A stretch of DNA of 64,000 nt from Methanobacteriota archaeon. Its GTDB lineage: Archaea; Thermoplasmatota; Thermoplasmata; SG8-5; JAGLSY01. The position numbers were made by a program, and so were the translations under genes. The stretch spans positions 2,222-66,221 of the forward strand of contig JAEHCO010000001.1 in assembly GCA_020697715.1 (NCBI GenBank). Direction: 5' to 3'. Within the stretch, counting starts at the first letter, position 1. Each line of letters opens with the position of its first letter. Below the pieces are notes generated by a model. The model made no database searches. It had not been told where the DNA came from and worked only from the letters and a program-made list of their open reading frames with translations. This document shows positions 1 to 64,000 of this stretch, one piece after another.

Positions 1-1
1 A

Positions 2-118
2 AAGGTGGAACTCGCGGTCAGAAAAGCAATACACGGCAAGGAAGTGAAGAACAAGGACGCTCTTGGGAATCCAGAGGCTGTGGATCTATACAGGGATCTC
101 CCAGAATTGAAAACCTGA
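2..118 (+). CDS. 3' end of an unidentified protein-coding gene (5'-partial, runs off window start)
   Basis: Open frame from window edge in frame 2 (…KVELAVRKAIHGKEVKNKDALGNPEAVDLYRDLPELKT) ending at TGA 116-118; no function recognisable. Confidence 0.3.
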   Translation, partial: KVELAVRKAIHGKEVKNKDALGNPEAVDLYRDLPELKT

Positions 119-127
119 TGATGAAGT

Positions 128-553
128 TCATTCAATGGTTACTTTGACAAGTCCTTTGCCAGCAACACAATCAATATCTTCATGTGTCTTGATGATCTTC
201 AATTTCCTCTTGGCGTCAAGGCCAGGCGGATAGCATAATAGATAATGTTCACAACCCCTCTCAATACAACTGGCAGTTCCATATGTGACAGTGGAGCCTT
301 CTATCGCCTTCTTCTTGTCCATGATGATATCAAAAGGCAGTTTCTCTATCTCAACTACCTTGACACCATCCTCATGGACAGTGCATTCGTGTTTTACATC
401 CCTTACTCCGACTATCTTGTAATGACTGCCCTTATCAAGATGAAAACATATGTTCTTGACCTTGCATACCTTACATTCAGATAGGGGGCCTAGAAAGATT
501 ATCTCCGTACCCTTCTTTGCCAAATTTACTCCAACTACTGTCAACATACCCAT
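128..553 (-). CDS. Small Cys-rich protein, UPF0179-like
   Basis: 141 aa ORF with paired Cys motifs (CKVCKVKNIC, CIERGCEH); resembles archaeal UPF0179 family from memory; 1-nt overlap with upstream egsA stop. Confidence 0.45.
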   Translation of the reverse strand: MGMLTVVGVNLAKKGTEIIFLGPLSECKVCKVKNICFHLDKGSHYKIVGVRDVKHECTVHEDGVKVVEIEKLPFDIIMDKKKAIEGSTVTYGTASCIERGCEHYLLCYPPGLDAKRKLKIIKTHEDIDCVAGKGLVKVTIE

Positions 554-1632
554 TATATCACCATCGTGGTCTTGGCCAATCTTTCTGCGGCATCTGTGGT
601 CATTCCCTTGTAGCCCAATATGGTGTATCTCTCGGGCTTTATCTCATGGGCTTTGACCAAAGCATTTATCACATCTTCATTCGACAGACCAGCTGCCTTG
701 GCGGTAGTGGGAGCTCCGATTATCCAGAGAGCTTCCTTGATACTCTCCCAATCTCCACCATGAAGATACATCATCATTATGGTTCCCAGTCCACATTGCT
801 CACCATGCAGGGCTGGTTTCTCGCATATCATATCAAGAGCGTGGGAGAACTTATGTTCTGATCCACTTGCTGGTCTTGAGGATCCCGCAATGCTCATTGA
901 TACACCTGAGGATACAAGCCCTTTGACCACGGTCCAGGATGATTCCTCCAAACCTGGCCGTATATGAGATGCATTCTCTATGAGGATCTTGGCCACCATC
1001 TCGGAAAGTGTGGCGGCATAACTACTATAATCTTCATTTCTCAGCCTCTGGGCCAATTTCCAGTCCTTGACCGCTGTGAGGTTGGATATTATATCTCCAC
1101 AACCGGCCGCCAAGAGCCTATGCGGCGATTGTGATATGATACCCGTATCAGCAATGACCCCCAATGGAGTATGGGCGTCAAGTGACTTCTTAACACCATC
1201 CATTGTTATCGAGGCGCGGGATGACACAATGCCATCATGAGAGGCGGCTGTCGGAACACTTAGAAATGGAATTCCAATATTGAAAGAGGCGGCTTTGGCA
1301 ATATCAATTGGCTGTCCTCCTCCCACTCCAAGGGCGAAGCCAGCTTTTCCTTCAGTTGCCAATGAACTAACAGTGTTCACAGTATCGCCATCTGCGGTTT
1401 TTATCGTGACCATATCTATATCAAAGCCAACATCCTCCAGGAGATCCTTCACTTTATCTCCTGCAATGGATCTGGTAGTCTCATCGCATACCAGGATACC
1501 CGAATCTTGCAGGCCGAGGTGTTTACAGACCTCGGGAGCCTCATCAAGAGCATCGTGGCCGACCACGACCTCTCGGGGCAATTCCATTCTTTTACTCTTT
1601 TCAAAACCAGACATGTGCTTCGGAACTGACAA
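553..1632 (-). CDS. egsA: sn-glycerol-1-phosphate dehydrogenase (archaeal lipid backbone synthesis)
   Basis: 359 aa; N-terminal ELPREVVVGHDALDE motif and Gly-rich NAD(P)-binding stretch typical of G1PDH / iron-ADH-like fold. Confidence 0.85.
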   Translation of the reverse strand: MSVPKHMSGFEKSKRMELPREVVVGHDALDEAPEVCKHLGLQDSGILVCDETTRSIAGDKVKDLLEDVGFDIDMVTIKTADGDTVNTVSSLATEGKAGFALGVGGGQPIDIAKAASFNIGIPFLSVPTAASHDGIVSSRASITMDGVKKSLDAHTPLGVIADTGIISQSPHRLLAAGCGDIISNLTAVKDWKLAQRLRNEDYSSYAATLSEMVAKILIENASHIRPGLEESSWTVVKGLVSSGVSMSIAGSSRPASGSEHKFSHALDMICEKPALHGEQCGLGTIMMMYLHGGDWESIKEALWIIGAPTTAKAAGLSNEDVINALVKAHEIKPERYTILGYKGMTTDAAERLAKTTMVI

Positions 1633-1713
1633 AGGTCTTTAAGGATTTATAGTTGTGGACATTGCTTTATAAATAAATGAAGAATGGCTGGGCTATTAAT
1701 TAAGCCCAGCTTA

Positions 1714-2217
1714 TCACTTCAAACCTGCTTTTTTCATCAACATTTGCTTAAGCTCTTCAGGTTTTGTCATCTCCAATCCAAAGAACTCGAAGAACTTTGG
1801 CGTGGTATTGAGCATGATATTACCTTGAGCTCCACGCTCGGCGGTTATCAACCTGTGCTTCTTTAACTCATCAACATGAGGGTTAGCTGGCCGGCCTATC
1901 ATCTCCACCAGGTCCTTCTTCTTCATTGGCTGGTAGTACGCGATGAGTGCGGCTGTTTTTATCACCTCATGGGGAAGCTCACGTTGTGCCACTGTCTCGG
2001 TGGATTCCTTATATTCCTCCCTGAGCTGTAGAACATATTTCGAGCCTATCTTGGCGATCTCAAGACAGGTATTTCGATTCTTGTATGATCGAGAGAGCTT
2101 TTTGAGGGCAGAGCGAACTTGATCCACTTCCAGATCACTGGCTCTCGCTATATCCGGAACCGTCATCAGCTTACCGGAAGAGAATAATATTGCCTCAACG
2201 ACCTCGACTTCTGTCAA
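1714..2217 (-). CDS. scpB: Segregation and condensation protein B
   Basis: 167 aa; N-terminal EAILFSSGKLMTV winged-helix signature; immediately downstream of scpA and smc. Confidence 0.8.
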   Translation of the reverse strand: MTEVEVVEAILFSSGKLMTVPDIARASDLEVDQVRSALKKLSRSYKNRNTCLEIAKIGSKYVLQLREEYKESTETVAQRELPHEVIKTAALIAYYQPMKKKDLVEMIGRPANPHVDELKKHRLITAERGAQGNIMLNTTPKFFEFFGLEMTKPEELKQMLMKKAGLK

Positions 2218-2218
2218 A

Positions 2219-3181
2219 TCACACCACCGCGAGTTCTTCTAGGCTGATGCTTTCATTATCTGTCGACTGTGGCTCGGCAACCAGGCTGTCAATTGATTCT
2301 GAAACATCAATATCCTGTTCCATTCCAATTATTGGAGCAGTGTCCTCGATGTTCTTTATCATTATCTCGCCATAAGGTAATCTTTTCTGGGAAAGAGATA
2401 TCTTCTTCATCTTGGCCAGGAACAGGGATGATACAAAAACACGAACTCGATCCATCGGATCTCCATTCCATACCTGCGTAATTGGAATTGCGTCTTCGTC
2501 ACAATTACATATCCTCTGCCACGTGATGCTGATATTCTCTTCCAGATTTTCCAGGTGAAGGTTATCGGATACACAGAAAGGAACTTCAGGCTCATCAAAA
2601 TGCTTGCCTACCAATTTTCTAAGCTCTATTTCCTGGCGAGCCTCGTCAAAGGCCTCCAAAAGCGACATGAGTGAAACTTGACGTGTGGCTGTATTCCTCA
2701 CAGCCTCTTGGATGAGAGGAGCCTCACATTCCAACACGGTCTGGAAATAACCAGCGCTTGATGGCTCTTCAGGCTGTTCCATAATATCCCAACCATCGAA
2801 ATAATACTCCTCTTGTTCTGGCTTTATATCCGCATCCAGAAGAACTTTATCACTCTGCATCTTGAGAACAGACCAGGCCATGAGAATGAGTCTTCCAGCG
2901 ATTATGAAATTGACATCCTCTTCATTGTTAATTCTCTTCAGATATAATTTGGTGAATTCAGCAAGGTCCAGATCCCAAGGATCGAACTTACTCTCCATCA
3001 CCAATTGGAATGCAATAGCTACTGCTTTTTCAATAGGATCTTCGATCACCACATGCATGCCTTCATCCAATTTATGGAGTAAAGACACATAATTGTCTAT
3101 GTCCAGATCCTCATCATTCTCCTTTATTATTGCCTTGTGAAAAAGCAAATGGTTCAATATATTCTCTGTGTCGTATTTCAT
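2219..3181 (-). CDS. scpA: Segregation and condensation protein A (kleisin)
   Basis: 320 aa; FDPWDLDL motif near N-terminus; 1-nt gap to smc and scpB (operon). Confidence 0.8.
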   Translation of the reverse strand: MKYDTENILNHLLFHKAIIKENDEDLDIDNYVSLLHKLDEGMHVVIEDPIEKAVAIAFQLVMESKFDPWDLDLAEFTKLYLKRINNEEDVNFIIAGRLILMAWSVLKMQSDKVLLDADIKPEQEEYYFDGWDIMEQPEEPSSAGYFQTVLECEAPLIQEAVRNTATRQVSLMSLLEAFDEARQEIELRKLVGKHFDEPEVPFCVSDNLHLENLEENISITWQRICNCDEDAIPITQVWNGDPMDRVRVFVSSLFLAKMKKISLSQKRLPYGEIMIKNIEDTAPIIGMEQDIDVSESIDSLVAEPQSTDNESISLEELAVV

Positions 3182-3182
3182 T

Positions 3183-6100
3183 CTATCCCATCCCGTGTTC
3201 TGTATCTATGATTTCATCATCAATGTCATCCTGGCCAGGTGCATCTATCTGGCCAGTATTGCCCATATCTTTCTCGGCATCCATGCCACCCTTGATGTCC
3301 TTCAGGCTTCCCAGATCGACCTTCATAATAACTTTGGATATTCCATCGTTCTGCATTGTCACCCCTACTAAATTAGAGGCCTCTTTCAATGTCACCTCAC
3401 GAAGTGATATCTGAAGGAATTGCGCCCGCTCGGAATTCCTCTTTATCATCTGCGCGATATTGCGTGCGTTTATGGCATCGAGGTTTTGATCGACCTCATC
3501 AAGAACGTAGAAAGGCGATGGTTGGTATCTCTGAATTGCGAATATGAAGGACATGGAAACCAGACCCTTCTCTCCACCAGAAAGCGCTTCCAATCTATGC
3601 ACTTTCTTTCCCTTGGGTCTGGCCTTTATCTGAAGACCACCCTGGAAAGGATCTGCCATATTCTCTATAAGGAGCTCGGCCTCTCCACCATCCGAAAGAT
3701 CAGCGTACACGTCCTTGAACTTCTCATTTATACCATCGAAGACCTTCAGAAGCCCGGTCTTCTTTTTCTCTTTGAGCTCGCCGACAAGTTTTATCAATCT
3801 CTTTCTCTGGTCTTTCAATCTTTTTACTTCTATTTTGAGCTCTTCATGTCTGGCCTTCTGTTCATCATATGTTTCCAGTGCCAGCATGTTAACACTTCCA
3901 ATGGTCTCCAGTGTCACTTCGGACCTTCTGATTATCTTCTTCAGGGTTTCCATCGATGGTATCTTATCCTTATCTTCGAGCTTGATGTCCTTAACCGCTT
4001 CCTCGATCTCCATCAATCTCTTGGAAGCGTTCTCATACTCGATCCTCAGACCTCGGATAAAGTCCTCCTTGGTCTCCGCTCTGTGATTGAGTTTCTCTAT
4101 CTCGGCCTCGGTCTCCATCTTGGCCTTGTACACTTTGTCTCTTTTGTTCCTTGCTTCGATGAGATCCTTGCCCATGGATTCCTGTAATTTTAATTCAGCT
4201 TTAAGACTTACTTGGAGCTTCTCAACCATTTTGGACTTTGACTTGATATTCTTCTGATTTTCTTCGATCTTATTGTCAAGGTCATCCAATGTGGCCTGTA
4301 TCTCCTTCTTTCTGTCTTGATATAATTTGATCTGTGCTTTTAATGAATCCTTGCCAGCTTCCAGCTCGGATCTGATATTGACATGCTCGGATAATTTGGA
4401 CTGAAGCTCATTCATTTCCTTACCCATCTTCGCAGGCGTGTGTTTGAACAGAGTCTTTTCCATCTCATCTTTCTGAGCCTTCAGGGTCTCCACTTTGTCA
4501 GCCAGGATCATGATCTCGGATTCCACTTTCGTGATATCCTTTTCTAAGGCTATCATTTCCTTTTTCTTTGTATTGATATTATTATCCAGGACCTTGAGAT
4601 TGGTCTGAAGCTCCTTTTTCTTCATATTGAGAACTTCACTTTTACCCAGTGTTCCCCCGGTTGTGGCACCAGCCTCTTTAATATTCTTTTCAAGCTCGAT
4701 CAATTCCAACCTCAGTGAGCTTAATTCCCCACTGATCTTGTCCGCCTCATTTGTGGCCTTTCTCAGCTTCTTGGAAACATCATCCAAGGATTTCTTATCC
4801 ACGCTTCCCACTTTGATCATGGACCTGGACTTCAAGCCACCTATCATGGCTCCAGAAGCCTCGATCAATTCCCCATCTTTTGTCACGATCCTCACACCGC
4901 CCATGATCTCCCTTGCTTCTGCAAGAGAGCCCATGACCACGGTGTCTCCGAACACATATGAGAATACATCTCGATATTTCTCATCGAAATCCACCAGGTC
5001 TAAAGCGAATCCGAGTGATCTCTTGACTGCCAATTGAGCCTTGCCCCTTGGCTTCTGCATCATCATCTTATTGAGTGGAAGGAATGTCGCCCTTCCGATC
5101 TTGTTCTTCTTGAGATAGGATATACATTTCTCCGCCACTGCATCATCCTCGACGACCAGGGCCTGCATCCTTGGCCCTGCGGCCGTGTTTATCGCTGTCT
5201 CGTACTGATCATCCACCTTGACCAGTTCGGCGATAGTTCCATGAATGCCCTTTATGTCACCACGATCCCTTGCCTCCATCATCTTATCAACTGCCGCGGT
5301 GTAACCTCTGGCCACGGACTTGGAGGCCTCATTTTCAGCCTTAAGTTGATTATACTGCCTTGTCAGGGACCTTATGGCATTCTCGAGTTCTACAGCCTGC
5401 TTGGAAAGCTCTGTCTCCCTGTTCTTCTTTTTGAAAAAGCCTTCTTGCAATGCTTTCAATTCCTTGTCCGAGCTCTTTGTGCTGGAATTATGCTCCTTAA
5501 GGCGCCAATCCGTATCCTTGATCTCGAATTTCAGAGCTTTTTTGGTCTCTTCAAGCTCTGCCACTTCCTGCTTGATCCTCTTGTGTTTGTCTATGGCTCG
5601 ATCTTTTTCCAATATCGAACTCTGTACCTGGGAAGAAGCAGTGTCCATCTTGTTCTTCATATCAACTACGTCATCTTGAAGTTTAGAAATATCCGTATCT
5701 GACTTGGAGAGCTTGGACTTGTGCTTTTTCAAAGACTTATCAAGTTCCTTCATCTCACGGTCATTTTCTTTTATTTTGGCCTCAGTGGATCTGAGCTCGG
5801 TATTAAGATCATCAAGCTCTGTGTCGATCTTCTTCATGTCCAGGGCTTTCTTCTTTTTCTCGCTCTTTAGCTCGGGAATTTGTTCTTTAGAGAGCTCCGA
5901 AGAATCATTGCCTCTTGCGATCTCCACGCGTAGCCCATCTATTTTGTTCTTTAATTCCAAGTTCTCTTGTGAGCTCTTCTCAGAGAATTCCTTCTCCAGA
6001 TCATCCAATTCCGTTGTGAGCTTATCAAGTTTTTCTTTGAAAGAGTCCTTCTCGGCTTTTGTCTTGGATATCTCTTCCTCTCTCTTGTTGATCTGCTCTT

Positions 6101-6857
6101 CCATGCTTTGGATCTCATTTTCCACACTGCTCTTTTTCTTATACTCTATCTGCGCTCTGGCCAGATCAAGTTTTTCCTTGACCTCCTTGTGCTTCATCGC
6201 ACTGACCCTTTCGCCTTCCAGCTGCTTCAATTGCTTGCGGATCTCGTCCATGATGATATCGATCCTTTCAAGATTGTCATCGGTCTCTATCTTTTCAACA
6301 TTAGCAGAGTCTATGTCCTTGTCAAACCTGGTGATCCCGGCGATCTCATCCAATATCTGTCTTCTTTCCACTCCACCCATGCTGACAATATTGGTTATAT
6401 CACCCTGTTGCACGATATTGTAGCCATCCGAGGAAATTCTTGCATGAGCGAGGATATTATCGAAGTCACCCAATGTGGATTTTTTCCCATTGACATAAAA
6501 ATTACTGGTATATCCGATTTGATTCTTCGAGCGTTTGACAAGTCTGGTCAGCTTCACCTCATTGCTTGAGATCGGCAAGATATTTTCCGAATTATCGAAG
6601 GTCAAAGAGACCTTGCAAAAGGGTGCTGGCTTACCGGTCTTCCCACCATTGAATATCAGATCAGTGAGCTTGCCCGCCCTTATGGCCTTGGAGCTCCGTG
6701 GCCCTAACACGAAAAGTACAGCATCGGATACATTTGATTTTCCACTGCCATTCGGCCCCGTAATAGCCGTAAATCCATCCATGAATGGTATGGACAATTT
6801 GCCCTTGAATGATTTGAAATTCTCCACTTCAAGTTGTTTGAGATACAAACTCGTCAC
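3183..6857 (-). CDS. smc: Chromosome segregation protein SMC
   Basis: 1224 aa; N-terminal Walker A (GPNGSGKSN), long coiled-coil arms, hinge, C-terminal ABC signature (LSGGEK) and D-loop. Confidence 0.95.
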   Translation of the reverse strand: MTSLYLKQLEVENFKSFKGKLSIPFMDGFTAITGPNGSGKSNVSDAVLFVLGPRSSKAIRAGKLTDLIFNGGKTGKPAPFCKVSLTFDNSENILPISSNEVKLTRLVKRSKNQIGYTSNFYVNGKKSTLGDFDNILAHARISSDGYNIVQQGDITNIVSMGGVERRQILDEIAGITRFDKDIDSANVEKIETDDNLERIDIIMDEIRKQLKQLEGERVSAMKHKEVKEKLDLARAQIEYKKKSSVENEIQSMEEQINKREEEISKTKAEKDSFKEKLDKLTTELDDLEKEFSEKSSQENLELKNKIDGLRVEIARGNDSSELSKEQIPELKSEKKKKALDMKKIDTELDDLNTELRSTEAKIKENDREMKELDKSLKKHKSKLSKSDTDISKLQDDVVDMKNKMDTASSQVQSSILEKDRAIDKHKRIKQEVAELEETKKALKFEIKDTDWRLKEHNSSTKSSDKELKALQEGFFKKKNRETELSKQAVELENAIRSLTRQYNQLKAENEASKSVARGYTAAVDKMMEARDRGDIKGIHGTIAELVKVDDQYETAINTAAGPRMQALVVEDDAVAEKCISYLKKNKIGRATFLPLNKMMMQKPRGKAQLAVKRSLGFALDLVDFDEKYRDVFSYVFGDTVVMGSLAEAREIMGGVRIVTKDGELIEASGAMIGGLKSRSMIKVGSVDKKSLDDVSKKLRKATNEADKISGELSSLRLELIELEKNIKEAGATTGGTLGKSEVLNMKKKELQTNLKVLDNNINTKKKEMIALEKDITKVESEIMILADKVETLKAQKDEMEKTLFKHTPAKMGKEMNELQSKLSEHVNIRSELEAGKDSLKAQIKLYQDRKKEIQATLDDLDNKIEENQKNIKSKSKMVEKLQVSLKAELKLQESMGKDLIEARNKRDKVYKAKMETEAEIEKLNHRAETKEDFIRGLRIEYENASKRLMEIEEAVKDIKLEDKDKIPSMETLKKIIRRSEVTLETIGSVNMLALETYDEQKARHEELKIEVKRLKDQRKRLIKLVGELKEKKKTGLLKVFDGINEKFKDVYADLSDGGEAELLIENMADPFQGGLQIKARPKGKKVHRLEALSGGEKGLVSMSFIFAIQRYQPSPFYVLDEVDQNLDAINARNIAQMIKRNSERAQFLQISLREVTLKEASNLVGVTMQNDGISKVIMKVDLGSLKDIKGGMDAEKDMGNTGQIDAPGQDDIDDEIIDTEHGMG

Positions 6858-7257
6858 CTATCCAAATTACTGGAACAGGCAAAAAAGGTCATCTTTCGTT
6901 TGGTCTCGATCCATTATCGTATTAGCCCTGAAAGTGCTTTCTACATCCCATCCCATGTAGAGTCCGACCTTTGTCAGACAAGCAACTATATCTATTGCTG
7001 TATATATAAATGTTTCCTATTTGGTGTAAAAACTGTAAATATTAACTATATGGATTATATTTACTTATCAATATAATGAAACTAATAATCAATTAATCAT
7101 ATAATTACTGGCATGCACTGTCAGACAATATAAATAATCAATGTGTGAAAATCAGCAGATGGGCGAGATAGGTTTAAATCAAATAACTTATTTCAGGGAC
7201 ATGTAAGGACTCTAGTTCTATCTGACCCAACCAAGGGAGTCACTTACCAAACGCAAT

Positions 7258-7369
7258 GGGCCCATGGCTTAGCCTGGTTATAGCGCCCGGCTGATATGGA
7301 ACAAACCTCAAAAAAGGGTTTGTTCTCTCCGATACCGGGATGTCTCGAGTTCAAATCTCGTTGGGCCCA
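7258..7369 (+). tRNA. tRNA-Ile (anticodon GAU) with 37-nt canonical intron (7297-7333) between positions 37/38
   Basis: GGGCCCA/TGGGCCC acceptor stem, D-arm GCTT…TAGC, anticodon stem CCCGG/CCGGG with loop CTGATA-[intron]-A, T-loop TTCAAAT, discriminator A; intron contains 9-bp helix GAACAAACC/GGTTTGTTC. Confidence 0.75.
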
Positions 7370-7524
7370 CTTTTCTTTTTTCCCGATATATCAAAGATTG
7401 GAAGCCAGCTTTAGTTTCGTATATTATATGTGATCATCTTTCTATTCCATACAAGGATAAAACGCTTATATCACCTATGAATACAACCCTGTCAATAGCG
7501 CACCCAGTGTTATAACATGCATAG

Positions 7525-9117
7525 GTGAAACATATGACGGATTACATATTATCAAATTTACTCAAGAAGGCGGCAGAGCGATTCCCTGACAGGACTGCCA
7601 TATATTTTAAAGGATTAGAAATGACCTTTAGCGAACTGGACAAAAAAGCATCCAGGTTCGCCAGTGGTCTTTTGAATAATGGTATTAAAAAGGGAGATCG
7701 AGTTGGTCTATATATGCCGAATTATCCCGAATGGATAATCGCCTTTTTTGGAATTGCCAGGATGGGTGGTGTCGTGGTTCCAATGAACACCAGGTACAAG
7801 GCCAAGGAAGTTGATTACATAATGAACAACTCCGAGGCTACATCTCTCGTTATGACCTCGGATTTCATGAACTTGGATTATATCACAATACTTGATTCCC
7901 TCAGAGGTAAGATCCCCGAACTGAAGAAGGTCATCGTTCTTGGGGACAGGGTATTATCTGGAATGACTGCTTTCGATGAAATTCTGGAAGCAGGCTCGGA
8001 TCATGCCCATGACCAGGCTCTGGAAGATGCCATTTTGACCGCGAAGGAAGATGACGCGGTCTTCATCCTATACACCTCTGGAACGACCGGAGAGCCGAAG
8101 GGAGCTATGCTGACCAATCTGAACATCTCGAAAAACGCTGCCCAGATTGCTGAAGTTCTGGAGCAGAATGAGAATGACAATACTCTCATCGTAGTGCCTT
8201 TCTTCCACTGCTTTGGCTGTGTTATTGCGCTTTCGGCTTCAGTACATGCTGGATCTGGTGTGATTCCCATGCCCGCATTCGATGCAAAGGCATCACTGGA
8301 AGCCATGGAGAGATATAGGATCTCGATAGTTCATGGTGTTCCGACCATGTTCATCAACTACCTGGATGTGCTCAAGAACAAGGATTTCGATCTGGATGCG
8401 GTAAGGACCGGTGTGATGGCCGGAGCTCCCTGCCCCATAGAGGTGATGAAAGGGGCCATTGACAAGATGGGGGCCAATATCTCAATAGCCTACGGACTCA
8501 CGGAAGCATCACCCGTCATAACCATGACCAGGCTGGATGATTCCCTTGAGGACAGGGTGGAGACTGTTGGAAGAGCCTTGCCAGAACAGGAAATAAAAAT
8601 TATCGATGAGCATGGGAAGGAACTTCCCCTGGACAAGACCGGCGAGCTTGTCTCCCGGGGCTACAATATAATGAAAGGTTATTTCAAAATGCCAGAACAA
8701 ACAAGTGAGGCAATAGATGTTGACGGTTGGCTTCATTCTGGAGATCTGGCCACAATGGACGATAGAGGATATATCAGGATCGTGGGAAGAAAGAAGGAGA
8801 TGTACATATCCGGCGGCTTCAATGTATACCCCAGAGAGATCGAGGAATTCCTTTTCACCCTGCCTTACGTGGACAATGTCTCGGTCATCGGAGTCCCAGA
8901 CAAAAGACTGGGCGAGGCGGGGATGGCTGTCATCAAGTTGAAGAATGGCCACAATGCGACCAAAGAAGAACTTATCAGCCATTGCAAGGAAAATATAGCC
9001 AATTTCAAGGTTCCCAAATTCGTCTGGTTCGTCGATGAGTATCCAATGACCGAATCCGGCAAGATACAGAAGTTCAAGCTCAGGGATATGGCAGTAGAGG
9101 AATTCAAACTTGAATGA
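7525..9117 (+). CDS. Acyl-CoA synthetase / fatty-acid--CoA ligase (AMP-binding family)
   Basis: 530 aa; AMP-binding motif YTSGTTGEPKGAML and C-terminal GWLHSGDL…GRKKEM pattern. Confidence 0.85.
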   Translation: MKHMTDYILSNLLKKAAERFPDRTAIYFKGLEMTFSELDKKASRFASGLLNNGIKKGDRVGLYMPNYPEWIIAFFGIARMGGVVVPMNTRYKAKEVDYIMNNSEATSLVMTSDFMNLDYITILDSLRGKIPELKKVIVLGDRVLSGMTAFDEILEAGSDHAHDQALEDAILTAKEDDAVFILYTSGTTGEPKGAMLTNLNISKNAAQIAEVLEQNENDNTLIVVPFFHCFGCVIALSASVHAGSGVIPMPAFDAKASLEAMERYRISIVHGVPTMFINYLDVLKNKDFDLDAVRTGVMAGAPCPIEVMKGAIDKMGANISIAYGLTEASPVITMTRLDDSLEDRVETVGRALPEQEIKIIDEHGKELPLDKTGELVSRGYNIMKGYFKMPEQTSEAIDVDGWLHSGDLATMDDRGYIRIVGRKKEMYISGGFNVYPREIEEFLFTLPYVDNVSVIGVPDKRLGEAGMAVIKLKNGHNATKEELISHCKENIANFKVPKFVWFVDEYPMTESGKIQKFKLRDMAVEEFKLE

Positions 9118-9153
9118 TATAAAATTTCAAAGGAATGTTGATAGATCAGCAAT

Positions 9154-10239
9154 CTAATATCCAGCCTCAATATCCACAATATTGAGATAGTCTGTACTTC
9201 CGTCTCTCACCCTCTTGATATTCTCAATAACTTCATTCCACCTCTCCAGATCATCAAAGGGCGATGCACATCTGTGCGGTGACATCACGATATTGTCCAG
9301 CTCGTGAAAAGGATGTTCGAGCTGGTTATACGGATATTTACGGCCTTCTTCATCCTCTTCTGGCCGATAATCATACCACACGTCAATAGCTGCACCTGCT
9401 ATTGATCTGTCCTTAAGGGCTGTGAAAAGGGCCTTCTCGTCCACGATATCACCACGGCCCGTCTGTACAAGAATTCCATTTGATCCGAGTAGAGCCAACT
9501 CGGCCTTTCCGATCAGGCCGATGGTATCCTTCGTACTTGGCAAACTGATGAAAAGGATATCTATCTCTCTCAGGAATTCAGCAAGCTCGTCCGGACCATA
9601 TCGGACGAGTTGTGTTGGCCCATCATCATTGTACTTGCTCCAATCCTTACGCAGAGCGTGGAATTCCAATCGGAAATTTGATAGAAATAAATGCACATGC
9701 TGGCTGACATGCCCGAATCCGAGGAATCCGATCTTCCGATCCCTCAGTGGGATGGTCTTGGCCTTGTCATCCAGGAATCGCCAGTTTCCATCCACCATCC
9801 AATTATGGTGGATGATTATCTTGTTCATGAAAGATAGAAGAAGTCCCACTGCCCCAGTCGCTGTGAAATAAGCATTGCCATGTCCATTCGCCAATGGTAT
9901 ATCACGCCCCTCTTCCCTCAGTTCCAGGAAGAGGTCAGTTATGTGCTGCACACCCGCTCCAGGATTGATAAACAGCTTCATATTACTGGCTGCAAGAAGA
10001 AGCTCCTTGGATGGTCTCCAGCCAACTATCACATCTGCCTCACTAGCATATGGCAAATACATGTCCTCTGTCACTGTCTCGAAATTGTCATCCGAGCCAA
10101 CTGGACAAGGGTATATCATTTTCATATCTGGCAGGGCACCTTCCAGATATGACCTTAGCTCCGCGCGCACATTCCATATGAATAGAACCTTCATTGACCT
10201 AATATCGATGAAGAAGATAATATGTTTTGCCTCGCTCAC
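9154..10239 (-). CDS. D-isomer-specific 2-hydroxyacid dehydrogenase family protein
   Basis: 361 aa; NAD-binding GFLGFGHV and catalytic-domain pattern (GRGDIVDEKAL…AAIDV); start may be an internal Met. Confidence 0.7.
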   Translation of the reverse strand: MSEAKHIIFFIDIRSMKVLFIWNVRAELRSYLEGALPDMKMIYPCPVGSDDNFETVTEDMYLPYASEADVIVGWRPSKELLLAASNMKLFINPGAGVQHITDLFLELREEGRDIPLANGHGNAYFTATGAVGLLLSFMNKIIIHHNWMVDGNWRFLDDKAKTIPLRDRKIGFLGFGHVSQHVHLFLSNFRLEFHALRKDWSKYNDDGPTQLVRYGPDELAEFLREIDILFISLPSTKDTIGLIGKAELALLGSNGILVQTGRGDIVDEKALFTALKDRSIAGAAIDVWYDYRPEEDEEGRKYPYNQLEHPFHELDNIVMSPHRCASPFDDLERWNEVIENIKRVRDGSTDYLNIVDIEAGY

Positions 10240-11414
10240 TTGCCACTGCGGACGATATCCTTCACACCCTCTACCAGATCCTTGGACCCGGCCTTGGTCA
10301 GCACATCGATGGCTTTGTGTATGTTCATGACCGCCAGGTCCACCCTGCCGATCTTCATGTATATGCTTGCCAGCTCATACTGGATGACACCAAGATCATA
10401 TACCATCTTCAGACTTTCCATACGCCTTTCAGCCCTGCGGATCCATTCTATTCCCTCTTCAGGGCGATCATTGGCCACCTCTATCAATCCAGTGACGACC
10501 CACATGCAGGCCACTGCGAATTTATCTTCACTACCCTCCAAAATGACCTTGGCATTATCAAGACTGGCCTGTGCCGCGGAGATATCACCCTTGCGAATCT
10601 GGCATTCGGCCAAATTGGTCAAAAGATAGCCCAATTGTCTTTCCTTACCAGAGTCCAGAATGGATATGCCCTCCTGATACGAAATTATGGCATTATCGAA
10701 TTGCTTCATCCTCTTGTATATCTCACCCTGATTGTTCAATGCCCGGGCCAGGTCAGCTGGATTGGCCATATTCCTGTAAGTGGATACAGATAATTTAGCG
10801 GCTTGAAGTGCCTTGTCGAACTCTGCTAGCTCGTACCAGCATGAGCATAGTATACCAGCAGCTCCAGCTGTAAGCATGTTCTCATCATTCTCTAGACCGA
10901 TCTCCAAAACTTTCTCGGCCATCTGGATCGCATCCTTGTTCTTCCCACTTCGCCATAGAACATTAGCCTGGCCAGCCAATGCACGACCATACTGCACCTG
11001 GTTCTTGAAGTTCTGAACCAGTTTTTCAGCCTCCTTGAACCTCTCCATAGCACCATCACGGTTCCCCATTCGATTGAGTGTGAAGCCACTGGTATTCAGC
11101 ATCCTGGCCAGTGTCTCTCTATCATTCAATTTCCGGGCACCGTCTATCACATGGTCCGAGTACATTATATTGTCCACTAGGCGTCCTTCTATCCTTGTGA
11201 TCTCTACTAGAACATCATATATGCTCATCTTATCGCGTAGGTCGGATTCATGTGTTCCAGTCACATCATGGAGAATGGCCTTGCAGATATCCTTGGCCTT
11301 ATCATAATTCTTGGCATCTAGTGCCTGCTTCGCTTTCCCCAGCTCGGTATCGATATCAAACATATTAACAATTAACAATATGATACAAGAATAATAAAAC
11401 TTACGCATGATCAC
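10236..11414 (-). CDS. Tetratricopeptide-repeat protein with N-terminal signal/TM segment
   Basis: 392 aa; multiple 34-aa TPR-like units; 4-nt overlap with downstream dehydrogenase gene. Confidence 0.7.
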   Translation of the reverse strand: MIMRKFYYSCIILLIVNMFDIDTELGKAKQALDAKNYDKAKDICKAILHDVTGTHESDLRDKMSIYDVLVEITRIEGRLVDNIMYSDHVIDGARKLNDRETLARMLNTSGFTLNRMGNRDGAMERFKEAEKLVQNFKNQVQYGRALAGQANVLWRSGKNKDAIQMAEKVLEIGLENDENMLTAGAAGILCSCWYELAEFDKALQAAKLSVSTYRNMANPADLARALNNQGEIYKRMKQFDNAIISYQEGISILDSGKERQLGYLLTNLAECQIRKGDISAAQASLDNAKVILEGSEDKFAVACMWVVTGLIEVANDRPEEGIEWIRRAERRMESLKMVYDLGVIQYELASIYMKIGRVDLAVMNIHKAIDVLTKAGSKDLVEGVKDIVRSGK

Positions 11415-11435
11415 ATATCTGAGTTATTGGTAAGA

Positions 11436-12107
11436 TCACCAAATATACCTGTCCACCGCGCTGGTATCTTCCTCTTCAGTAGTCTGTACCTGAACTTCTT
11501 CGATCTCTTTTTCTTCCTTTTCTATCAAGCCCAGTTGGTATGCCAGACTCTTCACCAATTCCACCGCTTGGTCTTCAGGATACCCAGCCTCCACCATCTT
11601 GGTCTCGACCTCTTCCATGGGCGTGCCTTTGAGTAACTCGGCAGATCCCAAAGTGGCCATCTCCTTGGCAAAACGATTGTCCTCCTCTGTTTCACCAAGC
11701 TCGGCTATCAACCATCGGCCACCAAGTATAGTGGATTCCAATGCCAGATTGAATTCTTTCTTGTCCATATGCTGGGTGTATAGATCTGTCCTGAGGCAAA
11801 GAGTGTCATCCTCATCCATGAGAAAGAACTTGGAAAGACCCATGGCCTTGTTCTTCTTGAGAAGAGAACGGAAAACAGATTCAGCGATCTCCACTGGCTT
11901 GTCCTTTGTATATATGGCCGTTTTGACGGCAATGTAGGTGAGGTCATCATCTACCTGAATGATTATTTTGAAAGGCATCTGCTCAGTATCTATGACCATG
12001 GTACTTCCATCTTCCTCGATCATCCATCCATGGTCTACAGCTTGCTGGCTATCCTTAATGGTCTTCTCAAGCCATTTTCTTATCTTTTCCTGTGGGGAGT
12101 CGAACAT
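11436..12107 (-). CDS. Hypothetical protein with acidic C-terminal tail
   Basis: 223 aa ORF with clean codon usage; no confident family assignment. Confidence 0.4.
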   Translation of the reverse strand: MFDSPQEKIRKWLEKTIKDSQQAVDHGWMIEEDGSTMVIDTEQMPFKIIIQVDDDLTYIAVKTAIYTKDKPVEIAESVFRSLLKKNKAMGLSKFFLMDEDDTLCLRTDLYTQHMDKKEFNLALESTILGGRWLIAELGETEEDNRFAKEMATLGSAELLKGTPMEEVETKMVEAGYPEDQAVELVKSLAYQLGLIEKEEKEIEEVQVQTTEEEDTSAVDRYIW

Positions 12108-12194
12108 AGATGGGGAATCGGAATCATATGATAAAATATTTTCCAGAATAATATATGACCCAGAGCGGTGTTGGTCGCATTCTATTGCTTAGAA

Positions 12195-12824
12195 CTATTC
12201 CTGCCCGTCTTCTTCCTTAACAGCGGGCTTATCAGCCTCTGGAACCTGGCCTTGTGCTTCAGATGGTACAACAGGTGCCTCCCATCCAATGGGCTTTAGC
12301 TCGTCCTCATCATCAGCAGCCTCTTCCAACATCTGGTACCATTTTAAGGTATCAGACCTGAGTACCGCCCTTTCACGTTTGAATATGTGTGAAAGGAGTG
12401 CGTATTCACCTACGACCTTTCCTATAATGGTCGATACAAGAGCAACCGGGAATATTGTTACAATGGCTATCGATATATTCTGAATGACAAATACATAATA
12501 GAGGCCTATAAAGTCTCCAGCTACCCCGAACAATAGGGGTGAGAAAAGGGACAATGATATCAGTGATACTGCGGATATAGTCATTATTATGGAAGCGAAA
12601 ACTGAATGATGTAGCTCATCCATTGTTGTCAGGATGCCCAAAATAAAGCCGCAGAACAGGGGACTTATGAAAAGGATCTCACCACTCAGTGAGAGGCCCG
12701 TGGCGAATTTCAGGAAATTGCCACCAAAGAAAAAGGCCACTATAACTCCAGCGGATATAGACCATATCAGAAGCTTCAGCTTCCTTTTATTATCCATAGC
12801 ACCTGTATTTACATCATCCTGCAT
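12195..12824 (-). CDS. Multi-pass membrane protein with acidic cytoplasmic tail
   Basis: 209 aa; 4-5 hydrophobic helices then Glu/Asp/Pro-rich C-terminus; overlaps upstream gene by 11 nt. Confidence 0.5.
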   Translation of the reverse strand: MQDDVNTGAMDNKRKLKLLIWSISAGVIVAFFFGGNFLKFATGLSLSGEILFISPLFCGFILGILTTMDELHHSVFASIIMTISAVSLISLSLFSPLLFGVAGDFIGLYYVFVIQNISIAIVTIFPVALVSTIIGKVVGEYALLSHIFKRERAVLRSDTLKWYQMLEEAADDEDELKPIGWEAPVVPSEAQGQVPEADKPAVKEEDGQE

Positions 12825-13395
12825 TTACACTCACCTTGTCTCCATAATAGAACATGATAGAATCCTGAAGCCCACTGGAACCCATTATCTTGTAATGAGC
12901 CCTGCCCTGTATCAACACATATCCTGAACCATCTTCTGTGACATCCGTCAACTTTGAATAATATTCATTGTCAGAGTCAAATGTTATCGGTATATTGTAC
13001 ATTTGGCCGGTCCCTGCTTCCAATATATCATTTCCACTTGCGGAAGAGGTTATCATGCCAATATAATCATTGTAATCGGGACGAACTATAGGTTCATCGG
13101 AGATATATATCGAATATTCAATAAGATATATGTCAACGTCCAATCTGCTTTCAATATTAGAGACCGCGATATTTACATTTACGATCGAGTGATTATCTAA
13201 ATACGTAACGGATACTGAATCATCACCGTATGGCACATACGCACCAATATTCATCTGTGTCTCGGTTACTTTAGCATATTCATTGGATATGTAATAGATA
13301 CCATAAGCAGATATGAGAGCAGTAATTATTATACAGATGCCGATGATCTCAATGATCTCGCTTCTTTTTTTTATCTTGCCTGTATCGCTCATCAT
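12814..13395 (-). CDS. Membrane-anchored extracellular protein (single N-terminal TM)
   Basis: 193 aa; N-terminal hydrophobic helix then hydrophilic Tyr/Ser/Asp-rich domain; promoter carries conserved TTGTAC motif. Confidence 0.5.
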   Translation of the reverse strand: MMSDTGKIKKRSEIIEIIGICIIITALISAYGIYYISNEYAKVTETQMNIGAYVPYGDDSVSVTYLDNHSIVNVNIAVSNIESRLDVDIYLIEYSIYISDEPIVRPDYNDYIGMITSSASGNDILEAGTGQMYNIPITFDSDNEYYSKLTDVTEDGSGYVLIQGRAHYKIMGSSGLQDSIMFYYGDKVSVNAG

Positions 13396-13427
13396 ATGGA
13401 GAATGTCAGACTAATATAAAAGCGAAG

Positions 13428-13470
13428 TTGTACGGTTTTTTGTATAATATAAAATCTTTGTGGTACAGGC
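13428..13470 (-). promoter_or_regulatory. Conserved promoter/operator motif, copy a (TTGTACGG-N-TTTTGTATAATAT-N-TTTGTGGTACA)
   Basis: About 45-bp motif shared with 23232-23286 and 24505-24545; 33-75 bp upstream of the 12814-13395 start; contains TATA-like TTATATTA on the gene strand. Confidence 0.45.
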
Positions 13471-13560
13471 TTTTGTATTCCTACCATTTATAATATCCAG
13501 AACATGAAGAGATACCATATTGAAAATTAATAAAAATATAAAATTCGAAAATTAATGGGA

Positions 13561-13587
13561 TCAGCTTCGGCCTACGACCGAAGCTGA
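13561..13587 (-). terminator. Perfect 10-bp-stem hairpin followed by T-rich tract, likely terminator of the opp operon
   Basis: TCAGCTTCGG-CCTACGA-CCGAAGCTGA inverted repeat 17 nt downstream of oppF stop; T-rich run on gene strand. Confidence 0.5.
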
Positions 13588-13603
13588 CATTATGTTTTTC
13601 CTA

Positions 13604-14713
13604 TCAGGCTACCTGACGAGCTTCTGGAGCTTCAGTTGCTGGCTCGGTCTTTTCAGCAGCCTTCACCTGATCCTCAAAGGTTGGGATCTTAGGTTCATCC
13701 GTGCGGAAGTTTATATCTCCTGCAAAGTGGCATTGTATGAAGTGACCGGTCTTGATCTCCTTGGTATCAGGCTTCTTCTCCTTACATATATCCTTTGCAT
13801 AAAGACATCTTGGGTGGAATGAACATCCAGAAGGTATGTTCATAGCTGATGGAAGATCTCCCTTGATCTCCGTCCTGCCACGCTCCATAGCCGGATCTGG
13901 TATCGGAACCGCGGAAAGAAGAGCTCTGGTGTATGGGTGATTAGAGTCGTGTATGATCTCCTCAGCTGGTGCGTATTCCACAATATTTCCCAGATACATA
14001 ACAGCGATATGATCGCTCATGTACCTTGACACGGAAAGATCGTGTGTTACGAACATGAAGGGGATATTGTATCTATCCTTCAGACCTAGCATGAGGTTCA
14101 TAATTCCTGCCCTGATCGATACATCCAGCATGGATACAGGTTCATCAGCCACTATGAACTCCGGCCTTAATGCCAGTGTTCTCGCGATAGCAACCCTCTG
14201 TCTCTGTCCACCACTCAACTCGTGTGGGTATCTTCCCATGTATTCGGAGGATGGTTTCAATTCCGCATACTCAAGTGCCTTTGCGACCATGTCCTCTCTT
14301 TCCTCATAGGATTCTCCAACACCGTGAACGAGCAATGGCTCCACCACTGTGCCGAATACCGTGAACCTTGGATTCAGAGATTCATATGGATCCTGGAAGA
14401 TCATCTGGACCTTTCGCCTGAAATCTTTCAGTTCAGAACCTTTCTTCGCGGCAATGTCCTCACCCTGGAAGAACATGTTACCTGCAGTGGGGTCTTCCAA
14501 TCGCACAAGGAGTCGACCGACCGTGGTCTTACCACAGCCACTCTCTCCAACAAGTCCAAGGATCTTTCCCTTTTTGACCTGGAATGAGATATCATCGACC
14601 GCATGTACGAACATAGATTCCTTACTCATCAATGATGATAGGAAACCTCCGGACATTTCGAAATATTTTCTTAGATTCACCACATCGAATATTACATCAT
14701 CGTCTGCCATCAT
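13604..14713 (-). CDS. Oligopeptide/dipeptide ABC transporter ATP-binding protein (OppF/DppF-like)
   Basis: 369 aa; Walker A GESGCGKTT, ABC signature LSGGQRQR, Walker B, C-terminal Opp-type extension. Confidence 0.9.
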   Translation of the reverse strand: MMADDDVIFDVVNLRKYFEMSGGFLSSLMSKESMFVHAVDDISFQVKKGKILGLVGESGCGKTTVGRLLVRLEDPTAGNMFFQGEDIAAKKGSELKDFRRKVQMIFQDPYESLNPRFTVFGTVVEPLLVHGVGESYEEREDMVAKALEYAELKPSSEYMGRYPHELSGGQRQRVAIARTLALRPEFIVADEPVSMLDVSIRAGIMNLMLGLKDRYNIPFMFVTHDLSVSRYMSDHIAVMYLGNIVEYAPAEEIIHDSNHPYTRALLSAVPIPDPAMERGRTEIKGDLPSAMNIPSGCSFHPRCLYAKDICKEKKPDTKEIKTGHFIQCHFAGDINFRTDEPKIPTFEDQVKAAEKTEPATEAPEARQVA

Positions 14714-15738
14714 CTCACCTCCTTCAATTGGCCATTGAACAGCTCAAGCGCGAAATGACACAAGGAAAAGTGGTTTGGTTCAACCTCGATCGTCTCTGGT
14801 TCCTGGTCCTTACATATTTCCTTTGCATATTTGCATCTTGGATGGAATTTACATCCAGATGGTGGGTTTGCAAGGTCAGGTGGTGAACCAGGGATAGAAT
14901 AGAGTGGTTTCTTCTCACCAATGATACTTGGGAAAGAAGCAAGCAGACCCATAGCGTAAGGGTTCGCCGGTCTCTCAAATACCGCATCTATATCACCGTA
15001 CTCGAAGATCCTTCCAGCATACATGATACCTATCTTCTCAGCCACTTCCGCGACCACAGATATATCATGAGTGATGATGATCATAGCCATGCCCAGTTTC
15101 CTCTGAAGATCTCTGATCTCCGCCAGGACACGATCCTGCATGATCACATCCAATGCAGTCGTTGGTTCATCAGCTATAATGAGCTTCGGGTTGCAGGCAA
15201 GAGCCATAGCGATCATACCCCTCTGTCTCATTCCACCACTGTACTCGTGTGGATATCCATCTATTCTCTCAGAATCAAGCCCAACGAGCTTGAAAAGCTC
15301 AAGAACTCTTTTTCTTGCTTCCTGCTTAGTGATATCATCATGAGCCCTTATGGCTTCCGCTATCTGGTCTCCGACCTTAAATACAGGATTGAAAGCATTC
15401 ATCGCACTCTGGAAGATCATAGCTACTTCATCCCATCTAAAGTCGACCATGGTATTCTCCACGAACTTCTTTCTCTTTCTGGGGGATAGAGCCATTTCCT
15501 CTTCGCTTCCGGCAATGACCGTACCGTCGAAGGTTATCGTACCTTCGACGATGTCACCGTTATCTGGAAGAAGCCTGGTGATCGCATAGGCTGCTGTTGT
15601 CTTACCACATCCAGATTCACCGACAAGGCCAAGGGTCTCCCCTCTGTCCAGCTTTAGTGTTACTTTCTCGACAGCCTTGACTGTTCCTCTTTGAATGCCG
15701 TAATGCACACTTACATTATCTATTTCTAACAGTGCCAT
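14710..15738 (-). CDS. Oligopeptide/dipeptide ABC transporter ATP-binding protein (OppD/DppD-like)
   Basis: 342 aa; Walker A GESGCGKTT, signature YSGGMRQR; 4-nt overlap with oppF-like gene. Confidence 0.9.
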   Translation of the reverse strand: MALLEIDNVSVHYGIQRGTVKAVEKVTLKLDRGETLGLVGESGCGKTTAAYAITRLLPDNGDIVEGTITFDGTVIAGSEEEMALSPRKRKKFVENTMVDFRWDEVAMIFQSAMNAFNPVFKVGDQIAEAIRAHDDITKQEARKRVLELFKLVGLDSERIDGYPHEYSGGMRQRGMIAMALACNPKLIIADEPTTALDVIMQDRVLAEIRDLQRKLGMAMIIITHDISVVAEVAEKIGIMYAGRIFEYGDIDAVFERPANPYAMGLLASFPSIIGEKKPLYSIPGSPPDLANPPSGCKFHPRCKYAKEICKDQEPETIEVEPNHFSLCHFALELFNGQLKEVR

Positions 15739-15743
15739 TTAAA

Positions 15744-18047
15744 TCACCTCCTCCTCAATCTTGGATTAACGATCTCATCAAACGCCCTTCCAAGAAGGAA
15801 GAAAGACAAACATATCAGAGTGATACATATGCCAGGCGGCAATAGCCACCACCATGCGGTCAATGCATTTGCATGCTGAACGAAGTTCAACATCATTCCC
15901 CAGCTCATAGTACGCGGGTCACCCAATCCAATGAAACTCAATGAAGCTTCAGAAAGGATAGCACCACTGACATAGAAGGTCATGTACAGAACAGCCAATG
16001 GGAGAATGTTCGGAGCTATGTGCCTGAACATGATCCTCGTTTTGCTTGCTCCAGTGACCCTGGCTGAGTCGATGAAAGGCCTTTCCTTCAAAGTAAGGAC
16101 CTCTGATCTTATGACCCTGGCAGTTCCACCCCAACCTACAATACCAATTATGAACACGATATTGAACACACTCGGTTCCATCAGCGCCGCAAGAATAATA
16201 AGCAGCGGAAGGCCAGGAAGTGTCAAGATAACATCAGTGAACCTCATCAATATTATATCGACATTACCACCGTAATAACCTGAGACCAAACCTACGAGCA
16301 TACCTATGCTAATAGAGAATATAGCCGCAGCGAAACCGACCAATAGAGCTATTCTGGAACCCAGAAGAAGCTGGCTGAGAATATCTCTACCCTGAGCATC
16401 TGTGCCTAGTGGGTATTCAATACCACTTGCTGGCTTCTCATCATCTGGTACTGCCCATGTTGGCTTCAATGGAGCGATCATGGTTCCAGTACATCTGTGA
16501 GAATATACCTTTCCAGGCATAGGGTTACCATCTGAATCCAGGTATGAAGTGACAATAACCACTTCTCCCTCACCAATATGCTGAGATGTTTCGAGAGCGA
16601 AATCATCGTATACGATAGGTGAACCAAATGTCACGCCTTGTAAGTTCTTTCTCCATTTGACTATACCAGTCGCATCCAGACCATATATCTGGGTGAAATC
16701 ATCTGTTGGAGTTGCTGTGTCATTGGTATTCTTCACTGCGACAAAGATAAGTCTTGAGTAGACAGAGTCATAATATGGTGCTGCCACACAGGAAGTGTCC
16801 AAAACACCTTTGAGAGTTGTGTCAAAGTCCATCTTCACCATTGACTCAGCAGTGTCCACTCTTGCAGTTGTTGATAATCTATAGATATGGCCAGTATCTG
16901 AACCAACCACAAGCTCATCACCATCGGCTCTAACAGATGGTGAAGTAAGGTTTCCGAGATCAAGTTCTGTAAGTGTTACGTCGATCTTGTATCCACCTTC
17001 CCATCCAGTCAATGGTGTCAGATCAGCTGTCAATACATGAACCCTACCATCATCCGTCGATGCATAGACATTGGTTGCAGCACATACTGGAAATGATGAC
17101 CAATGGTCCCTTCTGTCATTAGCAGCTATCTCACCGGGATTGTCTCCAGGGTAATCATATAATGGATCATATAGATCATATTCACCGATCTTAGTTCCAT
17201 CCGATGTATTGAATGCGTAGATGATACCATCGCTAGATCCAACATAGACCTGTTCACCAGTAGAAGATATCGCTGGTTGAGTCAGTGTTGAATTTGATAC
17301 CTGGATGGTAGCCCTGATAGTGTACGAACCATCTATAATGTATAATGAGCCAGATTCAGTAGATGCGGCAAAGAGATCATCGCTGTTTAGAGTACTAACC
17401 GCATCCTGATAAATATCCACACCGGAAACAGAAGCACCTAGAATGAAAGTCTCTACATCATCACCTGATGGTGGATATTCTGAATCTAATCCATCATGAA
17501 GGAGATACAGGACACCACTCTGTGTTCCAAAGAGCAGTCTGAAATCCATTCCATTCGGGCTCCTCTTGGCTCCGAAGTTCATAGCTTCAACATTGGTCGT
17601 GATCTCAGAGTTGGTCTCAAATGCACCTGACCATCCTCGCCATGCTTTGCTTCCATCAGCTGATGATTTGGCATAAAGACCATAAGGCGATATGACCGAA
17701 TTCATATCGCTAAGAGGCAGACCACCCGCCACATAGAACCTGTCAACTTGCTTGGCATTTGCAGAGGGTATTATCCTCGCAGCCGCACTGTTAGTCACTA
17801 TTCCATTGGTTGTCTGGTCCAAGAAATTCTCAACATTGACCACGTCCTCATCAGGAGCAAACCAGTCTATCGGATGCTTCAATCCCATGAAGGGGGAGGC
17901 AGCTGCGATCAAAATGAAAGCGATCATTATTCCAAGTCCCAGAAGACCTACTTTATTCTCCTTAAAGAGATTCCAGTTATGTGTAAATGAACGTCTTGAG
18001 TCTCTGAACTTTTCTTTTATTTGTTTTGATGTAACCATTTTTCTCAC
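15744..18047 (-). CDS. ABC peptide transporter permease (OppC/DppC-like) with about 450-aa extracytoplasmic insertion after TM1
   Basis: 767 aa; canonical DppC N-terminal TM and C-terminal core (LGTDAQGRDILSQ…); insertion has beta-propeller-like repeats (YVGSSDGIIYAF, VYASTDDGRVHVL). Confidence 0.8.
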   Translation of the reverse strand: MRKMVTSKQIKEKFRDSRRSFTHNWNLFKENKVGLLGLGIMIAFILIAAASPFMGLKHPIDWFAPDEDVVNVENFLDQTTNGIVTNSAAARIIPSANAKQVDRFYVAGGLPLSDMNSVISPYGLYAKSSADGSKAWRGWSGAFETNSEITTNVEAMNFGAKRSPNGMDFRLLFGTQSGVLYLLHDGLDSEYPPSGDDVETFILGASVSGVDIYQDAVSTLNSDDLFAASTESGSLYIIDGSYTIRATIQVSNSTLTQPAISSTGEQVYVGSSDGIIYAFNTSDGTKIGEYDLYDPLYDYPGDNPGEIAANDRRDHWSSFPVCAATNVYASTDDGRVHVLTADLTPLTGWEGGYKIDVTLTELDLGNLTSPSVRADGDELVVGSDTGHIYRLSTTARVDTAESMVKMDFDTTLKGVLDTSCVAAPYYDSVYSRLIFVAVKNTNDTATPTDDFTQIYGLDATGIVKWRKNLQGVTFGSPIVYDDFALETSQHIGEGEVVIVTSYLDSDGNPMPGKVYSHRCTGTMIAPLKPTWAVPDDEKPASGIEYPLGTDAQGRDILSQLLLGSRIALLVGFAAAIFSISIGMLVGLVSGYYGGNVDIILMRFTDVILTLPGLPLLIILAALMEPSVFNIVFIIGIVGWGGTARVIRSEVLTLKERPFIDSARVTGASKTRIMFRHIAPNILPLAVLYMTFYVSGAILSEASLSFIGLGDPRTMSWGMMLNFVQHANALTAWWWLLPPGICITLICLSFFLLGRAFDEIVNPRLRRR

Positions 18048-18051
18048 CTCC

Positions 18052-20025
18052 TCACAATTGAACCCTCGGGTCTAGATATGCATACAATATATCGGCAAAC
18101 ATGTTTCCGAGAACGGTCATCAATGCCATTATGTAGAATGCACCCTGAACGATTGGATAGTTGTGTGTTAAAGTTCCTCTAACGAGGAGCGTTCCCATTC
18201 CAGGCCACGAAAAGATCGTTTCTGTCAACACACCACCACTGATGATACCACCGAGTGAAAGTGCCATCGATGTCACAACAGGCAACATCGCGTTCCTTGC
18301 TGCGTGTCTGTACACGACCTGTCTGGTCTTCAGACCCTTTGCCTTGGCCGTTGTAATGAAATCCTCACCCATGACCTCAAGCATAGAGCTTCGCATCAGA
18401 AGGATAGTGCCTGCAAGACCTAAGACCGTCAAGGTCATCAGTGGTAAGGTCAAATGCCATAACACATCAAGGAAATATTCCATACCTAAAAGTGTCTCAC
18501 CTGTAGCAGAAACACCTCCAAGACCACTTAGAGGGAACCATTCAAGTTGAACAAAGAACACCCATTGAGCTATCAAAGCAGACCAGAAGATCGGCATAGA
18601 ATACAAGAATAGTGTTACCACGATTGTACCTAATTCAATAGCTGTACCTCTTCTCCATGCAACTACGACACCAACTACAATACCTATCATGTAGCTCAAT
18701 ATCAAAGAGCTTCCGAAAAGAAGTAGAGTTGGTGGCACTCTTTCTATGATAACATCCCATACTGGTCTGTTATCTTCGAAGGAATTGCCAAAATCGAACA
18801 GAAGCATTGATTTCATATAGAAAGCGAATTGTTCGAACATTGTCCTGTCCACAATATCAGTAGGATGACTCAGAAAGATCGTTGCTACATGCCCATCTGG
18901 TTGGGTTATAACTCCTTCCAAAGCACCGGCAACTCTGTCCCCATTGCTCTTAGTGGCTGATACATTCACCATTATGGTGGGAATTGATGCCTGATCATAG
19001 ATGAATGGGTATTCGGCTTCTAATCCTTCACCGACCCTGTGCATTGTGAAATCCGACAGGATCGTTGAGTCTGCTGGTAATACAAGACTGGAAGAAGCAG
19101 CATTGACAGGGAAAGATGAAGATATCTCAATTCCATTATCTGTCTCAACCACCATACTGAACATACCATTTATCGCAATAGGATAAGAACCATTGAACCA
19201 GGTTCCATCTTGTGTGAGAGTTAATGGTTGGGATGTGATATTGTCTGGTGATGTCACTCTGATATCAGCGGTTGTCGCACCTTCTATTTGTGTCGAAATT
19301 ATGATATTTTCGCCATTGACAGCCACCTCATTATCGGCCATTGCAGTTCCAAGGTTCCACATTTTGAATGATGGAGTAACTGCCACGATATCATCTGATA
19401 AATCCGTAGTCACTTCGAACGTCATAGCTGCAGTTGCAATATTCTGATAGATGTCCCTTGCCTCAAACACAACTGTGTAATTCCTGTTAGCACCAACAAT
19501 AGACGTGTGATCGATCAATGCCATGTATGCACCAACTACGACCTCATTCATGACGAGATCGGAAGTGGTTTCATACCCAGGGTCCGTGACACTGTACTTA
19601 ACATTCCTTATACCCGCCACATCTTCGGCTTCAAATATCACAGCAATGGTGCTATTATCTAATGCCAGTGCGTCAATATTCCATATTGAAGGCGGGTTAA
19701 GATCAGTAATTGTGGGATCCATATTTACATCAAATGATGTCTGAACAGTATCCCCTTCAGTCTCGACCTCGATAGTATAATGTCCAATCCTCGTTGGGTT
19801 GAAATTATATATGAAATGATTTCCCGGATATTCTACCTCTTTGGCGAAACCATATCTCAAGGCTATTTGATCCTTTTCAATCTCTGTTATTCCTGGCTTC
19901 ATGAAAAGGCCCATTGCCGCATCTCCAGGCATCAGCCTGAACAATACGAACAAAAGCACCAGGACAATCAACAGGGTGACTACCATATGTATGGTTCGTT
20001 TAACCAGATATTTCCTCAATCTCAT
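18052..20025 (-). CDS. ABC peptide transporter permease (OppB/DppB-like) with about 350-aa extracytoplasmic insertion after TM1
   Basis: 657 aa; DppB-type N-terminus and C-terminal permease core; inserted beta-rich Ig-like domain. Confidence 0.8.
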   Translation of the reverse strand: MRLRKYLVKRTIHMVVTLLIVLVLLFVLFRLMPGDAAMGLFMKPGITEIEKDQIALRYGFAKEVEYPGNHFIYNFNPTRIGHYTIEVETEGDTVQTSFDVNMDPTITDLNPPSIWNIDALALDNSTIAVIFEAEDVAGIRNVKYSVTDPGYETTSDLVMNEVVVGAYMALIDHTSIVGANRNYTVVFEARDIYQNIATAAMTFEVTTDLSDDIVAVTPSFKMWNLGTAMADNEVAVNGENIIISTQIEGATTADIRVTSPDNITSQPLTLTQDGTWFNGSYPIAINGMFSMVVETDNGIEISSSFPVNAASSSLVLPADSTILSDFTMHRVGEGLEAEYPFIYDQASIPTIMVNVSATKSNGDRVAGALEGVITQPDGHVATIFLSHPTDIVDRTMFEQFAFYMKSMLLFDFGNSFEDNRPVWDVIIERVPPTLLLFGSSLILSYMIGIVVGVVVAWRRGTAIELGTIVVTLFLYSMPIFWSALIAQWVFFVQLEWFPLSGLGGVSATGETLLGMEYFLDVLWHLTLPLMTLTVLGLAGTILLMRSSMLEVMGEDFITTAKAKGLKTRQVVYRHAARNAMLPVVTSMALSLGGIISGGVLTETIFSWPGMGTLLVRGTLTHNYPIVQGAFYIMALMTVLGNMFADILYAYLDPRVQL

Positions 20026-20101
20026 TTAAACATCTCCGATTCCTTCCTATCTATCTCTCTCGGGACTCCCGAAAAAAAGAAAAGGAAGGGCACTAGCTAA
20101 G

Positions 20102-23089
20102 CTAGGCCCTTATTCTTCTGAACACTGCTGTTGCGACAGCTGTGATCGAGAACAATGAAGCGATCAGCAAGAACGAGGGGAACGGTGTCTCCTGTTCAGT
20201 ACCGGGAGTGACAGTATCCTCATCAACATCTAGTATACCGTCTCCATCATCGTCGTCATCGTCTACGTCTGGGATGCCGTCATTGTCATCATCAGTGTCG
20301 GTGGCATCTGGAATACCGTCGCCGTCAGTATCGATTTCAACGGTGCCAGGGCCAGTGACCTCATCCAGATTAATGACATTTATCGGGATGGACTGTGTTC
20401 CATTCTTGTAGTCCTTCATATTGCCACCATCCGAATACTGACCGAATGCTATCACACTTACTGTGTACTCTTTGTCTGCGTCTATGTCCGCTGCCTGGAA
20501 CGAGAAGGTCGCTTCTCCGTTTGAATCTGTTGTTGCGAACAATGGCGAGACTATGGGACCTTCAGGGTCCACCTGTATCACCACATTCATTCCAGATAAT
20601 GGTTCATAATCATTACCATTCTTGGTCACAGTCGCAGTAACACTTGTCAAACCAGGTGCATCAGCTGCATCCTTATCATCCACCACATCAGGGTTGGCTT
20701 CCAGCTGTACTGCAAGGAAGTCCACACCTTCTGGATATGCGGTCATCAAGGTCAGTTTATTAGGTGCATCGTCGTATCCTTCGATCTCCGCACTCTTGAT
20801 CTCAATAAGAATACCTGAACCGTTCTTGTAAAGATCTGGGTACAATAATTCATCGTTTGGAACATATGGTGCTGTGAAAGTGGTTCTCAATTTCCCAGTT
20901 GAATCTGTTGTTCCATTGTATACGGACAGTGTTCCATTGGTCACTGCGAGTTCGACAAATGCGTTCTTGACTGGCTCTCTTGTAAGAGATCCATCAGCGT
21001 TCTTCGTGATCCCTGTAATAAGTACATCTACATCGGCAGTTGCATTAGATTCGATAGCTGATACTGTGTTAACGAATCTGGCATTCAACCACTTGTTTGA
21101 TGGTGGTCTCAGTTCAAGGATGGATCTCCAGTTGTATATGGAACCTGATGATCCTGTTACCCAGCCTGTGAACCTGTCTGCACGGTAAGCTTCGATATTG
21201 GTCCTGAAGTAGAGAACATCGTATGGCAGATCGTAAGCAATTGCCGCCTGAGCATCCAATATAAGGTTAAGCCTAGCATCTTCATCTCCAGTTTCCCTTG
21301 CATTATCGATTATCTCATCGAAACTGGTATTGGAATATCCTGGGTAATTCTGACCTGCTGCTGCTGTGCTGGAATGGAAGAAAGCATACAAGAAATCTGT
21401 TGGATCGCTACCAATGCTCCATCCAAGAATGTACATGTCAAAGTCCCTTTGATCAATATGGTTGACAATGGTTCCGAAATCCATAGCAATGGACTCTGCA
21501 TATATACCAACATCCTGCATCTGCTTGGCTATCATCAATCCAGCCTGTGCTCTTATCGGATCATAATCTGCAGGTGGTGTATATATCTCTATTTTGCCAC
21601 CATCTGCATTGCCGATGTTCGAGCCATCTGGGTTAAGCCACCAGTTACCATTTCCTGGCTCGGCTCCTGGATTGGTCAATTTATATCCAGCCCTTGAAAG
21701 AATATCTTTGGACTCCTCTGGGTCAAATGCATACCTTGGAATTGTATCATTGTACCATGTACTGATAGATGATACAGGTCCATCTCCAGGTATACCGAAG
21801 TTCTGAAGCAGTCTCTGAACAATGGTCTGCTTATCGATACAGTGAGCTATGGCCTTCCTTAGTGGCATACCTACATCATTACCATTATCGTCGTATCCGA
21901 AGGATCTCTTGTTTGGTCTCATATTGTAAGCCAAGTAGAAGAAACCTTTCTCAGCAGATTGCTTGACACCAAGATCTGGCTCGTTCATTATTTCCTGAAC
22001 GAAGGTTGGTGGAATGGACCATGCAATGTAGTCCACATCATTGTTCTTCAGAGCCAATACGGCCTGTTCTGCTGTCTTGTAGATCTTGAAAACCATTGCC
22101 TCGATGGTGGGTTGTTTTGCAACTTCATTGACATCGTAGGTAGGGTTCCAGCCCTCTTTGTAAAAGTGCTCCCTGTATGTGGTGATCTTTGAGCTAACAC
22201 CGACATTCCATGAGGAGAACTTGAATACTCCACTGCCAACTGGGTTTGGGTTGTCCCAAGCCAAAGCTGCTCCGGAATCCCATGCTTGTGGGCTGTCCTT
22301 GGTGTAGCCTGGATCTGACCAGATGAGCATTCCATCCTGTGGCTGTCCTGATTCTGTGTATCCCCATACGTGGTATGGGATTAAGAAAGCTGATAGTGTG
22401 TTCCTGAAAAAGTCAGCGAAAGGTGTCTGGAGCTCGAACCTCAGTCCGGCCTGCAGTTTATCCGCACTCTCGTAAACCTTCTGGATGTGTAGGTAATTTG
22501 TGTCAGTGTGGTTTGTGCCGGCTTCTCCGCCCTTGTCCATCAAACACTTGACACTGGATACCCAGTCTGGAAGCTGTGACTGAACGTGATATGCGAACAT
22601 AACATCTCTAATGGTCATCTGTGTTCCATCATGCCATGTCACGTCTGTAAAATCGTAGAAGATCGTTGTCTCAGCGAGACCTGTCATTCCAGGATCCCAG
22701 TCTTCCTCTGGTGTGAATCCAAAGATGCCCTGGTTCATGTCGTCCCAGCCCCAGGCGTCATCCGCGCCCTTGCCGGTACCATTGGCAGAGCCAACGGCTA
22801 TGTAAGGGATTATCTCATCCGTGTTTGGATCGGAGTTAAGTGGACCCTCATAGAGATATCCAATAACATTCCATGTCCAGACATCCCCTGCAACTAGGGG
22901 ATTCAGGGTCTTGAGATCATCCTGCATAGCTACTTTCAAAATATATGTGTCATCTTCACTCTGTCTTGTACCCGCATCTGGGGCCGCAACAGCTACTGGG
23001 AAAGCGCTTAATACCATCACAAATACAAATGCTATTGATAAAGCTGCTATCCCCTTGCTCCTAATACTATCATTTTTGACCATTGTCAT
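20102..23089 (-). CDS. ABC transporter substrate-binding protein (family 5, peptide/nickel type) with C-terminal Ca-binding repeat and TM anchor
   Basis: 995 aa; signal peptide, SBP family-5 core, C-terminal DTDGDGIPD…DDDNDGIPD thrombospondin-type-3-like repeats then hydrophobic anchor. Confidence 0.8.
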   Translation of the reverse strand: MTMVKNDSIRSKGIAALSIAFVFVMVLSAFPVAVAAPDAGTRQSEDDTYILKVAMQDDLKTLNPLVAGDVWTWNVIGYLYEGPLNSDPNTDEIIPYIAVGSANGTGKGADDAWGWDDMNQGIFGFTPEEDWDPGMTGLAETTIFYDFTDVTWHDGTQMTIRDVMFAYHVQSQLPDWVSSVKCLMDKGGEAGTNHTDTNYLHIQKVYESADKLQAGLRFELQTPFADFFRNTLSAFLIPYHVWGYTESGQPQDGMLIWSDPGYTKDSPQAWDSGAALAWDNPNPVGSGVFKFSSWNVGVSSKITTYREHFYKEGWNPTYDVNEVAKQPTIEAMVFKIYKTAEQAVLALKNNDVDYIAWSIPPTFVQEIMNEPDLGVKQSAEKGFFYLAYNMRPNKRSFGYDDNGNDVGMPLRKAIAHCIDKQTIVQRLLQNFGIPGDGPVSSISTWYNDTIPRYAFDPEESKDILSRAGYKLTNPGAEPGNGNWWLNPDGSNIGNADGGKIEIYTPPADYDPIRAQAGLMIAKQMQDVGIYAESIAMDFGTIVNHIDQRDFDMYILGWSIGSDPTDFLYAFFHSSTAAAGQNYPGYSNTSFDEIIDNARETGDEDARLNLILDAQAAIAYDLPYDVLYFRTNIEAYRADRFTGWVTGSSGSIYNWRSILELRPPSNKWLNARFVNTVSAIESNATADVDVLITGITKNADGSLTREPVKNAFVELAVTNGTLSVYNGTTDSTGKLRTTFTAPYVPNDELLYPDLYKNGSGILIEIKSAEIEGYDDAPNKLTLMTAYPEGVDFLAVQLEANPDVVDDKDAADAPGLTSVTATVTKNGNDYEPLSGMNVVIQVDPEGPIVSPLFATTDSNGEATFSFQAADIDADKEYTVSVIAFGQYSDGGNMKDYKNGTQSIPINVINLDEVTGPGTVEIDTDGDGIPDATDTDDDNDGIPDVDDDDDDGDGILDVDEDTVTPGTEQETPFPSFLLIASLFSITAVATAVFRRIRA

Positions 23090-23231
23090 TACCTCCTTAT
23101 ATGATATCCAGCAACGTAAATTCTGATGGAATTCAAGTCCGCTGTAAGTGGTGACTATATTTATATTTTATTGGAATTTGTTTTAGTCATCATTAGTTGA
23201 TATAACATCAGTTCATGGTATAAAAGCAAAC

Positions 23232-23343
23232 TTGTACAGATTTTTGTCTAATATAAATGGTTTGTGGTATAAGGCTTTGTACAAAACATTGTTCTAATGA
23301 TCGATCGGAGCGAATATAACGCCAAAAATCGAGACTTGTACAA
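23232..23343 (-). promoter_or_regulatory. opp operon upstream region with conserved motif copy b and three TTGTACA(A/G) palindromic half-sites
   Basis: Motif at 23232-23286 matches copies a and c; TTGTACA at 23232, 23278 and 23336. Confidence 0.5.
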
Positions 23344-23400
23344 ATATGATAATTATTATGAAATAATCAAGTGATTGAATAAGTAAATGATATTATATGA

Positions 23401-24468
23401 TCAGGCAAGTTCATCATTTATGAAATAATGTTTCTTAACACCACTTCTCTCGAACCTAAGAATGTCCTTTCTTACAAGTATATTGAGATTGTAACTTATA
23501 GATTGCTGGCTCATTCCCAATCCTAATGCTATCTCAGACTGGGTCATACCTTCTGCCTGCCTCAGACAATCTATTATGCTAAGCTGGAGATCACTCAACC
23601 TAATTCCCTTGTTCTTAGAGTGCTTGACACCCATTGGATAGAAACGTTTGTAGGTTCCATCTCTATGGGATTTGACAAAGCCCTGCATCTCCAATGTTCT
23701 AAGATGATGGGATAAAGTGCCATTTGTGACCTTCAATTCCTGCTTTATCGCATTATAATGGGAACCTGGATGAGATATGATATGTCCATATATCTGACCT
23801 CGAACGAAATGGTCGAGAACCTCTTCCTTCTTAACTCGAGAGTAAAGCGGGATGAAGACCAGTTTGAGCATACCATATTTACCGACCTCGGTAGCTATGG
23901 CCCCTAGGCCAAGTAATAGAAGAGTGCTTGCCCCTATGTACAAGACCTCCTTCTCTATCTGTGTTATAGGAATAGGAACTGGATCATCAACAGCATCATC
24001 TATGGGTTCATCAGGAAGAAAAAGGATCGTGACCTCCATTGAATCAACAGCGGCCTCATACCCATTATAGGTGGCTAGGGCATTCAGAAGTATGGTATTG
24101 TCCTCGGTCACATATCCAACAATTATGAATTGCGATATGCCATCTATATTAGTCACATCTTCTATAGCGGTTATCGTGACATTGTCAGGAAGGGTGGATG
24201 TCAGGTTCACATTAGCTCCCTGCACTGGCCATTCATTTTCCATGACCTTCACGGTGACATATAAAGAATCATTGGAATTCACAACATCCTGATCTATTAA
24301 GAATTCTATATCAAGATAGCCTTCACTAATACTTGTATCAGAAGATGAGAACATATCATCCGCGCTGACGATAGGCATGAGGGAAAGAGCAGTAAGTGAT
24401 AGAGCTAGTACTACCAAAATACCTATGAAATAGCCTTCTCGGCAAGCTCCGCTCTCATTCCTTCTCAT
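23401..24468 (-). CDS. Membrane-anchored transcriptional regulator with two C-terminal winged-HTH domains (ArsR/MarR-like)
   Basis: 355 aa; N-terminal signal/TM, extracellular domain, second TM, then wHTH segments (YNAIKQELKVTNGTLSHHLRTLE; MTQSEIALGLGMSQQSISYNLNILV). Confidence 0.65.
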   Translation of the reverse strand: MRRNESGACREGYFIGILVVLALSLTALSLMPIVSADDMFSSSDTSISEGYLDIEFLIDQDVVNSNDSLYVTVKVMENEWPVQGANVNLTSTLPDNVTITAIEDVTNIDGISQFIIVGYVTEDNTILLNALATYNGYEAAVDSMEVTILFLPDEPIDDAVDDPVPIPITQIEKEVLYIGASTLLLLGLGAIATEVGKYGMLKLVFIPLYSRVKKEEVLDHFVRGQIYGHIISHPGSHYNAIKQELKVTNGTLSHHLRTLEMQGFVKSHRDGTYKRFYPMGVKHSKNKGIRLSDLQLSIIDCLRQAEGMTQSEIALGLGMSQQSISYNLNILVRKDILRFERSGVKKHYFINDELA

Positions 24469-24504
24469 AATTATAAATATGTAACCGGAGGTATATAAAG
24501 AGAT

Positions 24505-24545
24505 TTGTACGCGGTTTTGTCTAATATTTAAGGTTTGCGGTTTAT
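24505..24545 (-). promoter_or_regulatory. Conserved promoter/operator motif, copy c
   Basis: TTGTACGCGGTTTTGTCTAATATTTAAGGTTTGCGGT, 37-70 bp upstream of the wHTH regulator start; shares identical 13-mer TTTTGTCTAATAT with copy b. Confidence 0.45.
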
Positions 24546-25070
24546 TGAATGTAAAACAGCAGGAATTATACCCATCGCTGTACAGGTCTCCAGGGATAGT
24601 CCTTTTTGCGTTATGTCCAGATGATGGTTTCCGACCTCGAACACCTTCTTTGGAAGACCATGCGGACCGAGGCCAATGAGTAATAGCACAGATTTGCCTC
24701 TTTTGACCTGACTGGCCACTTCATCTGGAGCGATGCTTTTCTTCGCATCAGGCTTGCGAGTTGTGACGATCACATCACCAAATTGCGGAGGGAAACCTTT
24801 TTTCGGCATATCAAAAGCTTGAAAGCGACCAGCCTCGGCCAGTTCTATCAAGTACTGGCCGTTGTCTCCTATCGAAGTTGTTTCGGAGATCCACTCCACG
24901 ATATCTGCTGGTGTGCGCATTTCCCGATCATAGGGAAAGCCGAATGTAACTAGATTACAATCGAATGCCAGAGCGACCGGACCAGCTCTGGCCAGTGCCC
25001 TTCTGTGGGCTTCCCTTATCTTCTTCGGATCATAGCAATTGTACAGACCGAGGGTCATTCTTCCGGGCAT
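24528..25070 (-). CDS. SPOUT-class RNA methyltransferase-like protein (possibly tRNA 2'-O-methyltransferase)
   Basis: ORF track gives 24528-25262; the 5' extension would overlap folD, so start placed at internal Met (MPGRMTLGLY…); C-terminal knot-like motifs VLLLIGLGPHGLPK and LSLETCTAMGIIPAVL. Confidence 0.45.
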   Translation of the reverse strand: MPGRMTLGLYNCYDPKKIREAHRRALARAGPVALAFDCNLVTFGFPYDREMRTPADIVEWISETTSIGDNGQYLIELAEAGRFQAFDMPKKGFPPQFGDVIVTTRKPDAKKSIAPDEVASQVKRGKSVLLLIGLGPHGLPKKVFEVGNHHLDITQKGLSLETCTAMGIIPAVLHSINRKP

Positions 25071-25122
25071 GAGAGGGGACAATAGCCAATATTCAAATAG
25101 GCTTTTGGGTATATTCGACCGG

Positions 25123-26001
25123 ATGACAGCCAAGATCATTGATGGGAAGGGTATTGCGGAACAGGTGAAAGAGGAGCTTGGGCCAGCTATTAAGAGTTTG
25201 GGCGAAAGAGGTATAATCCCTGGACTGGCTGCCGTCATAGTGGGGGACGACCCCGCATCCAAGACCTATGTTGCGATGAAAGAGAGAGCATGTGATAGGC
25301 TGGGCATCAATAGTTTTGTGCATCGGCTTCCAGAGGAGACCACGGAATCCGAGCTACTGGCACTTGTTCAAGACCTGAATACCGATGATAAAATTCATGG
25401 CATCCTGGTCCAGATGCCAGTGCCCGATCATATCGACTCCAACAAGATACTAGATGCCATTGCCCAGGCAAAGGATGTGGACGGATTCAGCGCCGATTCC
25501 CTGGGAAAGATCATGTCCGGCAGGGAGTACTTCGTCCCCGCCACCCCCTTGGGCGTCATGGTCCTACTCGAAAGGTCGGGGATCGACCCATCTGGAAAGC
25601 ACGCTGTCATTGTTGGTCGAAGCAATATCGTGGGCAAACCACTGGCCAACCTCCTGATGCAGAAAAAGCAAGGAGCGAATGCCACGGTCACCATTTGCCA
25701 TTCCCGGACACCTGACGTGAGTGTTTTCACACGTCAGGCCGATATTCTTATCGCGGCCATCGGAGTGCCTGGATACATCAAGGCAGATATGGTCAAGCCT
25801 GGAGCTGTGATCATAGATGTGGGAATTAACAGCGTGGACGACCCAACGAAAAAGCGAGGCTACCGTCTTGTCGGAGATGTGGATTTTGATGCGGTATCGG
25901 AAGTGGCCAGTGCCATAACTCCGGTTCCCAAAGGTGTGGGGCCGATGACTATCGCGATGTTGATGAGTAATGTCGTCAAAGCCGCCGAGAATGGGCTTTG
26001 A
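25123..26001 (+). CDS. folD: Bifunctional 5,10-methylene-tetrahydrofolate dehydrogenase/cyclohydrolase
   Basis: Start placed at ATG 25123 (MTAKIIDGKG…); FolD motifs YVAMKERA, GILVQMPVP, VIVGRSNIVGKP. Confidence 0.9.
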   Translation: MTAKIIDGKGIAEQVKEELGPAIKSLGERGIIPGLAAVIVGDDPASKTYVAMKERACDRLGINSFVHRLPEETTESELLALVQDLNTDDKIHGILVQMPVPDHIDSNKILDAIAQAKDVDGFSADSLGKIMSGREYFVPATPLGVMVLLERSGIDPSGKHAVIVGRSNIVGKPLANLLMQKKQGANATVTICHSRTPDVSVFTRQADILIAAIGVPGYIKADMVKPGAVIIDVGINSVDDPTKKRGYRLVGDVDFDAVSEVASAITPVPKGVGPMTIAMLMSNVVKAAENGL

Positions 26002-26089
26002 CATCACATTATCATACGATGAGTAATGTTGTTAAGGCTGCGACAAAAAGTTAACACCCCGTTAACTTTTTGATTTTTAGATATCTGGC

Positions 26090-28591
26090 TCAGCCCAATC
26101 TATCATACGGATTCTGGGATTCCACATACGAAACAGTACCCTCTTCGGATGGTTTCCCTTCTTCTATTTTTAGGTGACCGCTCTCATCATATTCGTCCTC
26201 ATCTGGCTCAGGCATGTCTGGATCCCTATCATCAGGATGTTGAGACTCAGGCTTTCGTCCAAAACCAAGGCCAGCCAGAACTCCCAGGATACCGGCTATC
26301 GCAGGTGCGATGACCGCCCAAAGAGGGATCTTCTCCTTTTCCACAACCCGAACTTCATCCGTGCCATTGAAGGTCAGAGTAGGCGCATCCAGGAAGTCCG
26401 CCACACCATCACCGTCCGAGTCCGGGGGAAGGGACGTGGCATCAAGAGGATCGGAGCCTGCCAGTATCTCGACGATATCACGCCAGCCATCGCCATCCGA
26501 GTCAGAATCCTCCAATCCATCGGTGAGGTTCAGGGTCTGATTTTGATAAATGACATTGGTATTGTTGCTATACTCGGTCAGATTGGACCAGACCGTGCCA
26601 TTGCTGTACTCGGTCAAGTTCGCCCACTGGGTGCCATTATTGTATTCTGTGAGATTCGCCCACTCTGTGGAGTTGGTGAAGTCTGTGAGATTGTTGTATA
26701 TCTGCTTCTCGATGAAATCTGGATCCATGAAATCCGCCACACCGTCGAGGTCAGCGTCGCCTGGCATGCTGGAATTGTCGGTCGTGTTCGTGCCGGATAT
26801 CACCTCTATTATGTCCAGCCAGCCATCATCGTCATCATCGGTATCTGCGTTATTGCCGATTCCATCGCCATCCGTGTCCAGGCTTTCGAGTGGATCAAAG
26901 GGGAAGATGTCATTGGTGTCCGGAACACCATCATCATCATCATCCAGATCCACAGAATCTGCCAGTCCATCACCGTCAAAGTCAGCAGAGATGGCAAGTG
27001 TGAATTGGGTTGATACCGCATTCCCATTATTGTCTGTGGCTGTCACTTCAACTTCGTAGCTTCCTGCCATATCTGGCCAGCCAGATAGGACCCCGCTGGC
27101 TGAGTCCATCCACAGCCAACTTGCATTGGTATTGATGCTCCATGTATGTGTGTCAGCTCCATCAACATCTGTAAGATCATAATCATTTGAATATAGCTGA
27201 CCAGCTTGGCCAGCGAAGATGTTGGCTGTGTCGATTGTCTGAAGGTCGTTGGTGTTCAGGGCATTGATGATGACATTTGTAGTGAAGGAACGGCCATATC
27301 CGTCTGTCGTGTTGTAAGTGAATCCATCGGTGCCAGTCCAGTTGGCATCAGGCAGGACCGACAGATTATTGCCAGAAAAGGAAACCTGGCAATTTGTTCC
27401 ATTTGAAAAGCCAGTTATCGTGAACTCGTTCTGGTCTGGTGCGTCATTGGCCAGCACGTTGATTATCGTGCTGGTGTCTTCTGTAATATTGAACTCGTCC
27501 CACAATGGGGTGTAGCCCCAGACTATCTTATAGATATTCAGCTCGCTTGGACCATTGTTAATACCTGTGGCAATATACTTATCGTCAGGACTCCATACCG
27601 CACACTGGGTGGTCAAGCCATAGGACACAGTAGAAATCAAAGTTAAGGTTATTCCATCGAAGAAAAAGAGGTAGCACTCTGGATTTCCTCCTGAGACACC
27701 AGCGACAATTAGGTAACGACCGTCAGAGCTCCAGTCTGCTGATAAGAGCGAGTTTGCTGAATTGAAGCTATCGATTATAGTTAGGGTATTACCATTAAAC
27801 ATCAGAACACTACACTCATATCCACCAGCTCCAGTGTCGCCTGAGATAGCCAAGTATTGACCATCAGGCCTCCAATTGACATCCTCTACATGAGCACCGT
27901 GTGAAAATTGAGCGACCATTATCAATGAAGATCCTGTAAAAAAGAGAACACGCACCTCAACAGCTGCATTGGTATCACCGCCCATTGCAAGATAGTTGCC
28001 ATCAGGGGACCAGTGTACGTCATTTACATCAGCACCGTGGTTGTAGCTGTCTAACTGGAAAAGGCTGGTACCATCAAAAATGAGGATCCAGACTAAATTG
28101 TCCACGCCACAGGAGGCAATATAATTGCCGTTTGGGCTCCAAGATACAGATAATACATCTGCCGAAGTAATGAAGCTGTCTATTTGGGTCAACATTGCTC
28201 CATTGAAAGCGAACACTCTAACACTATCATCCATACCACCCACAGCAATGTACTGGCCGTCTGGGCTCCAGTCGACAGCGTAACAGCTGAAGGCAAACGA
28301 ATAGCTGTCTATCTCATAGAGGTTATTGTTTAGTAAACGCAATACCCTAAGATTATCGCTTAGGCTTGCGATGGCCACATATTGGCCATCGGGGCTCCAT
28401 GCAATATCTCTAATCCCGTCATTATCATCATATTGCTCCAACAAGAATTTATCGGCGTATTGGGTCTCGAAAGTGGGACTTACTGCCTCTTGAGGCTGTG
28501 CTCCTTTTACATTGTCCAGCATCATAAACAATGAGCTGAAAACTAACATTAAACTTATCATCAATACGGTAATTTTCCTCATATCCTTCAC
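26090..28591 (-). CDS. Large membrane-anchored surface protein: beta-propeller head, Ig-like domain, Ca-binding TSP3-like repeats, NxT sequon stalk, TM, acidic tail
   Basis: 833 aa; signal peptide; seven WSPDGQY(I/V)A-type repeats; DFDGDGLADSVDLDDDDDG…; 12-aa repeats EWANLTEYNNGT; C-terminal hydrophobic helix and Asp/Glu/Pro tail. Confidence 0.75.
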   Translation of the reverse strand: MKDMRKITVLMISLMLVFSSLFMMLDNVKGAQPQEAVSPTFETQYADKFLLEQYDDNDGIRDIAWSPDGQYVAIASLSDNLRVLRLLNNNLYEIDSYSFAFSCYAVDWSPDGQYIAVGGMDDSVRVFAFNGAMLTQIDSFITSADVLSVSWSPNGNYIASCGVDNLVWILIFDGTSLFQLDSYNHGADVNDVHWSPDGNYLAMGGDTNAAVEVRVLFFTGSSLIMVAQFSHGAHVEDVNWRPDGQYLAISGDTGAGGYECSVLMFNGNTLTIIDSFNSANSLLSADWSSDGRYLIVAGVSGGNPECYLFFFDGITLTLISTVSYGLTTQCAVWSPDDKYIATGINNGPSELNIYKIVWGYTPLWDEFNITEDTSTIINVLANDAPDQNEFTITGFSNGTNCQVSFSGNNLSVLPDANWTGTDGFTYNTTDGYGRSFTTNVIINALNTNDLQTIDTANIFAGQAGQLYSNDYDLTDVDGADTHTWSINTNASWLWMDSASGVLSGWPDMAGSYEVEVTATDNNGNAVSTQFTLAISADFDGDGLADSVDLDDDDDGVPDTNDIFPFDPLESLDTDGDGIGNNADTDDDDDGWLDIIEVISGTNTTDNSSMPGDADLDGVADFMDPDFIEKQIYNNLTDFTNSTEWANLTEYNNGTQWANLTEYSNGTVWSNLTEYSNNTNVIYQNQTLNLTDGLEDSDSDGDGWRDIVEILAGSDPLDATSLPPDSDGDGVADFLDAPTLTFNGTDEVRVVEKEKIPLWAVIAPAIAGILGVLAGLGFGRKPESQHPDDRDPDMPEPDEDEYDESGHLKIEEGKPSEEGTVSYVESQNPYDRLG

Positions 28592-28648
28592 CCTGATTAT
28601 CTCTAAAAGGTAATCGGGCGGCGGGATAATAACATTTCCGTAATATTG

Positions 28649-31600
28649 TTAAGGAGTGTCTGGCTCCTCAGTTTCTTCAGCCTCTACCTCAGGTTCAGCC
28701 TCTGGTTCCGGTGTCTCTTCCGCAACCTCTGGTTTCCTTCCGCTTACTCCACGCTCTGCGAAGAAAACAGCCAGTGCTCCAAAGACTATGGCTGCAATCA
28801 ATGCTCCATAGGCCCATGTCGGGGTTTCTGAGACTGTTTCGGTTATTGTGACAGGGTCGGTAGTTTCATTGTTCCAAATGGTGTTGTTGTGATACTCGGG
28901 AATTGTGGTGTTGTGATACTCAGGAACCGTCTCATTGTTCCATATCGTGTTATTACTGTATTCAGTAACATTGTCCCAGACGGTTTGATTCACTGTCTGG
29001 TTATCCCATATTGTTTGATTGTTATATTCTATCACAATCAGAAAATCAGGATCCATATAGTCTGCCACGGTGTCATTATCAACATCTGATGGTATGGATG
29101 TATTGTCCAGTGGATCAAATCCACCAGCGATCTCTATGGCATCGTTCCAACCGTCCCAGTCATCGTCCAGATCTGCATTGTTACCGATTCCATCACCGTC
29201 TGTATCTGTATCCTCAGTTGGGTCTAGTGGGAGATCATCAGAGGTATCTGGAGTGCCATCATTATCATCATCTAGATCGGTTTTATCTGGATCCCCATCT
29301 CTGTCGGAATCCAGATTAACTGTTAGAATGAATGTTTGAGTATCGATTCCACCGTTACCATCGTCCACGATGATCTCAACATTGTAAGTGCCATCCTCAG
29401 TAGTGCTGGGTGTTCCGCTTATAATTCCACTGCTATCTATTGTAAGCCAACCAGTTGCGTTTCCTGCCAAGCTCCAGGTCGTTGATGGATCATCTGTGGA
29501 ATCATAATCCACCTCGTACAGTGCACCAGTGTTTGTAATTTCAATATCATTCGTTGTAATAATTGGTTCTGAATTTATCACTATGAGAGTGTAATTGAAG
29601 TATCCTTCTCGATTGATTGAATCTATTGCTGTGATATTGGCATAATATGTGCCCACATCTAAATTCTCTGGAGTTCCTGTCAGAACTCCAGAGTCTGAAA
29701 CAGACAACCAGCCAGTCATATTTGTATCAAGGTTCCAGTCAGTGATGGTGTTAAAGCCTGGATGAGGTTGAGGAGTACAATCAAGATCGATTACATAGAT
29801 CGAATCCTCCAAACATGTGTCCATAGCTGTAACTTGTGTAGTGGTCACTATTAGGGATATCGGCGTCAAGAAAGGATATGTTACCGTCTCCATAATGCCC
29901 CAGATATCAGTGAAATCCCAGCCTGTAAAAGTTAATTCCTGCTTCATCTCGATAGTGGTCTTGCCGATCCCGCTGGCAGTGCTCGGATTGCCGGATGTAT
30001 TGGTATCCCAGAAGCAGTTCATGGTGGAGTTAAGATCAATTCCTGCAAAGCCGCCAATTGAACTAGCTCCACTAGCATTTCCTGTGCTGTAGGAATTCAT
30101 AATAAAGCCAATAACATTATTTTGTCCAACAAAGCCACCGATCATACTACCGCTACTGGCATTACCAGTGCTATAGGAGTTCGTGATATCACCGCCATTA
30201 CATCCTACGAAGCCACCAACATTACCTGCAGTTCCGTTGGCACTGCTAGTACTGTAGCAGTTCGTGATAGCACCAATATTATATCCTACGAAGCCACCGA
30301 TCCACTGAACTCCGCTGATGACACCACCAGTGCTGTAGCAGTTCGTGATGGAGCCGTCATTATTATATCCTGCAAAACCACCAACATAATTTCCACTTCC
30401 AATGGCACTGGCACTAGCATCGCCAGAGCTATAGCAGTTTGAAATGGTGGCGCCGGGAGCATTTCGACCTACAAAACCACCAACATAATCACTAATTCCA
30501 AATATCCCACTAGCACTTGCACTGCCAGTACTGTAGCAATTCATTATAGAATCAGCATTCTGGCCAACGAAACCTCCAATATATAATTCGTACCCTATGG
30601 CATTCCCAATACTGTAGCAGTTTGTGATGGGGCCATCGTTCTGGCCAACGAAACCTCCTATCTGGATCGTACCGCTGGCACTGTCTGTGCTATAGGAGTT
30701 GGAAATATTGCCAGCATTACTTCCGATGAAACCACCTATATTACTATTGCCAGATGCACTGCCCTGGCAGTATGAATTGGTGATTGTGTTCGTATTCGCT
30801 CCGGCGAAGCCACCAACATAGGTTCCCCCGTTAGTGTTTCCGGTTGAATAGCAGTCGTCAATATTATTCTCATTGATTCCCACAAAACCACCTACATTAT
30901 CACCACTGCCTGTAACCATCCCAGTTGAATAACTGGAAGTGATCGGACCATGGTTCCAGCCCACAAAACCTCCGAATTTGTTACTTGTCGAATTTACTAG
31001 TCCCGTACTATAACAAATATCAATTATGTGACCAAAGGTGCTGTATCCCATGAAGCCGCCAATAGTTCCAGCCCCCGAAACATTACCTGTACTGTAACTG
31101 TTGGTTATTGAGCCCCCATTTCCACCAGATCCGGCAAAGCCCCCACTGTATGAGCCTGAAACATCCCCAGTGCTGTAGCAGTATGAAATGTCAGTATTAG
31201 TAGCCATATTGCCGATAAAACCGCCAGTTGATTGTGGGCCTGATACAAGACCTGTGGCATAGCAGTTGGTTATTTCTCTCGATGAATGGAATCCAGTAAA
31301 TCCCCCGGCATTATTACCGATGGCAGTAGCATTGCCAGTTGCATAGCAATTATTAATTGTGCTTTGACTTGTACCGACAAATCCTCCAACACGATCACCT
31401 GTTCCAGTTGCATCACCTGTACTAAAACAATTAACGATTATTCCATTGAAACCACTATCATGTCCAATAAAGCCACCGACATCATCTCGCCCATCGGCTG
31501 AGCCAGTGCTGTAACAGTTAGTTAATTGACTGTCATCATTCAATCCAATAAACCCACCAATCTCATCAGATGTACCAATTGCTGTTGCTTCGCTGTGGCT

Positions 31601-32359
31601 GTCAGAAACCGTACCATAATTTACTCCTAAGAGCCCTCCAACCTGATTGGAGCCCGAAGCGATACCAATACTACTGAGGTTTTGCAATGAGCCAGCACTG
31701 AGCCCGATCAAAACACCAATATAGACATTGCCAGTGGATGTGCCGTTGGAATTACAATCACTTATGATTGATGAACCACTTGAGGAACCAAGCAAGAGCC
31801 CTGCATAGCTGGTATTTGTATTTACTGAACCCTGACAGGAGATCCCCGTAATGATCCCTGAAGCACTACCGGCTAAACCTCCAACAGTATGATTACCTTT
31901 TATGTTAAGGCCAATGAAGATGATGTCCCTGATCTCGCTGTTTGGACCGGCATGACCAAAAAGTCCGACATAGCGTTGAGAGGAACGGTTGATGAAAAGG
32001 TCATTAATACTGTAGCCCTGGCCATCTAAGGAACCTTGAAAATCATCGACCCAATTACCAATTGGATCAAAACCCTCGAAGGCAGAACCATTTAAGTTCC
32101 ATGTTGAGGTCGCGCTGGCATCGATATCATTCATCAGAACATAATGGGCATTCAGATCCAGCTCCATTTCCTGAAGCTGGTTCACATTTGTTACCTGATA
32201 TGGATCTCCAGGAGTTCCGACACCCCCGCCTGAGAACAATGGGGCAGGAACTATCTCCATTCCCTCAACATCCGTAGTCATGTCCAGCATCACGAATGAT
32301 GAGCTGAAGATCATAGCTAAACTTATCAATAATGTAATAGATTTTTTCATATCCTTCAC
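28649..32359 (-). CDS. Giant surface protein with GLUG-motif repeat array, Ig-like domains, TSP3-like Ca-binding repeats, NxT sequon stalk, TM anchor
   Basis: 1236 aa; signal peptide; more than 20 repeats of VGGFVGxNxGxITNCYSTG type; C-terminal module paralogous to 26090-28591 and 32416-35610. Confidence 0.75.
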   Translation of the reverse strand: MKDMKKSITLLISLAMIFSSSFVMLDMTTDVEGMEIVPAPLFSGGGVGTPGDPYQVTNVNQLQEMELDLNAHYVLMNDIDASATSTWNLNGSAFEGFDPIGNWVDDFQGSLDGQGYSINDLFINRSSQRYVGLFGHAGPNSEIRDIIFIGLNIKGNHTVGGLAGSASGIITGISCQGSVNTNTSYAGLLLGSSSGSSIISDCNSNGTSTGNVYIGVLIGLSAGSLQNLSSIGIASGSNQVGGLLGVNYGTVSDSHSEATAIGTSDEIGGFIGLNDDSQLTNCYSTGSADGRDDVGGFIGHDSGFNGIIVNCFSTGDATGTGDRVGGFVGTSQSTINNCYATGNATAIGNNAGGFTGFHSSREITNCYATGLVSGPQSTGGFIGNMATNTDISYCYSTGDVSGSYSGGFAGSGGNGGSITNSYSTGNVSGAGTIGGFMGYSTFGHIIDICYSTGLVNSTSNKFGGFVGWNHGPITSSYSTGMVTGSGDNVGGFVGINENNIDDCYSTGNTNGGTYVGGFAGANTNTITNSYCQGSASGNSNIGGFIGSNAGNISNSYSTDSASGTIQIGGFVGQNDGPITNCYSIGNAIGYELYIGGFVGQNADSIMNCYSTGSASASGIFGISDYVGGFVGRNAPGATISNCYSSGDASASAIGSGNYVGGFAGYNNDGSITNCYSTGGVISGVQWIGGFVGYNIGAITNCYSTSSANGTAGNVGGFVGCNGGDITNSYSTGNASSGSMIGGFVGQNNVIGFIMNSYSTGNASGASSIGGFAGIDLNSTMNCFWDTNTSGNPSTASGIGKTTIEMKQELTFTGWDFTDIWGIMETVTYPFLTPISLIVTTTQVTAMDTCLEDSIYVIDLDCTPQPHPGFNTITDWNLDTNMTGWLSVSDSGVLTGTPENLDVGTYYANITAIDSINREGYFNYTLIVINSEPIITTNDIEITNTGALYEVDYDSTDDPSTTWSLAGNATGWLTIDSSGIISGTPSTTEDGTYNVEIIVDDGNGGIDTQTFILTVNLDSDRDGDPDKTDLDDDNDGTPDTSDDLPLDPTEDTDTDGDGIGNNADLDDDWDGWNDAIEIAGGFDPLDNTSIPSDVDNDTVADYMDPDFLIVIEYNNQTIWDNQTVNQTVWDNVTEYSNNTIWNNETVPEYHNTTIPEYHNNTIWNNETTDPVTITETVSETPTWAYGALIAAIVFGALAVFFAERGVSGRKPEVAEETPEPEAEPEVEAEETEEPDTP

Positions 32360-32415
32360 CCGGCTTCCTCTGAATGGGAATCGGGTGGCAAGATAATAAC
32401 ATTTCCGTAATATTG

Positions 32416-35400
32416 TTAAGAAATGTCTGGCTCCCCTTGCCCTTCAGCCTCAACCTCAATTTCAGCATCTGGCTCTGGAGATCCTTCCACACCCTCCGGC
32501 TTTCCACCACTTCCACCTCTGGTGAATCCAATAACAGCCAGCACACCCATAACGACAGCCGCGATGACCGCGCCCCAGGCCCATGCCGGGGTCTCGATGA
32601 CCGTGTCCTGTGTGGATGGATCGGCGGTGCCATTATTCCAAACAGTTGTATTATGATATTCTGGAATTGTGTTATTGGCCCATTCGGTCGTGTTGTGGTA
32701 TTCTGGAATTGTCTCATTGTTCCATATTGTTTGATTGTGATACTCTGGAACTGTCTCATTGTTCCAGATGGTCTGATTGTTGTACTCTGGAACTGTCTCA
32801 TTGTTCCAGATGGTCTGATTGTTGTACTCTGTGACAATGAGGAAATCAGAATCCATGAAATCCGCTATGCCGTCATTGTCATCGTCTGGTGGAAGATCAG
32901 TGTCATCCAATGGGTCAAATCCACCTGCAATTTCGACTGCATCGTCCCAGTTATCATTGTCATCATCATCATCCACCGAATCGTCAATTCCATCGCCATC
33001 ATTATCTGATACCATTGTCGGATCAAGTGGGAAGTCATCAGAGGTATCTGGAGTGCCGTCATTGTCATCGTCCAGGTCTGTGGTGTCCGGTTGACCGTCA
33101 TTGTCTGTATCCAGATCCACAGTAAGGGTGAATATCCGGGTGTCATTGGCACCGTTCCCATCATCAACTGTGACCTCGACATTGTAGATACCTGCCTGCG
33201 CATTGTTGGGTGTTCCGGACAATATTCCGTCATTGTCTATTGAAAGCCAGCCTGTGACATTACCGGACAGGTTCCAGGTCGTGGATGGGTCATCTGTGGA
33301 ATCATAATCGACCGAGTACAATGCTCCAGTGTTGGTGCTCGGAACATCTGGGGTTGTTATACTGGGGCCCATGTTCTCCACATCGAAGGTGTAATTATAG
33401 AAGCCTTGGTGGCCCACAGGATCCGTGGCCGTGATATTTGCATAGTATGTGCCTACATCCACGTTCAAAGGAGTTCCAGATATTACTCCAAATGAGGATA
33501 TGGACAGCCAGCCTGTGGCATCGGTTTCCAAGCCCCATTGCATCATGCCAGATCCAGGAAGAGGTTGAAGGGCTGAATCAAAAACGATCATGTAATTTGA
33601 ATCTTCAATAGCCGTGTCCATCATGGTCACTTGCCCTGTCGAGATAATTGTGGAGAACGGAGTCAGGTATGGGTATGAAGTGGTCTCCATAATGCCCCAG
33701 ACATTTGTGAAGTTCCATGGCGGGTTGAATGTCGCTTGCTGCTTCATCTCAGCAGTGGTCTTACCAGTTGCACCAGTAAGTCCGCCAGCGCCGATTCCTA
33801 TTCCTGTTACAGAAGTGTCGGTATCCCAAAAACAATCTATGATAGCGCCAGAATTGTTATATCCGGCAAAGCCACCCGAATTGAGATTACCGATTGCCCT
33901 ACCTGTGCTGTAACAATTCTTTATCGTGCCAATGCCCCATACATATCCTGTGAATCCACCAACCCGGTCATTACCAATAGCATTTCCCATGCTGTAGCAG
34001 TTCGCGATGATACCGTGGTTCTGTCCTGAAAAACCACCAACATATTCAATTGTTCCAATAGAGCTCCCAGTACTGTAGCAGGCAGTGATCGATCCAACTT
34101 CATTGATACCCACAAAACCACCAACATAACTATCTGTTCCAGTTGCACCCCCTGTGCTGTAGCTTGCCGTTATCGGTCCTTCGTTCCATCCTACAAAACC
34201 ACCAATATACATATGTCCACTGGCACTACCTGTGCTGTAGCAATTTGTGATCGTGCCGACATTGGTCATAAACCCCGCGAAGCCCCCAACATAATCAAAA
34301 ATTCCTGTGGCACTGCCAGTGCTGTAGCAATTTGTGACCTGGCTATTATCAATATATCCAACGAAACCACCAACATACATATCTCCATTTACAATACCGG
34401 TGCTGTATGAGTTTATGATCGTGCCGCCAATATTAAATCCAACGAAGCCGCCGACATAATGATCGATCGATGTGGCATCTCCTGTGCTGTAGCAGTTAGA
34501 GGCGGTATTGCCATTAAGACCGATGAAGCCGCCGACATTGTTAGCACCGCTGGCATCTCCTGTGCTGTAGCAGTTAGAGACGGGATTGCCATTAAGACCG
34601 ATGAAGCCACCGACATGATCATCACCACTGGCATTGCCAGTACTGTAGCAGTTAGAGACGAGATTGTTATTAAGACCGATGAAGCCACCATAATAATCTC
34701 CCGATGCAAAAGAGATGGCATTGCCGGTGCTGTAGCAGTTTGTTATAGTGCCACTGTTACTTCCTGTGAATCCTCCTGCATAATCATCGACCCCATTGGC
34801 ATCTCCCGTACTATAGCAATTTATTATGTCTGCCTGATTTTGGCCTACAAAGCCTCCTGTATACTCAACTGCGGTTGACGTGCCAGTACTGTAGCAATTG
34901 GAGATATTACCTACAAAATTAAGTCCTACAAATCCACCAGCGGTCCATGAGATACCATTTACAGAACTGGTACTGTAGCAGTAAGTGATAGTGCCACCAT
35001 TATTTGTTCCAACAAGCCCGCCAACATCAAAGATTCCAGTTACGTATCCTGTGCTGTAACAGTCAGTGATCGTGCCCATATTTCTTGCAACCAAGCCTCC
35101 AACAGTATCTTGGCCATCTATATCTGAATTGTTCAGGCCAATGCCAGTTAAGCTGGCTGTTTCGCTGATAATGCCAAAGAGGCCAACTTGATCTGTGGTG
35201 GAACGGTTTATTATCAAATTAATTATTTCAAAGCCCTGGCCATCCAGAGAGCCATTGAACTTCGATGTGGTATTACCAATTGGTGTAAACCCTGCGCCAG
35301 AATCCCAGATATTGGTAATTGTGGCATCGATATCATTGCCCAATACGTAACTTGCATTCATGTCCAAGCGTATGTAATACAAATCAAGAACATCCTCCAC

Positions 35401-35610
35401 AATGTAAGGGTTGCCAATACTACCATCTCCACCACCGAAAGCTCCTCCGGCAAGTGGGACAGGGCCGGGAACAATTTCCTCACCCTCTACATTCGCGGTC
35501 ATATCCAGCATCACAAAAAGTGAGCTGAGAACTAGCATAGAACTGATAATTAATGTGGCTGTTTTCTTCATGATATCATTTCCCCTATCAATGTGAGGGA
35601 AATGCACCAT
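32416..35610 (-). CDS. Giant surface protein, paralog of 28649-32359 (GLUG repeats, Ig-like, TSP3-like repeats, sequon stalk, TM anchor)
   Basis: 1064 aa; same architecture and near-identical C-terminal module; downstream flank ATAATAACATTTCCGTAATATTGTTAAG duplicated after both paralogs. Confidence 0.75.
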   Translation of the reverse strand: MVHFPHIDRGNDIMKKTATLIISSMLVLSSLFVMLDMTANVEGEEIVPGPVPLAGGAFGGGDGSIGNPYIVEDVLDLYYIRLDMNASYVLGNDIDATITNIWDSGAGFTPIGNTTSKFNGSLDGQGFEIINLIINRSTTDQVGLFGIISETASLTGIGLNNSDIDGQDTVGGLVARNMGTITDCYSTGYVTGIFDVGGLVGTNNGGTITYCYSTSSVNGISWTAGGFVGLNFVGNISNCYSTGTSTAVEYTGGFVGQNQADIINCYSTGDANGVDDYAGGFTGSNSGTITNCYSTGNAISFASGDYYGGFIGLNNNLVSNCYSTGNASGDDHVGGFIGLNGNPVSNCYSTGDASGANNVGGFIGLNGNTASNCYSTGDATSIDHYVGGFVGFNIGGTIINSYSTGIVNGDMYVGGFVGYIDNSQVTNCYSTGSATGIFDYVGGFAGFMTNVGTITNCYSTGSASGHMYIGGFVGWNEGPITASYSTGGATGTDSYVGGFVGINEVGSITACYSTGSSIGTIEYVGGFSGQNHGIIANCYSMGNAIGNDRVGGFTGYVWGIGTIKNCYSTGRAIGNLNSGGFAGYNNSGAIIDCFWDTDTSVTGIGIGAGGLTGATGKTTAEMKQQATFNPPWNFTNVWGIMETTSYPYLTPFSTIISTGQVTMMDTAIEDSNYMIVFDSALQPLPGSGMMQWGLETDATGWLSISSFGVISGTPLNVDVGTYYANITATDPVGHQGFYNYTFDVENMGPSITTPDVPSTNTGALYSVDYDSTDDPSTTWNLSGNVTGWLSIDNDGILSGTPNNAQAGIYNVEVTVDDGNGANDTRIFTLTVDLDTDNDGQPDTTDLDDDNDGTPDTSDDFPLDPTMVSDNDGDGIDDSVDDDDDNDNWDDAVEIAGGFDPLDDTDLPPDDDNDGIADFMDSDFLIVTEYNNQTIWNNETVPEYNNQTIWNNETVPEYHNQTIWNNETIPEYHNTTEWANNTIPEYHNTTVWNNGTADPSTQDTVIETPAWAWGAVIAAVVMGVLAVIGFTRGGSGGKPEGVEGSPEPDAEIEVEAEGQGEPDIS
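32657..32840 (-). repeat. In-frame 42-bp tandem repeat (about 4.4 copies, two identical) encoding 14-aa double-sequon units (PEYHNQTIWNNETV)
   Basis: Units start at 32657, 32699, 32741, 32783, 32825; 32741-32782 is identical to 32783-32824. Confidence 0.8.
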
Positions 35611-35642
35611 ATGGCATAATTACTTTTAGATTGTTAATTGAA

Positions 35643-36680
35643 TTACAACAGCTTGCCCCACCTGGAAGGTTCCCTGCCCTTCCAGTTGCCCTTGTTGTAA
35701 GCATACCCGGCTATCAGCGGCAATGCGATGGTGGCCTCTGCCCAAACCATCTGCTCATGGTTGGTCTCTACTTTTCCCCATGAACTGGCTTCCTTCAGGG
35801 TGCTGCCGGATAATGCGCCATCGCGCTCGTCAGCCACTGTGATCTGTATCGCGTATTTGTGCATGCGGACATCCTCCAGGAGCTTGCCAGATGGGTCAAC
35901 TTCGACACCCAGGACAGTGTCCTGTACGAAGTTCTTGGGCACTCCGCCGCCTATCATGAAGATGCCGGATTGCTTGCTGGCTGTTACCAAGGCTACCAGT
36001 TCCCTGAAATCAGCGACCGAATCAATGCTCAGATGCAGATCCGGGTTCTGACGCTGGTGATCCAATAGACCGAATCCCGCACTGCAATCCGAGAAAGCTG
36101 GGCAGAAGATCGGAACATCCATCTTGTAGGCCGCGTGAATGACCGAGTCATCCACCTTCGGTCCCTGTTCATCCAGATACTTGCCCATCTCCTTGATGAA
36201 CTCGCGAGATGAATAGGGGCGCTTTTCGAGTTTGTCCGCTATCACTTTCACTGTCTGGTCGCACACGCGCAATTCTTCTTCATCTATGAACGTATCATAT
36301 ATTCTATCAATATGTAATTCGCGGAGATCATTGTCATCCACAAATGGTGTGCCGATGTAGTGCTTGAATCCAATGGCCTCGAAGAAATCCATGTCCACAA
36401 TTACCGCGCCAGTCGAGACAATTGCATCGATCATATTGTTCATTATCATGTCATGAACAATTTTCTTCAAACCTGCTGAGAAGAGGGAGCCGGACATACA
36501 AAGGATCACCTTGCAATCATGGTCAGCCAGCATCATGTCGTATATCTTGGCCGCGCGTGATAGATTGCGAGCCTGGAAAGCCATGCTGGACATCGACTCC
36601 ACGATATCTACAACGTCATGCTCTTTCATGTCATAATGCTCTATCAGGTCTTTGAGAAGGTCTTCTTTTTTCAGGTTCAT
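35643..36680 (-). CDS. dys: Deoxyhypusine synthase
   Basis: 345 aa; DHS motifs including MIGGGVPKNF and NAD-binding segment ILCMSGSLFSAGL. Confidence 0.85.
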   Translation of the reverse strand: MNLKKEDLLKDLIEHYDMKEHDVVDIVESMSSMAFQARNLSRAAKIYDMMLADHDCKVILCMSGSLFSAGLKKIVHDMIMNNMIDAIVSTGAVIVDMDFFEAIGFKHYIGTPFVDDNDLRELHIDRIYDTFIDEEELRVCDQTVKVIADKLEKRPYSSREFIKEMGKYLDEQGPKVDDSVIHAAYKMDVPIFCPAFSDCSAGFGLLDHQRQNPDLHLSIDSVADFRELVALVTASKQSGIFMIGGGVPKNFVQDTVLGVEVDPSGKLLEDVRMHKYAIQITVADERDGALSGSTLKEASSWGKVETNHEQMVWAEATIALPLIAGYAYNKGNWKGREPSRWGKLL

Positions 36681-36889
36681 ATGATCACATCTTATTGATT
36701 AGATAATTAATATTTGTAATGATAATAGATATTTAGTTCTTTTCAAAGAAGGCCTTAAACTTTAATTATTCGATAGATATTACCATCGGACATAAGGGAT
36801 GCATTCGAAGATCGGCCTTTATTGCAAGGCCAGCTTGTCTAATTAATATGGTAAATGCCAGCATTCCTTAATATCAACATAATGAAGGG

Positions 36890-38953
36890 ATGGAAATGGC
36901 AGTCTCAACAGCAGAGAAATTGGCGCAGGGTCAGAAAGAGATATCGATCGGAGAGTTCTTCCAGAGGAACAAGCAGATCCTGGGATTCGACTCATTGACC
37001 AGAGCTTTATTGACATCTGTGAAAGAGGGTGTGGACAATTCTCTGGATGCTTGCGAGGAAGCCGGAATTTTACCAGATATTTATGTCGAGATCGAGCAGA
37101 TATCCAAGATCGAGTTCAAGATCACGATGGAGGATAATGGACCCGGCATTGTCAAGCGACAGATCGCCAATGTCTTCGGCCGGCTTCTGTATGGTTCCAG
37201 GTTCCATGCGATCCGCCAATCCCGTGGCCAGCAGGGTATTGGGATTTCAGCCGTTGTAATGTACGGTCAGCTGACAACCGGAAAACCAACTTACGTTATT
37301 TCCAAGACCGAGAAGGAAGAGGCCGCCCACTGGATGAACCTCGTGCTCAATACGAAGAAGAATCGAGCGGACATTATCGAAGAAGATTTCAAGATCTGGG
37401 AGGGCAAGGAGCATGGAACCCGAATTGAAGTTTATGTCAATGCCCGATATACCGCGGGTAAGCAATCGGTTCTCGAATATCTGAAGGGAACTGCAATTGT
37501 CAACCCACATGCTCATATCACTTTCAAAGACCCGGCTGGGGAGATCCATGAGTTCAAGCGCGTGAGTGAGGATATACCACGCCAGACCAAGGAAGTCAAG
37601 CCACATCCGAAAGGAATAGAACTTGGCCATTTCCACAATATGGCCAAGGCATCCAGTCATCGCCGCATGGTCGCGTTTCTAACTGACGAGTTCTCCAGGG
37701 TCAGCCCCCGTGTTGCCAAAGAGATACTTGAGAAGGCCGGGGTTCGGGAGAAGAAAAGCCCCAAGACCCTGAGCATCCAGGAAGCGAAGGCAGTTGTCAA
37801 GGCCATCGATGCAGTGAAGATCATGGCTCCCCAGACCGATTGCCTGTCACCCATTGGCCCCACGCTTATCAAGAAGGGGCTGCGTAATGTTCTCAGTGGT
37901 CTTAAACCGAAGTTCTACGCGCCCCCTATCACTCGTGATCCGAGTGTTTACTCCGGCCACCCATTCCAAGTTGAGGTCGGTATGGTCTATGGAGGCCAGC
38001 TACCCAAGGACAAGCAAGTGGAGATACTCAGATTCGCCAATCGCGTGCCGTTGCTGTACCAGCAGGGTGGGGATGTGATCACCAATGCCATCTCCAAGGT
38101 GGACTGGCGGCGCTATGGACTTGAACAACGTGGCGGCAAGGGAATTCCCTATGGGCCAGCGGTAATCCTCGTGCATGTGGCTTCCACCCAGATACCTTTC
38201 ACCAGCGAGTCCAAAGACGCGATCGCCAATATCAAGATCATCGACAGCGAGATAGAGCGGGCGTTGAGATTATGCGCCCGTAAATTAAAATCACATCTCA
38301 GCAAGAGCGCGACCAAGGCCAAGAATCGAGAGAAGTTCAATATTGTTCAGATATTGCTTCCGGAGATCGCGAAGAAATCCGCCAATATCGTGGGCAAGCC
38401 AGTGCCCAAACTTGGCAAGACCATCACCAGCATCATGGACGTGATCTGGATAGATGATTCCATCGAGTATGACAAGAAGAGGCACAAGGTGCAGGTTGAC
38501 GTATATAATTACACATCGACCATCAAGAAAATGAAACTGTACGCGGAGCTTCCGATGGATGATATCGATATGAAGAAGTTCGATCCGGAGCCTGATGATA
38601 TAAATGGCGACAAGGTGCAGTGGAATATTAATAGGATAGCCAGTACCGACAGCTATCCTATTAAATTCGAATTAAAGGGTCTGGAAAAGGAAGAGTTCAA
38701 CGATGTTGAGGTTTATTTCAGTGATATGAACCCGGCCATCGTGATCGGAGCCGACATGCTGCCGGGCGACTGGAACCTGGATGATAAAAGGATCACGGCA
38801 GCGGCGCAGTCCTTGTTTGACTATGACGAGGCCGTGAGCAAGACCAAGAAACCGGACGATGATGATGATCTGGACTATGACGATGTGGCCGAGGTCCTGG
38901 ATGATGACAATGGCATTGGAGATAGTGCGGAGGTGATCTCAAATGACGAATAG
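36890..38953 (+). CDS. top6B: DNA topoisomerase VI subunit B
   Basis: 687 aa; GHKL/Bergerat ATPase motifs (EGVDNSLDA, GxxGxG-like loop), transducer domain, acidic C-terminus; overlaps top6A start by 11 nt. Confidence 0.9.
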
Positions 38954-40046
38954 TGACGACAGACACCAGAAAGCAGTGGAAGAGCTTTACAAGATAGCGG
39001 ACAGCGTGTACAAGCAGATCGATAAAGGCCAGATACCGAAGATGGAGATCCCGCTGAGGTCGAAGAAAAATATTCAATTCGCTCCCAGAAAAGGCGTATG
39101 GAAATACGGGAACATGAAAGGCGTACGCAGTGCGAAGAAGCTCAATGGGGCCTACATGCTCCTGCGAACGATGTACATGCTGGAGTTCATCCAGGACATG
39201 ATCAAGGACAGCAAATCATCCACCCTGAGAGAAATGTACTACATATCCGAGGGCTGGGACAAGGGCAAGTTCGGGTCCCAGGACGAGTCAAATAATCTGG
39301 CCGAGGACCTTGAGATAATTACAGCGTGTATGAGGGAGGACTTCAAGCTCCGCCCTGAAGAGGATGGAGCCAGAGTTATCGGCAATCTCACTTTGGAAGA
39401 GGTCAACAGAAAGGGAATTAAAAAGAGAATAAACTGCCAGGACGATGTCGGCGACAGTGGATACAGCATACCGTACAATGTGGAATCCGACAAGGTGAAC
39501 TTCATCGAGACCGATGCGAAGTTCGTCATGGCTGTCGAAACTGGTGGTATGTTCGACAGGTTGGTGGAGAATGGATTTGACGAGGATTCAAATGCAATTG
39601 TACTGCATCTCAAGGGACAGCCAGCGAGATCAACCAGGCGGATGATGAAGCGACTGAACGAGGAGATGAATCTACCAATTCTCGTATTCACGGATTGCGA
39701 TCCATGGTCCTTCAGAATTTATTCATCGATAGCATACGGGGCCATAAAGACAGCTCACATTTCAGAATACCTGGCCTGTCCAAGTGCGGTGTACATCGGC
39801 ATAACCACCGACGACATACTGACCTACGACCTGCCGACCGACAAATTAAACGCACAAGATGTCAAGGCACTCAAGTCCGAGCTAACAGACCCGAGGTTCA
39901 AGGATAGGTTCTGGCGCGATGAGATCGAGCTGATGTTAAAAATAAACAAAAAAGCAGAACAGCAAGCACTGGCCAAGTATGGTCTGAACTTCGTGACGGA
40001 TAAGTATCTGCCGGAGAAGTTGACGGAACTGGGTATGCTGGATTAA
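38943..40046 (+). CDS. top6A: DNA topoisomerase VI subunit A (Spo11-like)
   Basis: 367 aa; winged-helix region and Toprim segment ([17 protein letters not shown]) characteristic of Top6A/Spo11. Confidence 0.9.
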
Positions 40047-40493
40047 TTCATTATAAATGCACAAGAGCTCCGAGCAGGCCAATGGGGGTAGGGATTGGCC
40101 AGTGGAGGAGCTGGGTGGGGGGCCGACCCATAGGATGGGGTGGGCAATATTGCAATGTATCAGCAAGGCATCTTATATTCGAACATGCCCCGGGGCGAGT
40201 GTATTTTGTGTTAAATGCACAAAATAATAGTTCGAGAAGCAAAGCGATTCGAACTATGACGCAGACCCGGGGTACTATATTCTATATCTCAGTGAGTGAC
40301 AGTTGCGATGTGCCAGCAAAAAAATATCCTCCTCGCTCTCTCAATGCGAGGAGTCAAATAGAGCCCCGCCAGGAGTTCAACGATGGGCGGGGGCCTTATC
40401 CACACCCAGCTTAGCAAACTTATATCTCTGCAAGGGTGGGCATATTCAATGAATATTCATGGTGGGGGCGGTAAGCGGGCTAAATACCCGAAC
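40047..40493. ncRNA. Candidate structured non-coding RNA region (identity and strand unresolved)
   Basis: No protein-like ORF; G-rich and locally GC-enriched; several perfect hairpins (GGCCAAT-N10-ATTGGCC at 40077-40100, AGTTCGA-N13-TCGAACT, CTCCTCGC-N9-GCGAGGAG, GCCCCGCC…GGCGGGGGC). Confidence 0.3.
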
Positions 40494-41552
40494 CTAGAAA
40501 GCGTTGATAATCGTGTCCAGATCTTCCTTCGTCAATCCCGGATGCACCGGCAGGCTCAGCACCTCTTCCGCGGCCTTATCCGAGTTATCCAAGCCTTTGC
40601 TTCCATAATCAGATAGCAGGTCGAACTTGTGCAGGGATTTGGGGTAATACACACCTGATCCGACACCATTGTCCCTGAGCTTCTGGATGACATTGTCCCT
40701 ATCCTGCACTCTTATCGTGTACTGGTGGAAAACATGGCGGTAGCCATCTGGTACGTATGGAGTGACGATGCCTTTTGCTTTCAATCCTTCTGTTAAGTAA
40801 GCGGCATTTGCGATCCTGGCCTTGGTCATTTCTTCAAGTTTGGCAAGCTGGACAACGCCGATGGAGGCCGCGATGTCGGTCATTCTGAAATTGTATCCCA
40901 GGAATTCGTACACATAGCGGTCGGCCATGCCGTGGTTCCTGAACTTCTTGGCCAGGTCGTTTATCTCATCATCATTTGTCGTGATGATGCCGCCCTCGCC
41001 GGTTGTCATGTTCTTTGTTGGATAGAAGCTGAAACTGGCTGCATCTCCCATGGAGCCAGTGGTCTTCCCGTTCATGGCAGCTCCGTGAGCCTGGCATGAG
41101 TCTTCGAGAATCTTTAGACCATGCTGAACACCGAGCTTGTTTATCTTCTCCATGTCAGCTGACAGTCCGAAAATATGGACTGGCATGATGGCCTTTGTTC
41201 TTGGAGTTATCTTCTCAGCTATTGAATCAGGAGAGATATTGAAGGTCTTTGGATCTATATCCGCGAAGACCGGGGTCGCTCCCGTGAATAAGATGGATGT
41301 CGCACTGGCCACGAAGCTGAAAGGAGTTGTTATGACCTCATCGCCCTTGCCGATGCCCATTGATAATAGGGCGAGGTGAAGGGCCTGGGTTCCGTTTCCC
41401 ACCGCGATGCCGTGTTTCGCTCCGCAGTACTCGGCGAATTTTTCTTCCAATTCGGCGACTTTCTTTCCCTGAGCCAGCATACCGGATTGCATAACGGCTT
41501 TCACTGCCTCGAACTCGTCATCCCCTATCTGGGGGCTTGCTACGTTTATCAT
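40494..41552 (-). CDS. DegT/DnrJ/EryC1/StrS-family PLP-dependent sugar aminotransferase (WbpE-like)
   Basis: 352 aa; PLP-lysine region and family motifs (MPVHIFG, SFSFYPTKNMTTGEGG). Confidence 0.85.
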   Translation of the reverse strand: MINVASPQIGDDEFEAVKAVMQSGMLAQGKKVAELEEKFAEYCGAKHGIAVGNGTQALHLALLSMGIGKGDEVITTPFSFVASATSILFTGATPVFADIDPKTFNISPDSIAEKITPRTKAIMPVHIFGLSADMEKINKLGVQHGLKILEDSCQAHGAAMNGKTTGSMGDAASFSFYPTKNMTTGEGGIITTNDDEINDLAKKFRNHGMADRYVYEFLGYNFRMTDIAASIGVVQLAKLEEMTKARIANAAYLTEGLKAKGIVTPYVPDGYRHVFHQYTIRVQDRDNVIQKLRDNGVGSGVYYPKSLHKFDLLSDYGSKGLDNSDKAAEEVLSLPVHPGLTKEDLDTIINAF

Positions 41553-41553
41553 A

Positions 41554-42183
41554 TTACAATCTCCTGTGATCTTTTGGTGTTTCGCCTATTTGTCTAGCTG
41601 GCACACCTGCCATGATGGCGAAGTCCGGTACATCCTTCGTAACTACCGCGCCAGCTCCAATAACCGTATCCCTGCCGATCTTCACTCCTGGCAGGATCGT
41701 CGTATTGGCTCCTATCCTGGCATGGTCACCGACTCTCGCTCCTATCAAATTGATATCACCGCGACCCATGTACTTGTCATTCGTGAAGCACGCGCGTGGT
41801 CCGATAAAGACATCGTCGCCGATTATCGTGTTCGTTGGAATGTAAACACCTGTCTGGATGGATGTGCGATTCCCGATCTTGCACTGGTCCTCGATGACCG
41901 TGCTGGTACCGATTATAACCTGGTCGCCGATCTCTGTTTCTTCCCTTATGAGAGCGTGATGGCCAGTCTGGCATCTATCACCCATTTTCACATCCGTGTA
42001 GATGATCGTGTAATCCCTTATAACGCAGTTCTCTCCAAGTATCGAGCCGCGGGTCTCATTCTCGCGACCAGATATCATCAGTTCTTTGTCATGCTTTCCT
42101 GGATGGCCGATAACAGCAGTTTCTGCCACATATGTTCCATCACCTAGCTTGGTATCTCCAAGTATCCTTCCCATATTCATCAC
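41554..42183 (-). CDS. Hexapeptide-repeat sugar N-acetyltransferase (WbpD/PglD-like)
   Basis: 209 aa; left-handed beta-helix hexapeptide repeats across most of the protein; 1-nt gap and 4-nt overlap with neighbours. Confidence 0.8.
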   Translation of the reverse strand: MMNMGRILGDTKLGDGTYVAETAVIGHPGKHDKELMISGRENETRGSILGENCVIRDYTIIYTDVKMGDRCQTGHHALIREETEIGDQVIIGTSTVIEDQCKIGNRTSIQTGVYIPTNTIIGDDVFIGPRACFTNDKYMGRGDINLIGARVGDHARIGANTTILPGVKIGRDTVIGAGAVVTKDVPDFAIMAGVPARQIGETPKDHRRL

Positions 42184-43187
42184 TCCAGATCAATTTTCCT
42201 TCCAGTTTTAACGGATTCTATCGCGGCCTGGCAGACCTTGATCGTCTCCAGACCATCCTCACCGGATACGAGCGGTTCTCTCTTGTCCCGAATTGCTTCG
42301 AGGAAATCCACCAGTTCGTTCATGAGAGGTTCTTTCTTTCTTAGTGAAATGTCACGTATATCGAATTCAAGTGGGATATGCGACATATCTGAATTATCAA
42401 AAGCACGTACCTGGGAGGATGATATCCTCGCACTCTGAGTGATATAATCAAGCTCAACAAAGTTCTTCATGCACGTGAGCGAGAGCTTGCGCACTTTCAT
42501 GGGTGTCAACCAATTTATCTCGATGAAGCCAGTTGTACCGTTTTCGAAGTCAAGAAGTATGTTCGCATGATCCTCGAAAACATCATTGGCCTGCTTTCCA
42601 CCAAGTGCATAGACGCTCTTGATCGGGCTGCCGATGAGATAGCGGAGAGCATCGATATCATGAACACCCAGATCCATTACCACTCCCACATCCCGTATCC
42701 TTGCCGGGAAGGAACTAACGCGCCTGGCGGTGATAGTTACCACATCACCGAACTTCTTGGAAGCTATGGCTTCCTTGCCGAACTTCACCACTGGATTATG
42801 CCTCTCGATAAGACCGACCGCGAGGGTGAGGTTCGCATCCCTTGCCGCATTGATCAATGTCTGGGATTCCTCAATAGTGGAGCAGATGGGCTTCTCGATA
42901 AGCACATGCTTTCCAGCCGCGATCGCATCCATCGCGATCTGAAAATGCGTAACTGTCGGAGTCGCTATTGACACCGCTTCGATGTCAGAGGCAAGAAGTT
43001 CATGATAATCCTCATATGCCTTTGCTCCGAACTTTTCCGCAAGCTCACCGGCTGTCTTGAAATCCACATCGGATATTGCATCCAGAACACCAATATCTGA
43101 ATATACCCGGGCGTGGTTTCGACCCATTGAGCCAACACCTATAACTCCTACACTTATCTTACCTTCAAAGCTAGTCATCGCGAGCAC
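42180..43187 (-). CDS. Gfo/Idh/MocA-family NAD-dependent sugar oxidoreductase (WbpB-like)
   Basis: 335 aa; N-terminal Rossmann motif VGVIGVGSMGRNHARVY and EKP motif (LIEKPI). Confidence 0.85.
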   Translation of the reverse strand: MLAMTSFEGKISVGVIGVGSMGRNHARVYSDIGVLDAISDVDFKTAGELAEKFGAKAYEDYHELLASDIEAVSIATPTVTHFQIAMDAIAAGKHVLIEKPICSTIEESQTLINAARDANLTLAVGLIERHNPVVKFGKEAIASKKFGDVVTITARRVSSFPARIRDVGVVMDLGVHDIDALRYLIGSPIKSVYALGGKQANDVFEDHANILLDFENGTTGFIEINWLTPMKVRKLSLTCMKNFVELDYITQSARISSSQVRAFDNSDMSHIPLEFDIRDISLRKKEPLMNELVDFLEAIRDKREPLVSGEDGLETIKVCQAAIESVKTGRKIDLE

Positions 43188-43337
43188 CTAAGATACAATA
43201 GATATAAAGTTTTACCTTTTATGACATAAGATGATAAATGAATAAAAATTATAAGTGGGCTGAGGCGGATCGAGAAAAATACGAAGCTTTTTTCGACATA
43301 GCCTCGGTTCACGATTAAAATCAAAAAGAAAACAAAG

Positions 43338-43479
43338 TGGGCCGAGGCGGATTTGAACCGCCGATCTTCGCCTTGCTGATTGCATGTCAGAAATTTCTGG
43401 CATGCAACTGTAAGGGCGACGTCAGATGGAGTGAAATGTAAGCGAACTTGCCATTTCAAAACCCCTAGACCACCGGCCC
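43338..43479 (-). tRNA. tRNA-Val (anticodon UAC) with two introns: about 34 nt in the D-loop and 35 nt at canonical 37/38
   Basis: Gene-strand 5' GGGCCGGTGGTCTAG…TGACGTCGCC-CTTACA-[GTTGCATGCCAGAAATTTCTGACATGCAATCAGCA]-AGGCGAAGATCGGCGGTTCAAATCCGCCTCGGCCC-A; exons give a canonical 73-nt tRNA; exact D-loop intron boundaries not resolved. Confidence 0.6.
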
Positions 43480-43591
43480 GCGGTATTTCGGGGATTGGCG
43501 AAGTGGTATTTATTTCTGTGGTTTGATATGGTTTTTGTCAAAACCTTTAAAATGATGGTGGATATCACCTTAACATCCACAGCAAGAGTAT

Positions 43592-43724
43592 GCGAGGGTA
43601 GCTAAGCATGGTCAAATTGACCTGCAACCACTGACGAATCAACAGCGTTTGCAATCAAGGCTAACGGCGATAGACTCAAGATCTATTCCTTAGTGGTTCG
43701 CCGGTTCAAATCCGGTCCCTCGCA
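43592..43724 (+). tRNA. tRNA-Leu (anticodon CAA, type II) with about 48-nt non-canonical intron in the D-loop (about 43617-43664)
   Basis: GCGAGGG/CCCTCGC acceptor stem, D-loop AGCATGGTCAAA, intact anticodon arm ATAGA-CTCAAGA-TCTAT, 13-nt variable arm, T-arm GCCGG-TTCAAAT-CCGGT, discriminator A; 6-bp helix GGTCAA/TTGACC spans the exon-intron junction. Confidence 0.6.
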
Positions 43725-43876
43725 CCTTTTTATTTTTTGAGATAGCAGACTGTATTTTACACATACCCAGCAAGAATATGAAGCGAACGAGCAGGGTCAC
43801 CCGAGTTTTCTTTTGCAATGGAATACTTGTTCTTTTGGAGGGTGACCCAGCACAGTGAGCGTAAAAGAAAAGGCTT

Positions 43877-43900
43877 CCGTTTGAATCCGGTCCCTCGCAC
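43877..43900 (+). repeat. Direct repeat of the tRNA-Leu 3' end (20 of 20 nt identical: AATCCGGTCCCTCGCACCTT), att-like remnant
   Basis: Second copy 173 bp downstream of the tRNA; T-arm upstream of the repeat is degenerate, so not a functional tRNA. Confidence 0.5.
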
Positions 43901-43901
43901 C

Positions 43902-44612
43902 TTATTTTACCATATTTTGTATCATCTCAACAAGCCTATCGATGATGACCTCATTGGCTTTTTCTCCGAATTCCTTCGATGCAAGCTGGGGATCTCCCAT
44001 GACACCAGTTGGGAAGTATTTTTCAGGGTGCTTGAGTATCATAAAAGGTGGGAAATTTGGATGATTGGATTCGGCAGTTCCCTTTACCAGATCAGGGCGT
44101 ATGGCCATCACCCGCGAGGTCTCGATCATGCCCGCATGCCCGTCATTGACAGGTATCTCGATCTCGTTCATCGTGTACGCGATATCATAATCCGAAAGTA
44201 CCATCAGATTAATGTCCTCATCATGGGCTTCCAGAACAGTCTCACCTGCAAGCTTCAGCGCGGTCATGTGAGTTCGTCCAGCATGACCGGATAGGACCAC
44301 GATATTCCTGAATCCCATCCTGATCAACTCGGACAGGATGTCCTCCATCATCATCCGCAGAGTTTCGAATCTGAGTGTTATGGTTCCCGGGAAGTTCTTG
44401 GTGCTCGAACACTGTCCGTATTTCAAAATAGGTAACAGATAGGCTCCCAATCGCTCTGAAACTACTTCCGCAACATATTGGGGTTGCAAACAATCGGTGG
44501 ACAGGGGAAGATGTGGCCCATGCTCCTCTATCGCACCCAGTGGTAATATCGCGATAGAGCTCTCATTCACTTTTTCCCTTATCTCTTCAGTGGTCATTTC
44601 CTCCAATAACAT
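43902..44612 (-). CDS. Creatininase-family amidohydrolase (possibly ArfB-like formamide hydrolase)
   Basis: 236 aa; creatininase signature ILPLGAIEEHGPHLPLSTD and metal-binding His/Glu/Asp pattern. Confidence 0.8.
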   Translation of the reverse strand: MLLEEMTTEEIREKVNESSIAILPLGAIEEHGPHLPLSTDCLQPQYVAEVVSERLGAYLLPILKYGQCSSTKNFPGTITLRFETLRMMMEDILSELIRMGFRNIVVLSGHAGRTHMTALKLAGETVLEAHDEDINLMVLSDYDIAYTMNEIEIPVNDGHAGMIETSRVMAIRPDLVKGTAESNHPNFPPFMILKHPEKYFPTGVMGDPQLASKEFGEKANEVIIDRLVEMIQNMVK

Positions 44613-44631
44613 GTTATCCCTCTTTACTAGT

Positions 44632-44701
44632 TCATGATTTTGTCCATGATTATTTCATGATTTTCTCATATTCATTCATGATCGCTCATAGTCACTCATG
44701 A
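44632..44701. promoter_or_regulatory. Helically phased array of seven (T)CATGA(T) palindromic hexamers, spacing 9-13 bp
   Basis: TCATGA-like sites at 44632, 44645, 44655, 44666, 44676, 44687, 44696; starts 20 bp upstream of the creatininase-family start codon, in the divergent intergenic region. Confidence 0.4.
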
Positions 44702-44915
44702 TATACAAATGAAATCTTATAATTAACCTAAGGTAATCTTTATTATCAGTTAATCCATTATTGATTGTATAAATGGCACATAGGAGGCCTATTAGATAAC
44801 TCCAGCAAATCCGTCAGCAGAAGCCTCAATAGTCTTTGAGCGACTTTTCTCAGATTATCTTCAGACCCTTTCAAAGAGCGGAAGCATTAATCTTCACATC
44901 AAGAAGCTTCAGAAG

Positions 44916-46472
44916 ATGGCTGAGACACTCACCATACTGAAAGGCGTCAGTATAAATGATGACGGCCAGGTATCCATGGATCTCAGAGAATGGAGCATTG
45001 AGGATATCGTATCCACCATGAGCAAGGTGTTCGATTCGCTGATCGCGGTCTCCGCTATCACCAAAGGTGATGAAAAGGCCTACCTGGAAGCGGATGATTC
45101 CGTAATGAGGATAAAAAATCAATTCAAGTCCCAATTTGTCTCACTTGGCATAGAGAAGCATATCCTGAAGGGAGGTTTGAGATCCCATCTGGACGTGGGA
45201 ATTGAAGGAGCGGATAAGGTATTGGGGGGAGGGATCCCCAAAGGCAATACCATATTATTGCTCGGACCACCTGGAAGTGAGAAATACTTATTCGCATACC
45301 AATATATAATCCAGGGACTGAGGGATGGAAGTGCATGTCTTATCAGCACATCGGTCACTGACCATAAAGGAATGAAGAACAATCTTTCAAAGTTGAAGAT
45401 CAAGCCATCCACATTCGAGGGCCAGGGATTATTGAAGACCATCGACTGGTATTCTTATAAGAAAGAAAATCTGGTGGGTGTGGAGGATGATGGAAATGTT
45501 TTCAGAGCGTCCAAGGACATAACCAATCTTGATATCGCGATAGGATCGGCTGTCAACAAGCTCTCCTTTGCCCCGACAAAAAGAGCGATGCTGGATATAA
45601 TATCACCAGCACTCAATATCTATGATCATTCCATGGTCATAGAGTTCGTTCAAAAGGAGAAGAACCTATTGAAGACTAAGGGCTTCACGACACTTCTGGT
45701 GGTTGAGAGCGGAGCTCATGATGAAAGAACATTGTCCACTCTTAAACATCTTTCAGACGGTGTGTTGATTATCGAGAAAGGCAGCAAAGGCCAGCTTACA
45801 TTCAAAGTAGAAGCTTTATCTGGCATGAAGTTCGACCAGAAGGCCCATCGCATCAAGGTGACCAAGAAAGGTCTGGAGATCATTTCCAATGTGAAGGATG
45901 AAAGCTCCATATTACAGGATCTGCAAGAAATACCAGCGATTGACAAAATAACAGCAGAAAAACTTATCGAGGCTGGCTTCACCAGCATGGAAAAATTGGA
46001 AAAGGCGAAGAAGTCGGAACTGGAAAGTGTTACAGGCATTGATGCGAATGTGTCCAATAAGATCTACGAATACATACATTCTGTAGAATATTCAAAGAAG
46101 ATAATAGAGAGAAAGAGCCAGAACTGGGTAAGGAAAGGATTGCAATTCATTGGTAAAAAAGAGATAGACAAGGGAATGCAAAGTTTCCAGAGGGCGATAG
46201 AGATCCACCCCAAGAACTCAAGTGCGTGGCTGGAGATGGCCAGGCTTCTTTACAATGAAGGTAGCAAAGATGATTCCAGAAAATGCTTTGACAAAGCTTT
46301 GGAGATCGATCCCACATTGGCAAAAGAATGGTTCGATAAGACCGAGGTACAGGAAGCTGGATGGGGCTGTCCCGTATGTGGGTTCTACATAAAGGAAGAA
46401 AATATCGAATGCCCTGAATGTGGTGTCATATTCAGTGTTGAAGAAAGAGAGAGCCAGAGGGATCAAATATGA
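44916..46472 (+). CDS. KaiC/RecA-like domain protein fused to helix-hairpin-helix, TPR and C-terminal zinc ribbon
   Basis: 518 aa; KaiC-like core (GIEGADKVLGGGIPKGNTILLLGPPGSEKY) with atypical P-loop lacking GK[ST]; HhH (IPAIDKITAEKLIEAGF…VTGIDANVSNKI); TPR-like pair; CPVCG…CPECG; start uncertain. Confidence 0.65.
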   Translation: MAETLTILKGVSINDDGQVSMDLREWSIEDIVSTMSKVFDSLIAVSAITKGDEKAYLEADDSVMRIKNQFKSQFVSLGIEKHILKGGLRSHLDVGIEGADKVLGGGIPKGNTILLLGPPGSEKYLFAYQYIIQGLRDGSACLISTSVTDHKGMKNNLSKLKIKPSTFEGQGLLKTIDWYSYKKENLVGVEDDGNVFRASKDITNLDIAIGSAVNKLSFAPTKRAMLDIISPALNIYDHSMVIEFVQKEKNLLKTKGFTTLLVVESGAHDERTLSTLKHLSDGVLIIEKGSKGQLTFKVEALSGMKFDQKAHRIKVTKKGLEIISNVKDESSILQDLQEIPAIDKITAEKLIEAGFTSMEKLEKAKKSELESVTGIDANVSNKIYEYIHSVEYSKKIIERKSQNWVRKGLQFIGKKEIDKGMQSFQRAIEIHPKNSSAWLEMARLLYNEGSKDDSRKCFDKALEIDPTLAKEWFDKTEVQEAGWGCPVCGFYIKEENIECPECGVIFSVEERESQRDQI

Positions 46473-47413
46473 GCTTGGGCAAGAAGGCCTTCGCCTCGGC
46501 TCCCTGTAGCTTGACATTATTGGGATATGACCTACACGATCATATTGGAACCTCTGTGGGGATCGCACTGGATAAGCGAATAAAATGTGAGACCATGATA
46601 TCGGAAAGCTTCATGGTCAATAACGATGTCTATGATGGGAACAAATATCCTTATGTTAGGGCGGCTCTGCTTCATGGATGGAGCGATATTGACACCCCTG
46701 TCTCATTCGAGATAGATGATATTACGATCCCAGATAATGTCAGTGGCTATGGACCTGGACATATCGCCTCCACCCTGGGTTCCCTGTCAATGATGAACGA
46801 CAATCTGATGTTCGAGGATATCTTATTGAAAGGCCATGAGATATTGAAGGAGAATGATAGCAAGATGGGGGTATTGGGACTATCCACCGCTATCAATGGA
46901 TATGGCACTGTATTATCCAATGAGATCGGCAAAGGCCACTTATGGAGTGTGGGAAAGGGGAAGAAAGCGAGGCACATCCATCATCTCGACATGCCGGATA
47001 TGACATTCGTTCTCGCATTTCAGAAGGGTGGATCTGGGAAAGAGGATTTCTCTGGAAAGTTCAATAATTTCGCCAGGCGTCAGAGTGGCTTCTTCAAAGA
47101 CATGCTGAAGGATTCGGCAAAGCTGGCTAAAAAAGGTCTTCAGGCTTTGGAGCGTGGGGATATGGAAGGGCTTGGCCAGGCCATGAACGAGACCGACAAG
47201 TTGACGAAGACGATGGGCATGTACACGCCAGAACTGAAAGTCGTGGCCGACCTGTGCAGGAGCCAGGCATTTGGAGCGAGGCTTTGCATATCGGAGAAAC
47301 ATGCGTATGTGGTGACTTTGACCAATGAGCCGGAAGAATTGGCCAGCAATATCCGGGAAAAGGGACATATCGCGATGGTCGCTGGCATATCCCGCGATGG
47401 ATTGCAGATATAA
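46469..47413 (+). CDS. GHMP-kinase-like protein (divergent; function unassigned)
   Basis: 314 aa; weak GHMP-type motifs (APCSLTLLGYDLHDH…, Gly/Ser-rich loop PGHIASTLGS, C-terminal GARLCISEKHAYVVTL); 4-nt overlap with upstream gene. Confidence 0.4.
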   Translation: MSLGKKAFASAPCSLTLLGYDLHDHIGTSVGIALDKRIKCETMISESFMVNNDVYDGNKYPYVRAALLHGWSDIDTPVSFEIDDITIPDNVSGYGPGHIASTLGSLSMMNDNLMFEDILLKGHEILKENDSKMGVLGLSTAINGYGTVLSNEIGKGHLWSVGKGKKARHIHHLDMPDMTFVLAFQKGGSGKEDFSGKFNNFARRQSGFFKDMLKDSAKLAKKGLQALERGDMEGLGQAMNETDKLTKTMGMYTPELKVVADLCRSQAFGARLCISEKHAYVVTLTNEPEELASNIREKGHIAMVAGISRDGLQI

Positions 47414-47502
47414 ACAAACACTCTAAAGGGTTGATAAATTTAGTCGTGTTAGTTTTTCTAATCGCTAGTAATACATTGAATTTAGGCGATTAGAAAGAAC
47501 CT

Positions 47503-47600
47503 AGTCGGTTGCCGTAAGCCCATCTATGAAAATTTAGCTTAACTCGAAGCCATATAAGCTTCGAGAAATCGGGTTTTATGGCCTTGGATGAGAACATTCA
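47503..47600. other. Conserved intergenic element, copy 1 (17-mer AGTCGGTTGCCGTAAGC plus 8-bp-stem hairpin), candidate sRNA or terminator
   Basis: 17-mer at 47503-47519 identical to 52015-52031; hairpin CTCGAAGC-CATATAA-GCTTCGAG at 47543-47565; shared downstream TTATGGCC; between convergent genes. Confidence 0.3.
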
Positions 47601-47624
47601 GGCACTTTTTGGGCATGATAGTTC

Positions 47625-49367
47625 TCACATTTCTTCAGGGGCCACAATACCCAGCGTGTTCAGCGCGTTCTGAAGTACCATCTTGGAGCATTTTACCAGA
47701 TTCAAACGCGCCTCCATGATATCCGCTTCCGCGCTGAGAACCGGGCAATCTCTGTAAAATTGATTGAAGAGGGATGCCAGCTCGTAGGTGTATGACGCCA
47801 CAAGGTGGGGTGTCCTGTCATCCGCGCATTTGATTATGAGTGAAGGGAACCTGGCCAGTGCTTTTATCAAGCTTATCTCGGACTCATGGATCAGAAGTCC
47901 GGGGTCGAAGTCATTCGGAGCATCCGTATTCCTCAGGATGCTGCTCGCTCTGGCATGGGAGTATTGAATGAAAGGCGCGCTATTTCCTTCAAAGTTCATG
48001 GCCTCCTCCCATTTGAAGGTCATTTGCTTTTCCGCCTGCACCCGGATGATATTGTAGCGTATGGCACCGACACCCACGGTCTCCGCTATGCCCAGCTTGA
48101 TCTCTTCAGGAAGCTCCGGTCTTTTCTTTTCAACTTCCGCCAGTGCCCTTGACACGGCCTCTTCGATGAGGTCATCCATGTAGACAACCTGGCCCTTGCG
48201 TGTGGACATCTTGCCCTCTGGCAAGGACACGAAGGCGTAGAATATGACCTCGACCTTTTTCTCATAATCCAGTACCTCATTGAGGGCTATGCTGACTGCC
48301 TCTGCTTTGAGTTTGTGATCCTCACCCAGCACATTGATCATATGGTCAAAATTATTATGTTTATCAATGTGGTAAGCTATGTCACGTGTTGTGTAAAGGG
48401 ACGTACCATCACTTCTTGTAAGGAACAGCTTGTTCTCCCTACCATGTATACCGAATTTCTCAAGATCCAGATACAGCGCGCCATCATCCTCGCCTGTCGA
48501 TTCACTGGCTCTCAGTTTTTCAACTACTTCCGCCACACTACCGTCCCTGACATATTTTGATTCCAGGTCGAATTTATCATAATGAATATCCAATCTCATC
48601 ATGGGAACCAACATCCCTTCCAAAATGTCCTCACAGTTCTTCTTCACCTTCTTGGATATGTCAGCCTCTCCATCTTCCTCATAAAGTGAAATGAGCTTAT
48701 TGATCTCATTATTGATATTGGGATCCTCAGCCATCAGCCTGTTAGCTTCCTGGTAGAATTTCACGAACTTGTGGTCCGCCCTGTCGCTCTCCACATCCAA
48801 TCCAGTGATATTCTCATGGCCCCAGGTGAGAATAACTAATTGTTTTCCCATGTCATCAACGTAAAAATGAACATCCAGATCATATCCTCTTTTTCTCAGG
48901 ATACGCGCCATCGTGTCCCCGATTATTGGATTGCGAGCCCGGCCTACATGAAGCGGGCCAGTTGGGTTCGCACTGGTATGTTCGAGGATAATCTTGGGAG
49001 CCTGATCCTCGAATTCGAAGGAACCATATCTATCCTTCATGCGAAATACCATTTCCATGGTTTTCCCGGCCAGTACTTTCCTATCAATGTAAAAATTAAC
49101 ATAAGGGCCCACATTCTCTATCTTTTCGAATAGAGGATTCGCGCCAATGCCAGCCACCAATTTCTCGGCCAGTTCCTGTGGTTTCATACCCAGTGGCCCA
49201 GCTAATGAGAAACAAACAAAGGCATAATCACTGTGCTGGTGTAATTTCAATGGTGGTAGGTAGAGCTCATTCCCACCCAGGGAATCCAAGGCCTTTCTCA
49301 TCTGGGCATTTGCTTCTTTATCGAATAAGGCCAGTGGGTTGAACTTTTCTAAATTATCGACATCCAT
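47625..49367 (-). CDS. argS: Arginine--tRNA ligase
   Basis: 580 aa; class I HIGH-type motif (ANPTGPLHVGRARN), ArgRS anticodon-binding C-terminal domain. Confidence 0.9.
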   Translation of the reverse strand: MDVDNLEKFNPLALFDKEANAQMRKALDSLGGNELYLPPLKLHQHSDYAFVCFSLAGPLGMKPQELAEKLVAGIGANPLFEKIENVGPYVNFYIDRKVLAGKTMEMVFRMKDRYGSFEFEDQAPKIILEHTSANPTGPLHVGRARNPIIGDTMARILRKRGYDLDVHFYVDDMGKQLVILTWGHENITGLDVESDRADHKFVKFYQEANRLMAEDPNINNEINKLISLYEEDGEADISKKVKKNCEDILEGMLVPMMRLDIHYDKFDLESKYVRDGSVAEVVEKLRASESTGEDDGALYLDLEKFGIHGRENKLFLTRSDGTSLYTTRDIAYHIDKHNNFDHMINVLGEDHKLKAEAVSIALNEVLDYEKKVEVIFYAFVSLPEGKMSTRKGQVVYMDDLIEEAVSRALAEVEKKRPELPEEIKLGIAETVGVGAIRYNIIRVQAEKQMTFKWEEAMNFEGNSAPFIQYSHARASSILRNTDAPNDFDPGLLIHESEISLIKALARFPSLIIKCADDRTPHLVASYTYELASLFNQFYRDCPVLSAEADIMEARLNLVKCSKMVLQNALNTLGIVAPEEM

Positions 49368-49369
49368 CT

Positions 49370-50593
49370 CTATCCCACCTTGTATCGGAGAATGGCCGCC
49401 AGACCATTGAAGGCCTTCATCAGCATTTCTCCTTCTTCCGAATCCATTGAGATCAATTCCACTGTCGTGCCATAGCTTTCGGCATTCACATATAGCCCTT
49501 CGATGACATCCGCTTCCTCATCGATGGCCACATCCCCCGAGCATTTTTTGCATTTTATCTGATTTGGATCATTGATCATCTCCTGACCAGATACGCCGCA
49601 ATCCTTACAGGTGTATTTCACCCGGTATCTGTCAACTCCCTCAGATACCATCAGGACATCCACTGCCCCGGCATTCAGGGTTTCATAGACCTCGACCTCG
49701 CCGTATGCGGTCAAGCCACCATCTGGCTTGCGAAGTTCGTCCATGAACCTTCGCATCAGCTCCTTTTCCTTGGATATGTCCATATCCTTCAGGGTCATTG
49801 TGGCATTTTCCAGAAGCTCTTTAAGGCCGTATTCGTCAGTATAGCCAGTATCAAATGTATTGAGGATCTTGCTATTCAATGCGTGATTGAGATAATTCTT
49901 ATCCGCGAAGAAATTCTTGGTGCTTCCCGGCCCACCAAGGATAATGCCCTTCAAGCCTTCGATCTCCAGAAATGCATCGTCTGCAATTCCAGCAACTTTC
50001 TTGTAATACTCATGGGCTGATATTTCAATTAATCTTTCAAATCTCTGAGCGGACTGGCCACCCTGTCGATGCTTGCCCATGATCCTTGATTGGATATTCT
50101 TCACCACTTGCAATCTCTTGCCGTTCAGGATACCGATGGTCGCCTCGCTCCTGTCGATCACTATGAGGCCCAGAGTTTCCTTTTCAATGAGCATGTCCTC
50201 CAGAGCGTCCAGGTAAAAATACGAATCACATCTGTAAAGGAATGTGGAGATCGGTTCCGGTGGCTCGATGATGAAACTTACTGCAACTGTCTGATCACCG
50301 CCAGCAGCCTTGTGCCCGACGAAGAAGGCCAGGCCATTTTCAGGCACTGCTTTATAATTCTTCAATCGGCCCATTATGGACTCGATGGCCCAGGACACGT
50401 TCTTCTTTGTTGTTCTGGACTTGATATTGGATGACTGGGAAGCCTCATTCCTGAGATATGATACGACATCGTGCACCATCTTCTTCTGCGGAATATGGAG
50501 TGATATCAGCTCGGTCGCTCTACCCTTGATGCTCTGGATCTCTCTGATCTGTCGCTTGAACTCGTATCTCGCTAATGCATCTGGCTTTGCCAT
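49370..50593 (-). CDS. prf1: Peptide chain release factor aRF1
   Basis: 407 aa; NIKS codon-recognition motif (SSNIKSRTTKK) and GGQ peptidyl-hydrolase motif (HRQGGQSAQRF); C-terminal zinc-ribbon-like CxxC pair. Confidence 0.9.
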   Translation of the reverse strand: MAKPDALARYEFKRQIREIQSIKGRATELISLHIPQKKMVHDVVSYLRNEASQSSNIKSRTTKKNVSWAIESIMGRLKNYKAVPENGLAFFVGHKAAGGDQTVAVSFIIEPPEPISTFLYRCDSYFYLDALEDMLIEKETLGLIVIDRSEATIGILNGKRLQVVKNIQSRIMGKHRQGGQSAQRFERLIEISAHEYYKKVAGIADDAFLEIEGLKGIILGGPGSTKNFFADKNYLNHALNSKILNTFDTGYTDEYGLKELLENATMTLKDMDISKEKELMRRFMDELRKPDGGLTAYGEVEVYETLNAGAVDVLMVSEGVDRYRVKYTCKDCGVSGQEMINDPNQIKCKKCSGDVAIDEEADVIEGLYVNAESYGTTVELISMDSEEGEMLMKAFNGLAAILRYKVG

Positions 50594-50726
50594 GTATTGT
50601 CCTCGGTATTATATCGGGCACAAGGTATCCACCTTTATATATTTTATATGTTTGAGTTTGAGCACTCCCGCACTCATTATCAATAGCAAGTATGAAATAT
50701 TGATATCTGATTGTTCATGCGATAAT

Positions 50727-51410
50727 ATGGATAATGTAGTTATCTCAATAGGCGGCTCGATACTGGTACCGGACGATCATGATACCTCTTACATCAAGGA
50801 ACTGGCAGACATGCTTCTGAGGATCAAGAAGGATGCGAAGCTGTTCATCGTCGTGGGCGGTGGTCGAATAGCCAGATATTATATTCGACTTGGTCGTGAC
50901 CTTGGAGCTGATGAGTCCTATCTGGATGATGTTGGAATTGCTGTTACCAGGCTCAATTCCCGAATGCTGATTACCGCACTTGGGGACAGTGCTTATCACG
51001 TGCCAGCCGAGAGCTTTGACGAGGCGATCATGGCCTCTAAAAATCATGATATCGTGATAATGGGTGGCACACATCCAGGACACACGACAGACGCAGTTTC
51101 CGCCATGCTGGGTGAGCGTGTTGGAGCTGTTCGATTGATCAATGCCACATCCGTTGACGGTGTTTATACATCCGATCCGAAGAAGGACCCGGATGCCAAG
51201 CGCCTGCCCACGGTCAGTTTCCCCGAGCTGGTGCGCATCTGCCTGCAAGTCGAAGGCGGAGCTGGACCCAATGTGGTCTTCGATCCATTGGGTGCGAAGA
51301 TAATTGCAAGATCTGGTATCGAGACACGGATCGTGCACGGTCGTGAGCTAGTGGAACTGGAGAAGGCCATACTTGGCAAGGATTTCCACGGTACCATTGT
51401 ATCAGAATGA
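50727..51410 (+). CDS. pyrH: UMP kinase (archaeal type)
   Basis: Start placed at ATG 50727 (MDNVVISIGGSIL…); amino-acid-kinase fold motifs IVVGGGRIAR, VIMGGTHPGHTTD. Confidence 0.85.
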   Translation: MDNVVISIGGSILVPDDHDTSYIKELADMLLRIKKDAKLFIVVGGGRIARYYIRLGRDLGADESYLDDVGIAVTRLNSRMLITALGDSAYHVPAESFDEAIMASKNHDIVIMGGTHPGHTTDAVSAMLGERVGAVRLINATSVDGVYTSDPKKDPDAKRLPTVSFPELVRICLQVEGGAGPNVVFDPLGAKIIARSGIETRIVHGRELVELEKAILGKDFHGTIVSE

Positions 51411-51424
51411 GGGGTGTTTGAGAT

Positions 51425-51982
51425 ATGGGAGATAAAATAAGGAGTTTCATCGCTGTCGATATAGGCCGCGTTCCTGAGCTCTTGAAATTCGTCAAGGCTT
51501 TGAGAGATATAGATTCAGATCTCAAGTTCGTAAAGCTGGATAACCTTCATATAACCTTGAAATTCTTGGGTGATATCGATGAGGAATTGGTTCCGGAGAT
51601 CGAGAGCTTTATGAGGAAGGCAGTTGAAGGACATGGACCTTTTGAAATGGATCTGAAAGGTACTGGTGTGTTTCCCAATTACAAAAGGATATCAGTGGTA
51701 TGGGCCGGCCTTGAGAAGACAGAGGTCTTGGCCGATATCGCAGATAAGCTGAACAACAACTTGACCATGATGGGGTTCCGTCAGGAAAGAAGGGGATTCT
51801 CACCTCATATCACGATCGCGAGAGTGGGGAACACTCTGGATACGATCGGCTTGCCGGAAACCGTCAAAAAGTTCGAGAACTTGGAGTTCACCACACTTAA
51901 GGTCGAGAGGATCATTTTGAAGAAATCCGAGCTCACACCTAAGGGTCCGATCTACTCGGATGTTGTAACTGTTGAGCTATAA
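51425..51982 (+). CDS. thpR: RNA 2',3'-cyclic phosphodiesterase (2H phosphoesterase, LigT/ThpR)
   Basis: 185 aa; two H-x-T-x motifs (HITLKFLG and HITIARV) at the expected spacing. Confidence 0.8.
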   Translation: MGDKIRSFIAVDIGRVPELLKFVKALRDIDSDLKFVKLDNLHITLKFLGDIDEELVPEIESFMRKAVEGHGPFEMDLKGTGVFPNYKRISVVWAGLEKTEVLADIADKLNNNLTMMGFRQERRGFSPHITIARVGNTLDTIGLPETVKKFENLEFTTLKVERIILKKSELTPKGPIYSDVVTVEL

Positions 51983-52014
51983 CTGGCACCTATTGAAAAG
52001 GAAATACGAGGGGC

Positions 52015-52110
52015 AGTCGGTTGCCGTAAGCTCATCATAAAACATCAACTGGATGCGGCGAACCAAACGCCGCACGTTCGAGCTTATGGCCCTAATGATC
52101 CACTAATAGA
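52015..52110. other. Conserved intergenic element, copy 2 (17-mer AGTCGGTTGCCGTAAGC plus 7-bp-stem hairpin)
   Basis: 17-mer at 52015-52031; hairpin TGCGGCG-AACCAAA-CGCCGCA at 52054-52074; then CGTTCGAGCTTATGGCC as in copy 1; between convergent genes. Confidence 0.3.
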
Positions 52111-52122
52111 TTCTCAGTGTTT

Positions 52123-52527
52123 TCATTTCTTATATTTGTGGATCAACATCTTGTCCCAGTCCACATCATTCTCAAAGCCCTTGCTTTTCAGATATCGACT
52201 CATGGACTCGGTGACCCTGGCCACTTCCAATGACTTGGCTGAATGGTAATGTCCGTAGATGTACATCTCCAGGTCATCTGATTCTTCCTGGATCGGGAAT
52301 ATCATTCTCATGCGTCCCTGGCGATTGTAACCTTCTGGCTTCTTGTTCTTTTCCAGATCGATGAGGTTCTCCTTTATCATCATATTGACCACCTCTTCCT
52401 CTTCGGGTGTCTGGTCCGTGTCCTCCAGGAACTTGAGGTACATCTCTGAGAATATAGGTGTGAAGTCCTTGTATTGCACACCCTTGTCAAATTTTATGTG
52501 TCCGCTTCTTACTTTCATATTGATCAC
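52123..52527 (-). CDS. Hypothetical small acidic protein
   Basis: 134 aa ORF downstream of pilin gene; no recognisable family. Confidence 0.4.
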   Translation of the reverse strand: MINMKVRSGHIKFDKGVQYKDFTPIFSEMYLKFLEDTDQTPEEEEVVNMMIKENLIDLEKNKKPEGYNRQGRMRMIFPIQEESDDLEMYIYGHYHSAKSLEVARVTESMSRYLKSKGFENDVDWDKMLIHKYKK

Positions 52528-52649
52528 TTTTCTATACTATCCAAAATAGGATGGAGTGATATTTAATGGTTGTGGCTAAGAATTCGAATGTGTTATTCGG
52601 ATCAGAAATGAGAATAATAATAATAATAATAAGTAAAGAGGAACAAGCA

Positions 52650-52695
52650 GAGAAGGATAATAAAAAAGAGAAGATTTGCGGGTCCGAAGACCCGC
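52650..52695 (-). terminator. Hairpin (GCGGGTC-CGAA-GACCCGC) followed by T-rich tract, terminator of pilin gene
   Basis: Perfect 7-bp stem with tetraloop at 52678-52695, 30 nt downstream of pilin stop; T-rich run on gene strand. Confidence 0.5.
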
Positions 52696-52724
52696 ATTAA
52701 CTTAGTTGATTAGCGATAGCTGGC

Positions 52725-53231
52725 TTACATATTCAGTAAGCTGCCGCCGCTCATCTGGATCTCTTGTCCGTCTAGGTCGACTATTGTAATTTCGTATTCA
52801 CCAGCCTGTGCGTTTGCCCAGGTCAATGTTACGTAGTCTCCACTGTTTATAAGAGAGTTGGCTCCGATATCAGTTGCTACTGCAGTGATATCCTGTCCAG
52901 CGCCAGATTTTGCAACAGAAATTGCTGTTGGCGGATTGGCATCAAACGATAATACATAACTAGTGGAATTAACACCAGCTATTGTTATTGTTATGTCTGT
53001 CCATTCGATATCTGTGCTGAACGATCCGAACTTCATTGTTGCGGTTGTTGAAGAGTCCTTATCGAGCTCTGACCAGTTTCCTGTTGCAGCTACACTGCCT
53101 CCACCGCCAAAGTCCATGACCATGACGTAAAGCACAGCAGCCAAAACCACGGTGATAGCGACCATCAAAATGGTAGCAATAACCGGAGACACTGCGTCGT
53201 CCTTCTTTCTTATATTCCATGTGTTTTTCAT
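52725..53231 (-). CDS. Archaeal type IV pilin-like protein (class III signal peptide)
   Basis: 168 aa; N-terminus MKNTWNIRKKDDAVSPVIATILMVAITVVLAAVLYV matches the prepilin-peptidase-processed motif; beta-rich Thr/Ser-rich C-terminal domain. Confidence 0.65.
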   Translation of the reverse strand: MKNTWNIRKKDDAVSPVIATILMVAITVVLAAVLYVMVMDFGGGGSVAATGNWSELDKDSSTTATMKFGSFSTDIEWTDITITIAGVNSTSYVLSFDANPPTAISVAKSGAGQDITAVATDIGANSLINSGDYVTLTWANAQAGEYEITIVDLDGQEIQMSGGSLLNM

Positions 53232-53367
53232 ATATTTTGTCCTCCTGTAGACTATAAGCCTACGTAATTATAGATTACAAGGACAATATATTTATAGTTT
53301 TCTCAAAATAATACGGCAATCAACGTATATACATACGGCAAATACCGATGCATTGTGCCTCAAAGGA

Positions 53368-54120
53368 TCATATGTTCTTTGCGGATATACCCTTATCATC
53401 TATGTTGCATGATAAGATCTTAGTTTTCTCTGGGTGATTCCTCACCTTCCTTATCAGCAGATTCCTTGTGAAAGTGGAGCCCTCTCTGAGCCTCTCCAGT
53501 TCTATTGTGATATCCACTATATCCTGGACACCACTTTCCACGCGATTGTCAAAAACCCCTTTCAGCATCGTGACGAGGGCTATGCCATTATTTAGTTGAG
53601 TATGAGCCTTGATGGTCCTTATGGCGGAAAGCACATCAGCCTCATCATAATACTCTAGGAAGAAATCCAGAGAATCCAATACGATCCTAAATGGTGGTTT
53701 GAGCTTCGATATACCATATGTGAGCGTGGTCAGGAAATTGACATCCATGCTTTGTTCAGCCTGGGCGGCATTGAATTGCTTGATATCTCGCATTTTCAAT
53801 CCTTCCTGGCGATACTTGCTAACTTCCAGGTTCTTGGCCAGAACCTTCTCATAATACATCTTGCCGATATTCACGACCCTGATATCCTGCTTCCACCCGA
53901 ATTCACCCATGGCGGTCTTAACAGCCTCATCACTTTCAGTGGTGGAGAAATAGGTAACGTTCTCATTTCCTATTCCAGCTGCTGCAAACTGCTTGGCAAA
54001 TAGCTCGACACCGGTTCCGGGTATACCGGTGATCAATATCGTACATCCTTTCGGAACACCATCCATCAGGGATTTATCCAGCTCCTTCACACCTATGCTG
54101 GTAGTTTCGATCAAACTCAT
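53368..54120 (-). CDS. KaiC/RecA-like ATPase domain protein (third of triad)
   Basis: 250 aa; P-loop-like GIPGTGVELF (non-canonical) and KaiC-type fold; 4-nt overlap with upstream gene. Confidence 0.7.
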   Translation of the reverse strand: MSLIETTSIGVKELDKSLMDGVPKGCTILITGIPGTGVELFAKQFAAAGIGNENVTYFSTTESDEAVKTAMGEFGWKQDIRVVNIGKMYYEKVLAKNLEVSKYRQEGLKMRDIKQFNAAQAEQSMDVNFLTTLTYGISKLKPPFRIVLDSLDFFLEYYDEADVLSAIRTIKAHTQLNNGIALVTMLKGVFDNRVESGVQDIVDITIELERLREGSTFTRNLLIRKVRNHPEKTKILSCNIDDKGISAKNI

Positions 54121-54689
54121 TCACCCCCTATGGTTATCGTGGTATCACATACCAACTTCATCATATTGGATATCTCTTCAGTGCTGAACTCTTCCATTGT
54201 GAAGACCATGGAATAGGCATCCTTGGCTCTCAGATTGTTTATGAATATATGCAAGAATTCGGACAGGATCTTCATATTATTGTGAATACCCAGGGCATTT
54301 ATGGCATCTAAAACAATGACATTGTTCTTGCCATCTGATTTCCTTATGAGGTATTCCACCTTCAGCATGATGTTCTCCAGCATGGTGGGGCTTTCCACAT
54401 AGAGCACGTTCTTGTATTTCTTGGCCCCTCCGACCATGATATGGGAAACACAGTCCACGAAGTAAATATTGGTAAGATCGATCTCCAGGATCTTCAAGAC
54501 ATCGATTATTGAATGTGATGGAATAGCCACCGTGATGTAGATGACATTCAAATTCTTCTTATTGGCGAAGATATCCACTATTCCCCTTATGGCATCGAAA
54601 TAACTATCACTGACTATCTTCAGGTTTATAGCGGATGAAGGTGGGAGCTCATGAAGCTCATCTGCCAGATCGCCAGGTGATTTGATCAT
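54117..54689 (-). CDS. KaiC/RecA-like fold protein lacking recognisable Walker A (second of triad)
   Basis: 190 aa; matches C-terminal part of KaiC-like fold (NVIVLDAINALG) without P-loop; 4-nt overlaps on both sides. Confidence 0.5.
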   Translation of the reverse strand: MIKSPGDLADELHELPPSSAINLKIVSDSYFDAIRGIVDIFANKKNLNVIYITVAIPSHSIIDVLKILEIDLTNIYFVDCVSHIMVGGAKKYKNVLYVESPTMLENIMLKVEYLIRKSDGKNNVIVLDAINALGIHNNMKILSEFLHIFINNLRAKDAYSMVFTMEEFSTEEISNMMKLVCDTTITIGGE

Positions 54690-55438
54690 AGACCACCACC
54701 GCCCTTGAGCAATGGAACAAGTAATACGCCCGCGGGTGTCAGATCCAGAACATATTTCGCTCTGGAATGTACTGTTCCTCTCATTTTCACCACTTGCAAT
54801 GTCCTCAGAAGGTCTCCCCTCCGCTCATAATTCCCCATAAGGACGATACCATCCGCGATGGCTTCCTCCACCCCGTAGAGCGAGTACCTGTCGGCAGATG
54901 GTGATATTTCGGATATCAGAAGACTGGTGCAACCCCTGGTAGAAAGAGCTTTTCCTATCTTCAATATGAATTCCCTTATCTTCTCCTCTGTTTTCAATCT
55001 GTAGCAAACGGAGGTTATGGAATCTATGACCAATCTTTTGACAGAAAGCTCATCCACGAGGTTACCCAGTGCACGAACCAGAGTGTCGACATCCTCCAGA
55101 CTGAACTCCACATTTGTCAAACCCAATCTCTCATAGATGACTGGCATATCGACGAATGCCAGTTTTCCTGTTTTTATCAGGGATTCCTCAAAGAAATCAT
55201 ATGGGATGACATTCGTGGTAAGTTTCTCAGATGATTCTGTAACTGAAACAAAAAGTGAATTCTCATCGGCCAGAGCCCCATGCACTAAAAATTCAAGGGA
55301 CAGTGTGGTCTTTCCAGTACCGCAACTGCCTGTGAACAAAATGGTATTTCCTCTGGGTATTCCTCCATTTAGAATATTATCCAAACCATCTATTCCTGTA
55401 ACGCAACGTTCTCTCTCAATGATATTTTCTGAGGCCAT
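54686..55438 (-). CDS. KaiC/RecA-like ATPase (first of triad; canonical Walker A)
   Basis: 250 aa; GIDGLDNILNGGIPRGNTILFTGSCGTGKTTL Walker A, Walker B (RLVIDSI), KaiC-type C-terminus. Confidence 0.75.
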   Translation of the reverse strand: MASENIIERERCVTGIDGLDNILNGGIPRGNTILFTGSCGTGKTTLSLEFLVHGALADENSLFVSVTESSEKLTTNVIPYDFFEESLIKTGKLAFVDMPVIYERLGLTNVEFSLEDVDTLVRALGNLVDELSVKRLVIDSITSVCYRLKTEEKIREFILKIGKALSTRGCTSLLISEISPSADRYSLYGVEEAIADGIVLMGNYERRGDLLRTLQVVKMRGTVHSRAKYVLDLTPAGVLLVPLLKGGGGL

Positions 55439-55591
55439 GATTTCCGTTCTCCAATATAGCTAACCATATTTTAATCATTTGCATAAGGATGGATTAATTT
55501 GTAATTACCTGCAAATCTATTTATAAGTCTTAACAGATATATAAAAAACTGTCCATAACATCAAGCAGACATCAAGTAGGAGACTGGCACT

Positions 55592-58500
55592 TTGAGCGAT
55601 TCCACACTTTACCTATGCCCATTTTGTGGCGCCTTCATAAACGAGGAGGCCGAGGTTTGTCCCAATTGCAGCAAACCATTGGAAGAGGAGGTGGAAGGTG
55701 GATTCGAGAAAGAGCTGGATGATCTTATAGATGAAGATCTCAATGCCATGTCAGGAAGTGAATCCTGTCCCAGATGTGGAAAGCAGCTGGAAGAAGGATC
55801 ATTAGAATGCCTGGATTGCAATATGAAGATCGAGGATGGACTGGAACCCGCATCTGAAGGAGAAGAGGAAGGAGTGGCTCTATTCCTTTGTTCAGGATGT
55901 GGGGCTTTTATCAATTCGAATTCCAATGAATGCCCCAAATGTGGTATTTCACTTGATGATGAGGCTGAAGAAGAACATGATTTTGTAGAATATGATAATG
56001 AATTGCTGGATCTCCTTGTTGAGAATGAGCCAGATGAAGAAGATGAGCTTATCCTGGAGTTGGATAGCATAGATGATCCAGAAGATCTGATATCGGTCAT
56101 TGACAAGATGCCGGATATTGAAGATGAAGAGCTATTCGATGATGAACCAGATATCGTACTTGATCTTGATCTGGCAGATGACGATCCGGAAGGCGATCTT
56201 CTTCACATGAACATTGATGATGAAATAGAGAAGACCAGGATAGTGGAATCCATTAGCGAAAGGGTAGCCGGAGAAGTGGCTATCGAAAGTGATAGTGGAG
56301 ATGAGATCATGCTCTGTGGAGAGTGTGGAGCATTTGTCTCCCAATCTTCAAAGGAATGTAATGTTTGTGGAAATGACATAAGACCTGGCAGCCATCTGGC
56401 TATTGAAAAAGATGAGATCCCCTCAGAGAATGATGGCGAAAATACAGAGACCGCCCTGAGGTCCATACTTGGGATATTGGATGATGTCATACTTGATCCG
56501 GATCCAATGGCAGATCATGAGGATGATATTGGCATATGCCAGAAATGTGGAGCTTTCATACCTCATGGCGAGAGTGCGTGTCCCGTATGTCATGCGGACA
56601 AAAAGAGTCTTCCAGATATCATATACACGGAACTGCCTATAGATGATCATGATTCTATGTCCATTTGCGGGGATTGTGGAGCTTTTGTCAAATCCGATTC
56701 AGATACATGTAATGTTTGTGGAGCCAAGGTCGATGCCGATATGCTAAGATCCATAGAGCCAGATGATGTCTTGGAGATGGGGATGGATGCGGATGACCCA
56801 ATGGATATTCTGAAAAAAGCACTGGGTGTGCTGGAATTACGAGATACGACACCAGAGGAAAGGATCGGTGGAGAACTGGATCTATGTCCGGATTGTGGTG
56901 CTTTCGTCTCAGCTAATGCCAAATCATGCTCCATTTGTGGCAGCGATCTGATCCAGGGCACGGATATAAGCCTGGATGATGGCATAGTCATGGATCTGGA
57001 TGATGGATCGGTCATTCTTTCAGACAGTGTTTGTCCCAATTGTGGCTCCAAGTTCGGGGTCGGGGCAGGAGATTGTGAGGTTTGTGGCTTCACATTCCTC
57101 GGTGATGAAAGTGATCATGACGAGAAGGAAATGTCCTATGAAGACAGGGTGGACATATCGGATATCATAGAATTCGAGGTTCCAGAATTGACAAAGGAAA
57201 GCGCTATCGATCACCTCAATGAAATGGAAGATGATATGGATGATCTAATTCTGGATGAAGTAAAGCCTGAATCATCTGCCGAGGTTAAGAGTGGGGAACT
57301 ATCCAATGAAGAAAAGCTGGCCAGGATAGAAAAGGCCTATGAAGAAGGGCAACTTAGCAAGGCCAATTACATAATCAACAAGGCCAAGTTCTACGGACTT
57401 GTTCAGGAAATGAATGAGATAGAAGATGACCTGGATGAGCTTTTGATAGATATTGATGAGACGATGGCCGAGACCGTGGAAGTGCCGACCGAAGAGGATG
57501 AAATAGAAAGTCTGGAGCTTGGAGATCTTCATCTGAATATCGATCCAGATGCTCAGGACGACGAGGATACCCAGCCAGATGTGGAAATGGAATATGATGA
57601 TCTGTCCCTTTCAGAAGATGACATCAAAGAAGGCATCCATGACGGAAAATATGATGATATCATCGAATTCGATGATCAGGATCTGGATCTAACCCAGGAT
57701 GATACTTATCAGGAAGATCTGGATGAGCATATTGAAACTTATGAGGAAGAGGATGAGACCTCGAAAGAGGATGAAACCTCGGATGAGGATGTCATATACG
57801 AAGAGGTCGAGGTCTATGTGGACGAAGATGGCCAGGAAATAGAATATGAAGAGGTCGAGGTAAATGAGGATGACATCGAAGAGTATGAGGAGGATGTCGA
57901 TGATCCTGAAGGAACCGATTTAGATGATCATGACCCCGAGGAAACATATTTCGAAGAGGAAGACGAGATCCATGTACCCTTCAGATCACATGCCATGGCG
58001 GAGACCACTGGAGGACCGCAATATCTCAATCATTCCGGATGGGAATATGGTGTCATCGCATCACTTCTTACATCCCTCTTCTATGTCGCGCTTTCCTCAT
58101 ACATACCCATCAATCCCATATCATTGGCCATAATATTTGGCGTGATACTTATCTTCGCCTTCATAATGATGGTCACATCAAGATCCATATTCATGAAAGG
58201 CGATCTGTACCGTGGTTCCGTGTTCATGATAGGCGGAGTGATAATTTCTTTCATCCTGCTCCATTGGTTCGCGGATATCATGATCGATGATCCGATGGTG
58301 GACAAAATGCTACTGTCGATAGGAATAATGATGATCGGTATAGGAATAATCTGGATAAGGGGCAAGATCCGATATATCCATCTCTGGTTATCCGGCACCA
58401 TATTCCTATTTCTGTTCTCCATAGGAGAGCTTTATTATTTCGAGCAATGGGCCTATTCCCCCATCCAGCCACCAGGAGCGATAGTGGCTGGGATCGGGAT

Positions 58501-59152
58501 ATCTCTGATCGTGGCCAGTTCCATACTGCTGGCCTATGAGAGAAGTCTACACACTTCGATAGAGACGGAGATCGTTCGAGGAGATATGGACTATCTCAAT
58601 AAGAATTACAAGAAGGCATTGCATTCCTATGATAGGGCGCTTGAGAAAAGCACCCTGAAGACCGAATCCGCATTGAAGGCAGATGATACCAGGGAATACG
58701 ATGTCCCATGGTACAGTAAAGGTGCGACCCTGATATTGATGGGTAATTTGAAAGAAGGAATTGAATGTCTGGATATGGCTCTATCCATAAATCCCAATAA
58801 CGAGGTCGCATGGGTGAGCAAGGGAAATGCCTATTCAAAGCTCGGGGACATGAGCAGTGCTTTGGAATCATATAACAATGCATTGATCGCGAACCCCAGA
58901 TACATAATAGCCTGGAACAATAGAGGTAATGCATTTGCCAGGAAGGAGAATTATATCGAAGCCCTGAAGAACTATAACAGGGCGATCAAGCTGGATCCAG
59001 ATTATAAGGACGCGTGGATCAATAAGGGCTATGTCCTGATGAAGATGGGAAAGCAGGATGAGGCGCTCAAATGTGTGTCGATGATAGGGGAGAAAAAGAT
59101 GGGACAGCATGGAGCAGCCAGTACCAATGGCAGTACTAAGGCCTCTGCCTGA
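55592..59152 (+). CDS. Giant membrane protein: eight N-terminal CxxC-N(9-11)-CxxC zinc ribbons, acidic linker, about six TM helices, C-terminal TPR repeats
   Basis: 1186 aa, TTG start; ribbons such as CPFCGAFINEEAEVCPNCSKP, CSGCGAFINSNSNECPKCGIS, CGDCGAFVKSDSDTCNVCGAK; hydrophobic block (…VIASLLTSLFYVALSSY…); four or more 34-aa TPR units. Confidence 0.7.
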   Translation: MSDSTLYLCPFCGAFINEEAEVCPNCSKPLEEEVEGGFEKELDDLIDEDLNAMSGSESCPRCGKQLEEGSLECLDCNMKIEDGLEPASEGEEEGVALFLCSGCGAFINSNSNECPKCGISLDDEAEEEHDFVEYDNELLDLLVENEPDEEDELILELDSIDDPEDLISVIDKMPDIEDEELFDDEPDIVLDLDLADDDPEGDLLHMNIDDEIEKTRIVESISERVAGEVAIESDSGDEIMLCGECGAFVSQSSKECNVCGNDIRPGSHLAIEKDEIPSENDGENTETALRSILGILDDVILDPDPMADHEDDIGICQKCGAFIPHGESACPVCHADKKSLPDIIYTELPIDDHDSMSICGDCGAFVKSDSDTCNVCGAKVDADMLRSIEPDDVLEMGMDADDPMDILKKALGVLELRDTTPEERIGGELDLCPDCGAFVSANAKSCSICGSDLIQGTDISLDDGIVMDLDDGSVILSDSVCPNCGSKFGVGAGDCEVCGFTFLGDESDHDEKEMSYEDRVDISDIIEFEVPELTKESAIDHLNEMEDDMDDLILDEVKPESSAEVKSGELSNEEKLARIEKAYEEGQLSKANYIINKAKFYGLVQEMNEIEDDLDELLIDIDETMAETVEVPTEEDEIESLELGDLHLNIDPDAQDDEDTQPDVEMEYDDLSLSEDDIKEGIHDGKYDDIIEFDDQDLDLTQDDTYQEDLDEHIETYEEEDETSKEDETSDEDVIYEEVEVYVDEDGQEIEYEEVEVNEDDIEEYEEDVDDPEGTDLDDHDPEETYFEEEDEIHVPFRSHAMAETTGGPQYLNHSGWEYGVIASLLTSLFYVALSSYIPINPISLAIIFGVILIFAFIMMVTSRSIFMKGDLYRGSVFMIGGVIISFILLHWFADIMIDDPMVDKMLLSIGIMMIGIGIIWIRGKIRYIHLWLSGTIFLFLFSIGELYYFEQWAYSPIQPPGAIVAGIGISLIVASSILLAYERSLHTSIETEIVRGDMDYLNKNYKKALHSYDRALEKSTLKTESALKADDTREYDVPWYSKGATLILMGNLKEGIECLDMALSINPNNEVAWVSKGNAYSKLGDMSSALESYNNALIANPRYIIAWNNRGNAFARKENYIEALKNYNRAIKLDPDYKDAWINKGYVLMKMGKQDEALKCVSMIGEKKMGQHGAASTNGSTKASA

Positions 59153-62100
59153 CCTGCATGATGCATATTCCGATCATGGTTGCCAGGATCAATGAGAAGA
59201 TATTACTGAACTCGTCAATAATGATTATATCGACCGATGCCACATCACTATCCGGCAGAAGCATGTAGCCACTGGAAGTAGTGTAATTCAATAGTGCCCA
59301 ATTATCAACAGGGCCAGCAAGTGGCGTCGCATTGACTGTCACATTGATGAATATCGCGTATGAGCCGGGCGCGATATTTGTGAAGTACCAGCTAATATCC
59401 TGACCCAGTATTGTCGAAGGAGCTGGAACCGCGCTGTCGAAGATAATTCCAGAGGGTAATGTGTCATTTATCCAGACATTGCCCGCATTGGTCGAGCCAG
59501 TATTATTGTAGAAGATGGTGTACATGATGGTGTCATTGGCATAGGCGGTTGTGACATTGGCGGTCTTCTGGATATCTATAACAGGCCGCTGGCAGGTGAC
59601 ATTGGCCCATGAGGTCTCGGTTCCCAGAGAGTATGTCAAAGTGGCGGAATTGGATAATAATTCCAGATCGGTCGCATTGGCATTCACCTGCACCTCGATG
59701 GTTATGAGATTCGTACTCTGTCTGGGAATCTGGGTGAAGGTCCAGCCAAGATCCTGGCCAACTATCGTCACGGGCAATGGATTGGCGACCACATAATCGA
59801 CATTCGCTGGAAGTACATCATCTATCTGAACATTCCAGGCCTTTCCCAAACCTGTATTATTGTACCATATCTCGTAGGTTATCAGATCGCCTGGTTGGGC
59901 AGTGGTCACATTGGCTGTTTTGGATATGGACATATTGGGGAGTTTAGGTGCCAGTGGATCAATGGGGTCAGAAAGCTCTATTTCTTCTAGCCCAGTCGAT
60001 CGGGATGACCTTGCGGCCTCGGCATTGTGCCTGATACTATTGGTCTCATCCTCCATACCCAGCCAGTCTGACATTTCGATGGCGATGGAGATATCAGATT
60101 GCCTGGATATTCCAAGAAGTCCAAGGGGCACGCCTACCTCAATCCGGGATAGATCATTGGCCCCGGATGCTTTGCCGAGATATGTCCATGGAGTGCTCGC
60201 GGACATCTCCTCATATGAGTATATCTCGCTGGATAGTATCTTATTGTATTTGCCAGTTATAAGGATTAAATGGTCAGCTCCAAGCTGACCATTTAAATAA
60301 TGGCCTGTTTCGATATCATCATCCGCGTCTATGTATATCAACAGATGATCCATACCTTTTCTCTCAATGTGCCTCACAGGGCCGATATAACGGCTTATGA
60401 ACCTGCCAGAATAATTCGCATCATAGCTCTGGGGGATGGTGGTATTGAGCCAATTGTCAACACCTCCAGCATCGTGATCCACTACACCGTCGCCATCACG
60501 ATCCCCATTAGAATTCGCATCATCGACACCGTCATTATTAAAATCATGAGCATATGAGCCATCAGGGCCATCCAGCACATCCGGGACACCATCATTGTCC
60601 GAGTCCAAATTAGGAGAAGTCTGAGTGACATTTTGAGCCGATGGTGTTGATCTGATCCTCAGCACTGGTATTGCGGATCCTCCCATGGCCACCCCACCCA
60701 CGGATGTGTAGATGTTCAGCTCATCATCCATATTCATGCGGTAATCCCTGATATCCACATTCCTGTTCAGGAACTTCAGCTTTGCAGGATCCTTTCCTGG
60801 AACTACCTGATCATTGGCCGCATCGATATTTGGAGGTGTCGATTGCCAGTCTCCAAATGCTCCATCTATCGTCGTACCAGATGGTTGGCCATAGTGTTTG
60901 AGAGATGGTGCACTTACTATCATGTCCAAGTTGACGGTGTCGATCATGCCCACATTCAAAGGCATGAGGCCGATGGTCTGGCCATTCTCTGTCCCGGTCA
61001 ATGTGGATGAAAGAATAAGTTGAGTGATTTCAGACGGCGATAGTGGCATGGGGTCGAATAATTCCAAATGAAGGACCTGGCCGTCCACCTGCATCGAGGA
61101 TAGGCCAACCACCTCGTCAATGACAGGTTCTATCAGGCCATTATCATTCATATCCTTGTATAATGTGAATTGTGAAAGAATATCCGGACTGGATGTTCCC
61201 AATATACGGAAGTCGAGTGAGTCGATCTCCACCTCATCCTCATAGCATACGAGTTCGAAGGAGCAAGAGAGAACATCATCTCTTGCCAGTATATCATTCG
61301 AAGGGTCAGTGATCGACCTTATAGACAGGGATGCGGTATTGGGGATCATTATGCCATCGGAAGTGTCTGTATTTCCTTCGGAATCACTTGTCATGACAAG
61401 GACTGATGGTGACTGGTCTGCCAGATCGCTCATGGCCGTTCTCAGTTCGATCTTATCTCCACTCACCTTACTGGATACCGAGGATATATACATGAACCCA
61501 CTCCAGTCATCAGGATCATGATCATTATCGAATCTCAATAGTTCAGATGCTTCCACATGATTATCATAACCATGAACATCTATCAGGACATCGGCGCCCA
61601 GATTGTCGATGGAATAGCCAGTGCGATTATTCCCATCTGCATCTAGGAAGATATAGATGGAATCCACACCACTGCCATTCGCACTACCACCTTCCATCAT
61701 GGTCCCGTCAACTTGTAGGAAAATGTCAAGATATGGATGATCCAATGAAAATCTAGTATCTACCAGATCTATATCAGGGTTTATGACATCCGATACTTCA
61801 TCGGCATAGGATGTGAACTTATTCCAGTCACTGAAAGCTCCGTCTATCGAGATATCTCGTGTGTCACCATTATTCATATTCTCGGTGAATATCGGCACAT
61901 AGAGTATCAAAGATATCACAATGACAATGGATAAAAAGCCGATCTTCCACCTACGTGCTTTTTGACGATTCCTTCTCAATATAGCCATATCCTGCTTTCT
62001 CTCAACCAAGGAATCACCATTTATGAAACCATCGCCATTAACTATGCCAGAGCCGTTGACCAGGCCATTCGTTAACCCATTGGTCAAGCCATTGGTACGA

Positions 62101-63953
62101 CCTTGACCATTTGTGATTCCATTCGTCCTACCCTGCCCATTCGTTAACCCATTGGTACGGCCTTGACCATTGGTGAGACCGTTCGTTCTTCCCATACCAT
62201 TTGTAAGGCCGTTCGTCCTACCCTGGCCATTAGTTAATCCATGGGCACCACCTTGACCATTGGTCAAACCATTTGTCCTACCTTGACCATTGGTAAAGCC
62301 TTGAGCATGACCGAATTTCCTTCTCATCTTTTCAGAAAGTTCAAGATCATTGGAATGGGATATCTTCTCGGCATCCACATCGTATACCAGAGAATCCAAT
62401 ATGGACTCCAATTCTTCTTCCGTATAGTCCTCTTCTTGATCGTCCACACACTCATCCTGATCGATGACCTCGAATGACTGGTCATCATCATCGTCCTCAT
62501 CATCTAAATCAAATTCAAGGGAATCAAGAAGATCCTGCATCTCTTCATCTGACTCGACCTCATCCATATCCGTATAGCCCAATTCCAATGGATCTTCAAT
62601 TATCTCTCCATCTAAACCGAAAATAATGGGAGTTGGAGCAGTATCCGGCTCATCAGTCTCATCAAGATCAAGAACAAGAGATTCGAGAAGATCGTCCATG
62701 TCTTCATCTGGCTCATCTTCAAGGATTAGCTCGGGTTCATGTTCAATATCATCTTCAAACTCTTCACCCTCAAGATCCAGACCCAATTCTGCCAGGTCGT
62801 CCAATCCATCCAATTCCAATAAGAGCCAGTCCTCTTTGAATGCCTCATCAGAGCCCTGGTCAAGATCAGATATATCGTCATCATCGTGCTCGACCACCTC
62901 GATCCTTTCCAGCTCTTCATCCTTCAATTCCAATAATTCCAGGGAGAACATCTCGTCCTCCAATTCAGCCATTTCAGATCTGAGGATATCGTCCTTCATC
63001 ATGCCCTTCTCTTCGATCTCCATCTGCTTACAGTTCGGGCATGAACTGGAATCTCCCATAACGAAGGTGCCGCAGGACTCGCAGACCGTGAACCCTATGG
63101 TTGGAACTGTCTCGAGAAGGTCTATTTCCTCTTCAGGGTCCTCATCCGGTTCATCCAGCTCCCTGGATAATACCTCATTCACTTCCTTGGACAGGACATT
63201 CACATCTCCGATCTCATCCTCCAGATCACCCAGGGAATTGATGATGGCCTCATCCAGCTTGAATTCCTTCATGTCTATGACATCGTCACAGTTCGGACAG
63301 CTTTCTGCCCCACTGCCCAGGAATGCTCCACAGGATCCGCATATACCAATATCTAGATCCGGGGCGGTCTCAAGCCTATCCACCTCTGGTTCATCCACCA
63401 GGTCCATTTCCAATATCTCATCGATCTCGGAAGATAGCATCTCGCCACATTTGGGACACGTGTCCACATCCCCCTCCACAAATGTCCCGCAGGAACTGCA
63501 CATTTGGAAATCGATCTCCGGTATCGTCTCAAGGAGATCGTCATGCTCATCTGCCAGTTCATTGCCCAATGCTTCTGCGGTGATATCTTGACTGAATATC
63601 TCACCACAGACCCCGCAATCCTCGGATATGGAGCTGATCAATGCACCACAACTCGAGCATCTGGATAATATCTCATCAGTTACATCATCCTCATCTTCCT
63701 CCACCGTGGTGTAACATATTGGACAGACCGCACTGTGCTCGTTCAGAAATGCTCCGCAGTTCCCACATAGGTAAAATTTGATATCAGCAGCATCTTCGCC
63801 AACTGAAAGCCCCAGGAAATTGATTATGTTCTCGATCGCGCCTTTCTCATCCAAGATAAGATCCGAGGTCGAAATACGAGTGCCAGTAATGGAGCCGACA
63901 TCGACTGGCTGACCCAATTGAACATGCATCCGATTCACAATATCATGGTTCAC
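59136..63953 (-). CDS. Giant membrane/surface protein: five or more N-terminal zinc ribbons, acidic region, GxTNG decapeptide repeats, TM, about 1000-aa extracellular region with DUF11-like repeat domains, C-terminal TM
   Basis: 1605 aa from GTG start; reading frame stays open upstream to the window end, so the N-terminus may be truncated; ribbons CGNCGAFLNEHSAVCPICYT etc.; repeats GLTNGQGRTN about nine times; domains TANVTTAQPGDLITYEIWYNNTG and TANVTTAYANDTIMYTIFYNNTG. Confidence 0.7.
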   Translation of the reverse strand: MNHDIVNRMHVQLGQPVDVGSITGTRISTSDLILDEKGAIENIINFLGLSVGEDAADIKFYLCGNCGAFLNEHSAVCPICYTTVEEDEDDVTDEILSRCSSCGALISSISEDCGVCGEIFSQDITAEALGNELADEHDDLLETIPEIDFQMCSSCGTFVEGDVDTCPKCGEMLSSEIDEILEMDLVDEPEVDRLETAPDLDIGICGSCGAFLGSGAESCPNCDDVIDMKEFKLDEAIINSLGDLEDEIGDVNVLSKEVNEVLSRELDEPDEDPEEEIDLLETVPTIGFTVCESCGTFVMGDSSSCPNCKQMEIEEKGMMKDDILRSEMAELEDEMFSLELLELKDEELERIEVVEHDDDDISDLDQGSDEAFKEDWLLLELDGLDDLAELGLDLEGEEFEDDIEHEPELILEDEPDEDMDDLLESLVLDLDETDEPDTAPTPIIFGLDGEIIEDPLELGYTDMDEVESDEEMQDLLDSLEFDLDDEDDDDDQSFEVIDQDECVDDQEEDYTEEELESILDSLVYDVDAEKISHSNDLELSEKMRRKFGHAQGFTNGQGRTNGLTNGQGGAHGLTNGQGRTNGLTNGMGRTNGLTNGQGRTNGLTNGQGRTNGITNGQGRTNGLTNGLTNGLVNGSGIVNGDGFINGDSLVERKQDMAILRRNRQKARRWKIGFLSIVIVISLILYVPIFTENMNNGDTRDISIDGAFSDWNKFTSYADEVSDVINPDIDLVDTRFSLDHPYLDIFLQVDGTMMEGGSANGSGVDSIYIFLDADGNNRTGYSIDNLGADVLIDVHGYDNHVEASELLRFDNDHDPDDWSGFMYISSVSSKVSGDKIELRTAMSDLADQSPSVLVMTSDSEGNTDTSDGIMIPNTASLSIRSITDPSNDILARDDVLSCSFELVCYEDEVEIDSLDFRILGTSSPDILSQFTLYKDMNDNGLIEPVIDEVVGLSSMQVDGQVLHLELFDPMPLSPSEITQLILSSTLTGTENGQTIGLMPLNVGMIDTVNLDMIVSAPSLKHYGQPSGTTIDGAFGDWQSTPPNIDAANDQVVPGKDPAKLKFLNRNVDIRDYRMNMDDELNIYTSVGGVAMGGSAIPVLRIRSTPSAQNVTQTSPNLDSDNDGVPDVLDGPDGSYAHDFNNDGVDDANSNGDRDGDGVVDHDAGGVDNWLNTTIPQSYDANYSGRFISRYIGPVRHIERKGMDHLLIYIDADDDIETGHYLNGQLGADHLILITGKYNKILSSEIYSYEEMSASTPWTYLGKASGANDLSRIEVGVPLGLLGISRQSDISIAIEMSDWLGMEDETNSIRHNAEAARSSRSTGLEEIELSDPIDPLAPKLPNMSISKTANVTTAQPGDLITYEIWYNNTGLGKAWNVQIDDVLPANVDYVVANPLPVTIVGQDLGWTFTQIPRQSTNLITIEVQVNANATDLELLSNSATLTYSLGTETSWANVTCQRPVIDIQKTANVTTAYANDTIMYTIFYNNTGSTNAGNVWINDTLPSGIIFDSAVPAPSTILGQDISWYFTNIAPGSYAIFINVTVNATPLAGPVDNWALLNYTTSSGYMLLPDSDVASVDIIIIDEFSNIFSLILATMIGICIMQVRQRP
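62020..62310 (-). repeat. In-frame 30-bp tandem repeat (about 9 copies) encoding GLTNGQGRTN decapeptides
   Basis: Recurrent CCATTGGT…CCTTGACC units on plus strand at 30-bp period inside the giant gene. Confidence 0.6.
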
Positions 63954-64000
63954 GAAACTGGGAGAGATGACATGAACGGACGTGATATCCTTATCCTGCA

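Follow-up and report, generated by a model that had tools for sequence, protein, structure and literature searches.

A type IV pilin gene linked to conserved KaiC-like genes in Thermoplasmatota

The 64-kb stretch of archaeal DNA analysed here (64,000 nucleotides, hereafter referred to as the window) contains a gene encoding a genuine archaeal type IV pilin. As judged from gene order at related loci, this gene is the terminal gene of a same-strand module that encodes a KaiC-like ATPase, either one or two KaiC-like proteins that have been inactivated, and between one and four pilins. Its product is probably (with a likelihood of about 70%) a highly expressed major type IV pilin, cleaved between A13 and V14 and under the control of a KaiC-like complex dedicated to it. 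Table 1 lists the features of the locus.

Table 1. Features of the pilin locus, with coordinates in the window.
Feature	Coordinates	Strand	Description
KaiC1, KaiC-like ATPase, 250 aa	54686..55438	minus	Walker A intact (GSCGTGKT); the module's single ATPase predicted to be active
Middle protein, 190 aa	54117..54689	minus	P-loop-less KaiC/ArlH-like RecA-fold domain, DUF7090-like
KaiC3, KaiC-like protein 3, 250 aa	53368..54120	minus	Walker A lysine lost (GIPGTGVE), pseudo-ATPase
Putative BRE and TATA (AGAAAAC TATAAATA)	53290..53303	minus	Putative own promoter of the pilin gene, read from the sequence
5'-UTR hairpin GUAGGCU-UAU-AGUCUAC	53247..53263	minus	1 nt before the Shine-Dalgarno sequence; at or near the predicted 5' end of the mRNA
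Shine-Dalgarno sequence GGAGGA	53240..53245	minus	8 nt ahead of the ATG
Pilin precursor gene	52725..53231	minus	168 aa, from ATG to TAA; PF07790/PilA-type archaeal type IV pilin
Class III signal peptide, residues 1-13 (MKNTWNIRKKDDA)	53193..53231	minus	Predicted cleavage A13/V14
Invariant hydrophobic alpha-1 segment V14-V38	53118..53192	minus	Filament-core helix in homologous pili
Beta-sandwich head, residues 46-168 approximately	52728..53096	minus	Fast-evolving; sequons N52 and N88
3' hairpin and pyrimidine/T-rich tract	52657..52696	minus	Putative terminator and/or 3'-end stabiliser

Identity and fold of the pilin

The N-terminal residues of the open reading frame are MKNTWNIRKKDDAVSPVIATILMVAITVVLAAVLYVMV, exactly as quoted in the initial annotation, which had taken the protein for a pilin on the strength of this sequence. 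The identification is borne out by family models and by fold. The protein belongs to PF07790 (Pilin_N), against which it scores 35.4 bits in a Pfam scan (cut-off 25.2, E 2.1e-8), and it scores 51.1 bits (cut-off 20) against TIGR02537 (arch_flag_Nterm), the model of the N-terminal domain of archaellins and type IV pilins. Its homologues form 3663 clusters at E <= 0.001, every one of them with PF07790; most are about 140-200 aa long (114-204 among the matches listed), and those that are named come nearly all from Methanomassiliicoccales and other Thermoplasmata MAGs. The closest pilin in the species-representative genome collection is 52% identical to that of the window, and a profile of the family, constructed from 38 homologues, retrieves the solved archaeal pilus subunits 8fj5, 9myg, 8gi2, 8rey and 5kyh. 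The pilin itself is ordinary. It is a new member of a known family, and automatic annotation already labels relatives as proteins with a type IV pilin N-terminal domain. When all six frames of the 64-kb window were scanned for the motif, no other class-III-like N-terminus emerged. The sequence P0001 is 100% identical to the window pilin, and P0002 is its 75% paralogue.

In the AlphaFold model of the pilin (pLDDT 86), residues 16-38 form a helix, which a glycine linker modelled with low confidence connects to a 10-strand beta-sandwich at residues 50-167; across residues 50-168, the pLDDT of the head is 93-97. The architecture of a helix followed by a beta-rich head, characteristic of archaeal type IV pilins, is found both in this model and in the Foldseek comparison of the model with solved structures. 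The best PDB match is 8rey_A, the pilus of Cuniculiplasma divulgatum (27% identity), and the next matches are archaellins and FlaF/FlaG.

The two parts of the protein have very different conservation patterns. Among the 38 homologues, 24 of the 25 columns of the V14-V38 segment are invariant, with A32 nearly so, and mean identity over the remainder of the pilin is about 40%. The same is seen at the nucleotide level in locus L080, which is syntenic with the entire right-hand 20 kb of the window. The two DNAs are similar over the KaiC genes and the initial 130 nt of the pilin gene, and again from the downstream open reading frame onwards; no nucleotide similarity to L080 is found across positions 52586-53101, and the flanks of this interval are 78-90% identical. 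The L080 counterpart of the pilin is 54% identical at the protein level, as compared with 89-98% for the neighbouring proteins, and such a low identity is what an exposed filament subunit would show. A hypervariable head between conserved flanks suggests that selection has acted on an exposed surface structure.

Class III signal and processing site

The N-terminus carries an archaeal class III (prepilin-type) signal, as had been proposed initially: the family models are passed at their cut-offs, the site has the form found in known substrates, and solved pilins align at V14. The n-region is charged (KKDD), a charged residue occupies position -2 and an alanine position -1, and the site lies ahead of the hydrophobic domain (KKDD-A↓VSPVIATIL). 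D-A↓V-S is the processing site of the PibD substrates PilA1 and PilA3 of Haloferax volcanii (PMC4371748, Table 1), and the DAVS of the window pilin is identical to it. The protein was matched by a relaxed class III pattern and missed by a strict pattern owing to the proline at +3. Prepilin cleavage is predicted between A13 and V14, because the mature chains of 8rey_M, 5kyh_A and 3j1r_A begin at the column aligned to V14. The predicted mature pilin has 155 residues, is acidic and contains two N-glycosylation sequons (N52 and N88).

The finding that would have spoken against this reading, as stated beforehand, was a Sec-type signal. The sequence S-V-A-A↓T behind the hydrophobic stretch does loosely suit the -3/-1 rule when read from the sequence, and an ordinary Sec-secreted or membrane protein could have its class I signal peptide cut there, for example after VAA48. 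However, the VAA↓T site is not kept in homologues. The hydrophobic segment, with its 25 residues and hardly any variation, does not look like a Sec h-region, and processing ahead of this segment is indicated both by the family models and by solved mature pilins. We therefore regard an ordinary Sec substrate as scarcely credible, and a Sec-type signal is not supported for this pilin.

Linkage of the pilin to KaiC-like genes

The pilin profile was used to fetch 79 genome loci, which were then searched with the neighbour proteins of the window; 62 of these loci, each with at least 2.5 kb of upstream sequence, could be evaluated. KaiC1 and the middle protein are encoded directly upstream of the pilin, on the same strand, at 45 of the 62 loci, with a median gap of 230 bp between the KaiC-like genes and the pilin gene. 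A third KaiC-like gene (KaiC3) is present at 26 of these 45 linked loci. One to three pilin genes per locus lie behind the KaiC-like genes, with four in L015 and L071, the two evaluable loci (2/62) at which KaiC-like genes are near the pilin in another arrangement. Pilin paralogues without KaiC neighbours account for the other 15 loci (15/62), so linkage is not obligatory for every pilin copy.

The reverse test was based on 80 metagenome loci retrieved with a profile of the middle protein. KaiC1 is encoded directly upstream of this protein at all 60 evaluable loci, and a same-strand pilin gene lies downstream of it at every one of the 44 loci with enough downstream sequence. The module is also found in L081, amid unrelated housekeeping genes, and same-strand adjacency persists where the identity of KaiC1 drops to 33-45% and the wider context differs completely. 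The initial annotation had described the pilin as "stand-alone". This description is unsupported, because the pilin gene ends a conserved same-strand KaiC-like module at 45/62 genome loci and 44/44 metagenome loci, and the KaiC-like triad that had been set aside turns out to be the pilin's conserved partner.

The three KaiC-like proteins differ in their state of preservation. KaiC1 is a member of the KaiC-like ATPases (186 bits against PF06745, cut-off 26.6), and the GxxGxGK[TS] motif is retained in all 112 of its orthologues. KaiC3 scores 85 bits against the same model, and the Walker A lysine is missing in 72 of 72 orthologues. The middle protein has only sub-cut-off Pfam matches (PF06745, 23.6 bits against a cut-off of 26.6; PF23365, 23.3 against 27), and alignment of its profile with KaiC1 by hhalign gave a probability of 4%. 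Its AlphaFold model (pLDDT 91) is nevertheless a RecA/KaiC domain, for which the top Foldseek matches are PH0284 (TM 0.71-0.74), FlaH of Sulfolobus acidocaldarius (4yds) and the C1 domain of KaiC, with E values of about 1e-6. No GxxxxGK[ST] motif is present in the sequence of this protein, which has a RecA/KaiC fold devoid of a P-loop. The KaiC1, middle-protein and KaiC3 genes overlap by 4 nt at each junction, which suggests that the three proteins are translationally coupled and form a complex. No DNA-binding or membrane domain was found in them. Against the ArlH model NF052589 (cut-off 215), KaiC1 scores 35.6 bits and KaiC3 47.2, the middle protein being unmatched; against PRK06067 (cut-off 194), KaiC1 scores 46.6 bits and KaiC3 54.3. 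By these scores, the KaiC-like proteins of the module are not ArlH orthologues.

Genes for processing and assembly

Pfam scans of the 42 long open reading frames of the 64-kb window detected no T2SSE, T2SSF or Peptidase_A24 domain, in agreement with the initial statement that no assembly ATPase or platform was visible there. Nor did any PilB/PilC-type ATPase or platform gene come to light in the 10 kb around each of 165 related loci, amounting to 1.64 Mb; PilB-type ATPases were sought there with a regular expression and, by phmmer, with two consensus cores, and as there was no positive control this is weak negative evidence. In one sub-lineage (L071 and L163-L165), a prepilin peptidase with PF01478 and PF06847 adjoins the KaiC pair divergently; the pilins of these loci are convergent and lie on the far side of a TraB-family gene. 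This peptidase, as a neighbour of the KaiC pair, links the module with class III processing. A query with the L071 peptidase returned 20 relatives, none of them on a contig of a genome flagged as bearing the module. VirB11-type secretion ATPases have been reported to be absent in Methanomassiliicoccus intestinalis, with one in two other Methanomassiliicoccales (PMC4858521, Table S3), and some carriers of the family of the window pilin may lack canonical machinery, given this absence in M. intestinalis.

Promoter, leader hairpin and 3' end

The pilin gene appears to have transcription and translation signals of its own. In the window, 26 nt separate the TATA element from the leader hairpin, and the layout of TATA, hairpin and Shine-Dalgarno sequence is common to relatives. 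Archaeal TATA elements have a usual spacing from the transcription start, and the TATA-hairpin distance would accordingly place the stem at the predicted start of the transcript. Among 60 relatives with a detected TATA element, 52 have it 20-26 nt upstream of the start of the hairpin. In the alignment of the leaders, the motif AGGAGGAC at the Shine-Dalgarno sequence hardly varies. Of 153 non-redundant pilin leaders taken without selection, 107 have a Shine-Dalgarno sequence, and 93 of these 107 (87%), versus 12% of shuffles, have a hairpin of 5 bp or more whose end lies 0-3 nt ahead of it; the loop is of the GNRA type in 46 of the 93 hairpins.

The leader stems vary among lineages with compensatory changes. 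Covariation was 0.635, versus 0.259 for shuffled sequences and <= 0.15 for slid partners, in a loop-centred alignment that was picked for hairpin presence and is hence biased to structure; the unbiased measure is the count over the 107 leaders. MAFFT and RNAalifold gave no consensus structure for 56 leaders, because stems of unequal length were misaligned. A search of Rfam 15 yielded no match at or near 53247-53263 and three chance-level matches elsewhere, and no published description of this leader hairpin was found in the literature searched. This covarying stem is a candidate archaeal mRNA-stabilising or translation element absent from Rfam.

The 3' hairpin (UGCGGGUC-UUCG-GACCCGCA, at 52696..52677) has 8 bp and a UUCG loop, lies 28 nt past the stop codon and is followed by AAUCUUCUCUUUUUUAUUAUCC. 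Its fold z-score is -2.69. The perfect 7-bp hairpin and the T-tract described initially are both real, with an additional closing U-A pair that brings the stem to 8 bp, but the T6 run (52667..52662) begins 10 nt past the stem rather than directly adjacent to it. A scan of 2 kb for consensus terminators found two, versus 1.3 expected, which is not above chance alone. However, a hairpin with a T-rich tail lies behind 31% of 148 related pilin genes, versus 2% of shuffles, and the hairpin is kept as a structure, with differing stem sequences, in L002, L003, L015, L059 and L080. The earlier proposal of a separate, strongly expressed transcript with a terminator is supported by these data, which comprise a putative BRE/TATA of its own, a strong Shine-Dalgarno sequence and conserved 5' and 3' hairpins. 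Stem-loops at the 5' end act as stabilisers of bacterial mRNAs, and by analogy the 5' and 3' hairpins are read as bracketing a stable, abundant pilin mRNA.

Proposed function and alternative explanations

We infer the following mechanism. The gene would encode a major type IV pilin in precursor form, belonging to a Thermoplasmatota-specific family, and this precursor would enter the membrane via its hydrophobic segment. An A24 prepilin peptidase (PibD/FlaK type) would take off residues 1-13, to give a mature pilin of 155 residues, in which a glycine-rich linker joins the invariant helix to a variable beta-sandwich head that is probably glycosylated. The mature pilin would be polymerised, by machinery not encoded nearby, into a surface filament whose core consists of the helices and whose exterior is made up of the heads. 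The BRE/TATA of the gene, the short 5' stem-loop abutting a strong Shine-Dalgarno sequence and the 3' hairpin with its T-tract would provide a stable, abundant monocistronic mRNA. The three KaiC-like proteins may form a cytoplasmic complex controlling pilin production or pilus assembly, by analogy only, possible models being the action of ArlH on the archaellum motor ATPase and that of CirA on archaellum gene expression. There is precedent for this: a regulatory role in type IV pili has been proposed for ATPases of the KaiC family (PMC4858521), and in Haloferax, motility linked to pilins is affected by the KaiC-like protein CirA (PMC10983859).

The strict coupling of the pilin to cytoplasmic KaiC-like proteins, together with the absence of assembly genes nearby, could also be expected if the product were a pilin-like membrane protein that forms no pilus, stays anchored by its helix whether cleaved or uncleaved, and acts outside the cell as the sensor or output of a KaiC-based signalling module. 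The reported absence of VirB11-type ATPases in Methanomassiliicoccus (PMC4858521) and the role of the pilin H-domain in Haloferax motility regulation together with CirA (PMC10983859) would be in keeping with such a sensor. This explanation seems unlikely, however: filament subunits typically show an invariant helix with a hypervariable head, frequent tandem duplication and strong-looking expression signals, the solved structures nearest to the pilin come from assembled filaments, and M. luminyensis is reported to have pili-like appendages (10.1101/2024.03.29.587405). Alternatively, in Thermoplasmatota lineages devoid of PilB/PilC-type genes, as reported for Methanomassiliicoccus, the active KaiC-like protein and its one or two pseudo-ATPase paralogues may be something other than regulators, namely a dedicated cytoplasmic engine or chaperone by which this pilin is extracted and assembled. 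We hold this to be improbable; if true, it would mean that a type IV-like filament is built without a canonical secretion ATPase.

A truly stand-alone major pilin gene in an incidental KaiC neighbourhood, comparable to the Haloferax pilA1-6 genes lying apart from pilB/pilC, would account for the gene's own promoter and terminator and for the paralogues without KaiC neighbours at 15 of the 62 evaluable loci. It has little probability given that same-strand adjacency outlives the divergence of KaiC1 (33-45% identity) and changes of context, and that a pilin lies downstream at all 44 evaluable middle-protein loci. The names given by JGI to relatives ("flagellin-like protein", "archaellum biogenesis ATPase FlaH"), the structural similarity of the middle protein to FlaH 4yds and the archaellins among the Foldseek matches of the pilin might instead point to a remnant or variant archaellum locus, in which the pilin would be an archaellin (ArlB) and the KaiC-like genes would be ArlH. 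This is very improbable: no archaellin family (ArlB/FlaB, PF01917) is reported for the pilin at E <= 0.01, the NF052589 scores of KaiC1 and KaiC3 are far under the cut-off of 215, with the middle protein unmatched, the ArlI, ArlJ, ArlF and ArlG genes are absent from the window and from the related loci, and the 168-aa pilin is shorter than its archaellin matches (9eq7_L, 181 aa; 5o4u_A, 207 aa). The archaellin class was rejected for the pilin in the absence of both an archaellin HMM match and an arlC-J accessory cluster.

Relation to known systems

PilA1-PilA6 of Haloferax volcanii are adhesion pilins, substrates of PibD that are assembled by PilB3/PilC3 (PMC4371748). The window pilin shares with them the N-terminal family (PF07790/DUF1628), the D/R-A↓V-S-P-V-I motif and an almost invariant H-domain (PMC4371748); in both cases, the genes lie apart from pilB/pilC, there are several paralogues and the heads are small. 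Unlike Haloferax PilA, the window pilin is encoded at a fixed position behind KaiC-like genes, has a head with a sequence unrelated beyond the fold and belongs to a different lineage, the Thermoplasmatota. Furthermore, Haloferax PilA has PilB3/PilC3, whereas the 64-kb window contains no cognate PilB/PilC for its pilin. CdiPB of Cuniculiplasma divulgatum (8rey) is the best structural match, is also matched at the sequence level and comes from the same class, Thermoplasmata. It is encoded far from its machinery, by the most highly expressed gene of the cell (PMC12448462). CdiPB differs from the window pilin in its sequence (27% identity), in its mature length of 135 residues and in having extra short helices, and it has a dedicated machinery operon (two ATPases and a split platform), with no KaiC linkage described (PMC12448462).

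The module is similar to ArlH (FlaH) in that a single-domain protein of the KaiC/RecA fold is encoded together with a type IV filament subunit, and the likeness of the middle protein and KaiC3 to ArlH lies in the fold and, weakly, in the sequence. It differs from ArlH in its scores, which are far under the ArlH cut-off, in comprising three paralogues, of which two lack a functional P-loop, and in having no ArlI/ArlJ gene nearby. A link between the KaiC family and archaeal type IV pili is already known as a proposal: Makarova et al. (2016) put forward the idea that components of type IV pili have KaiC-like ATPases, and inactivated homologues of these, encoded beside them (PMC4858521), and the present module is of this kind. 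[quoted passage not shown] Less commonplace than the pilin itself is its setting: across Methanomassiliicoccales and other Thermoplasmatota, a predicted major pilin is coupled almost obligatorily to an active KaiC-like protein and to one or two inactivated ones.

KaiC-family ATPases have reportedly been treated as signalling hubs by Makarova et al. in mBio in 2017. That paper aside, no published module of KaiC, pseudo-KaiC and pilin lacking machinery was found in the literature searched. With its three or four genes, the module offers a compact system in which to probe the effects of such KaiC-like "signalling hub" ATPases on a type IV filament. Its carriers include methanogens of the gut and of wetlands, in which pili are implicated in cell-cell contact and electron uptake.

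Pilin leader and gene junctions

The leader of the pilin gene contains a short covarying stem-loop that is also present in pilin leaders among the related loci carrying pilin or module genes (L001-L165). In the window and in these loci, a TATA box lies 20-26 nt upstream from this element and the Shine-Dalgarno site 0-3 nt downstream, and the loop is frequently of the GNRA type. The stem-loop was found in 87% of the pilin leaders bearing a Shine-Dalgarno site, versus 12% of shuffled sequences, and Rfam has no entry for it. At each of the two junctions between the three KaiC-like genes of the module (54117-54120 and 54686-54689), the adjoining genes share 4 nt (ATGA), which suggests that they are translationally coupled.

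Features of the window and of related loci
Feature	Location	Strand	Remarks
Pilin-leader stem-loop	window 53247-53263	-	covarying
134-aa ORF	window 52123-52527	-	downstream of pilin terminator
Giant protein, 1186 aa	window 55592-59152	+	adjoins module, divergent from KaiC1
Giant protein, 1605 aa	window 59136-63953	-	adjoins module; zinc ribbons and DUF11 domains
Fourth KaiC-like protein	window 44916-46472	+	fusion with helix-hairpin-helix, TPR and zinc-ribbon segments
314-aa ORF	window 46469-47413	+	overlaps 3' end of fourth KaiC-like gene; weak mevalonate-kinase-like similarity
Pair of giant proteins in tandem, 1236 and 1064 aa	window 28649-35610	-	numerous GLUG motifs and Ig-like domains of the He_PIG type
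Archaeal prepilin peptidase (PF01478 + PF06847)	L071 16182-17129		divergently adjacent to KaiC pair
Same	L163 8001-8978		same
Same	L164 2778-3755		same
Same	L165 8001-8951		same

Variability of the pilin region

The head region of the pilin gene forms a variable island (window 52586-53101), with no nucleotide similarity to the corresponding segment (10131-11572) of the syntenic locus L080, between flanks that are 78-90% identical. At the protein level, the pilins of these two loci are 54% identical and the neighbouring proteins 89-98% identical. L080 carries two tandem pilins, whereas the window has one at the same place; a paralogue of the window pilin (P0002, 75%) is encoded elsewhere on the same 956-kb contig. 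The 134-aa ORF has no match in Pfam or NCBIfam, but its counterparts in L003, L033 and L080 share 90-93% identity with it. Between the pilin terminator and the ORF that follows it is an (AAT)n microsatellite, gagaataataataataataataag (about 52611-52632).

Neighbouring genes

In the four relatives with a prepilin peptidase beside the KaiC pair, a TraB/PrgY-family gene separates this pair from convergent pilin genes. The 1186-aa protein of the window has many double zinc ribbons, transmembrane segments, C-terminal TPR repeats and long low-complexity acidic stretches; it and the 1605-aa protein are kept next to the module only in close relatives (L002, L003 and L080). L059 and L080 likewise have the fourth KaiC-like gene and the 314-aa ORF as a pair close to the module. 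The 1236-aa and 1064-aa proteins are probably surface proteins. In L081, where the module has a different gene context, the MCM helicase gene contains an intein (17103-19733; PF14890 within PF00493).

Follow-up and report, generated by a model that had tools for sequence, protein, structure and literature searches.

A KaiC-like ATPase and two predicted pseudo-ATPase paralogs encoded beside type IV pilin genes in Thermoplasmatota archaea

KaiC-like genes are numerous in Archaea and their roles are mostly unknown. Genes of the KaiC family and of inactivated KaiC-like arCOGs have been catalogued beside archaeal type IV pilus (T4P) and archaellum loci (Makarova 2016, PMC4858521), and the supplement to that work annotates arCOG01175 as 'RecA-superfamily ATPase..., inactivated' and lists Archaeoglobi genes of arCOG01175 and arCOG03793 that adjoin FlaI/TadC/pilin or archaellum genes. 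The KaiC-like protein ArlH forms a hexamer and docks on ArlI (bioRxiv 10.1101/2021.03.19.436134), and in Haloferax volcanii mutations in the KaiC-like protein CirA suppress the motility loss of a PilA pilin deletion strain (PMC10983859). The locus described here comes from an uncultured Thermoplasmata archaeon and was analysed within a window of 64,000 nt (the whole stretch of DNA studied); it consists of three KaiC-like genes, called K1, K2 and K3. Because relatives of KaiC, inactivated ones included, have already been recorded next to archaeal pilus loci, the triad does not represent a new kind of system. It probably serves as a regulatory module linked to pili, of a type that is broadly known from archaea, a reading that follows from the position of the set, which in relatives lies almost always directly upstream of type IV pilin genes.

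The three genes are read from the minus strand and are tightly coupled within one operon: K1 (54686..55438, 250 aa), a KaiC-CI-like single-domain ATPase predicted to be competent in catalysis from its Pfam KaiC and PDB matches and its ortholog motifs; K2 (54117..54689, 190 aa), a truncated KaiC/RecA-fold protein of the DUF7504/DUF7090 type without a P-loop; and K3 (53368..54120, 250 aa), a full-length KaiC/ArlH-like putative pseudo-ATPase. Their limits agree with the original prediction that the ORFs overlap by exactly 4 nt, both junctions reading ATGA on the minus strand (K1 stop/K2 start at 54686..54689; K2 stop/K3 start at 54117..54120, the latter preceded by an SD-like GGGGGTGA). ATGA is the commonest type of overlap within prokaryotic operons, so that the exact 4 nt is in itself unremarkable. 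The overlap length is not conserved among orthologous loci (exactly 4 nt at 11 of 81 K1-K2 and 8 of 50 K2-K3 junctions), whereas the tight spacing is, ranging from -8 to +7 nt at 80 of 81 K1-K2 junctions and from -14 to +10 nt at 50 of 50 K2-K3 junctions. Upstream of K1, the AT-rich divergent intergenic region (55439..55591) contains TATA-like boxes, as read from the sequence, and is presumed to be the operon promoter of the K genes. Another KaiC-domain protein is encoded in the same genome region.

The tight 4-nt overlaps are the sole support for the notion that frameshifts from sequencing or assembly have broken up a single gene, such as a multi-domain KaiC, into the three ORFs; that breaks do happen is illustrated by a relative (CP070767.1) in which K1 is split in two. 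This possibility, which the original prediction had named against itself, is already refuted and keeps virtually no probability: about 80 independent assemblies likewise show three distinct genes with starts and stops of their own, spaced by -14 to +10 nt, a complete KaiC domain can be aligned along the full length of K1 and of K3, and dN/dS does not exceed 0.044. The K genes are all under strong purifying selection (dN/dS of 0.026 for K1, 0.025 for K2 and 0.044 for K3), which is not the behaviour of a broken gene.

K1 matches the Pfam KaiC model PF06745 with 186 bits over residues 14-242 (gathering threshold 26.6), and its best sequence match in the PDB by phmmer is KaiC (E 5e-54, residues 9-243); the match to PH0186 reaches E 1e-40 and 143 bits, and that to SSO2452 reaches 67 bits. 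The Walker A motif GSCGTGKTT (residues 37-45; 55304..55330, minus strand) is written GS[CV]GTGKT[ST] in 78 of the 78 orthologs that cover the region. The trans-acting Lys218-Met-Arg220, an arginine-finger motif (54779..54787, minus strand), is equivalent to K224/R226 of KaiC and aligns with its LKFRG/LKLRG, with Lys and Arg present in 82 of 82 orthologs. Taken together, Walker A, E68, D139, E177 and K218/R220 are unchanged in 78-82 of the 82 orthologs, and K1 possesses all four features of an active RecA-superfamily ATPase (Walker A, catalytic Glu, Walker B Asp and a trans Lys/Arg finger). Where KaiC-CII has its phosphosites S431/T432, K1 reads Glu/Ala (YGVEEAIAD), as CI does. Judged by these motifs, K1 is a KaiC-CI-like single-domain ATPase in which every catalytic motif is intact.

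Several orthologs carry the NCBI names 'recombinase RecA' or 'RAD55 family ATPase', which would suit a RadA-paralog (aRadC/RadB-like) recombination mediator comparable to BCDX2 or Shu and perhaps tied to a DNA exchange of the kind served by Ups pili in Sulfolobus. The structural neighbours of the K proteins, which include SSO2452 (a RadA paralog), RadB, XRCC2/XRCC3/RAD51C and Psy3-Csm2, likewise comprise heteromeric complexes of partly inactive RecA-fold paralogs, and the pilin of the locus has a weak match to UpsA (E 9e-4; 19 bits, cutoff 130). The 'RecA' names are automatic annotations, however, and K1 is far nearer to KaiC and PH0186 than to SSO2452, RadA or RadB. Its scores against the RadA, RadB and RecA models (13-37 bits, with cutoffs of 172-403) lie far below those required, among them 29.8-30.5 for RadB (172-278), 13-20 for RadA (259-361) and 15 for RecA (325). 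Additionally, no conserved DNA-repair genes were found in the neighbourhoods examined around the K genes, and the recombination reading is considered very improbable.

K3 also belongs to the KaiC family, scoring 85.2 bits against PF06745 over residues 8-246 (threshold 26.6), and it passes the KaiC model and not the DUF models. Its P-loop is degenerate (GIPGTGVE, residues 32-39; 54004..54027, minus strand) and follows the pattern G-x-P-G-x-G-[TVIL]-[ED] across 51 orthologs: the Walker Lys is absent in 51 of 51, replaced by T, V, I or L, and the Walker Thr/Ser position holds Glu in 49 and Asp in two. K3 thus fails as an active RecA-superfamily ATPase, and normal Mg-ATP binding is not to be expected of it because both the Walker Lys and the Thr are replaced, the latter by a conserved acidic residue. 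On the other hand, the catalytic-Glu position and the trans Lys/Arg finger are kept and the Walker-B Asp mostly so; Lys225-Val-Arg227 (53440..53448, minus strand), which a profile alignment places on K218/R220 of K1, is retained in 51 of 51 (K225) and 50 of 51 (R227) orthologs.

Of these motifs K2, a shortened KaiC-like domain, retains only the Walker-B Asp; its P-loop and catalytic Glu are gone, as is the finger region at the C-terminus. GxxxxGK[ST] is absent throughout, and the protein falls below the PF06745 gathering threshold of 26.6 bits as well as failing as an active ATPase. By sequence, no relation of K2 to K1 or K3 was detected with BLASTP or hhalign (probability 1.9%), and no match was found in the PDB; its relation to the KaiC/RecA fold was settled by comparison of modelled folds. 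The stretch IYITVAIPSHS was considered as the site of the P-loop and rejected, given that the hhalign register and the strand/helix order of the model put it at strand 2, in the catalytic-Glu region; the lost P-loop corresponds to residues 26-32 in the same register and structure model. The K2 of the window scores 23.3 bits against DUF7090 (gathering threshold 27) and 12.9 bits against DUF835 (33.1), both below threshold, and among 32 members of its family 25 match DUF7090, 13 DUF7504 (threshold 27) and 15 DUF835 at E <= 0.01, while distant relatives matched by the K2 profile score above the DUF7504 cutoff. These sub-cutoff scores and partial family matches place K2 as a putative sister or outlying subfamily to DUF7090/DUF7504/DUF835. 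The family is tight and has private invariant motifs (YFD, VESPTMLEN and IHNxxKILSEFxH). Elsewhere, K2-type domains are found at the C-terminus of TPR/SNAP/CARDB proteins, in tandem with DUF835 and beside HAMP/V4R genes, and at one locus outside Thermoplasmata such a domain is paired with a KaiC ATPase. No 'Rosetta stone' fusion of K1 and K2 was found among the distant K2-profile matches, which showed solely tandem dead domains and TPR/Ig/DUF835 fusions.

The graded integrity of the P-loop that had been predicted (canonical in K1, missing in K2, without Lys and Thr in K3) is thus borne out, and it is no quirk of one sequence since it is fixed across orthologs. One ATPase accompanied by two pseudo-ATPases, as the same prediction proposed, is supported by motif counts in 82 K1, 82 K2 and 51 K3 sequences, and the kinship with the RecA fold holds for K1 and K3 through Pfam KaiC and for K2 through the comparison of folds.

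K1 and K2 are adjacent in 81 of 81 loci analysed, and homologs number 816 for K2 and 462 for K3. Relatives of K2 occur in 192 species-level Thermoplasmatota genomes, and every locus comes from this one phylum; an exact-sequence look-up of K1 found no record, and the locus of P0001 (a 98%-identical K2 homolog) served as a reference instead. Of 70 loci where this can be determined, 51 have K3; the other 19 belong to a single nested clade and to a divergent pair of lineages. A three-part complex is for this reason not obligatory. Together with the invariant finger of K1, which is what K1-K1 active sites would be expected to need and which fits contacts within a homohexamer, the loss of K3 in about a quarter of lineages gives some weight to an ordinary KaiC-like homohexamer of K1 alone, with K2 and K3 as separate proteins that may be transient partners or output adaptors, comparable to KaiB/KaiA or DEATH-like proteins. 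The single-domain archaeal homolog PH0284 crystallises as six chains (2dr3), and K2-type domains behave elsewhere as modular C-terminal tags on unrelated large proteins. This arrangement is nevertheless somewhat unlikely: K3 conserves K225 and R227 together with the Gly scaffold of the P-loop, which would make little sense if it did not pack on a nucleotide site through a canonical RecA-type interface, and the tight coupling of the genes suggests stoichiometric co-assembly.

Downstream of K3 lies a gene for a 168-aa PilA-type archaeal type IV pilin (52725..53231, minus strand) with a class III signal peptide and an H-domain (DA followed by VSPVIATILMVAITVVLAA), which scores 35.4 bits against Pfam Pilin_N (cutoff 25.2) and 51.1 against NCBIfam arch_flag_Nterm (cutoff 20) and so qualifies as an archaeal type IV pilin. 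It evolves fast (47% amino acid identity and dN/dS 0.50 with respect to the closest genome). The K3-pilin intergenic region (53232..53367, minus strand) contains, as read from the sequence, an AT-rich TATA-like CTATAAATATA at about 53297-53287 and a GGAGGA Shine-Dalgarno, and is probably the pilin's own promoter; past the pilin gene, a terminator-like stem-loop is followed by a T-rich tail (52677..52696, minus strand). Of the 64 loci that extend far enough downstream, 63 have one to four copies of PilA-type pilin genes after the K genes, an arrangement confirmed by independent gene calls and Pfam Pilin_N. Clustering revealed no further conserved flank partner, only lineage-specific housekeeping genes (OMPdecase/RraA fusion, RDD, Peptidase_M50, Tsr3-like) and spurious antisense ORFs, and models of anti-phage defence gave no meaningful match on the locus. 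No PilB, TadC or prepilin-peptidase gene (T2SSE/T2SSF-type) was found among the 26 of the largest other ORFs that were scanned in the 64-kb window, nor in the annotated related loci, so that adjacency to the pilins is the sole tie between the triad and pilus machinery.

Alternatively, the triad might be a KaiC-type hub for signalling in general that has nothing functionally to do with pili, the pilin adjacency being synteny inherited within one archaeal class. All loci come from one phylum, another KaiC-domain protein lies in the region, the pilin seems to be separately promoted, one locus (L080) carries the triad and no pilin, and the more distant K1/K2-type pairs are pilin-less; the last three observations also speak against the main reading given below. 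Yet the flanking genes other than the pilins vary among lineages while the order of K genes followed by pilin stays constant, and this adjacency persists despite the fast turnover of the pilins in sequence and copy number. Independent precedents also tie KaiC-like proteins to T4P, archaella and PilA, which makes an unconnected hub quite improbable.

The reading put forward here, to which we give about an even chance, is that of a lineage-wide Thermoplasmatota module of three KaiC/RecA-fold paralogs upstream of PilA-type pilins that works as one hetero-oligomeric switch controlling pili. K1, K2 and K3 would be made together and would form this switch in the cytoplasm. K1 would bind and hydrolyse the nucleotide; K3 would offer an arginine finger and/or a docking surface to the K1 site, as dead subunits do in other RecA-fold hetero-rings; and K2 may act as an adaptor, as suggested by the fusion of the same domain to TPR/Ig-type and DUF835 proteins elsewhere. 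The switch would ultimately govern type IV pilus biogenesis or signalling that depends on pilins, possibly by docking on a remote PilB/ArlI-type assembly ATPase in the manner of ArlH on ArlI or, alternatively, by a CirA-like effect on expression. It is not evident that K1, K2 and K3 could close into a ring, because K2 lacks the ring-contact and finger-bearing parts of the fold. A more specific and unlikely version is an asymmetric hetero-oligomer in which K1 P-loops completed by the K3 finger would be the only catalytic sites and K2 a cap or adaptor, the whole sensing the pilin pool or gating a remote assembly ATPase. If true, such a complex would be a hard-wired counterpart, built from three paralogs, of the way ArlH and CirA control type IV filaments, and it would offer a prokaryotic case of the 'one live, several dead subunits' design of Elp456 and the Rad51 paralogs.

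The triad is an unusually clean case among archaeal KaiC-like genes, with one live and two dead paralogs that are equally strongly constrained and fixed beside fast-evolving pilins across a class of uncultured archaea. As a tractable case it bears on the role of pseudo-ATPase KaiC paralogs, on whether a live subunit is activated by a dead neighbour in which the arginine finger alone survives, and on the control of archaeal pili with assembly genes at other sites in the genome. The database names 'recombinase RecA' and 'archaellum biogenesis ATPase FlaH' on the K proteins are corrected at the same time.

Compared with known systems, K1 is a plain member of the archaeal single-domain KaiC-like ATPases (PF06745; arCOG01171-type; PH0284/2dr3, PH0186/2zts, SSO2452/2w0m), from which it differs in being fixed in an operon with two inactive paralogs and beside pilins. 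We know of no biochemical function for the K1 subgroup. K2 and K3 resemble the inactivated families (arCOG01175, arCOG03793/DUF835, DUF7504, DUF7090) in having a KaiC fold without a functional P-loop, although here the dead copies accompany a live paralog and pilins, with no assembly ATPase found nearby. Cyanobacterial KaiC shares its fold and catalytic motifs with K1 but has two domains, CII S/T autophosphorylation sites and the partners KaiA/KaiB, whereas K1 has one domain, reads Glu/Ala and scores about 156 bits (155.8) against the equivalog cutoff of 408 (NF006799) and 107.6 against 546 (TIGR02655), which sets it outside circadian KaiC. The Elp4/5/6 ring and the Rad51-paralog complexes (BCDX2, Shu) are architectural analogies only, all sequence matches being below cutoff; their biology is tRNA modification and recombination, unlike that of the K genes, and in structure K2 and K3 resemble archaeal KaiC-like proteins more than they do Elp or Rad51 paralogs. 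An Elp456 ancestry was set aside since the Elp matches are sub-cutoff and weaker than those to archaeal KaiC-like proteins. ArlH binds ATP and autophosphorylates via its catalytic Glu, while K3 lacks the Walker Lys and Thr; against the ArlH/FlaH models NF052589, PRK06067 and PRK08533 (NCBIfam cutoffs 215, 194 and 215), K3 scores only 47.2, 54.3 and 15.8 bits and K1 35.6, 46.6 and 29.2, and no arlI, arlJ or archaellin gene was found near the K genes among the ORFs scanned, as would be expected in an arl operon. CirA, according to its description, is a Walker A KaiC-like protein tied experimentally to PilA-type pilins that share the H-domain of the present pilin; it is a single protein in the arl cluster, whereas the K genes are three and stand next to the pilins.

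Three consecutive genes on the minus strand, K1 (55438..54686, 250 aa), K2 (54689..54117, 190 aa) and K3 (54120..53368, 250 aa), encode one competent KaiC-like ATPase and two conserved pseudo-ATPases, tightly coupled and located beside pilin genes. The three ORFs have exactly the limits and 4-nt overlaps described in the original prediction, with start and stop codons sharing an ATGA at both the K1-K2 and K2-K3 junctions. Four nucleotides is the commonest overlap in operons, and in orthologous loci it is found at 11/81 K1-K2 and 8/50 K2-K3 junctions, so that the exact overlap is not conserved; tight spacing is conserved, from -8 to +7 nt in 80/81 K1-K2 junctions and from -14 to +10 nt in 50/50 K2-K3 junctions. 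A single gene broken by sequencing errors is excluded for practical purposes, since separate homologs of K2 (816, all about 190 aa) and K3 (462) occur in many Thermoplasmata/Thermoplasmatota metagenome-assembled genomes and dN/dS is low. K2 relatives turned up in 192 of the species-representative genomes scanned, and 80 loci were retrieved. Compared to the closest genome (JAEHCQ010000004.1, SF.bin11), K-gene DNA is 82-89% identical, protein identity is 98, 97 and 91% and dN/dS is 0.026, 0.025 and 0.044 for K1, K2 and K3 respectively, so that the constraint on the two pseudo-ATPases is about equal to that on the live enzyme.

Judged by its sequence, K1 is a textbook single-domain KaiC-like ATPase (186 bits with Pfam KaiC); the PDB entries that it matches best in sequence are those of KaiC (E 5e-54) and of PH0186 and PH0284, archaeal homologs with a single domain. 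Its Walker A motif GSCGTGKTT follows the pattern GS[CV]GTGKT[ST], which is invariant among 82 orthologs where the sequence is complete, as are the catalytic glutamate (E68), the Walker B aspartate (D139), E177 and the trans-acting K218/R220. The positions of the KaiC-CII phosphosites are occupied by Glu/Ala within YGVEEAIAD, as in the CI domain. A role of the triad as a RadA-paralog recombination mediator, possibly linked to DNA exchange by pili, would fit database names such as "recombinase RecA" and structural neighbours including SSO2452 and Rad51 paralogs. It is very improbable, however, given a much better match to KaiC and scores for the RadA/RadB/RecA models that fall far short of their cutoffs. 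The K1 ortholog of CP070767.1, a complete-chromosome MAG, is split into ORFs of 148 and 90 aa (L001/L036; about 6212..6982 in L036), either as a pseudogene or by assembly error; K2, K3 and three pilins are intact there. A fourth KaiC-domain protein of the window (44916..46472, plus strand, 518 aa) combines a KaiC domain (92 bits, residues 94-325) with an HHH_5 motif and C-terminal TPR repeats, and matches the K1 and K3 profiles with E-values of 1e-17 and 6e-16; it agrees with KaiC-like signalling proteins having expanded in this genome.

K3 is a full-length pseudo-ATPase. Its Gly-rich loop (GIPGTGVE) lacks the Walker Lys and Thr and follows the pattern G-x-P-G-x-G-[TVIL]-[ED] in 51/51 orthologs, all of which lack the Walker lysine and carry a conserved acidic residue at the Thr/Ser position. 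E62 is retained in all 51, the Walker B position is Asp in 41 and Asn in 10, and the trans finger is kept (K225 in 51/51, R227 in 50/51). K3 also harbors a conserved helical insertion (about residues 85-138), and the invariant residues reported with it include Y90, R104, N128 and P142-P143. As K3 should be unable to bind Mg-ATP normally and has kept its finger, packing against a K1 nucleotide site appears most plausible.

In K2, no Walker A-like string was found in the sequence, the Pfam scores are below threshold (KaiC 23.6 bits, DUF7090 23.3 bits), a PDB sequence search gave no match and profile comparison with K1 no significant match. Motif positions were set by secondary-structure order and hhalign register: the P-loop site is a short loop, SDSYFD, with invariant Y30/F31/D32, the catalytic Glu is replaced by Ser, Ala or Val, and the protein ends before the beta-hairpin region bearing the Lys/Arg finger, leaving a Walker-B-like aspartate (D128) as the sole invariant motif residue. 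The proposed gradation of P-loop integrity (canonical in K1, none in K2, without Lys/Thr in K3) is thus real and evolutionarily fixed, and the identity of the parts is hardly in doubt. An exhaustive K2 profile search yielded 1258 representatives (E <= 1e-3). Outside the core family, K2-type domains form the far C-terminal end of large TPR/SNAP-like/CARDB proteins, occur as tandem copies or beside DUF835 in tandem, or make up stand-alone proteins that score on Pfam DUF7504, two loci of which have no pilin context (L087, 4079..5425; L088, 1255..3424). One distant stand-alone copy directly follows an active KaiC-like ATPase and precedes a SepRS-like gene, with no pilin, and another ends the gene string HAMP - V4R - K2-like. 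The pairing of a live KaiC with a KaiC-like domain that has no P-loop thus recurs as a signalling arrangement, and K2 itself resembles an adaptor module.

Directly downstream of K3 on the same strand lies a gene for a PilA-type archaeal type IV pilin (53231..52725; Pilin_N and arch_flag_Nterm above cutoff), with its own AT-rich region and GGAGGA Shine-Dalgarno on the 5' side and a terminator-like hairpin on the 3' side. The original prediction of one ATPase with two pseudo-ATPase partners, though largely right, missed this context. K1 and K2 are adjacent in 81/81 related loci, and K3 comes next in 51 of the 70 where this is determinable. Of the 64 loci whose sequence extends far enough downstream, 63 continue with one to four pilin genes. 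The remaining neighbours vary by lineage: a Zn-ribbon/TPR membrane protein on one side of the window module and LigT, an amino-acid-kinase-family gene (UMP kinase-like) and aRF1 on the other, and elsewhere an OMP-decarboxylase/RraA fusion, Peptidase_M50 and an RDD protein. What stays constant is therefore the K genes with the pilins; a generic KaiC hub, next to pilins by mere synteny, is improbable, and a functional link to pili is likely. The single exception (L080, CP070751.1, 6215..9213) has K1-K2-K3 without a pilin despite downstream room, a nucleotidyltransferase gene, GalU-like by reading of its translation, being in the pilin's place; the record is labelled as an unusually large 5.16-Mb Thermoplasmata chromosome. 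Loci without K3 fall into one nested clade and one divergent pair on a K1+K2 neighbour-joining tree, which makes K3 an accessory subunit for which at least one loss is probable. Neither a PilB/TadC-type assembly gene nor a prepilin peptidase turned up among the 26 largest other window ORFs scanned or in those related loci that are annotated. Pilins encoded at a distance from their machinery are known from Thermoplasmatales, in which some 500 kb separate the Cuniculiplasma cdiPA/B genes from the machinery operon (PMC12448462).

The pilin region is hypervariable among close relatives: window positions 52578..53101 have no DNA match with 11588..13037 of L086, the locus of the closest genome, which carries a second pilin gene absent from the window. 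The two pilins share 47% identity (dN/dS 0.50), compared to 91-98% for the K proteins. Downstream, a 134-aa ORF (52123..52527, minus strand) without Pfam or NCBIfam match has 90% DNA identity in the closest genome and was not seen among the conserved neighbours of the K module in loci farther removed. The gene divergent from K1 (55592..59152, plus strand) encodes a 1186-aa protein in which long, acidic linkers of low complexity space out six or more double-zinc-ribbon units; the protein also has a multi-pass membrane region and TPRs at its C-terminus. In three retrieved loci (L001, L003, L005), too, double-zinc-ribbon proteins are encoded at most about 6 kb away from the K module. The gene of the 1186-aa protein adjoins a giant 1605-aa ORF (59136..63953, minus strand), whose counterpart in the closest genome (L086, 154..5550, 1798 aa) has zero Pfam matches. 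Farther away lie an oligopeptide ABC transporter cluster (13604..23089) and a minus-strand run of very large, surface-protein-like genes (26090..28591, 28649..32359 and 32416..35610), with an 833-aa member (WD40/PD40 beta-propeller and Ig-like domains), a 1064-aa member (GLUG and He_PIG repeats) and a 1236-aa ORF.

We infer that K1, K2 and K3 may act as one cytoplasmic complex, in which K1 would supply ATP binding and hydrolysis, K3 would complete or sense the K1 nucleotide site with its insertion as a docking surface, and K2 would serve as adaptor or cap. A hetero-oligomer has about even chances. An obligate closed three-part ring is disfavoured: K2 has no region for ring contacts and the finger, some clades do without K3, and the invariant finger of K1 fits K1-K1 interfaces. 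A K1 homohexamer with K2 and K3 as separate partners is unlikely. The likeliest output of the complex would be control of type IV pili. It might dock on a remote assembly ATPase, much like ArlH, a KaiC-like hexamer that docks on ArlI (bioRxiv 10.1101/2021.03.19.436134), a specific mechanism that is less likely than not; or it could regulate like CirA, a KaiC-like protein whose mutations suppress the loss of motility caused by PilA pilin deletion in Haloferax volcanii (PMC10983859). An anti-phage role found no support.

In the searchable literature we did not find the class-wide K1-K2-(K3) operon, the separate K2 family, the pattern seen in K3 (no Lys, Glu in place of Thr, finger retained) or the fixed place upstream of pilin genes that stand alone and evolve fast. 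Pfam KaiC includes K1 and K3, and K2 is an outlying relative of DUF7090/DUF7504/DUF835, whereas none of the three belongs to bona fide KaiC, ArlH, RadA or RadB. The KaiC-family arCOGs 01171, 01174 and 01175 have been associated with archaeal T4P loci (Makarova et al., 2016, PMC4858521), so live and dead KaiC-like regulators around type IV filaments are a known idea. The triad is not a new category of system, but as a model of pseudo-ATPase KaiC paralogs and of how uncultured archaea control their pili it is clean and testable.

Follow-up and report, generated by a model that had tools for sequence, protein, structure and literature searches.

The open reading frame at positions 55592-59152 of the window (the whole stretch of 64,000 nucleotides that was analysed) is a genuine, conserved and uncharacterised gene of uncultured Thermoplasmata archaea. 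Its product combines eight tandem zinc ribbons on an acidic arm with a six-helix membrane block and a C-terminal TPR domain, and its most likely role is to keep partner molecules at the membrane. With some hesitation we prefer to regard it as a membrane-anchored, multivalent tether or scaffold acting in the cytoplasm. An earlier note on this DNA had described the anatomy correctly in every part, and what it proposed on function and rarity is partly supported. The features are listed below with their positions in the window.

55520-55548, forward strand: candidate archaeal promoter with AT-rich, TATA-like elements TTTATAAG and ATATATAAAAAA, proposed from sequence only
55578-55582, forward strand: AGGAG, Shine-Dalgarno-like element as read from the sequence, 9 nt before the TTG
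55592-59152, forward strand: whole open reading frame, 1186 aa, from a TTG start to a TAA stop; database protein P0001 is 100% identical
55616-55669, forward strand: zinc ribbon 1, aa 9-26, CPFCGAFINEEAEVCPNC, beta hairpin with pLDDT of about 87, at least 90% conserved in the family
55766-55819, forward strand: zinc ribbon 2, aa 59-76, subclade-specific, motif with pLDDT of about 78
55889-55942, forward strand: zinc ribbon 3, aa 100-117, motif with pLDDT of about 82
56315-56368, forward strand: zinc ribbon 4, aa 242-259, motif with pLDDT of about 82
56447-56479, forward strand: conserved helical motif h-x-x-h-[LF]-G-h (ETALRSILGIL), upstream of ribbon 5
56537-56590, forward strand: zinc ribbon 5, aa 316-333, C-x2-C-G-A-F and second CxxC invariant in the family
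56666-56719, forward strand: zinc ribbon 6, aa 359-376, by motif and AlphaFold2
56801-56833, forward strand: second copy of h-x-x-h-L-G-h (MDILKKALGVL), upstream of ribbon 7, by motif
56885-56938, forward strand: zinc ribbon 7, aa 432-449, all four Cys invariant, best stretch for Pfam DZR/Zn_Ribbon_1
57032-57085, forward strand: zinc ribbon 8, aa 481-498, motif with pLDDT of about 72
57086-58036, forward strand: acidic, mostly disordered linker, aa 499-815, pLDDT below 50 except for aa 572-625
57152-57190, forward strand: conserved post-ribbon motif DISDIIEFEVPEL in the linker, from family comparison
57305-57466, forward strand: confident helical segment in the linker, aa 572-625, pLDDT 82-86
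57747-57791 and 57800-57873: DNA tandem repeats in the linker
57788-57895, forward strand: [IV]EYEEVE[VY] repeats in the linker
58040-58546, forward strand: six-helix transmembrane block, aa 817-985, predicted N-in/C-in
58598-59146, forward strand: TPR domain, predicted cytoplasmic, aa 1003-1185, 4-5 repeats and a capping helix
59136-63953, reverse strand: convergent neighbour gene, 1605 aa, with a 17-nt 3' overlap

The gene, its start codon and its family

An in-frame TAG 5 codons upstream of the TTG leaves no room for a longer open reading frame. An orthologue with 73% identity has the same TTG start and the same GGAG, and the Shine-Dalgarno-like element is kept as CAGGAGAC in the orthologue L001. 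In more distant homologues the start is an ATG located 8-12 residues ahead of the first Cys. The candidate promoter elements are located inside a 153-nt divergent intergenic region. Compared with the 73%-identical orthologue, dN/dS is 0.15 for the whole open reading frame and 0.16, 0.23, 0.07 and 0.08 for the ribbon region, the linker, the transmembrane (TM) block and the TPR domain, respectively.

The earlier note had considered that the TTG might be wrong and the N-terminal array not translated. The start codon is indeed not ATG and the next in-frame candidates are a GTG at 55691 and an ATG at 55748, but these later starts would cost ribbon 1 alone. The stop upstream, the AGGAG, the identical TTG context in the orthologue, the conservation of ribbon 1 (at least 90% across 43 proteins) and the dN/dS over the ribbon region effectively refute an annotation artefact, which we regard as extremely improbable.

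The architecture is shared by at least 43 database proteins from about 40 GTDB species. All of them come from Thermoplasmata/Methanomassiliicoccales MAGs, and their only label is 'tetratricopeptide repeat protein'. The family is described neither in an ESCRT survey (PMC10936438) nor in a review of archaeal dark matter (PMC6393860). Every one of the 43 members passes the DZR threshold. The number of ribbons is 4-9 in all but one member, which gives 15 regex matches with irregular spacers, and is constant within each subclade (8, 7, 5 or 9), eight being the typical count in the subclade of the protein studied here. An HHH_5 helix-hairpin-helix is present at the tip of the arm in 16 of the 43 members (best E 6e-14).

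An exhaustive profile search detected the TM block in 56 of 1.84 billion cluster representatives. In every case TPRs are fused behind it, whereas some distant members have no ribbons. This indicates that TM block and TPR form the core and that the ribbon arm is a portable accessory, and the same arm is borne by surface proteins with a single membrane pass as well as by soluble proteins with TPR or HhH. The loci of relatives were scanned with an alignment of TM block and TPR, the alignment of the TM block alone being too divergent. A homology search with only the ribbon region was swamped by low-complexity words and missed even close relatives; it surfaced other ribbon-TPR and ribbon-HhH proteins. 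So many tandem ribbons on one membrane protein had been called rare; rarity is true of the TM block, but the whole protein belongs to a family conserved in its lineage. The TM-TPR core, the predicted cytoplasmic ends and the neighbour with the same arm (see below for both) had been missed at that time.

Zinc ribbons on an acidic arm

The eight CxxC-N10-CxxC units start at aa 9, 59, 100, 242, 316, 359, 432 and 481 and contain 32 of the 34 Cys of the protein. A spacer of 9-11 residues had been given for them; the CxxC pairs are real, but counting their periodicity yields exactly 10 residues in all eight units instead of a range. Shuffling the residues 20000 times gave a mean of 0.0005 units and a maximum of 1. 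CxxCGAF[IV] is read in six of the eight units. Both Pfam DZR (PF12773; 2.7e-22, 79.1 bits, cut-off 27.3) and Zn_Ribbon_1 (PF13240; 1.3e-12, 47.5 bits, cut-off 25) match above threshold, so that the eight tandem zinc ribbons of the earlier note are confirmed. Its reservation that the Cys pairs might fail to model as such is contradicted by AlphaFold2, where the ribbons appear as beta-hairpin knuckles (pLDDT 72-88; segments between them below 50). Short strands at each CxxC knuckle are consistent with predicted Cys4 sites.

Conservation extends beyond the Cys residues. Among 300 ribbon units of the family G5 is conserved to 94%, A6 to 70% and F7 to 74%, together with hydrophobic flanks, which points to a folded unit with a conserved surface. 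The consensus of these units contains no conserved basic residue. Their profiles mark the ribbons as ordinary DZR/zinc-ribbon units, in which the Cys4 site is structural.

The segments between the ribbons are strongly acidic, as previously described, with 10-24 D/E against 1-5 K/R per 50-aa block. The N-terminal 815 aa have a net charge of -219 and contain 41 K/R, and about 40% of the linker (aa 499-815) is D/E. This acidity is peculiar to the protein, the other cytoplasmic proteins of the window having a pI of 5-6.5. The motif h-x-x-h-[LF]-G-h occurs 59 times, compared to 11.4 times in shuffles, and in 38 of the 43 family members; the ETALRSILGIL copy forms a low-confidence helix (aa 285-292) in the AlphaFold2 model. 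A SHOCT domain (PF09851), suspected by eye at aa 572-601, had no Pfam match in aa 557-630 at E<=10, where a chance Topo-V HhH match was the only one obtained.

Membrane block, TPR tail and neighbouring genes

Hydropathy and AlphaFold2 agree on six TM helices (aa 817-837, 842-862, 871-894, 901-921, 924-954 and 961-985+). K and R are concentrated in loops 2-3 and 4-5, while the remaining loops are acidic or neutral. By the positive-inside rule alone this predicts N-in/C-in, placing the ribbons and the TPR on the same, cytoplasmic face of the membrane. From this distribution of charges we infer that all soluble parts are cytoplasmic, and external loops of at most about 17 aa leave no space for an outside domain. 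No clear relative of the TM block was found in Pfam, among PDB sequences or by fold; any likeness to INSIG-like six-TM proteins would be tentative. The alignment of 90 TM-block sequences contains no invariant in-membrane polar or catalytic residue, W932 and G935 alone being nearly invariant. At the predicted outer ends of TM3 and TM5 there are partly conserved polar residues, including H891, and distant members have two P-x-H-E motifs. The idea of an intramembrane catalytic His-Glu pair was rejected (H891 kept in 54 and E946 in 22 of the 90 sequences).

In the AlphaFold2 model one continuous helix (aa 961-1002) joins TM6 rigidly to the TPR domain, whose helix pairs span aa 1006-1151 (domain pLDDT 93-98). 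This domain is the most conserved region across the family. It is matched by Pfam TPR_1 (PF00515; 1.5e-33, 113.6 bits, cut-off 27.8) and, in Foldseek, by consensus TPR, the OGT TPR and MamA (E 1e-8 to 4e-10). Domain, topology and structure predictions thus bear out the ribbons, the six-TM polytopic domain and the C-terminal TPR repeats noted before. In consecutive repeats Asn reappears at positions 6 and 9 of the TPR, comparable to the Asn ladder of the OGT TPR; as both positions also belong to the general TPR consensus, the ligand is not identified by them. Neither a glycosyltransferase nor a magnetosome context (cf. OGT and MamA) is present at the locus.

The product of the convergent neighbour gene has five CxxC-N10-CxxC ribbons on an acidic arm, followed by one TM helix, an outside part of about 880 aa with DUF11 repeats, and an anchor at the C-terminus. 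By this predicted layout it is a surface protein bearing the same ribbon arm. The gene of a KaiC-HhH-TPR-ribbon protein lies 9 kb upstream, and the TPR of this protein shows generic similarity only (21-28% identity). A divergent KaiC-like trio adjoins the gene only in the window and in L006-L009, where synteny covers the entire upstream block, and is absent from the 7-, 5- and 9-ribbon clades. A functional link to KaiC-like ATPases is unsupported, the adjacency being confined to these five syntenic genomes. The search for orthologues and their neighbours suggested in the earlier note recovered orthologues, but no neighbour gene conserved across the family; no metal transporter or regulator was found near the gene. 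PADLOC models for anti-phage defence gave a weak generic TPR match alone (E 1e-4) for the protein and its neighbours.

Possible functions and known counterparts

In the tether or scaffold that we prefer, the TM bundle would fix the protein in the membrane, with a possible further role in its localisation or in sensing, and the TPR groove would hold a peptide segment of a partner near the membrane. The ribbon arm would stretch into the cytoplasm and act there as a multivalent line for capture, kept extended and off the membrane by charge repulsion. Each ribbon, in some cases with its upstream h-x-x-h-L-G-h helix, would bind one copy of a cytoplasmic partner, and polymeric or multi-copy partners would thereby be gathered at the membrane. 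The partner might be a cytoskeletal polymer, KaiC-like ATPases or, in HhH-tipped relatives, DNA. The docking platform proposed in the earlier note fits the predicted folded ribbon mini-domains on a disordered arm with conserved short motifs. The recurrence of the arm on several membrane and soluble proteins suggests a shared cytoplasmic partner. The strong conservation of the six-helix bundle suggests that the membrane part does more than anchor, because a plain anchor would need one helix.

Alternatively it might be that the bundle senses a cue from the membrane or from outside (ion, lipid or membrane state) and signals via the TM6-TPR helix, with TPR and ribbon arm as the output that recruits effectors in the cytoplasm or lets them go. 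The strongest constraint falls on TM block and TPR, which are also the ancestral core, and the unbroken helix from TM6 as well as the polar residues at the outer ends of TM3/TM5 and the P-x-H-E motifs of distant members would be in line with this. Moreover, the subclade adjoins KaiC-like ATPases, for which a role as archaeal signalling hubs is proposed (Makarova et al.). However, this adjacency is limited to the five syntenic genomes, a recognisable sensor or output domain was not found, the external loops are very short and, with W932 and G935 the only nearly invariant residues, the in-membrane polar ones never reach invariance. We consider such signalling rather unlikely; it overlaps the scaffold model and does not exclude it. 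Still less probable is a tether between membrane and nucleic acid, in which the arm would dock DNA (or RNA), e.g. anchoring a chromosome or plasmid. Many proteins use zinc ribbons to bind nucleic acids (PMC3581485), and both the HHH_5 at the arm tip of 16 family members and the KaiC-HhH-TPR-ribbon protein upstream would agree with this role. The protein itself has no HhH domain in Pfam, the strong net negative charge of its arm is hostile to polyanion binding, and its ribbon consensus has no conserved basic residue. The nucleic-acid docking offered in the earlier note is therefore plausible for the HhH-bearing relatives only.

Metal handling or a redox switch, where the Cys4 sites would buffer or store zinc, or release it and unfold on oxidation, is very unlikely. 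There are eight potential Cys4 sites per chain, and such zinc sites are redox switches in some proteins, e.g. Hsp33 and the anti-sigma factor RsrA. But the units match ordinary structural profiles with conserved hydrophobic core and spacing, they do not resemble metallothionein, and the vicinity of the gene offers no metal transporter or regulator. Since ribbon-less members keep TM block and TPR, metal handling cannot be the core function, and the metal chelation once suggested for the array gains no specific support.

In Haloferax volcanii CdpC (HVO_0399), a protein of 346 aa with two ribbons and an amphipathic-helix anchor, FtsZ1 is tethered to the membrane by the C-terminal, partner-binding ribbon and its disordered linker of 243 aa, and distant multi-zinc-ribbon relatives without assigned function, flagged as unexplored, occur in all Thermoplasmatota classes (bioRxiv 10.64898/2026.07.16.738847). 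Compared by its description in the preprint, CdpC is the closest worked example of the scaffold logic. Both proteins are archaeal and combine zinc ribbons with a long disordered linker, the only parts that they have in common. Unlike CdpC, which has neither TM bundle nor TPR and the opposite order of parts, the protein described here has a six-TM bundle as anchor, eight C4 ribbons all N-terminal to it, and a C-terminal TPR.

A bolder reading, to which we give little credence, would make the family a new class of membrane organiser in archaea, a polytopic multivalent counterpart of CdpC. The ribbons would bind subunits of FtsZ or another filament, or DNA in HhH-tipped relatives, and the TPR would dock a second component of divisome or segregation machinery. 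If this were true, the ribbon arm on giant surface proteins would couple surface structures to the same internal partner, an inside-outside linkage system previously unrecognised in Thermoplasmata. The family joins two generic modules for interaction to a six-helix membrane domain that occurs in no other proteins, and the protein is a concrete, well-defined candidate for testing the idea of ribbon-linker anchoring. A cytoskeletal or chromosomal partner would make it a new membrane organiser in archaeal cell biology, any other partner a lineage-specific scaffold of modest general interest.

E. coli LapB (YciM), an adaptor or scaffold anchored in the inner membrane, has cytoplasmic TPRs and a rubredoxin-like Cys4 site, too. 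It differs from the protein described here in its one N-terminal TM helix, nine TPRs and single C-terminal zinc site, and an identity with LapB was rejected by this architecture and by the NCBIfam LapB model, which gave no match at E<=0.01. The ribbon units share C-x2-C-G-...-C-x2-C-G and the beta-hairpin fold with Pfam DZR, Zn_Ribbon_1 and Zn_ribbon_3 (PF12773, PF13240, PF13248), families that describe a fold, not a function. Unlike a plain DZR, eight units extend over 500 aa with acidic disordered spacers, some with the h-x-x-h-L-G-h helix. RanBP2-type/NZF fingers, e.g. the eight tandem copies in Nup358, form arrays in a disordered region and have the identical spacing C-x2-C-x10-C-x2-C. Assignment to this type (PF00641) was rejected, as the 300-unit consensus lacks its defining W and N and Pfam zf-RanBP is unmatched at E<=1; by sequence, the likeness probably arose by convergence within the zinc-ribbon fold.

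Ribbon arm, start codon and linker

The earlier note had described a membrane protein with eight tandem zinc ribbons, acidic segments between them, a polytopic domain of six transmembrane (TM) helices and C-terminal TPRs. This observation is real and was described accurately. The gene in question is:

55592..59152, + strand: open reading frame with TTG start, 1186 aa

Eight CxxC-N10-CxxC units were counted (aa 9, 59, 100, 242, 316, 359, 432 and 481), all with a spacer of exactly 10 residues and together containing 32 of the 34 cysteines of the protein. Six of the eight read CxxCGAF[IV]. Across 20000 residue shuffles of the protein, such units averaged 0.0005, with at most one in any shuffle. 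Pfam matches to DZR (2.7e-22), Zn_Ribbon_1 (1.3e-12) and TPR_1 (1.5e-33) each exceeded the curated threshold. The consensus of 300 pooled units from the family, h-x-[LI]-C-P-x-C-G-A-F-V-S-x-D-A-x-x-C-P-x-C-G-x-x-h, is that of an ordinary zinc ribbon whose hydrophobic core is conserved. A full-length AlphaFold2 (AF2) model built on 43 homologues exhibits short beta hairpins in every ribbon (pLDDT 72-88; spacers below 50), ruling out that the Cys pairs fail to model as zinc ribbons.

The segments separating the ribbons and the stretch behind the last one are strongly acidic; aa 1-815, hereafter the ribbon arm, contain 260 D/E vs 41 K/R, a net charge of -219. This strong acidity is not a proteome-wide trait; housekeeping proteins of the window have a pI of 5-6.5 and about 15% D/E.

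A wrongly assigned TTG leaving the array untranslated could be ruled out as well. An in-frame TAG is located five codons and an AGGAG nine bases in front of the TTG, the 73%-identical orthologue has the identical start in identical context, and homologues further off start with ATG 8-12 residues ahead of the first Cys. Ribbon 1 is conserved to at least 90% over the family, and dN/dS against the orthologue is low (ribbon region 0.16, linker 0.23, TM block 0.07, TPR 0.08). Therefore, the whole open reading frame is translated and under constraint, and an annotation artefact is refuted.

Certain ribbons are preceded, at a distance of 10-30 residues, by the short helical motif h-x-x-h-[LF]-G-h (ALRSILGIL before ribbon 5, ILKKALGVL before ribbon 7). 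It was counted 59 times in the family (mean of shuffles 11.4), 38 of 43 members have it, and it is present in the neighbour protein described below, too. In the subclades compared, a D-I-x-D-F/I-x-E-x-E/x-L motif is found after the last ribbon. Residues 572-625 of the linker form confident helices in the AF2 model; their likeness to SHOCT is by eye only and the Pfam model gave no match, so this identity was rejected. In the closest subclade, the membrane-proximal part of the linker has repeated [IV]EYEEVE[VY] units, with three IEYEEVE copies in the orthologue P0002 vs two YEEVEV in the window protein. These repeats suggest that the linker lengthens through repeat expansion:

57747-57873, + strand: imperfect tandem repeats in the DNA (periods 18 and 24) that code for units of the EEDETS and EEVEV type

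Membrane block and family

Hydropathy and AF2 concur on the polytopic domain:

aa 817-837, 842-862, 871-894, 901-921, 924-954 and 961-985: six TM helices

In the full-length model pLDDT is near 90 for the TM helices and 93-98 for the TPRs, and TM6 runs as one unbroken helix to residue 1002, followed by the TPR domain. The TM block modelled by itself gave a confident six-helix bundle (pLDDT 88, pTM 0.84). K/R residues are concentrated in the loops TM2-TM3 (RSIFMKGDLYRG) and TM4-TM5 (RGKIRY), the remaining loops being neutral or acidic. By the positive-inside rule both termini are predicted to be cytoplasmic, which would place ribbon arm and TPRs on the same face of the membrane. The predicted outside loops comprise at most about 17 residues.

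The TM block is without recognisable relative. Neither a Pfam family nor an NCBIfam family above cut-off was found for it, and Insig-2 (17 bits) was the sole match in a search of PDB sequences. In 90 aligned TM blocks only W932 and G935 are near-invariant, H891 is kept in 54 and E946 in 22, and no catalytic centre is conserved. Five distant ribbon-less relatives with much longer TPR arrays (P0079, P0083, P0087, P0096 and P0101) carry a P-[VL]-H-E motif twice, once on TM3 and once on TM5, at the end predicted to face outwards; in the window protein these motifs appear decayed to LLHW and SIGE. The two motifs and the likeness of both halves hint at an internal two-helix duplication.

A homology search yielded the identical P0001 (956-kb NCBI contig) and 42 more proteins of the same plan, i.e. 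ribbons, acid-rich linker, homologous TM block and C-terminal TPRs, named, if at all, 'tetratricopeptide repeat protein [Thermoplasmata archaeon]'. Nearly all contain 4-9 CxxC-N10-CxxC ribbons, except for P0035 with 15 regex matches and irregular spacers. Each subclade has a constant number, 8 in that of the closest relatives and 7, 5 or 9 in others. When the TM block was searched exhaustively as an HMMER profile against 1.84 billion representatives, only 56 proteins matched (E<=1e-3). The TM block is thus rare, but the protein is one of a family of 43 and not a singleton. A GTDB scan sampling one genome per species found about 40 loci, all in uncultured MAGs labelled Thermoplasmata/Methanomassiliicoccales, with few exceptions: bacterial and Methanothrix-type MAGs that matched in the TPRs only. 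The nearest locus belongs to 'Methanobacteriota archaeon SF.bin11'.

TPRs directly follow the TM block in every full-length match, several distant members have longer TPR arrays and no ribbons, and the same sort of ribbon arm occurs on the neighbour protein (59136..63953), on the giant single-pass P0052 and P0053 and on soluble ribbon+TPR and ribbon+HhH (helix-hairpin-helix) proteins. Hence, TM block and TPRs are the core of the family and the ribbon arm is accessory. Precomputed lists show relatives matching PF28085 and PF27618; as these also match ribbon-only proteins, they are probably zinc-ribbon-type families.

Genomic surroundings and proposed role

The gene stands alone, divergent from a KaiC-like trio and convergent with the gene of a ribbon-bearing surface protein, whose 3' end it overlaps by 17 nt:

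52725..55438, - strand: operon-like KaiC-like gene trio (250, 190 and 250 aa), with a pilin gene just downstream
59136..63953, - strand: neighbour protein, 1605 aa, five CxxC-N10-CxxC ribbons

The arm of the neighbour protein contains 176 D/E vs 29 K/R in 640 aa. GRTNGLTNGQ, 10 aa long, is repeated about seven times in the protein, as a DNA tandem repeat of period 30 at 62077-62300. Past the arm follows one TM helix flanked by RRNRQKARRWK; about 880 aa containing DUF11/DUF7619 repeats then lie outside, and the C-terminus forms a further anchor. This arm, too, lies on the positive, predicted cytoplasmic side of its TM helix. Only the four nearest genomes share this arrangement of trio and surface gene, and in them synteny extends over the whole upstream block. 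Neighbours in the 7-ribbon clade are a metallo-beta-lactamase-fold gene and DUF92, those in the 5-ribbon clade an unknown 256-aa gene, a transglutaminase and a NosD/HTH protein. Across the subclades compared, genomic context indicated no partner, and no defence-system signal was found at the locus.

We infer a membrane-anchored multivalent tether or scaffold from four features: the conserved polytopic anchor, its rigid connection to a TPR domain, an arm that is polyanionic, disordered and motif-bearing and has eight folded Cys4 modules, and the modular reuse of this arm on other proteins. The TPRs would keep one partner's peptide at the membrane, while the arm, stretched by charge repulsion, might capture several copies of a cytoplasmic partner. 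The nearest worked precedent in mode of action is CdpC, the membrane anchor of FtsZ1 in Haloferax. Its disordered linker of 243 aa carries a zinc ribbon that binds FtsZ1, and contact with the membrane is made by an amphipathic helix stabilised by a ribbon (bioRxiv 10.64898/2026.07.16.738847). The same study noted that relatives with multiple zinc ribbons, of unknown function, occur in every class of Thermoplasmatota. Since the architecture differs, the window protein is proposed to work like CdpC and is not counted as a member of its family.

Among the rival explanations, a signalling role of the conserved six-helix bundle ranks first and is compatible with the scaffold model. Next comes a DNA tether, suggested by HhH domains at the arm tip of 16 of the 43 family members; the charge of the arm argues against it, and the window protein has no HhH. 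Metal buffering, akin to the chelation suggested in the earlier note, or a redox switch ranks third, ahead only of the annotation artefact; neither found specific support. The scaffold reading places the protein among membrane-anchored TPR/zinc-ribbon scaffolds of inferred function, in an uncharacterised, lineage-restricted family combining known interaction domains with a novel membrane block.

Further features of the window

The middle gene of the KaiC-like trio is degenerate (weak KaiC/DUF7090 matches only), and the trio is syntenic only in the nearest genomes. Just downstream on the same strand lies an archaeal type IV pilin gene (Pilin_N); trio and pilin may form a pilus- or archaellum-related regulatory set. 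Another gene pair is kept in the 73% relative (locus L001), its first protein sharing the domain vocabulary of the membrane family:

44916..46472, + strand: 518 aa; KaiC-like ATPase, HhH, TPRs, one C-terminal CxxC-N10-CxxC
46469..47413, + strand: 314 aa, without Pfam match; 4-nt overlap with the preceding gene

Apart from the family, the window is identified as archaeal by a tRNA that probably has an intron, by topoisomerase VI and eRF1, and by pilins of archaeal type. Further features are:

7258..7369, + strand: tRNA (Rfam, 112 nt, 49 bits; missed by ARAGORN), probably an intron-containing archaeal tRNA
15744..18047, - strand: ABC-transporter permease (BPD_transp_1) with a fused N-terminal region of about 500 aa that contains PQQ/beta-propeller-like repeats
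26090..28591: WD40/beta-propeller plus Ig protein, next to the following pair
28649..35610, - strand: two adjacent giant proteins (1236 and 1064 aa) with many GLUG motifs and He_PIG Ig-like domains

The giant proteins (pI about 4, K/R 1.4-1.6%) are probably secreted surface proteins. The N-terminal fusion is unusual for an Opp/Dpp-type permease.

Follow-up and report, generated by a model that had tools for sequence, protein, structure and literature searches.

A giant zinc-ribbon membrane protein with an adhesin-like ectodomain, and its possible role as a receptor linked to KaiC-like ATPases in archaea

The stretch of DNA analyzed here (hereafter the window; 64,000 nucleotides from GCA_020697715.1, JAEHCO010000001.1:2222-66221), which comes from an uncultured archaeon of the Thermoplasmatota, ends in a very long open reading frame, gene A, which converges with another long gene, gene B. 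The locus raises the question of whether the zinc ribbons and the large extracellular part of gene A belong to a single protein, what such a protein might do, and whether gene B is its partner. Gene A is encoded on the minus strand and is open from its TAG stop codon at 59136-59138 up to the window edge. Its syntenic ortholog in the contig L003 (L003:7790-13186; 1798 aa, 71% identity) has a residue 148 that aligns with window residue 1 of gene A, which places about 147 N-terminal codons outside the window and implies a full length of about 1767 aa, in agreement with the original prediction that the protein may be longer. The features identified are as follows, with residues of gene A numbered from window base 63998 (residue 1).

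59136-64000, minus strand: gene A, of which the window contains 1620 codons and the stop codon, with the 5' end lost at its edge
63819-63998, minus strand: predicted inactivated KaiC-like (iKaiC) N-terminal domain, last ~60 residues, remainder outside the window
63030-63767, minus strand: five cytoplasmic Cys4 zinc ribbons, CxxCG[AT][FL]-x7-CxxC (Pfam DZR, Zn_ribbon_3, Zn_ribbon_15)
62319-63008, minus strand: polyacidic linker, residues 331-560
62016-62300, minus strand: residues 567-661, GxTNG repeats rich in Gly, Asn and Thr, with a net positive charge and predicted disorder
61884-61997, minus strand: basic juxtamembrane patch and transmembrane helix 1, residues 668-705, N-terminus inside
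61344-61865, minus strand: ectodomain module 1, predicted CBM9/DOMON-like beta-sandwich, starting IDGAFSDW
60891-61331, minus strand: predicted Ig-like beta-sandwich, residues ~890-1036, between the two CBM9-like modules
60039-60881, minus strand: ectodomain module 2, second predicted CBM9/DOMON-like sandwich, starting IDGAFGDW
60450-60617, minus strand: Asp-rich, thrombospondin-type-3-like insert of module 2, with invariant Asp columns and DxDxDG-type motifs
59628-59933, minus strand: CLIPPER/DUF11 domain 1 (PF01345, TIGR01451)
59259-59585, minus strand: CLIPPER/DUF11 domain 2 (PF01345, TIGR01451)
59139-59231, minus strand: C-terminal anchor (IDEF, transmembrane helix, RQRP), a seemingly degenerate form of the family's (I/V)PEF-TM-RRRK (PEF-CTERM-like) signal
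59136-59152, no strand assigned: convergent stop-region overlap of genes A and B, 17 nt, CTAAGGCCTCTGCCTGA

A chimeric or misassembled contig, a pseudogene or a merger of two genes could in principle produce such a frame, and the unusual length and low-complexity stretches of gene A are the only features that speak for an artefact. Against it, the 1620 codons contain no frame break, an independent assembly matches the whole length collinearly at 71% identity, the architecture is found again in most of the 150 relatives listed, and the folded domains are modelled at high confidence. An artefact is thus exceedingly improbable, and we consider it effectively refuted. The stop or frameshift that would have separated the ribbon and extracellular parts into two genes was not found in this continuous frame, and all elements of the originally proposed domain order and topology (ribbons, GxTNG repeats, a transmembrane helix, a beta-rich ectodomain with DUF11 domains and a C-terminal transmembrane helix) were recovered. 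The iKaiC domain, the linkage to winged-helix and KaiC-like genes, the CBM9/DOMON-like fold and the PEF-CTERM ancestry described below go beyond that prediction.

The N-terminal domain of the ortholog, used as a phmmer query, matches window residues 1-60 of gene A, and it shares 36% identity with the equivalent domain of an L001 paralog. A profile of this domain aligns to a KaiC-like profile over 188 columns (HHalign probability 97.1%, E 5.8e-11), which places it among the RecA/KaiC-like cores of the KaiC-like ATPase superfamily (PF06745). The Walker A motif GxxxxGK[ST] is absent from the L003 ortholog, which has VMALEEQTY (SYAVMALEEQTY) at this position, where other members of the subfamily have GPxGxEK; the corresponding residues of gene A lie outside the window. 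Since the Walker A motif is lost, the domain would be an inactivated KaiC-like domain, and the mostly out-of-window domain of gene A is probably of the same type, as judged from the 71%-identical ortholog.

The five ribbons that follow, with the spacing CxxC-x10-CxxC (residues 78-95, 114-131, 167-184, 220-237 and 306-323), give gene A scores of 49.0 bits for Pfam DZR (PF12773; cutoff 27.3) and 30.0 bits for Zn_ribbon_3 (PF13248; cutoff 27). Acidic residues (D+E) account for 35% of residues 331-610, and the net charge of residues 1-560 is -155. The GxTNG region contains about 19 units that switch between 4 and 6 residues (GLTN and GQGRTN), and its earlier description as nine 10-residue repeats is therefore fair; a period of 30 nt, repeated 7.3 times, was detected with Tandem Repeats Finder. 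In a regular-expression search, gene A alone had GxTNG runs, and the repeats are present across the gene A family, with 3-35 units in the members that have any. The region shows no secondary structure in the AF2 model (pLDDT 27-31), and a pentapeptide-repeat or beta-solenoid structure is not supported, given these values, the 4/6-residue units, the central Gly and the lack of a Pfam match.

Transmembrane helix 1 has a hydropathy peak of 2.72 and is modelled by AF2 as an unbroken helix (model residues 109-149), and basic residues border the cytoplasmic side of each transmembrane helix of gene A. The N-x-S/T sequons are distributed accordingly, with 17 in the ectodomain as compared to a single one in the 685 residues of the cytoplasmic part, and cysteines are distributed in the opposite way, with 3 outside and 21 inside. 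The ectodomain spans residues ~706-1595 and is beta-rich, as originally proposed, although with ~890 aa it is smaller than the ~1000 aa suggested. Its AF2 model (pLDDT 89, pTM 0.83) contains two CBM9/DOMON-like sandwiches and the Ig-like domain. The predicted folds of the two modules can be superposed on CBM9/DOMON beta-sandwich structures (PDB 1i82, 7uwu, 2ivf_C, 1ulv), to which they are only 6-15% identical, and module 2 is set apart from these by its large Asp-rich insert. No Pfam family, including the CBM9/DOMON models, was matched by residues 706-1345 at E<=0.1. Folds of the CBM9/DOMON type also serve as haem binders or plain spacers. The insert of module 2 has five invariant Asp columns (D433/D435/D437/D467/D469 in alignments A3 and A4), and its DxDxDG-type motifs suggest that it may bind calcium.

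Two copies of DUF11 were recovered in the profile search at 72.9 bits (PF01345; cutoff 24.6), as anticipated in the original prediction, along with TIGR01451 at 69.4 (cutoff 24). CLIPPER domain 2 matches the crystal structure 9IFR (E 4e-5), and the Lys of its IQK motif is aligned with the Lys of VVK in 9IFR, which is K715 as we number that chain and would be the Lys of the CLIPPER isopeptide triad (Lys, Asn/Asp, catalytic acid; PMC12617251); copy 1 has ISK.

The tail of gene A (IDEF...RQRP) does not match the PEF-CTERM model TIGR03024 at E<=10, and neither does that of the ortholog, which likewise has IDEF. Among ten tails of relatives tested against this model, one scored above the cutoff (24.7 vs 23) and four scored 16.5-21.4, and PEF-like tails were identified by regular expression in 59 of 93 family tails. 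The family consensus is similar to that of PEF-CTERM/archaeosortase substrates, with (I/V)PEF, a hydrophobic helix and an Arg/Lys tail, from which gene A and its ortholog differ by having IDEF and no match to the model. As judged from these tails, the C-terminal anchor of gene A appears to be a descendant of a PEF-CTERM-type sorting signal. No archaeosortase was matched among the larger open reading frames scanned within the 64-kb window.

Homology searches place gene A in a large, unnamed family that seems to be confined to the Thermoplasmatota, with 829 representative clusters at E<=1e-3 (265 at E<=1e-30) and 225 tblastn-confirmed matches in species-representative genomes, every named one of which is a Thermoplasmatota MAG. 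The conserved feature of the family is its KaiC linkage, as in KaiC-associated signalling modules. Of 60 evaluable family genes, 32 either contain a fused KaiC-like domain or have a KaiC-like gene no more than 2.5 kb upstream, which is the case for 31 of 40 ribbon-bearing members as compared to only 1 of 20 ribbon-less members; these counts are approximate, as KaiC-like genes were detected by searching naive ORF calls with four phmmer queries. Also, 27 of 37 stand-alone KaiC ORFs are located inside the upstream windows, which cover ~12% of the sequence. KaiC domains that look intact are fused to family members in five loci (L010, L012, L017, L022, L049), and the ribbon-less third of the family, mostly of the DHVE2 type, lacks KaiC linkage as a group.

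The genes in L003 are arranged in the order winged-helix gene, KaiC-like gene (PF06745, 4e-64) and gene A ortholog. The family profile of the winged-helix protein matches the ArsR-family structure 2p4w (4.4e-7), and HTH_20 was found in 9 of 10 members of this upstream protein family. The putative receptor gene is the last of these three genes in L003, as it is in the majority of the ribbon-bearing relatives, and the same two genes are expected upstream of gene A itself, beyond the window, given the 71% identity of the ortholog.

KaiC-family ATPases and inactivated KaiC domains have been proposed as hubs of archaeal signalling (Makarova, Galperin & Koonin 2017, as cited in PMC5847659), and KaiC-family ATPases have been linked to type IV pilus loci (PMC4858521). 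Gene A resembles such modules in its predicted KaiC-like N-terminal domain with a lost P-loop, in its tight linkage to genes for a winged-helix protein and a separate KaiC-like ATPase, and in that pilin and KaiC genes share its neighbourhood, but it differs by the giant adhesin-like ectodomain, the zinc-ribbon arrays and the GxTNG tether. No description of this architecture was found in the literature searched, which did not include Makarova, Galperin & Koonin 2017 itself. We also compared gene A to the RsgI anti-sigma-I polysaccharide sensors of Clostridium thermocellum (PMC10328401, PMC6852018), which are unrelated in sequence. In both, a carbohydrate-binding-type module outside the cell is connected by a single-pass transmembrane helix to a domain in the cytoplasm, which controls (in gene A, would control) a transcription factor encoded alongside. 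The output of RsgI is an anti-sigma domain with SigI, as compared to the iKaiC domain and zinc ribbons, the KaiC-like ATPase and the winged-helix protein of gene A, which, unlike RsgI, includes CLIPPER stalk domains and is anchored in the membrane a second time, at its C-terminus. CLIPPER domains form the stalk of fibrillar adhesins (PMC12617251), and gene A is similar to these proteins in having two such domains beside the C-terminal anchor, in the apparently conserved isopeptide Lys position of copy 2 and in the location of putative binding modules distal to the stalk. It differs by the absence of an N-terminal signal peptide and by ~830 cytoplasmic residues (685 in the window) that precede the transmembrane helix, and its ectodomain would thus be attached to the membrane on either side and connected to domains inside the cell.

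We give about an even chance to the reading that gene A encodes a ~1770-aa receptor-adhesin that forms the sensing or the anchoring component of a winged-helix–KaiC–receptor module, the signalling role being suggested by gene order and fusions only. The ectodomain would bind a glycan, polymer or surface outside the cell; changes in occupancy, clustering or tension would alter how the iKaiC/zinc-ribbon platform engages its cognate KaiC-like ATPase; and this would in turn control the winged-helix regulator, so that the archaeal signalling network centred on KaiC would have an outside-in branch here. More tentatively, members of the family may be integrin-like outside-in receptors, in which the ribbons and the iKaiC domain would serve as a multivalent docking platform for rings of KaiC-like ATPases, the CBM9-like/CLIPPER ectodomain, when bound or under tension, would bring the winged-helix regulator under KaiC-dependent control, and the conserved, disordered GxTNG tract would be the juxtamembrane transducing element. 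Such a receptor would be the first defined sensor input of the archaeal KaiC signalling network.

The double anchoring, by an N-terminal transmembrane helix and a C-terminal transmembrane helix or lipid, together with the CLIPPER stalks is no less compatible with a structural envelope protein than with a sensor. We regard it as rather unlikely that gene A is a purely structural, doubly anchored and glycosylated protein for envelope or adhesion (glycocalyx or S-layer-like), with the zinc-ribbon, acidic and GxTNG regions as a tether to cytoplasmic structures and the KaiC-like ATPase acting in assembly, export or turnover rather than in signalling. The dense sequons on the outer part, the several family paralogs per genome with tandem arrays (e.g., L049), the further giant surface proteins in the same window and the missing KaiC linkage of the ribbon-less members are all consistent with a structural protein, but the winged-helix gene belongs to the conserved module. 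Also, we know of no secretion or assembly ATPase role of KaiC-like proteins. Fibrillar adhesins and archaeal surface proteins typically have CLIPPER stalks and a C-terminus that resembles a sorting signal (PMC12617251), whereas the KaiC and iKaiC fusions agree with archaeal signalling proteins as they are described in PMC5847659.

The question of a partner concerns gene B and the genes next to it:

55592-59152, plus strand: gene B, with 8 zinc ribbons, an acidic linker, 6 transmembrane helices and a cytoplasmic TPR domain
53368-55438, minus strand: three KaiC-like genes, divergent from gene B and recurrent neighbours of it

The TGA codon of gene B at 59150-59152 and the stop codon of gene A give the 17-nt stop-to-stop overlap described in the original prediction, and its sequence is unchanged in L003, where the flanking sequence has diverged. 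Genes A and B could form an obligate two-protein complex, with gene B providing the TPR module missing from gene A and with the shared ribbon arrays and conserved 3' overlap mirroring co-function, but we consider this quite improbable. In its favour, the convergent pair recurs in L003 with the identical overlap, many relatives of gene A have TPRs in cis between the ribbons and GxTNG (A1/A2 consensus, P0001), and TPR-bearing genes follow short A-type genes in three loci (L072, L076, L080), which makes TPRs in trans plausible. However, the adjacency is limited to the window and L003, which are closely related and collinear over the entire region, including the KaiC triplet and the pilins, so that descent alone is sufficient to explain the shared arrangement. 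None of 79 other A-type loci has a B-type neighbour, the transmembrane domain of gene B being matched only in the window and L003, and no A-type gene is located next to the B-family genes of L082, L083-85 and L002. The iKaiC-type relatives of gene A that were inspected have no separate TPR gene alongside, and the convergent orientation excludes co-transcription.

The ribbons of gene A have a mean best-match identity of 0.48 to those of gene B, as compared to 0.42-0.49 to other family members. The ribbons of the two genes, previously described as paralogous, thus appear to be of one common type, but they are no closer to each other than to those of other members, and pair-specific paralogy is not indicated. 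The earlier suggestion that the two genes are partners is therefore only weakly supported, and the pair is not conserved beyond the close synteny with L003. The A-B adjacency is lineage-specific, and gene B is a neighbour rather than a family-wide partner of gene A. It is instead a separate, KaiC-associated scaffold with zinc ribbons, six transmembrane helices and TPRs: the KaiC triplet beside it, of which only the first gene has a canonical Walker A motif, is repeated in the same arrangement in L003 and L082.

The minus-strand frame of gene A is open for 1620 codons from position 59136 and reaches the edge of the window at 64000 (residue 1 at base 63998). The encoded protein contains the following parts:

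Residues 78-323, minus strand, five zinc ribbons of the form CxxC-x10-CxxC (Pfam DZR, Zn_ribbon_3)
Residues 331-560, minus strand, acidic linker (net charge of -155 over residues 1-560)
Residues 567-661, minus strand, Gly/Asn/Thr-rich repeats in which GLTN alternates with GQGRTN
Residues 668-705, minus strand, basic patch and strong transmembrane (TM) helix
Residues 706-1595, minus strand, ectodomain
Residues 1356-1580, minus strand, two DUF11 domains (72.9 bits against a cutoff of 24.6)
Residues 1597-1620, minus strand, C-terminal TM helix followed by RQRP

The zinc ribbons, the GxTNG repeats, the internal TM helix, the DUF11 domains and the C-terminal TM helix of the original prediction were all recovered. 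The extracellular region is also present, but is nearer 890 than the 1000 residues first suggested. The ribbon-bearing head is placed inside and the ectodomain outside because the positive-inside rule is satisfied at both TM helices and because N-x-S/T sequons (17 outside vs. 1 inside) and cysteines (3 outside vs. 21 inside) are divided between the two sides.

The neighboring genes, which include eRF1, ArgRS, topoisomerase VI, deoxyhypusine synthase, SMC, an archaeal type IV pilin and KaiC-like ATPases, identify the window as part of an archaeal chromosome. The best locus for comparison was L003, a 257-kb contig of the MAG SF.bin11 that is collinear with the window and encodes an ortholog of A of 1798 aa with 71% identity across the full length. 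Residue 148 of the ortholog aligns with residue 1 of A, and approximately 147 codons are thus located beyond the window, as was suspected from the open frame. The true 5' end of A and the genes upstream of it were inferred from L003.

A word-indexed search with A recovered only one full-length relative, which understates the family: an exhaustive HMMER scan with residues 560-1345 identified 829 representative clusters at E<=1e-3, of which 265 were recovered at E<=1e-30. A scan of species-representative genomes, with a 6-sequence alignment as the query, yielded 225 confirmed relatives. The named relatives among the 79 loci that were kept are all from Thermoplasmatota MAGs (Thermoplasmata, Methanomassiliicoccales and DHVE2/Aciduliprofundum), and the genes are abundant in uncultured members of this group, from habitats that range over sediments, groundwater, hydrothermal settings and guts. 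No name for these A-type proteins was found among the sources listed.

A constant core emerged from consensus alignments and from motif searches in the 150 best relatives; it consists of 3-35 GxxNG units, a basic patch, one TM helix, two modules that start with IDGxFxDW and are separated by about 320 residues, variable LTD and DUF11 modules, and a C-terminus with (I/V)PEF, a helix and RRRK, in that order. The cytoplasmic head is variable, with helix-hairpin-helix, 0-15 zinc ribbons and TPR repeats in combination, or with a KaiC domain or an inactivated KaiC-like (iKaiC) domain. A-type genes can be present in multiple copies: four are arranged in tandem in L049 (1-19389), each fused to a KaiC-like domain, two distinct subtypes are located on one contig in L001 (10001-27293), and a 5.2-Mb Thermoplasmata chromosome, CP070751.1 (loci L042/L048/L053), contains at least three at two sites.

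No Pfam model covers residues 706-1345 of A. In an AF2 model of the ectodomain based on 49 homologs (mean pLDDT 89, pTM 0.83), the two IDGxFxDW modules are predicted to adopt a CBM9/DOMON-like fold, with an Ig-like sandwich between them. Module 2 contains an invariant Asp-rich insert, the sequence of which appears to resemble the calcium loops of thrombospondin type 3 repeats. A whole-chain Foldseek search retrieved no structure in which the domains are arranged alike. DUF11 is now known as CLIPPER; in fibrillar adhesins it serves as a stalk domain that is stabilised by an isopeptide bond (PMC12617251). The second DUF11 copy of A aligns to the crystal structure 9IFR. The isopeptide lysine is presumably kept in this copy, according to our own numbering of the 9IFR chain.

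The GxTNG tract was modeled without secondary structure and with pLDDT values of 27-31, which are no proof of disorder, while the basic patch and TM helix were predicted to form one long helix. The tract is best read, on the basis of the model, as a conserved, probably flexible, cationic juxtamembrane tether. A pentapeptide repeat or solenoid was rejected, given that there is no Pfam match and no secondary structure in the model.

Among ten tails of relatives compared to the NCBIfam PEF-CTERM model (TIGR03024), one scored above the cutoff and four just below, and a regular expression identified PEF-like tails in 59 of 93. The tails of A and its L003 ortholog contain IDEF without a TIGR03024 match, and a bona fide PEF-CTERM was rejected for A at the HMM level; a paralog in the MAG of the L003 ortholog has kept IPEF. 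No archaeosortase gene was found within the 64-kb window. The degenerate PEF-CTERM variant of the family may be a mark of lost archaeosortase processing.

The N-terminal domain of about 210 aa in the L003 ortholog has no Pfam match; the N-terminal region of a paralog from contig L001 (1801 aa) is 36% identical to it. A profile of 20 such domains matched a profile of 32 stand-alone KaiC-like ATPases with a probability of 97.1% (E 5.8e-11, 188 columns). The relationship was detected by profile-profile comparison only, with no BLASTP signal between the domain and the adjacent KaiC. The Walker A motif is degenerate, with GPxGxEK in some members, and is wholly lost in the L003 ortholog. The profile match and the decayed Walker A motif identify the domain as an inactivated KaiC-like domain, such as has been described in archaeal signaling proteins (PMC5847659). 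Directly upstream in L003 are genes for a 238-aa KaiC-like ATPase (PF06745 at 4e-64) and for a 234-aa protein, the family profile of which matches an ArsR-family structure (4.4e-7), with HTH_20, MarR or TrmB signals in most members.

In 82 loci, ORFs were predicted and then screened with the proteins encoded in the window as queries. Sufficient upstream sequence (at least 2.5 kb) was available for 60 A-type genes. Of these, 32 either have a KaiC-like gene in the same orientation no more than 2.5 kb upstream or are themselves fused to a KaiC-like domain. Such linkage or fusion was seen in 31 of the 40 A-types with at least one zinc ribbon, as compared to only 1 of the 20 without ribbons. The upstream windows represent only about 12% of the sequence and contain 27 of the 37 stand-alone KaiC ORFs. 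Two layouts recur. In one, a KaiC gene (~292 aa) is followed by a gap of ~1 kb, which holds an HTH gene in L001, and then by an A-type gene with a helix-hairpin-helix/ribbon/TPR head. In the other, to which A belongs, a winged-helix gene and a KaiC gene (~238 aa) precede an A-type gene whose head consists of iKaiC and ribbons; this layout also has a variant, in which the A-type protein carries the KaiC domain as a fusion.

The window also encodes a soluble protein (44916-46472, plus strand) in which helix-hairpin-helix and TPR repeats are combined with a KaiC-like domain that belongs to the "IDWYSYK" subfamily and has the P-loop GPPGSEKY. The same domain set is found in the cytoplasmic heads of A-types. 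The gene of the soluble protein is followed by an overlapping ORF of 314 aa without a Pfam match (46469-47413, plus strand).

Gene B (55592-59152, plus strand), which converges on A, encodes a protein with eight ribbons, an acidic linker and a TPR domain. Its hydropathy profile shows six peaks, and six TM helices place both ends in the cytoplasm. B is part of a separate Thermoplasmata family with many members, for which the only annotation is "tetratricopeptide repeat protein". The predicted 17-nt overlap, CTAAGGCCTCTGCCTGA, is present, with the TGA of B at 59150-59152 and the TAG of A at 59136-59138. The orthologs of A and B in L003 have the same overlap (13170-13186 vs. 59136-59152 in the window), identical in both genomes while the flanking codons differ, as expected since the stretch is constrained by two reading frames. 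No intrinsic terminator was found in the overlap region by a bacterial-type scan, which carries little weight for an archaeon.

The three KaiC-like genes next to B (53368-55438, minus strand) also adjoin its homologs in L003 and L082. A canonical Walker A motif (GSCGTGKT) is restricted to the gene closest to B; the middle gene (190 aa) has none and a weak DUF7090 match, and the third has GIPGTGVE. Archaeal type IV pilin genes are located directly beside the triplet in the window (52725-53231, minus strand) and in L003 (19094-20592), which fits the reported association of KaiC with type IV pili (PMC4858521). No pilus ATPase or TadC gene was found among the ORFs scanned in the window.

Among the loci examined, the A-B pair is not conserved beyond the window and the collinear L003. 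The B homolog in L082 (47% identity) is again divergent from three KaiC-like genes, and has a TPD-family gene (PF14811) and no A-type gene downstream; in L083-85 and L002, neither a KaiC nor an A-type gene is adjacent to B. Conversely, the TM domain of B had no match in the ORFs of the other 79 A-type loci. The special paralogy suggested for the ribbons was also rejected, as those of A match those of B (identity 0.48) no better than those of other family members (0.42-0.49). The adjacency of A and B, two membrane proteins associated with KaiC, is therefore specific to this lineage. The two may still be functionally linked: many A-types have TPR repeats in cis, and TPR-bearing genes come after some short ones. 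Given the B-family genes without A-type neighbors and the A-type loci without B, an obligate complex of the two is quite improbable.

From the observed architecture, linkage, iKaiC homology and predicted fold, we infer that A would sense or bind an extracellular glycan or surface, and that its iKaiC/ribbon platform might pass this on to the KaiC-like ATPase and the winged-helix regulator. We consider it about an even call that A is a signaling receptor of this kind. A purely structural role, as an adhesin or envelope protein, is rather unlikely, and the probability that A is an artefact is negligible. In function, the role suggested for A resembles that of the RsgI sensors of clostridia, which carry CBMs (PMC10328401, PMC6852018) but are unrelated to A in sequence.

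All folds of A are of known kinds, and signaling through KaiC hubs is an existing concept. Neither Pfam, NCBIfam nor the literature searched contained the A-type architecture, the family, the GxTNG tract or the correlation between ribbons and KaiC. At least three sequence elements are absent from Pfam/NCBIfam: the two IDGxFxDW sandwiches, the GxTNG tract and the "IDWYSYK" KaiC-like subfamily. KaiC-like ATPases have been proposed to be the main signaling hubs of archaea (cited in PMC5847659). To our knowledge, few inputs to these hubs have been described. The A-type family is one concrete, testable candidate for such an input: its members are surface proteins with glycan-binding-type modules, and KaiC-like domains and a DNA-binding protein are physically joined to them or encoded alongside.

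Other large putative surface proteins are clustered at 26090-35610, where two tandem giant proteins with GLUG motifs and He_PIG/Big_9 domains (1236 and 1064 aa) and an 833-aa protein with a WD40 propeller and Ig domains are encoded (28649-35610 and 26090-28591, minus strand). The components of an ABC transporter of the Opp type (13604-23089, minus strand) are unusually large: its two permeases have 767 aa, with a beta-propeller/PQQ_2-like insert, and 657 aa, and its solute-binding protein has 995 aa and a Big_1 domain. Finally, an ORF of 223 aa (11436-12107, minus strand) matches the type III chaperone-like Pfam family CesT_Tir_1, which is odd for an archaeon, and adjoins a gene for a 392-aa TPR protein (10236-11414, minus strand).
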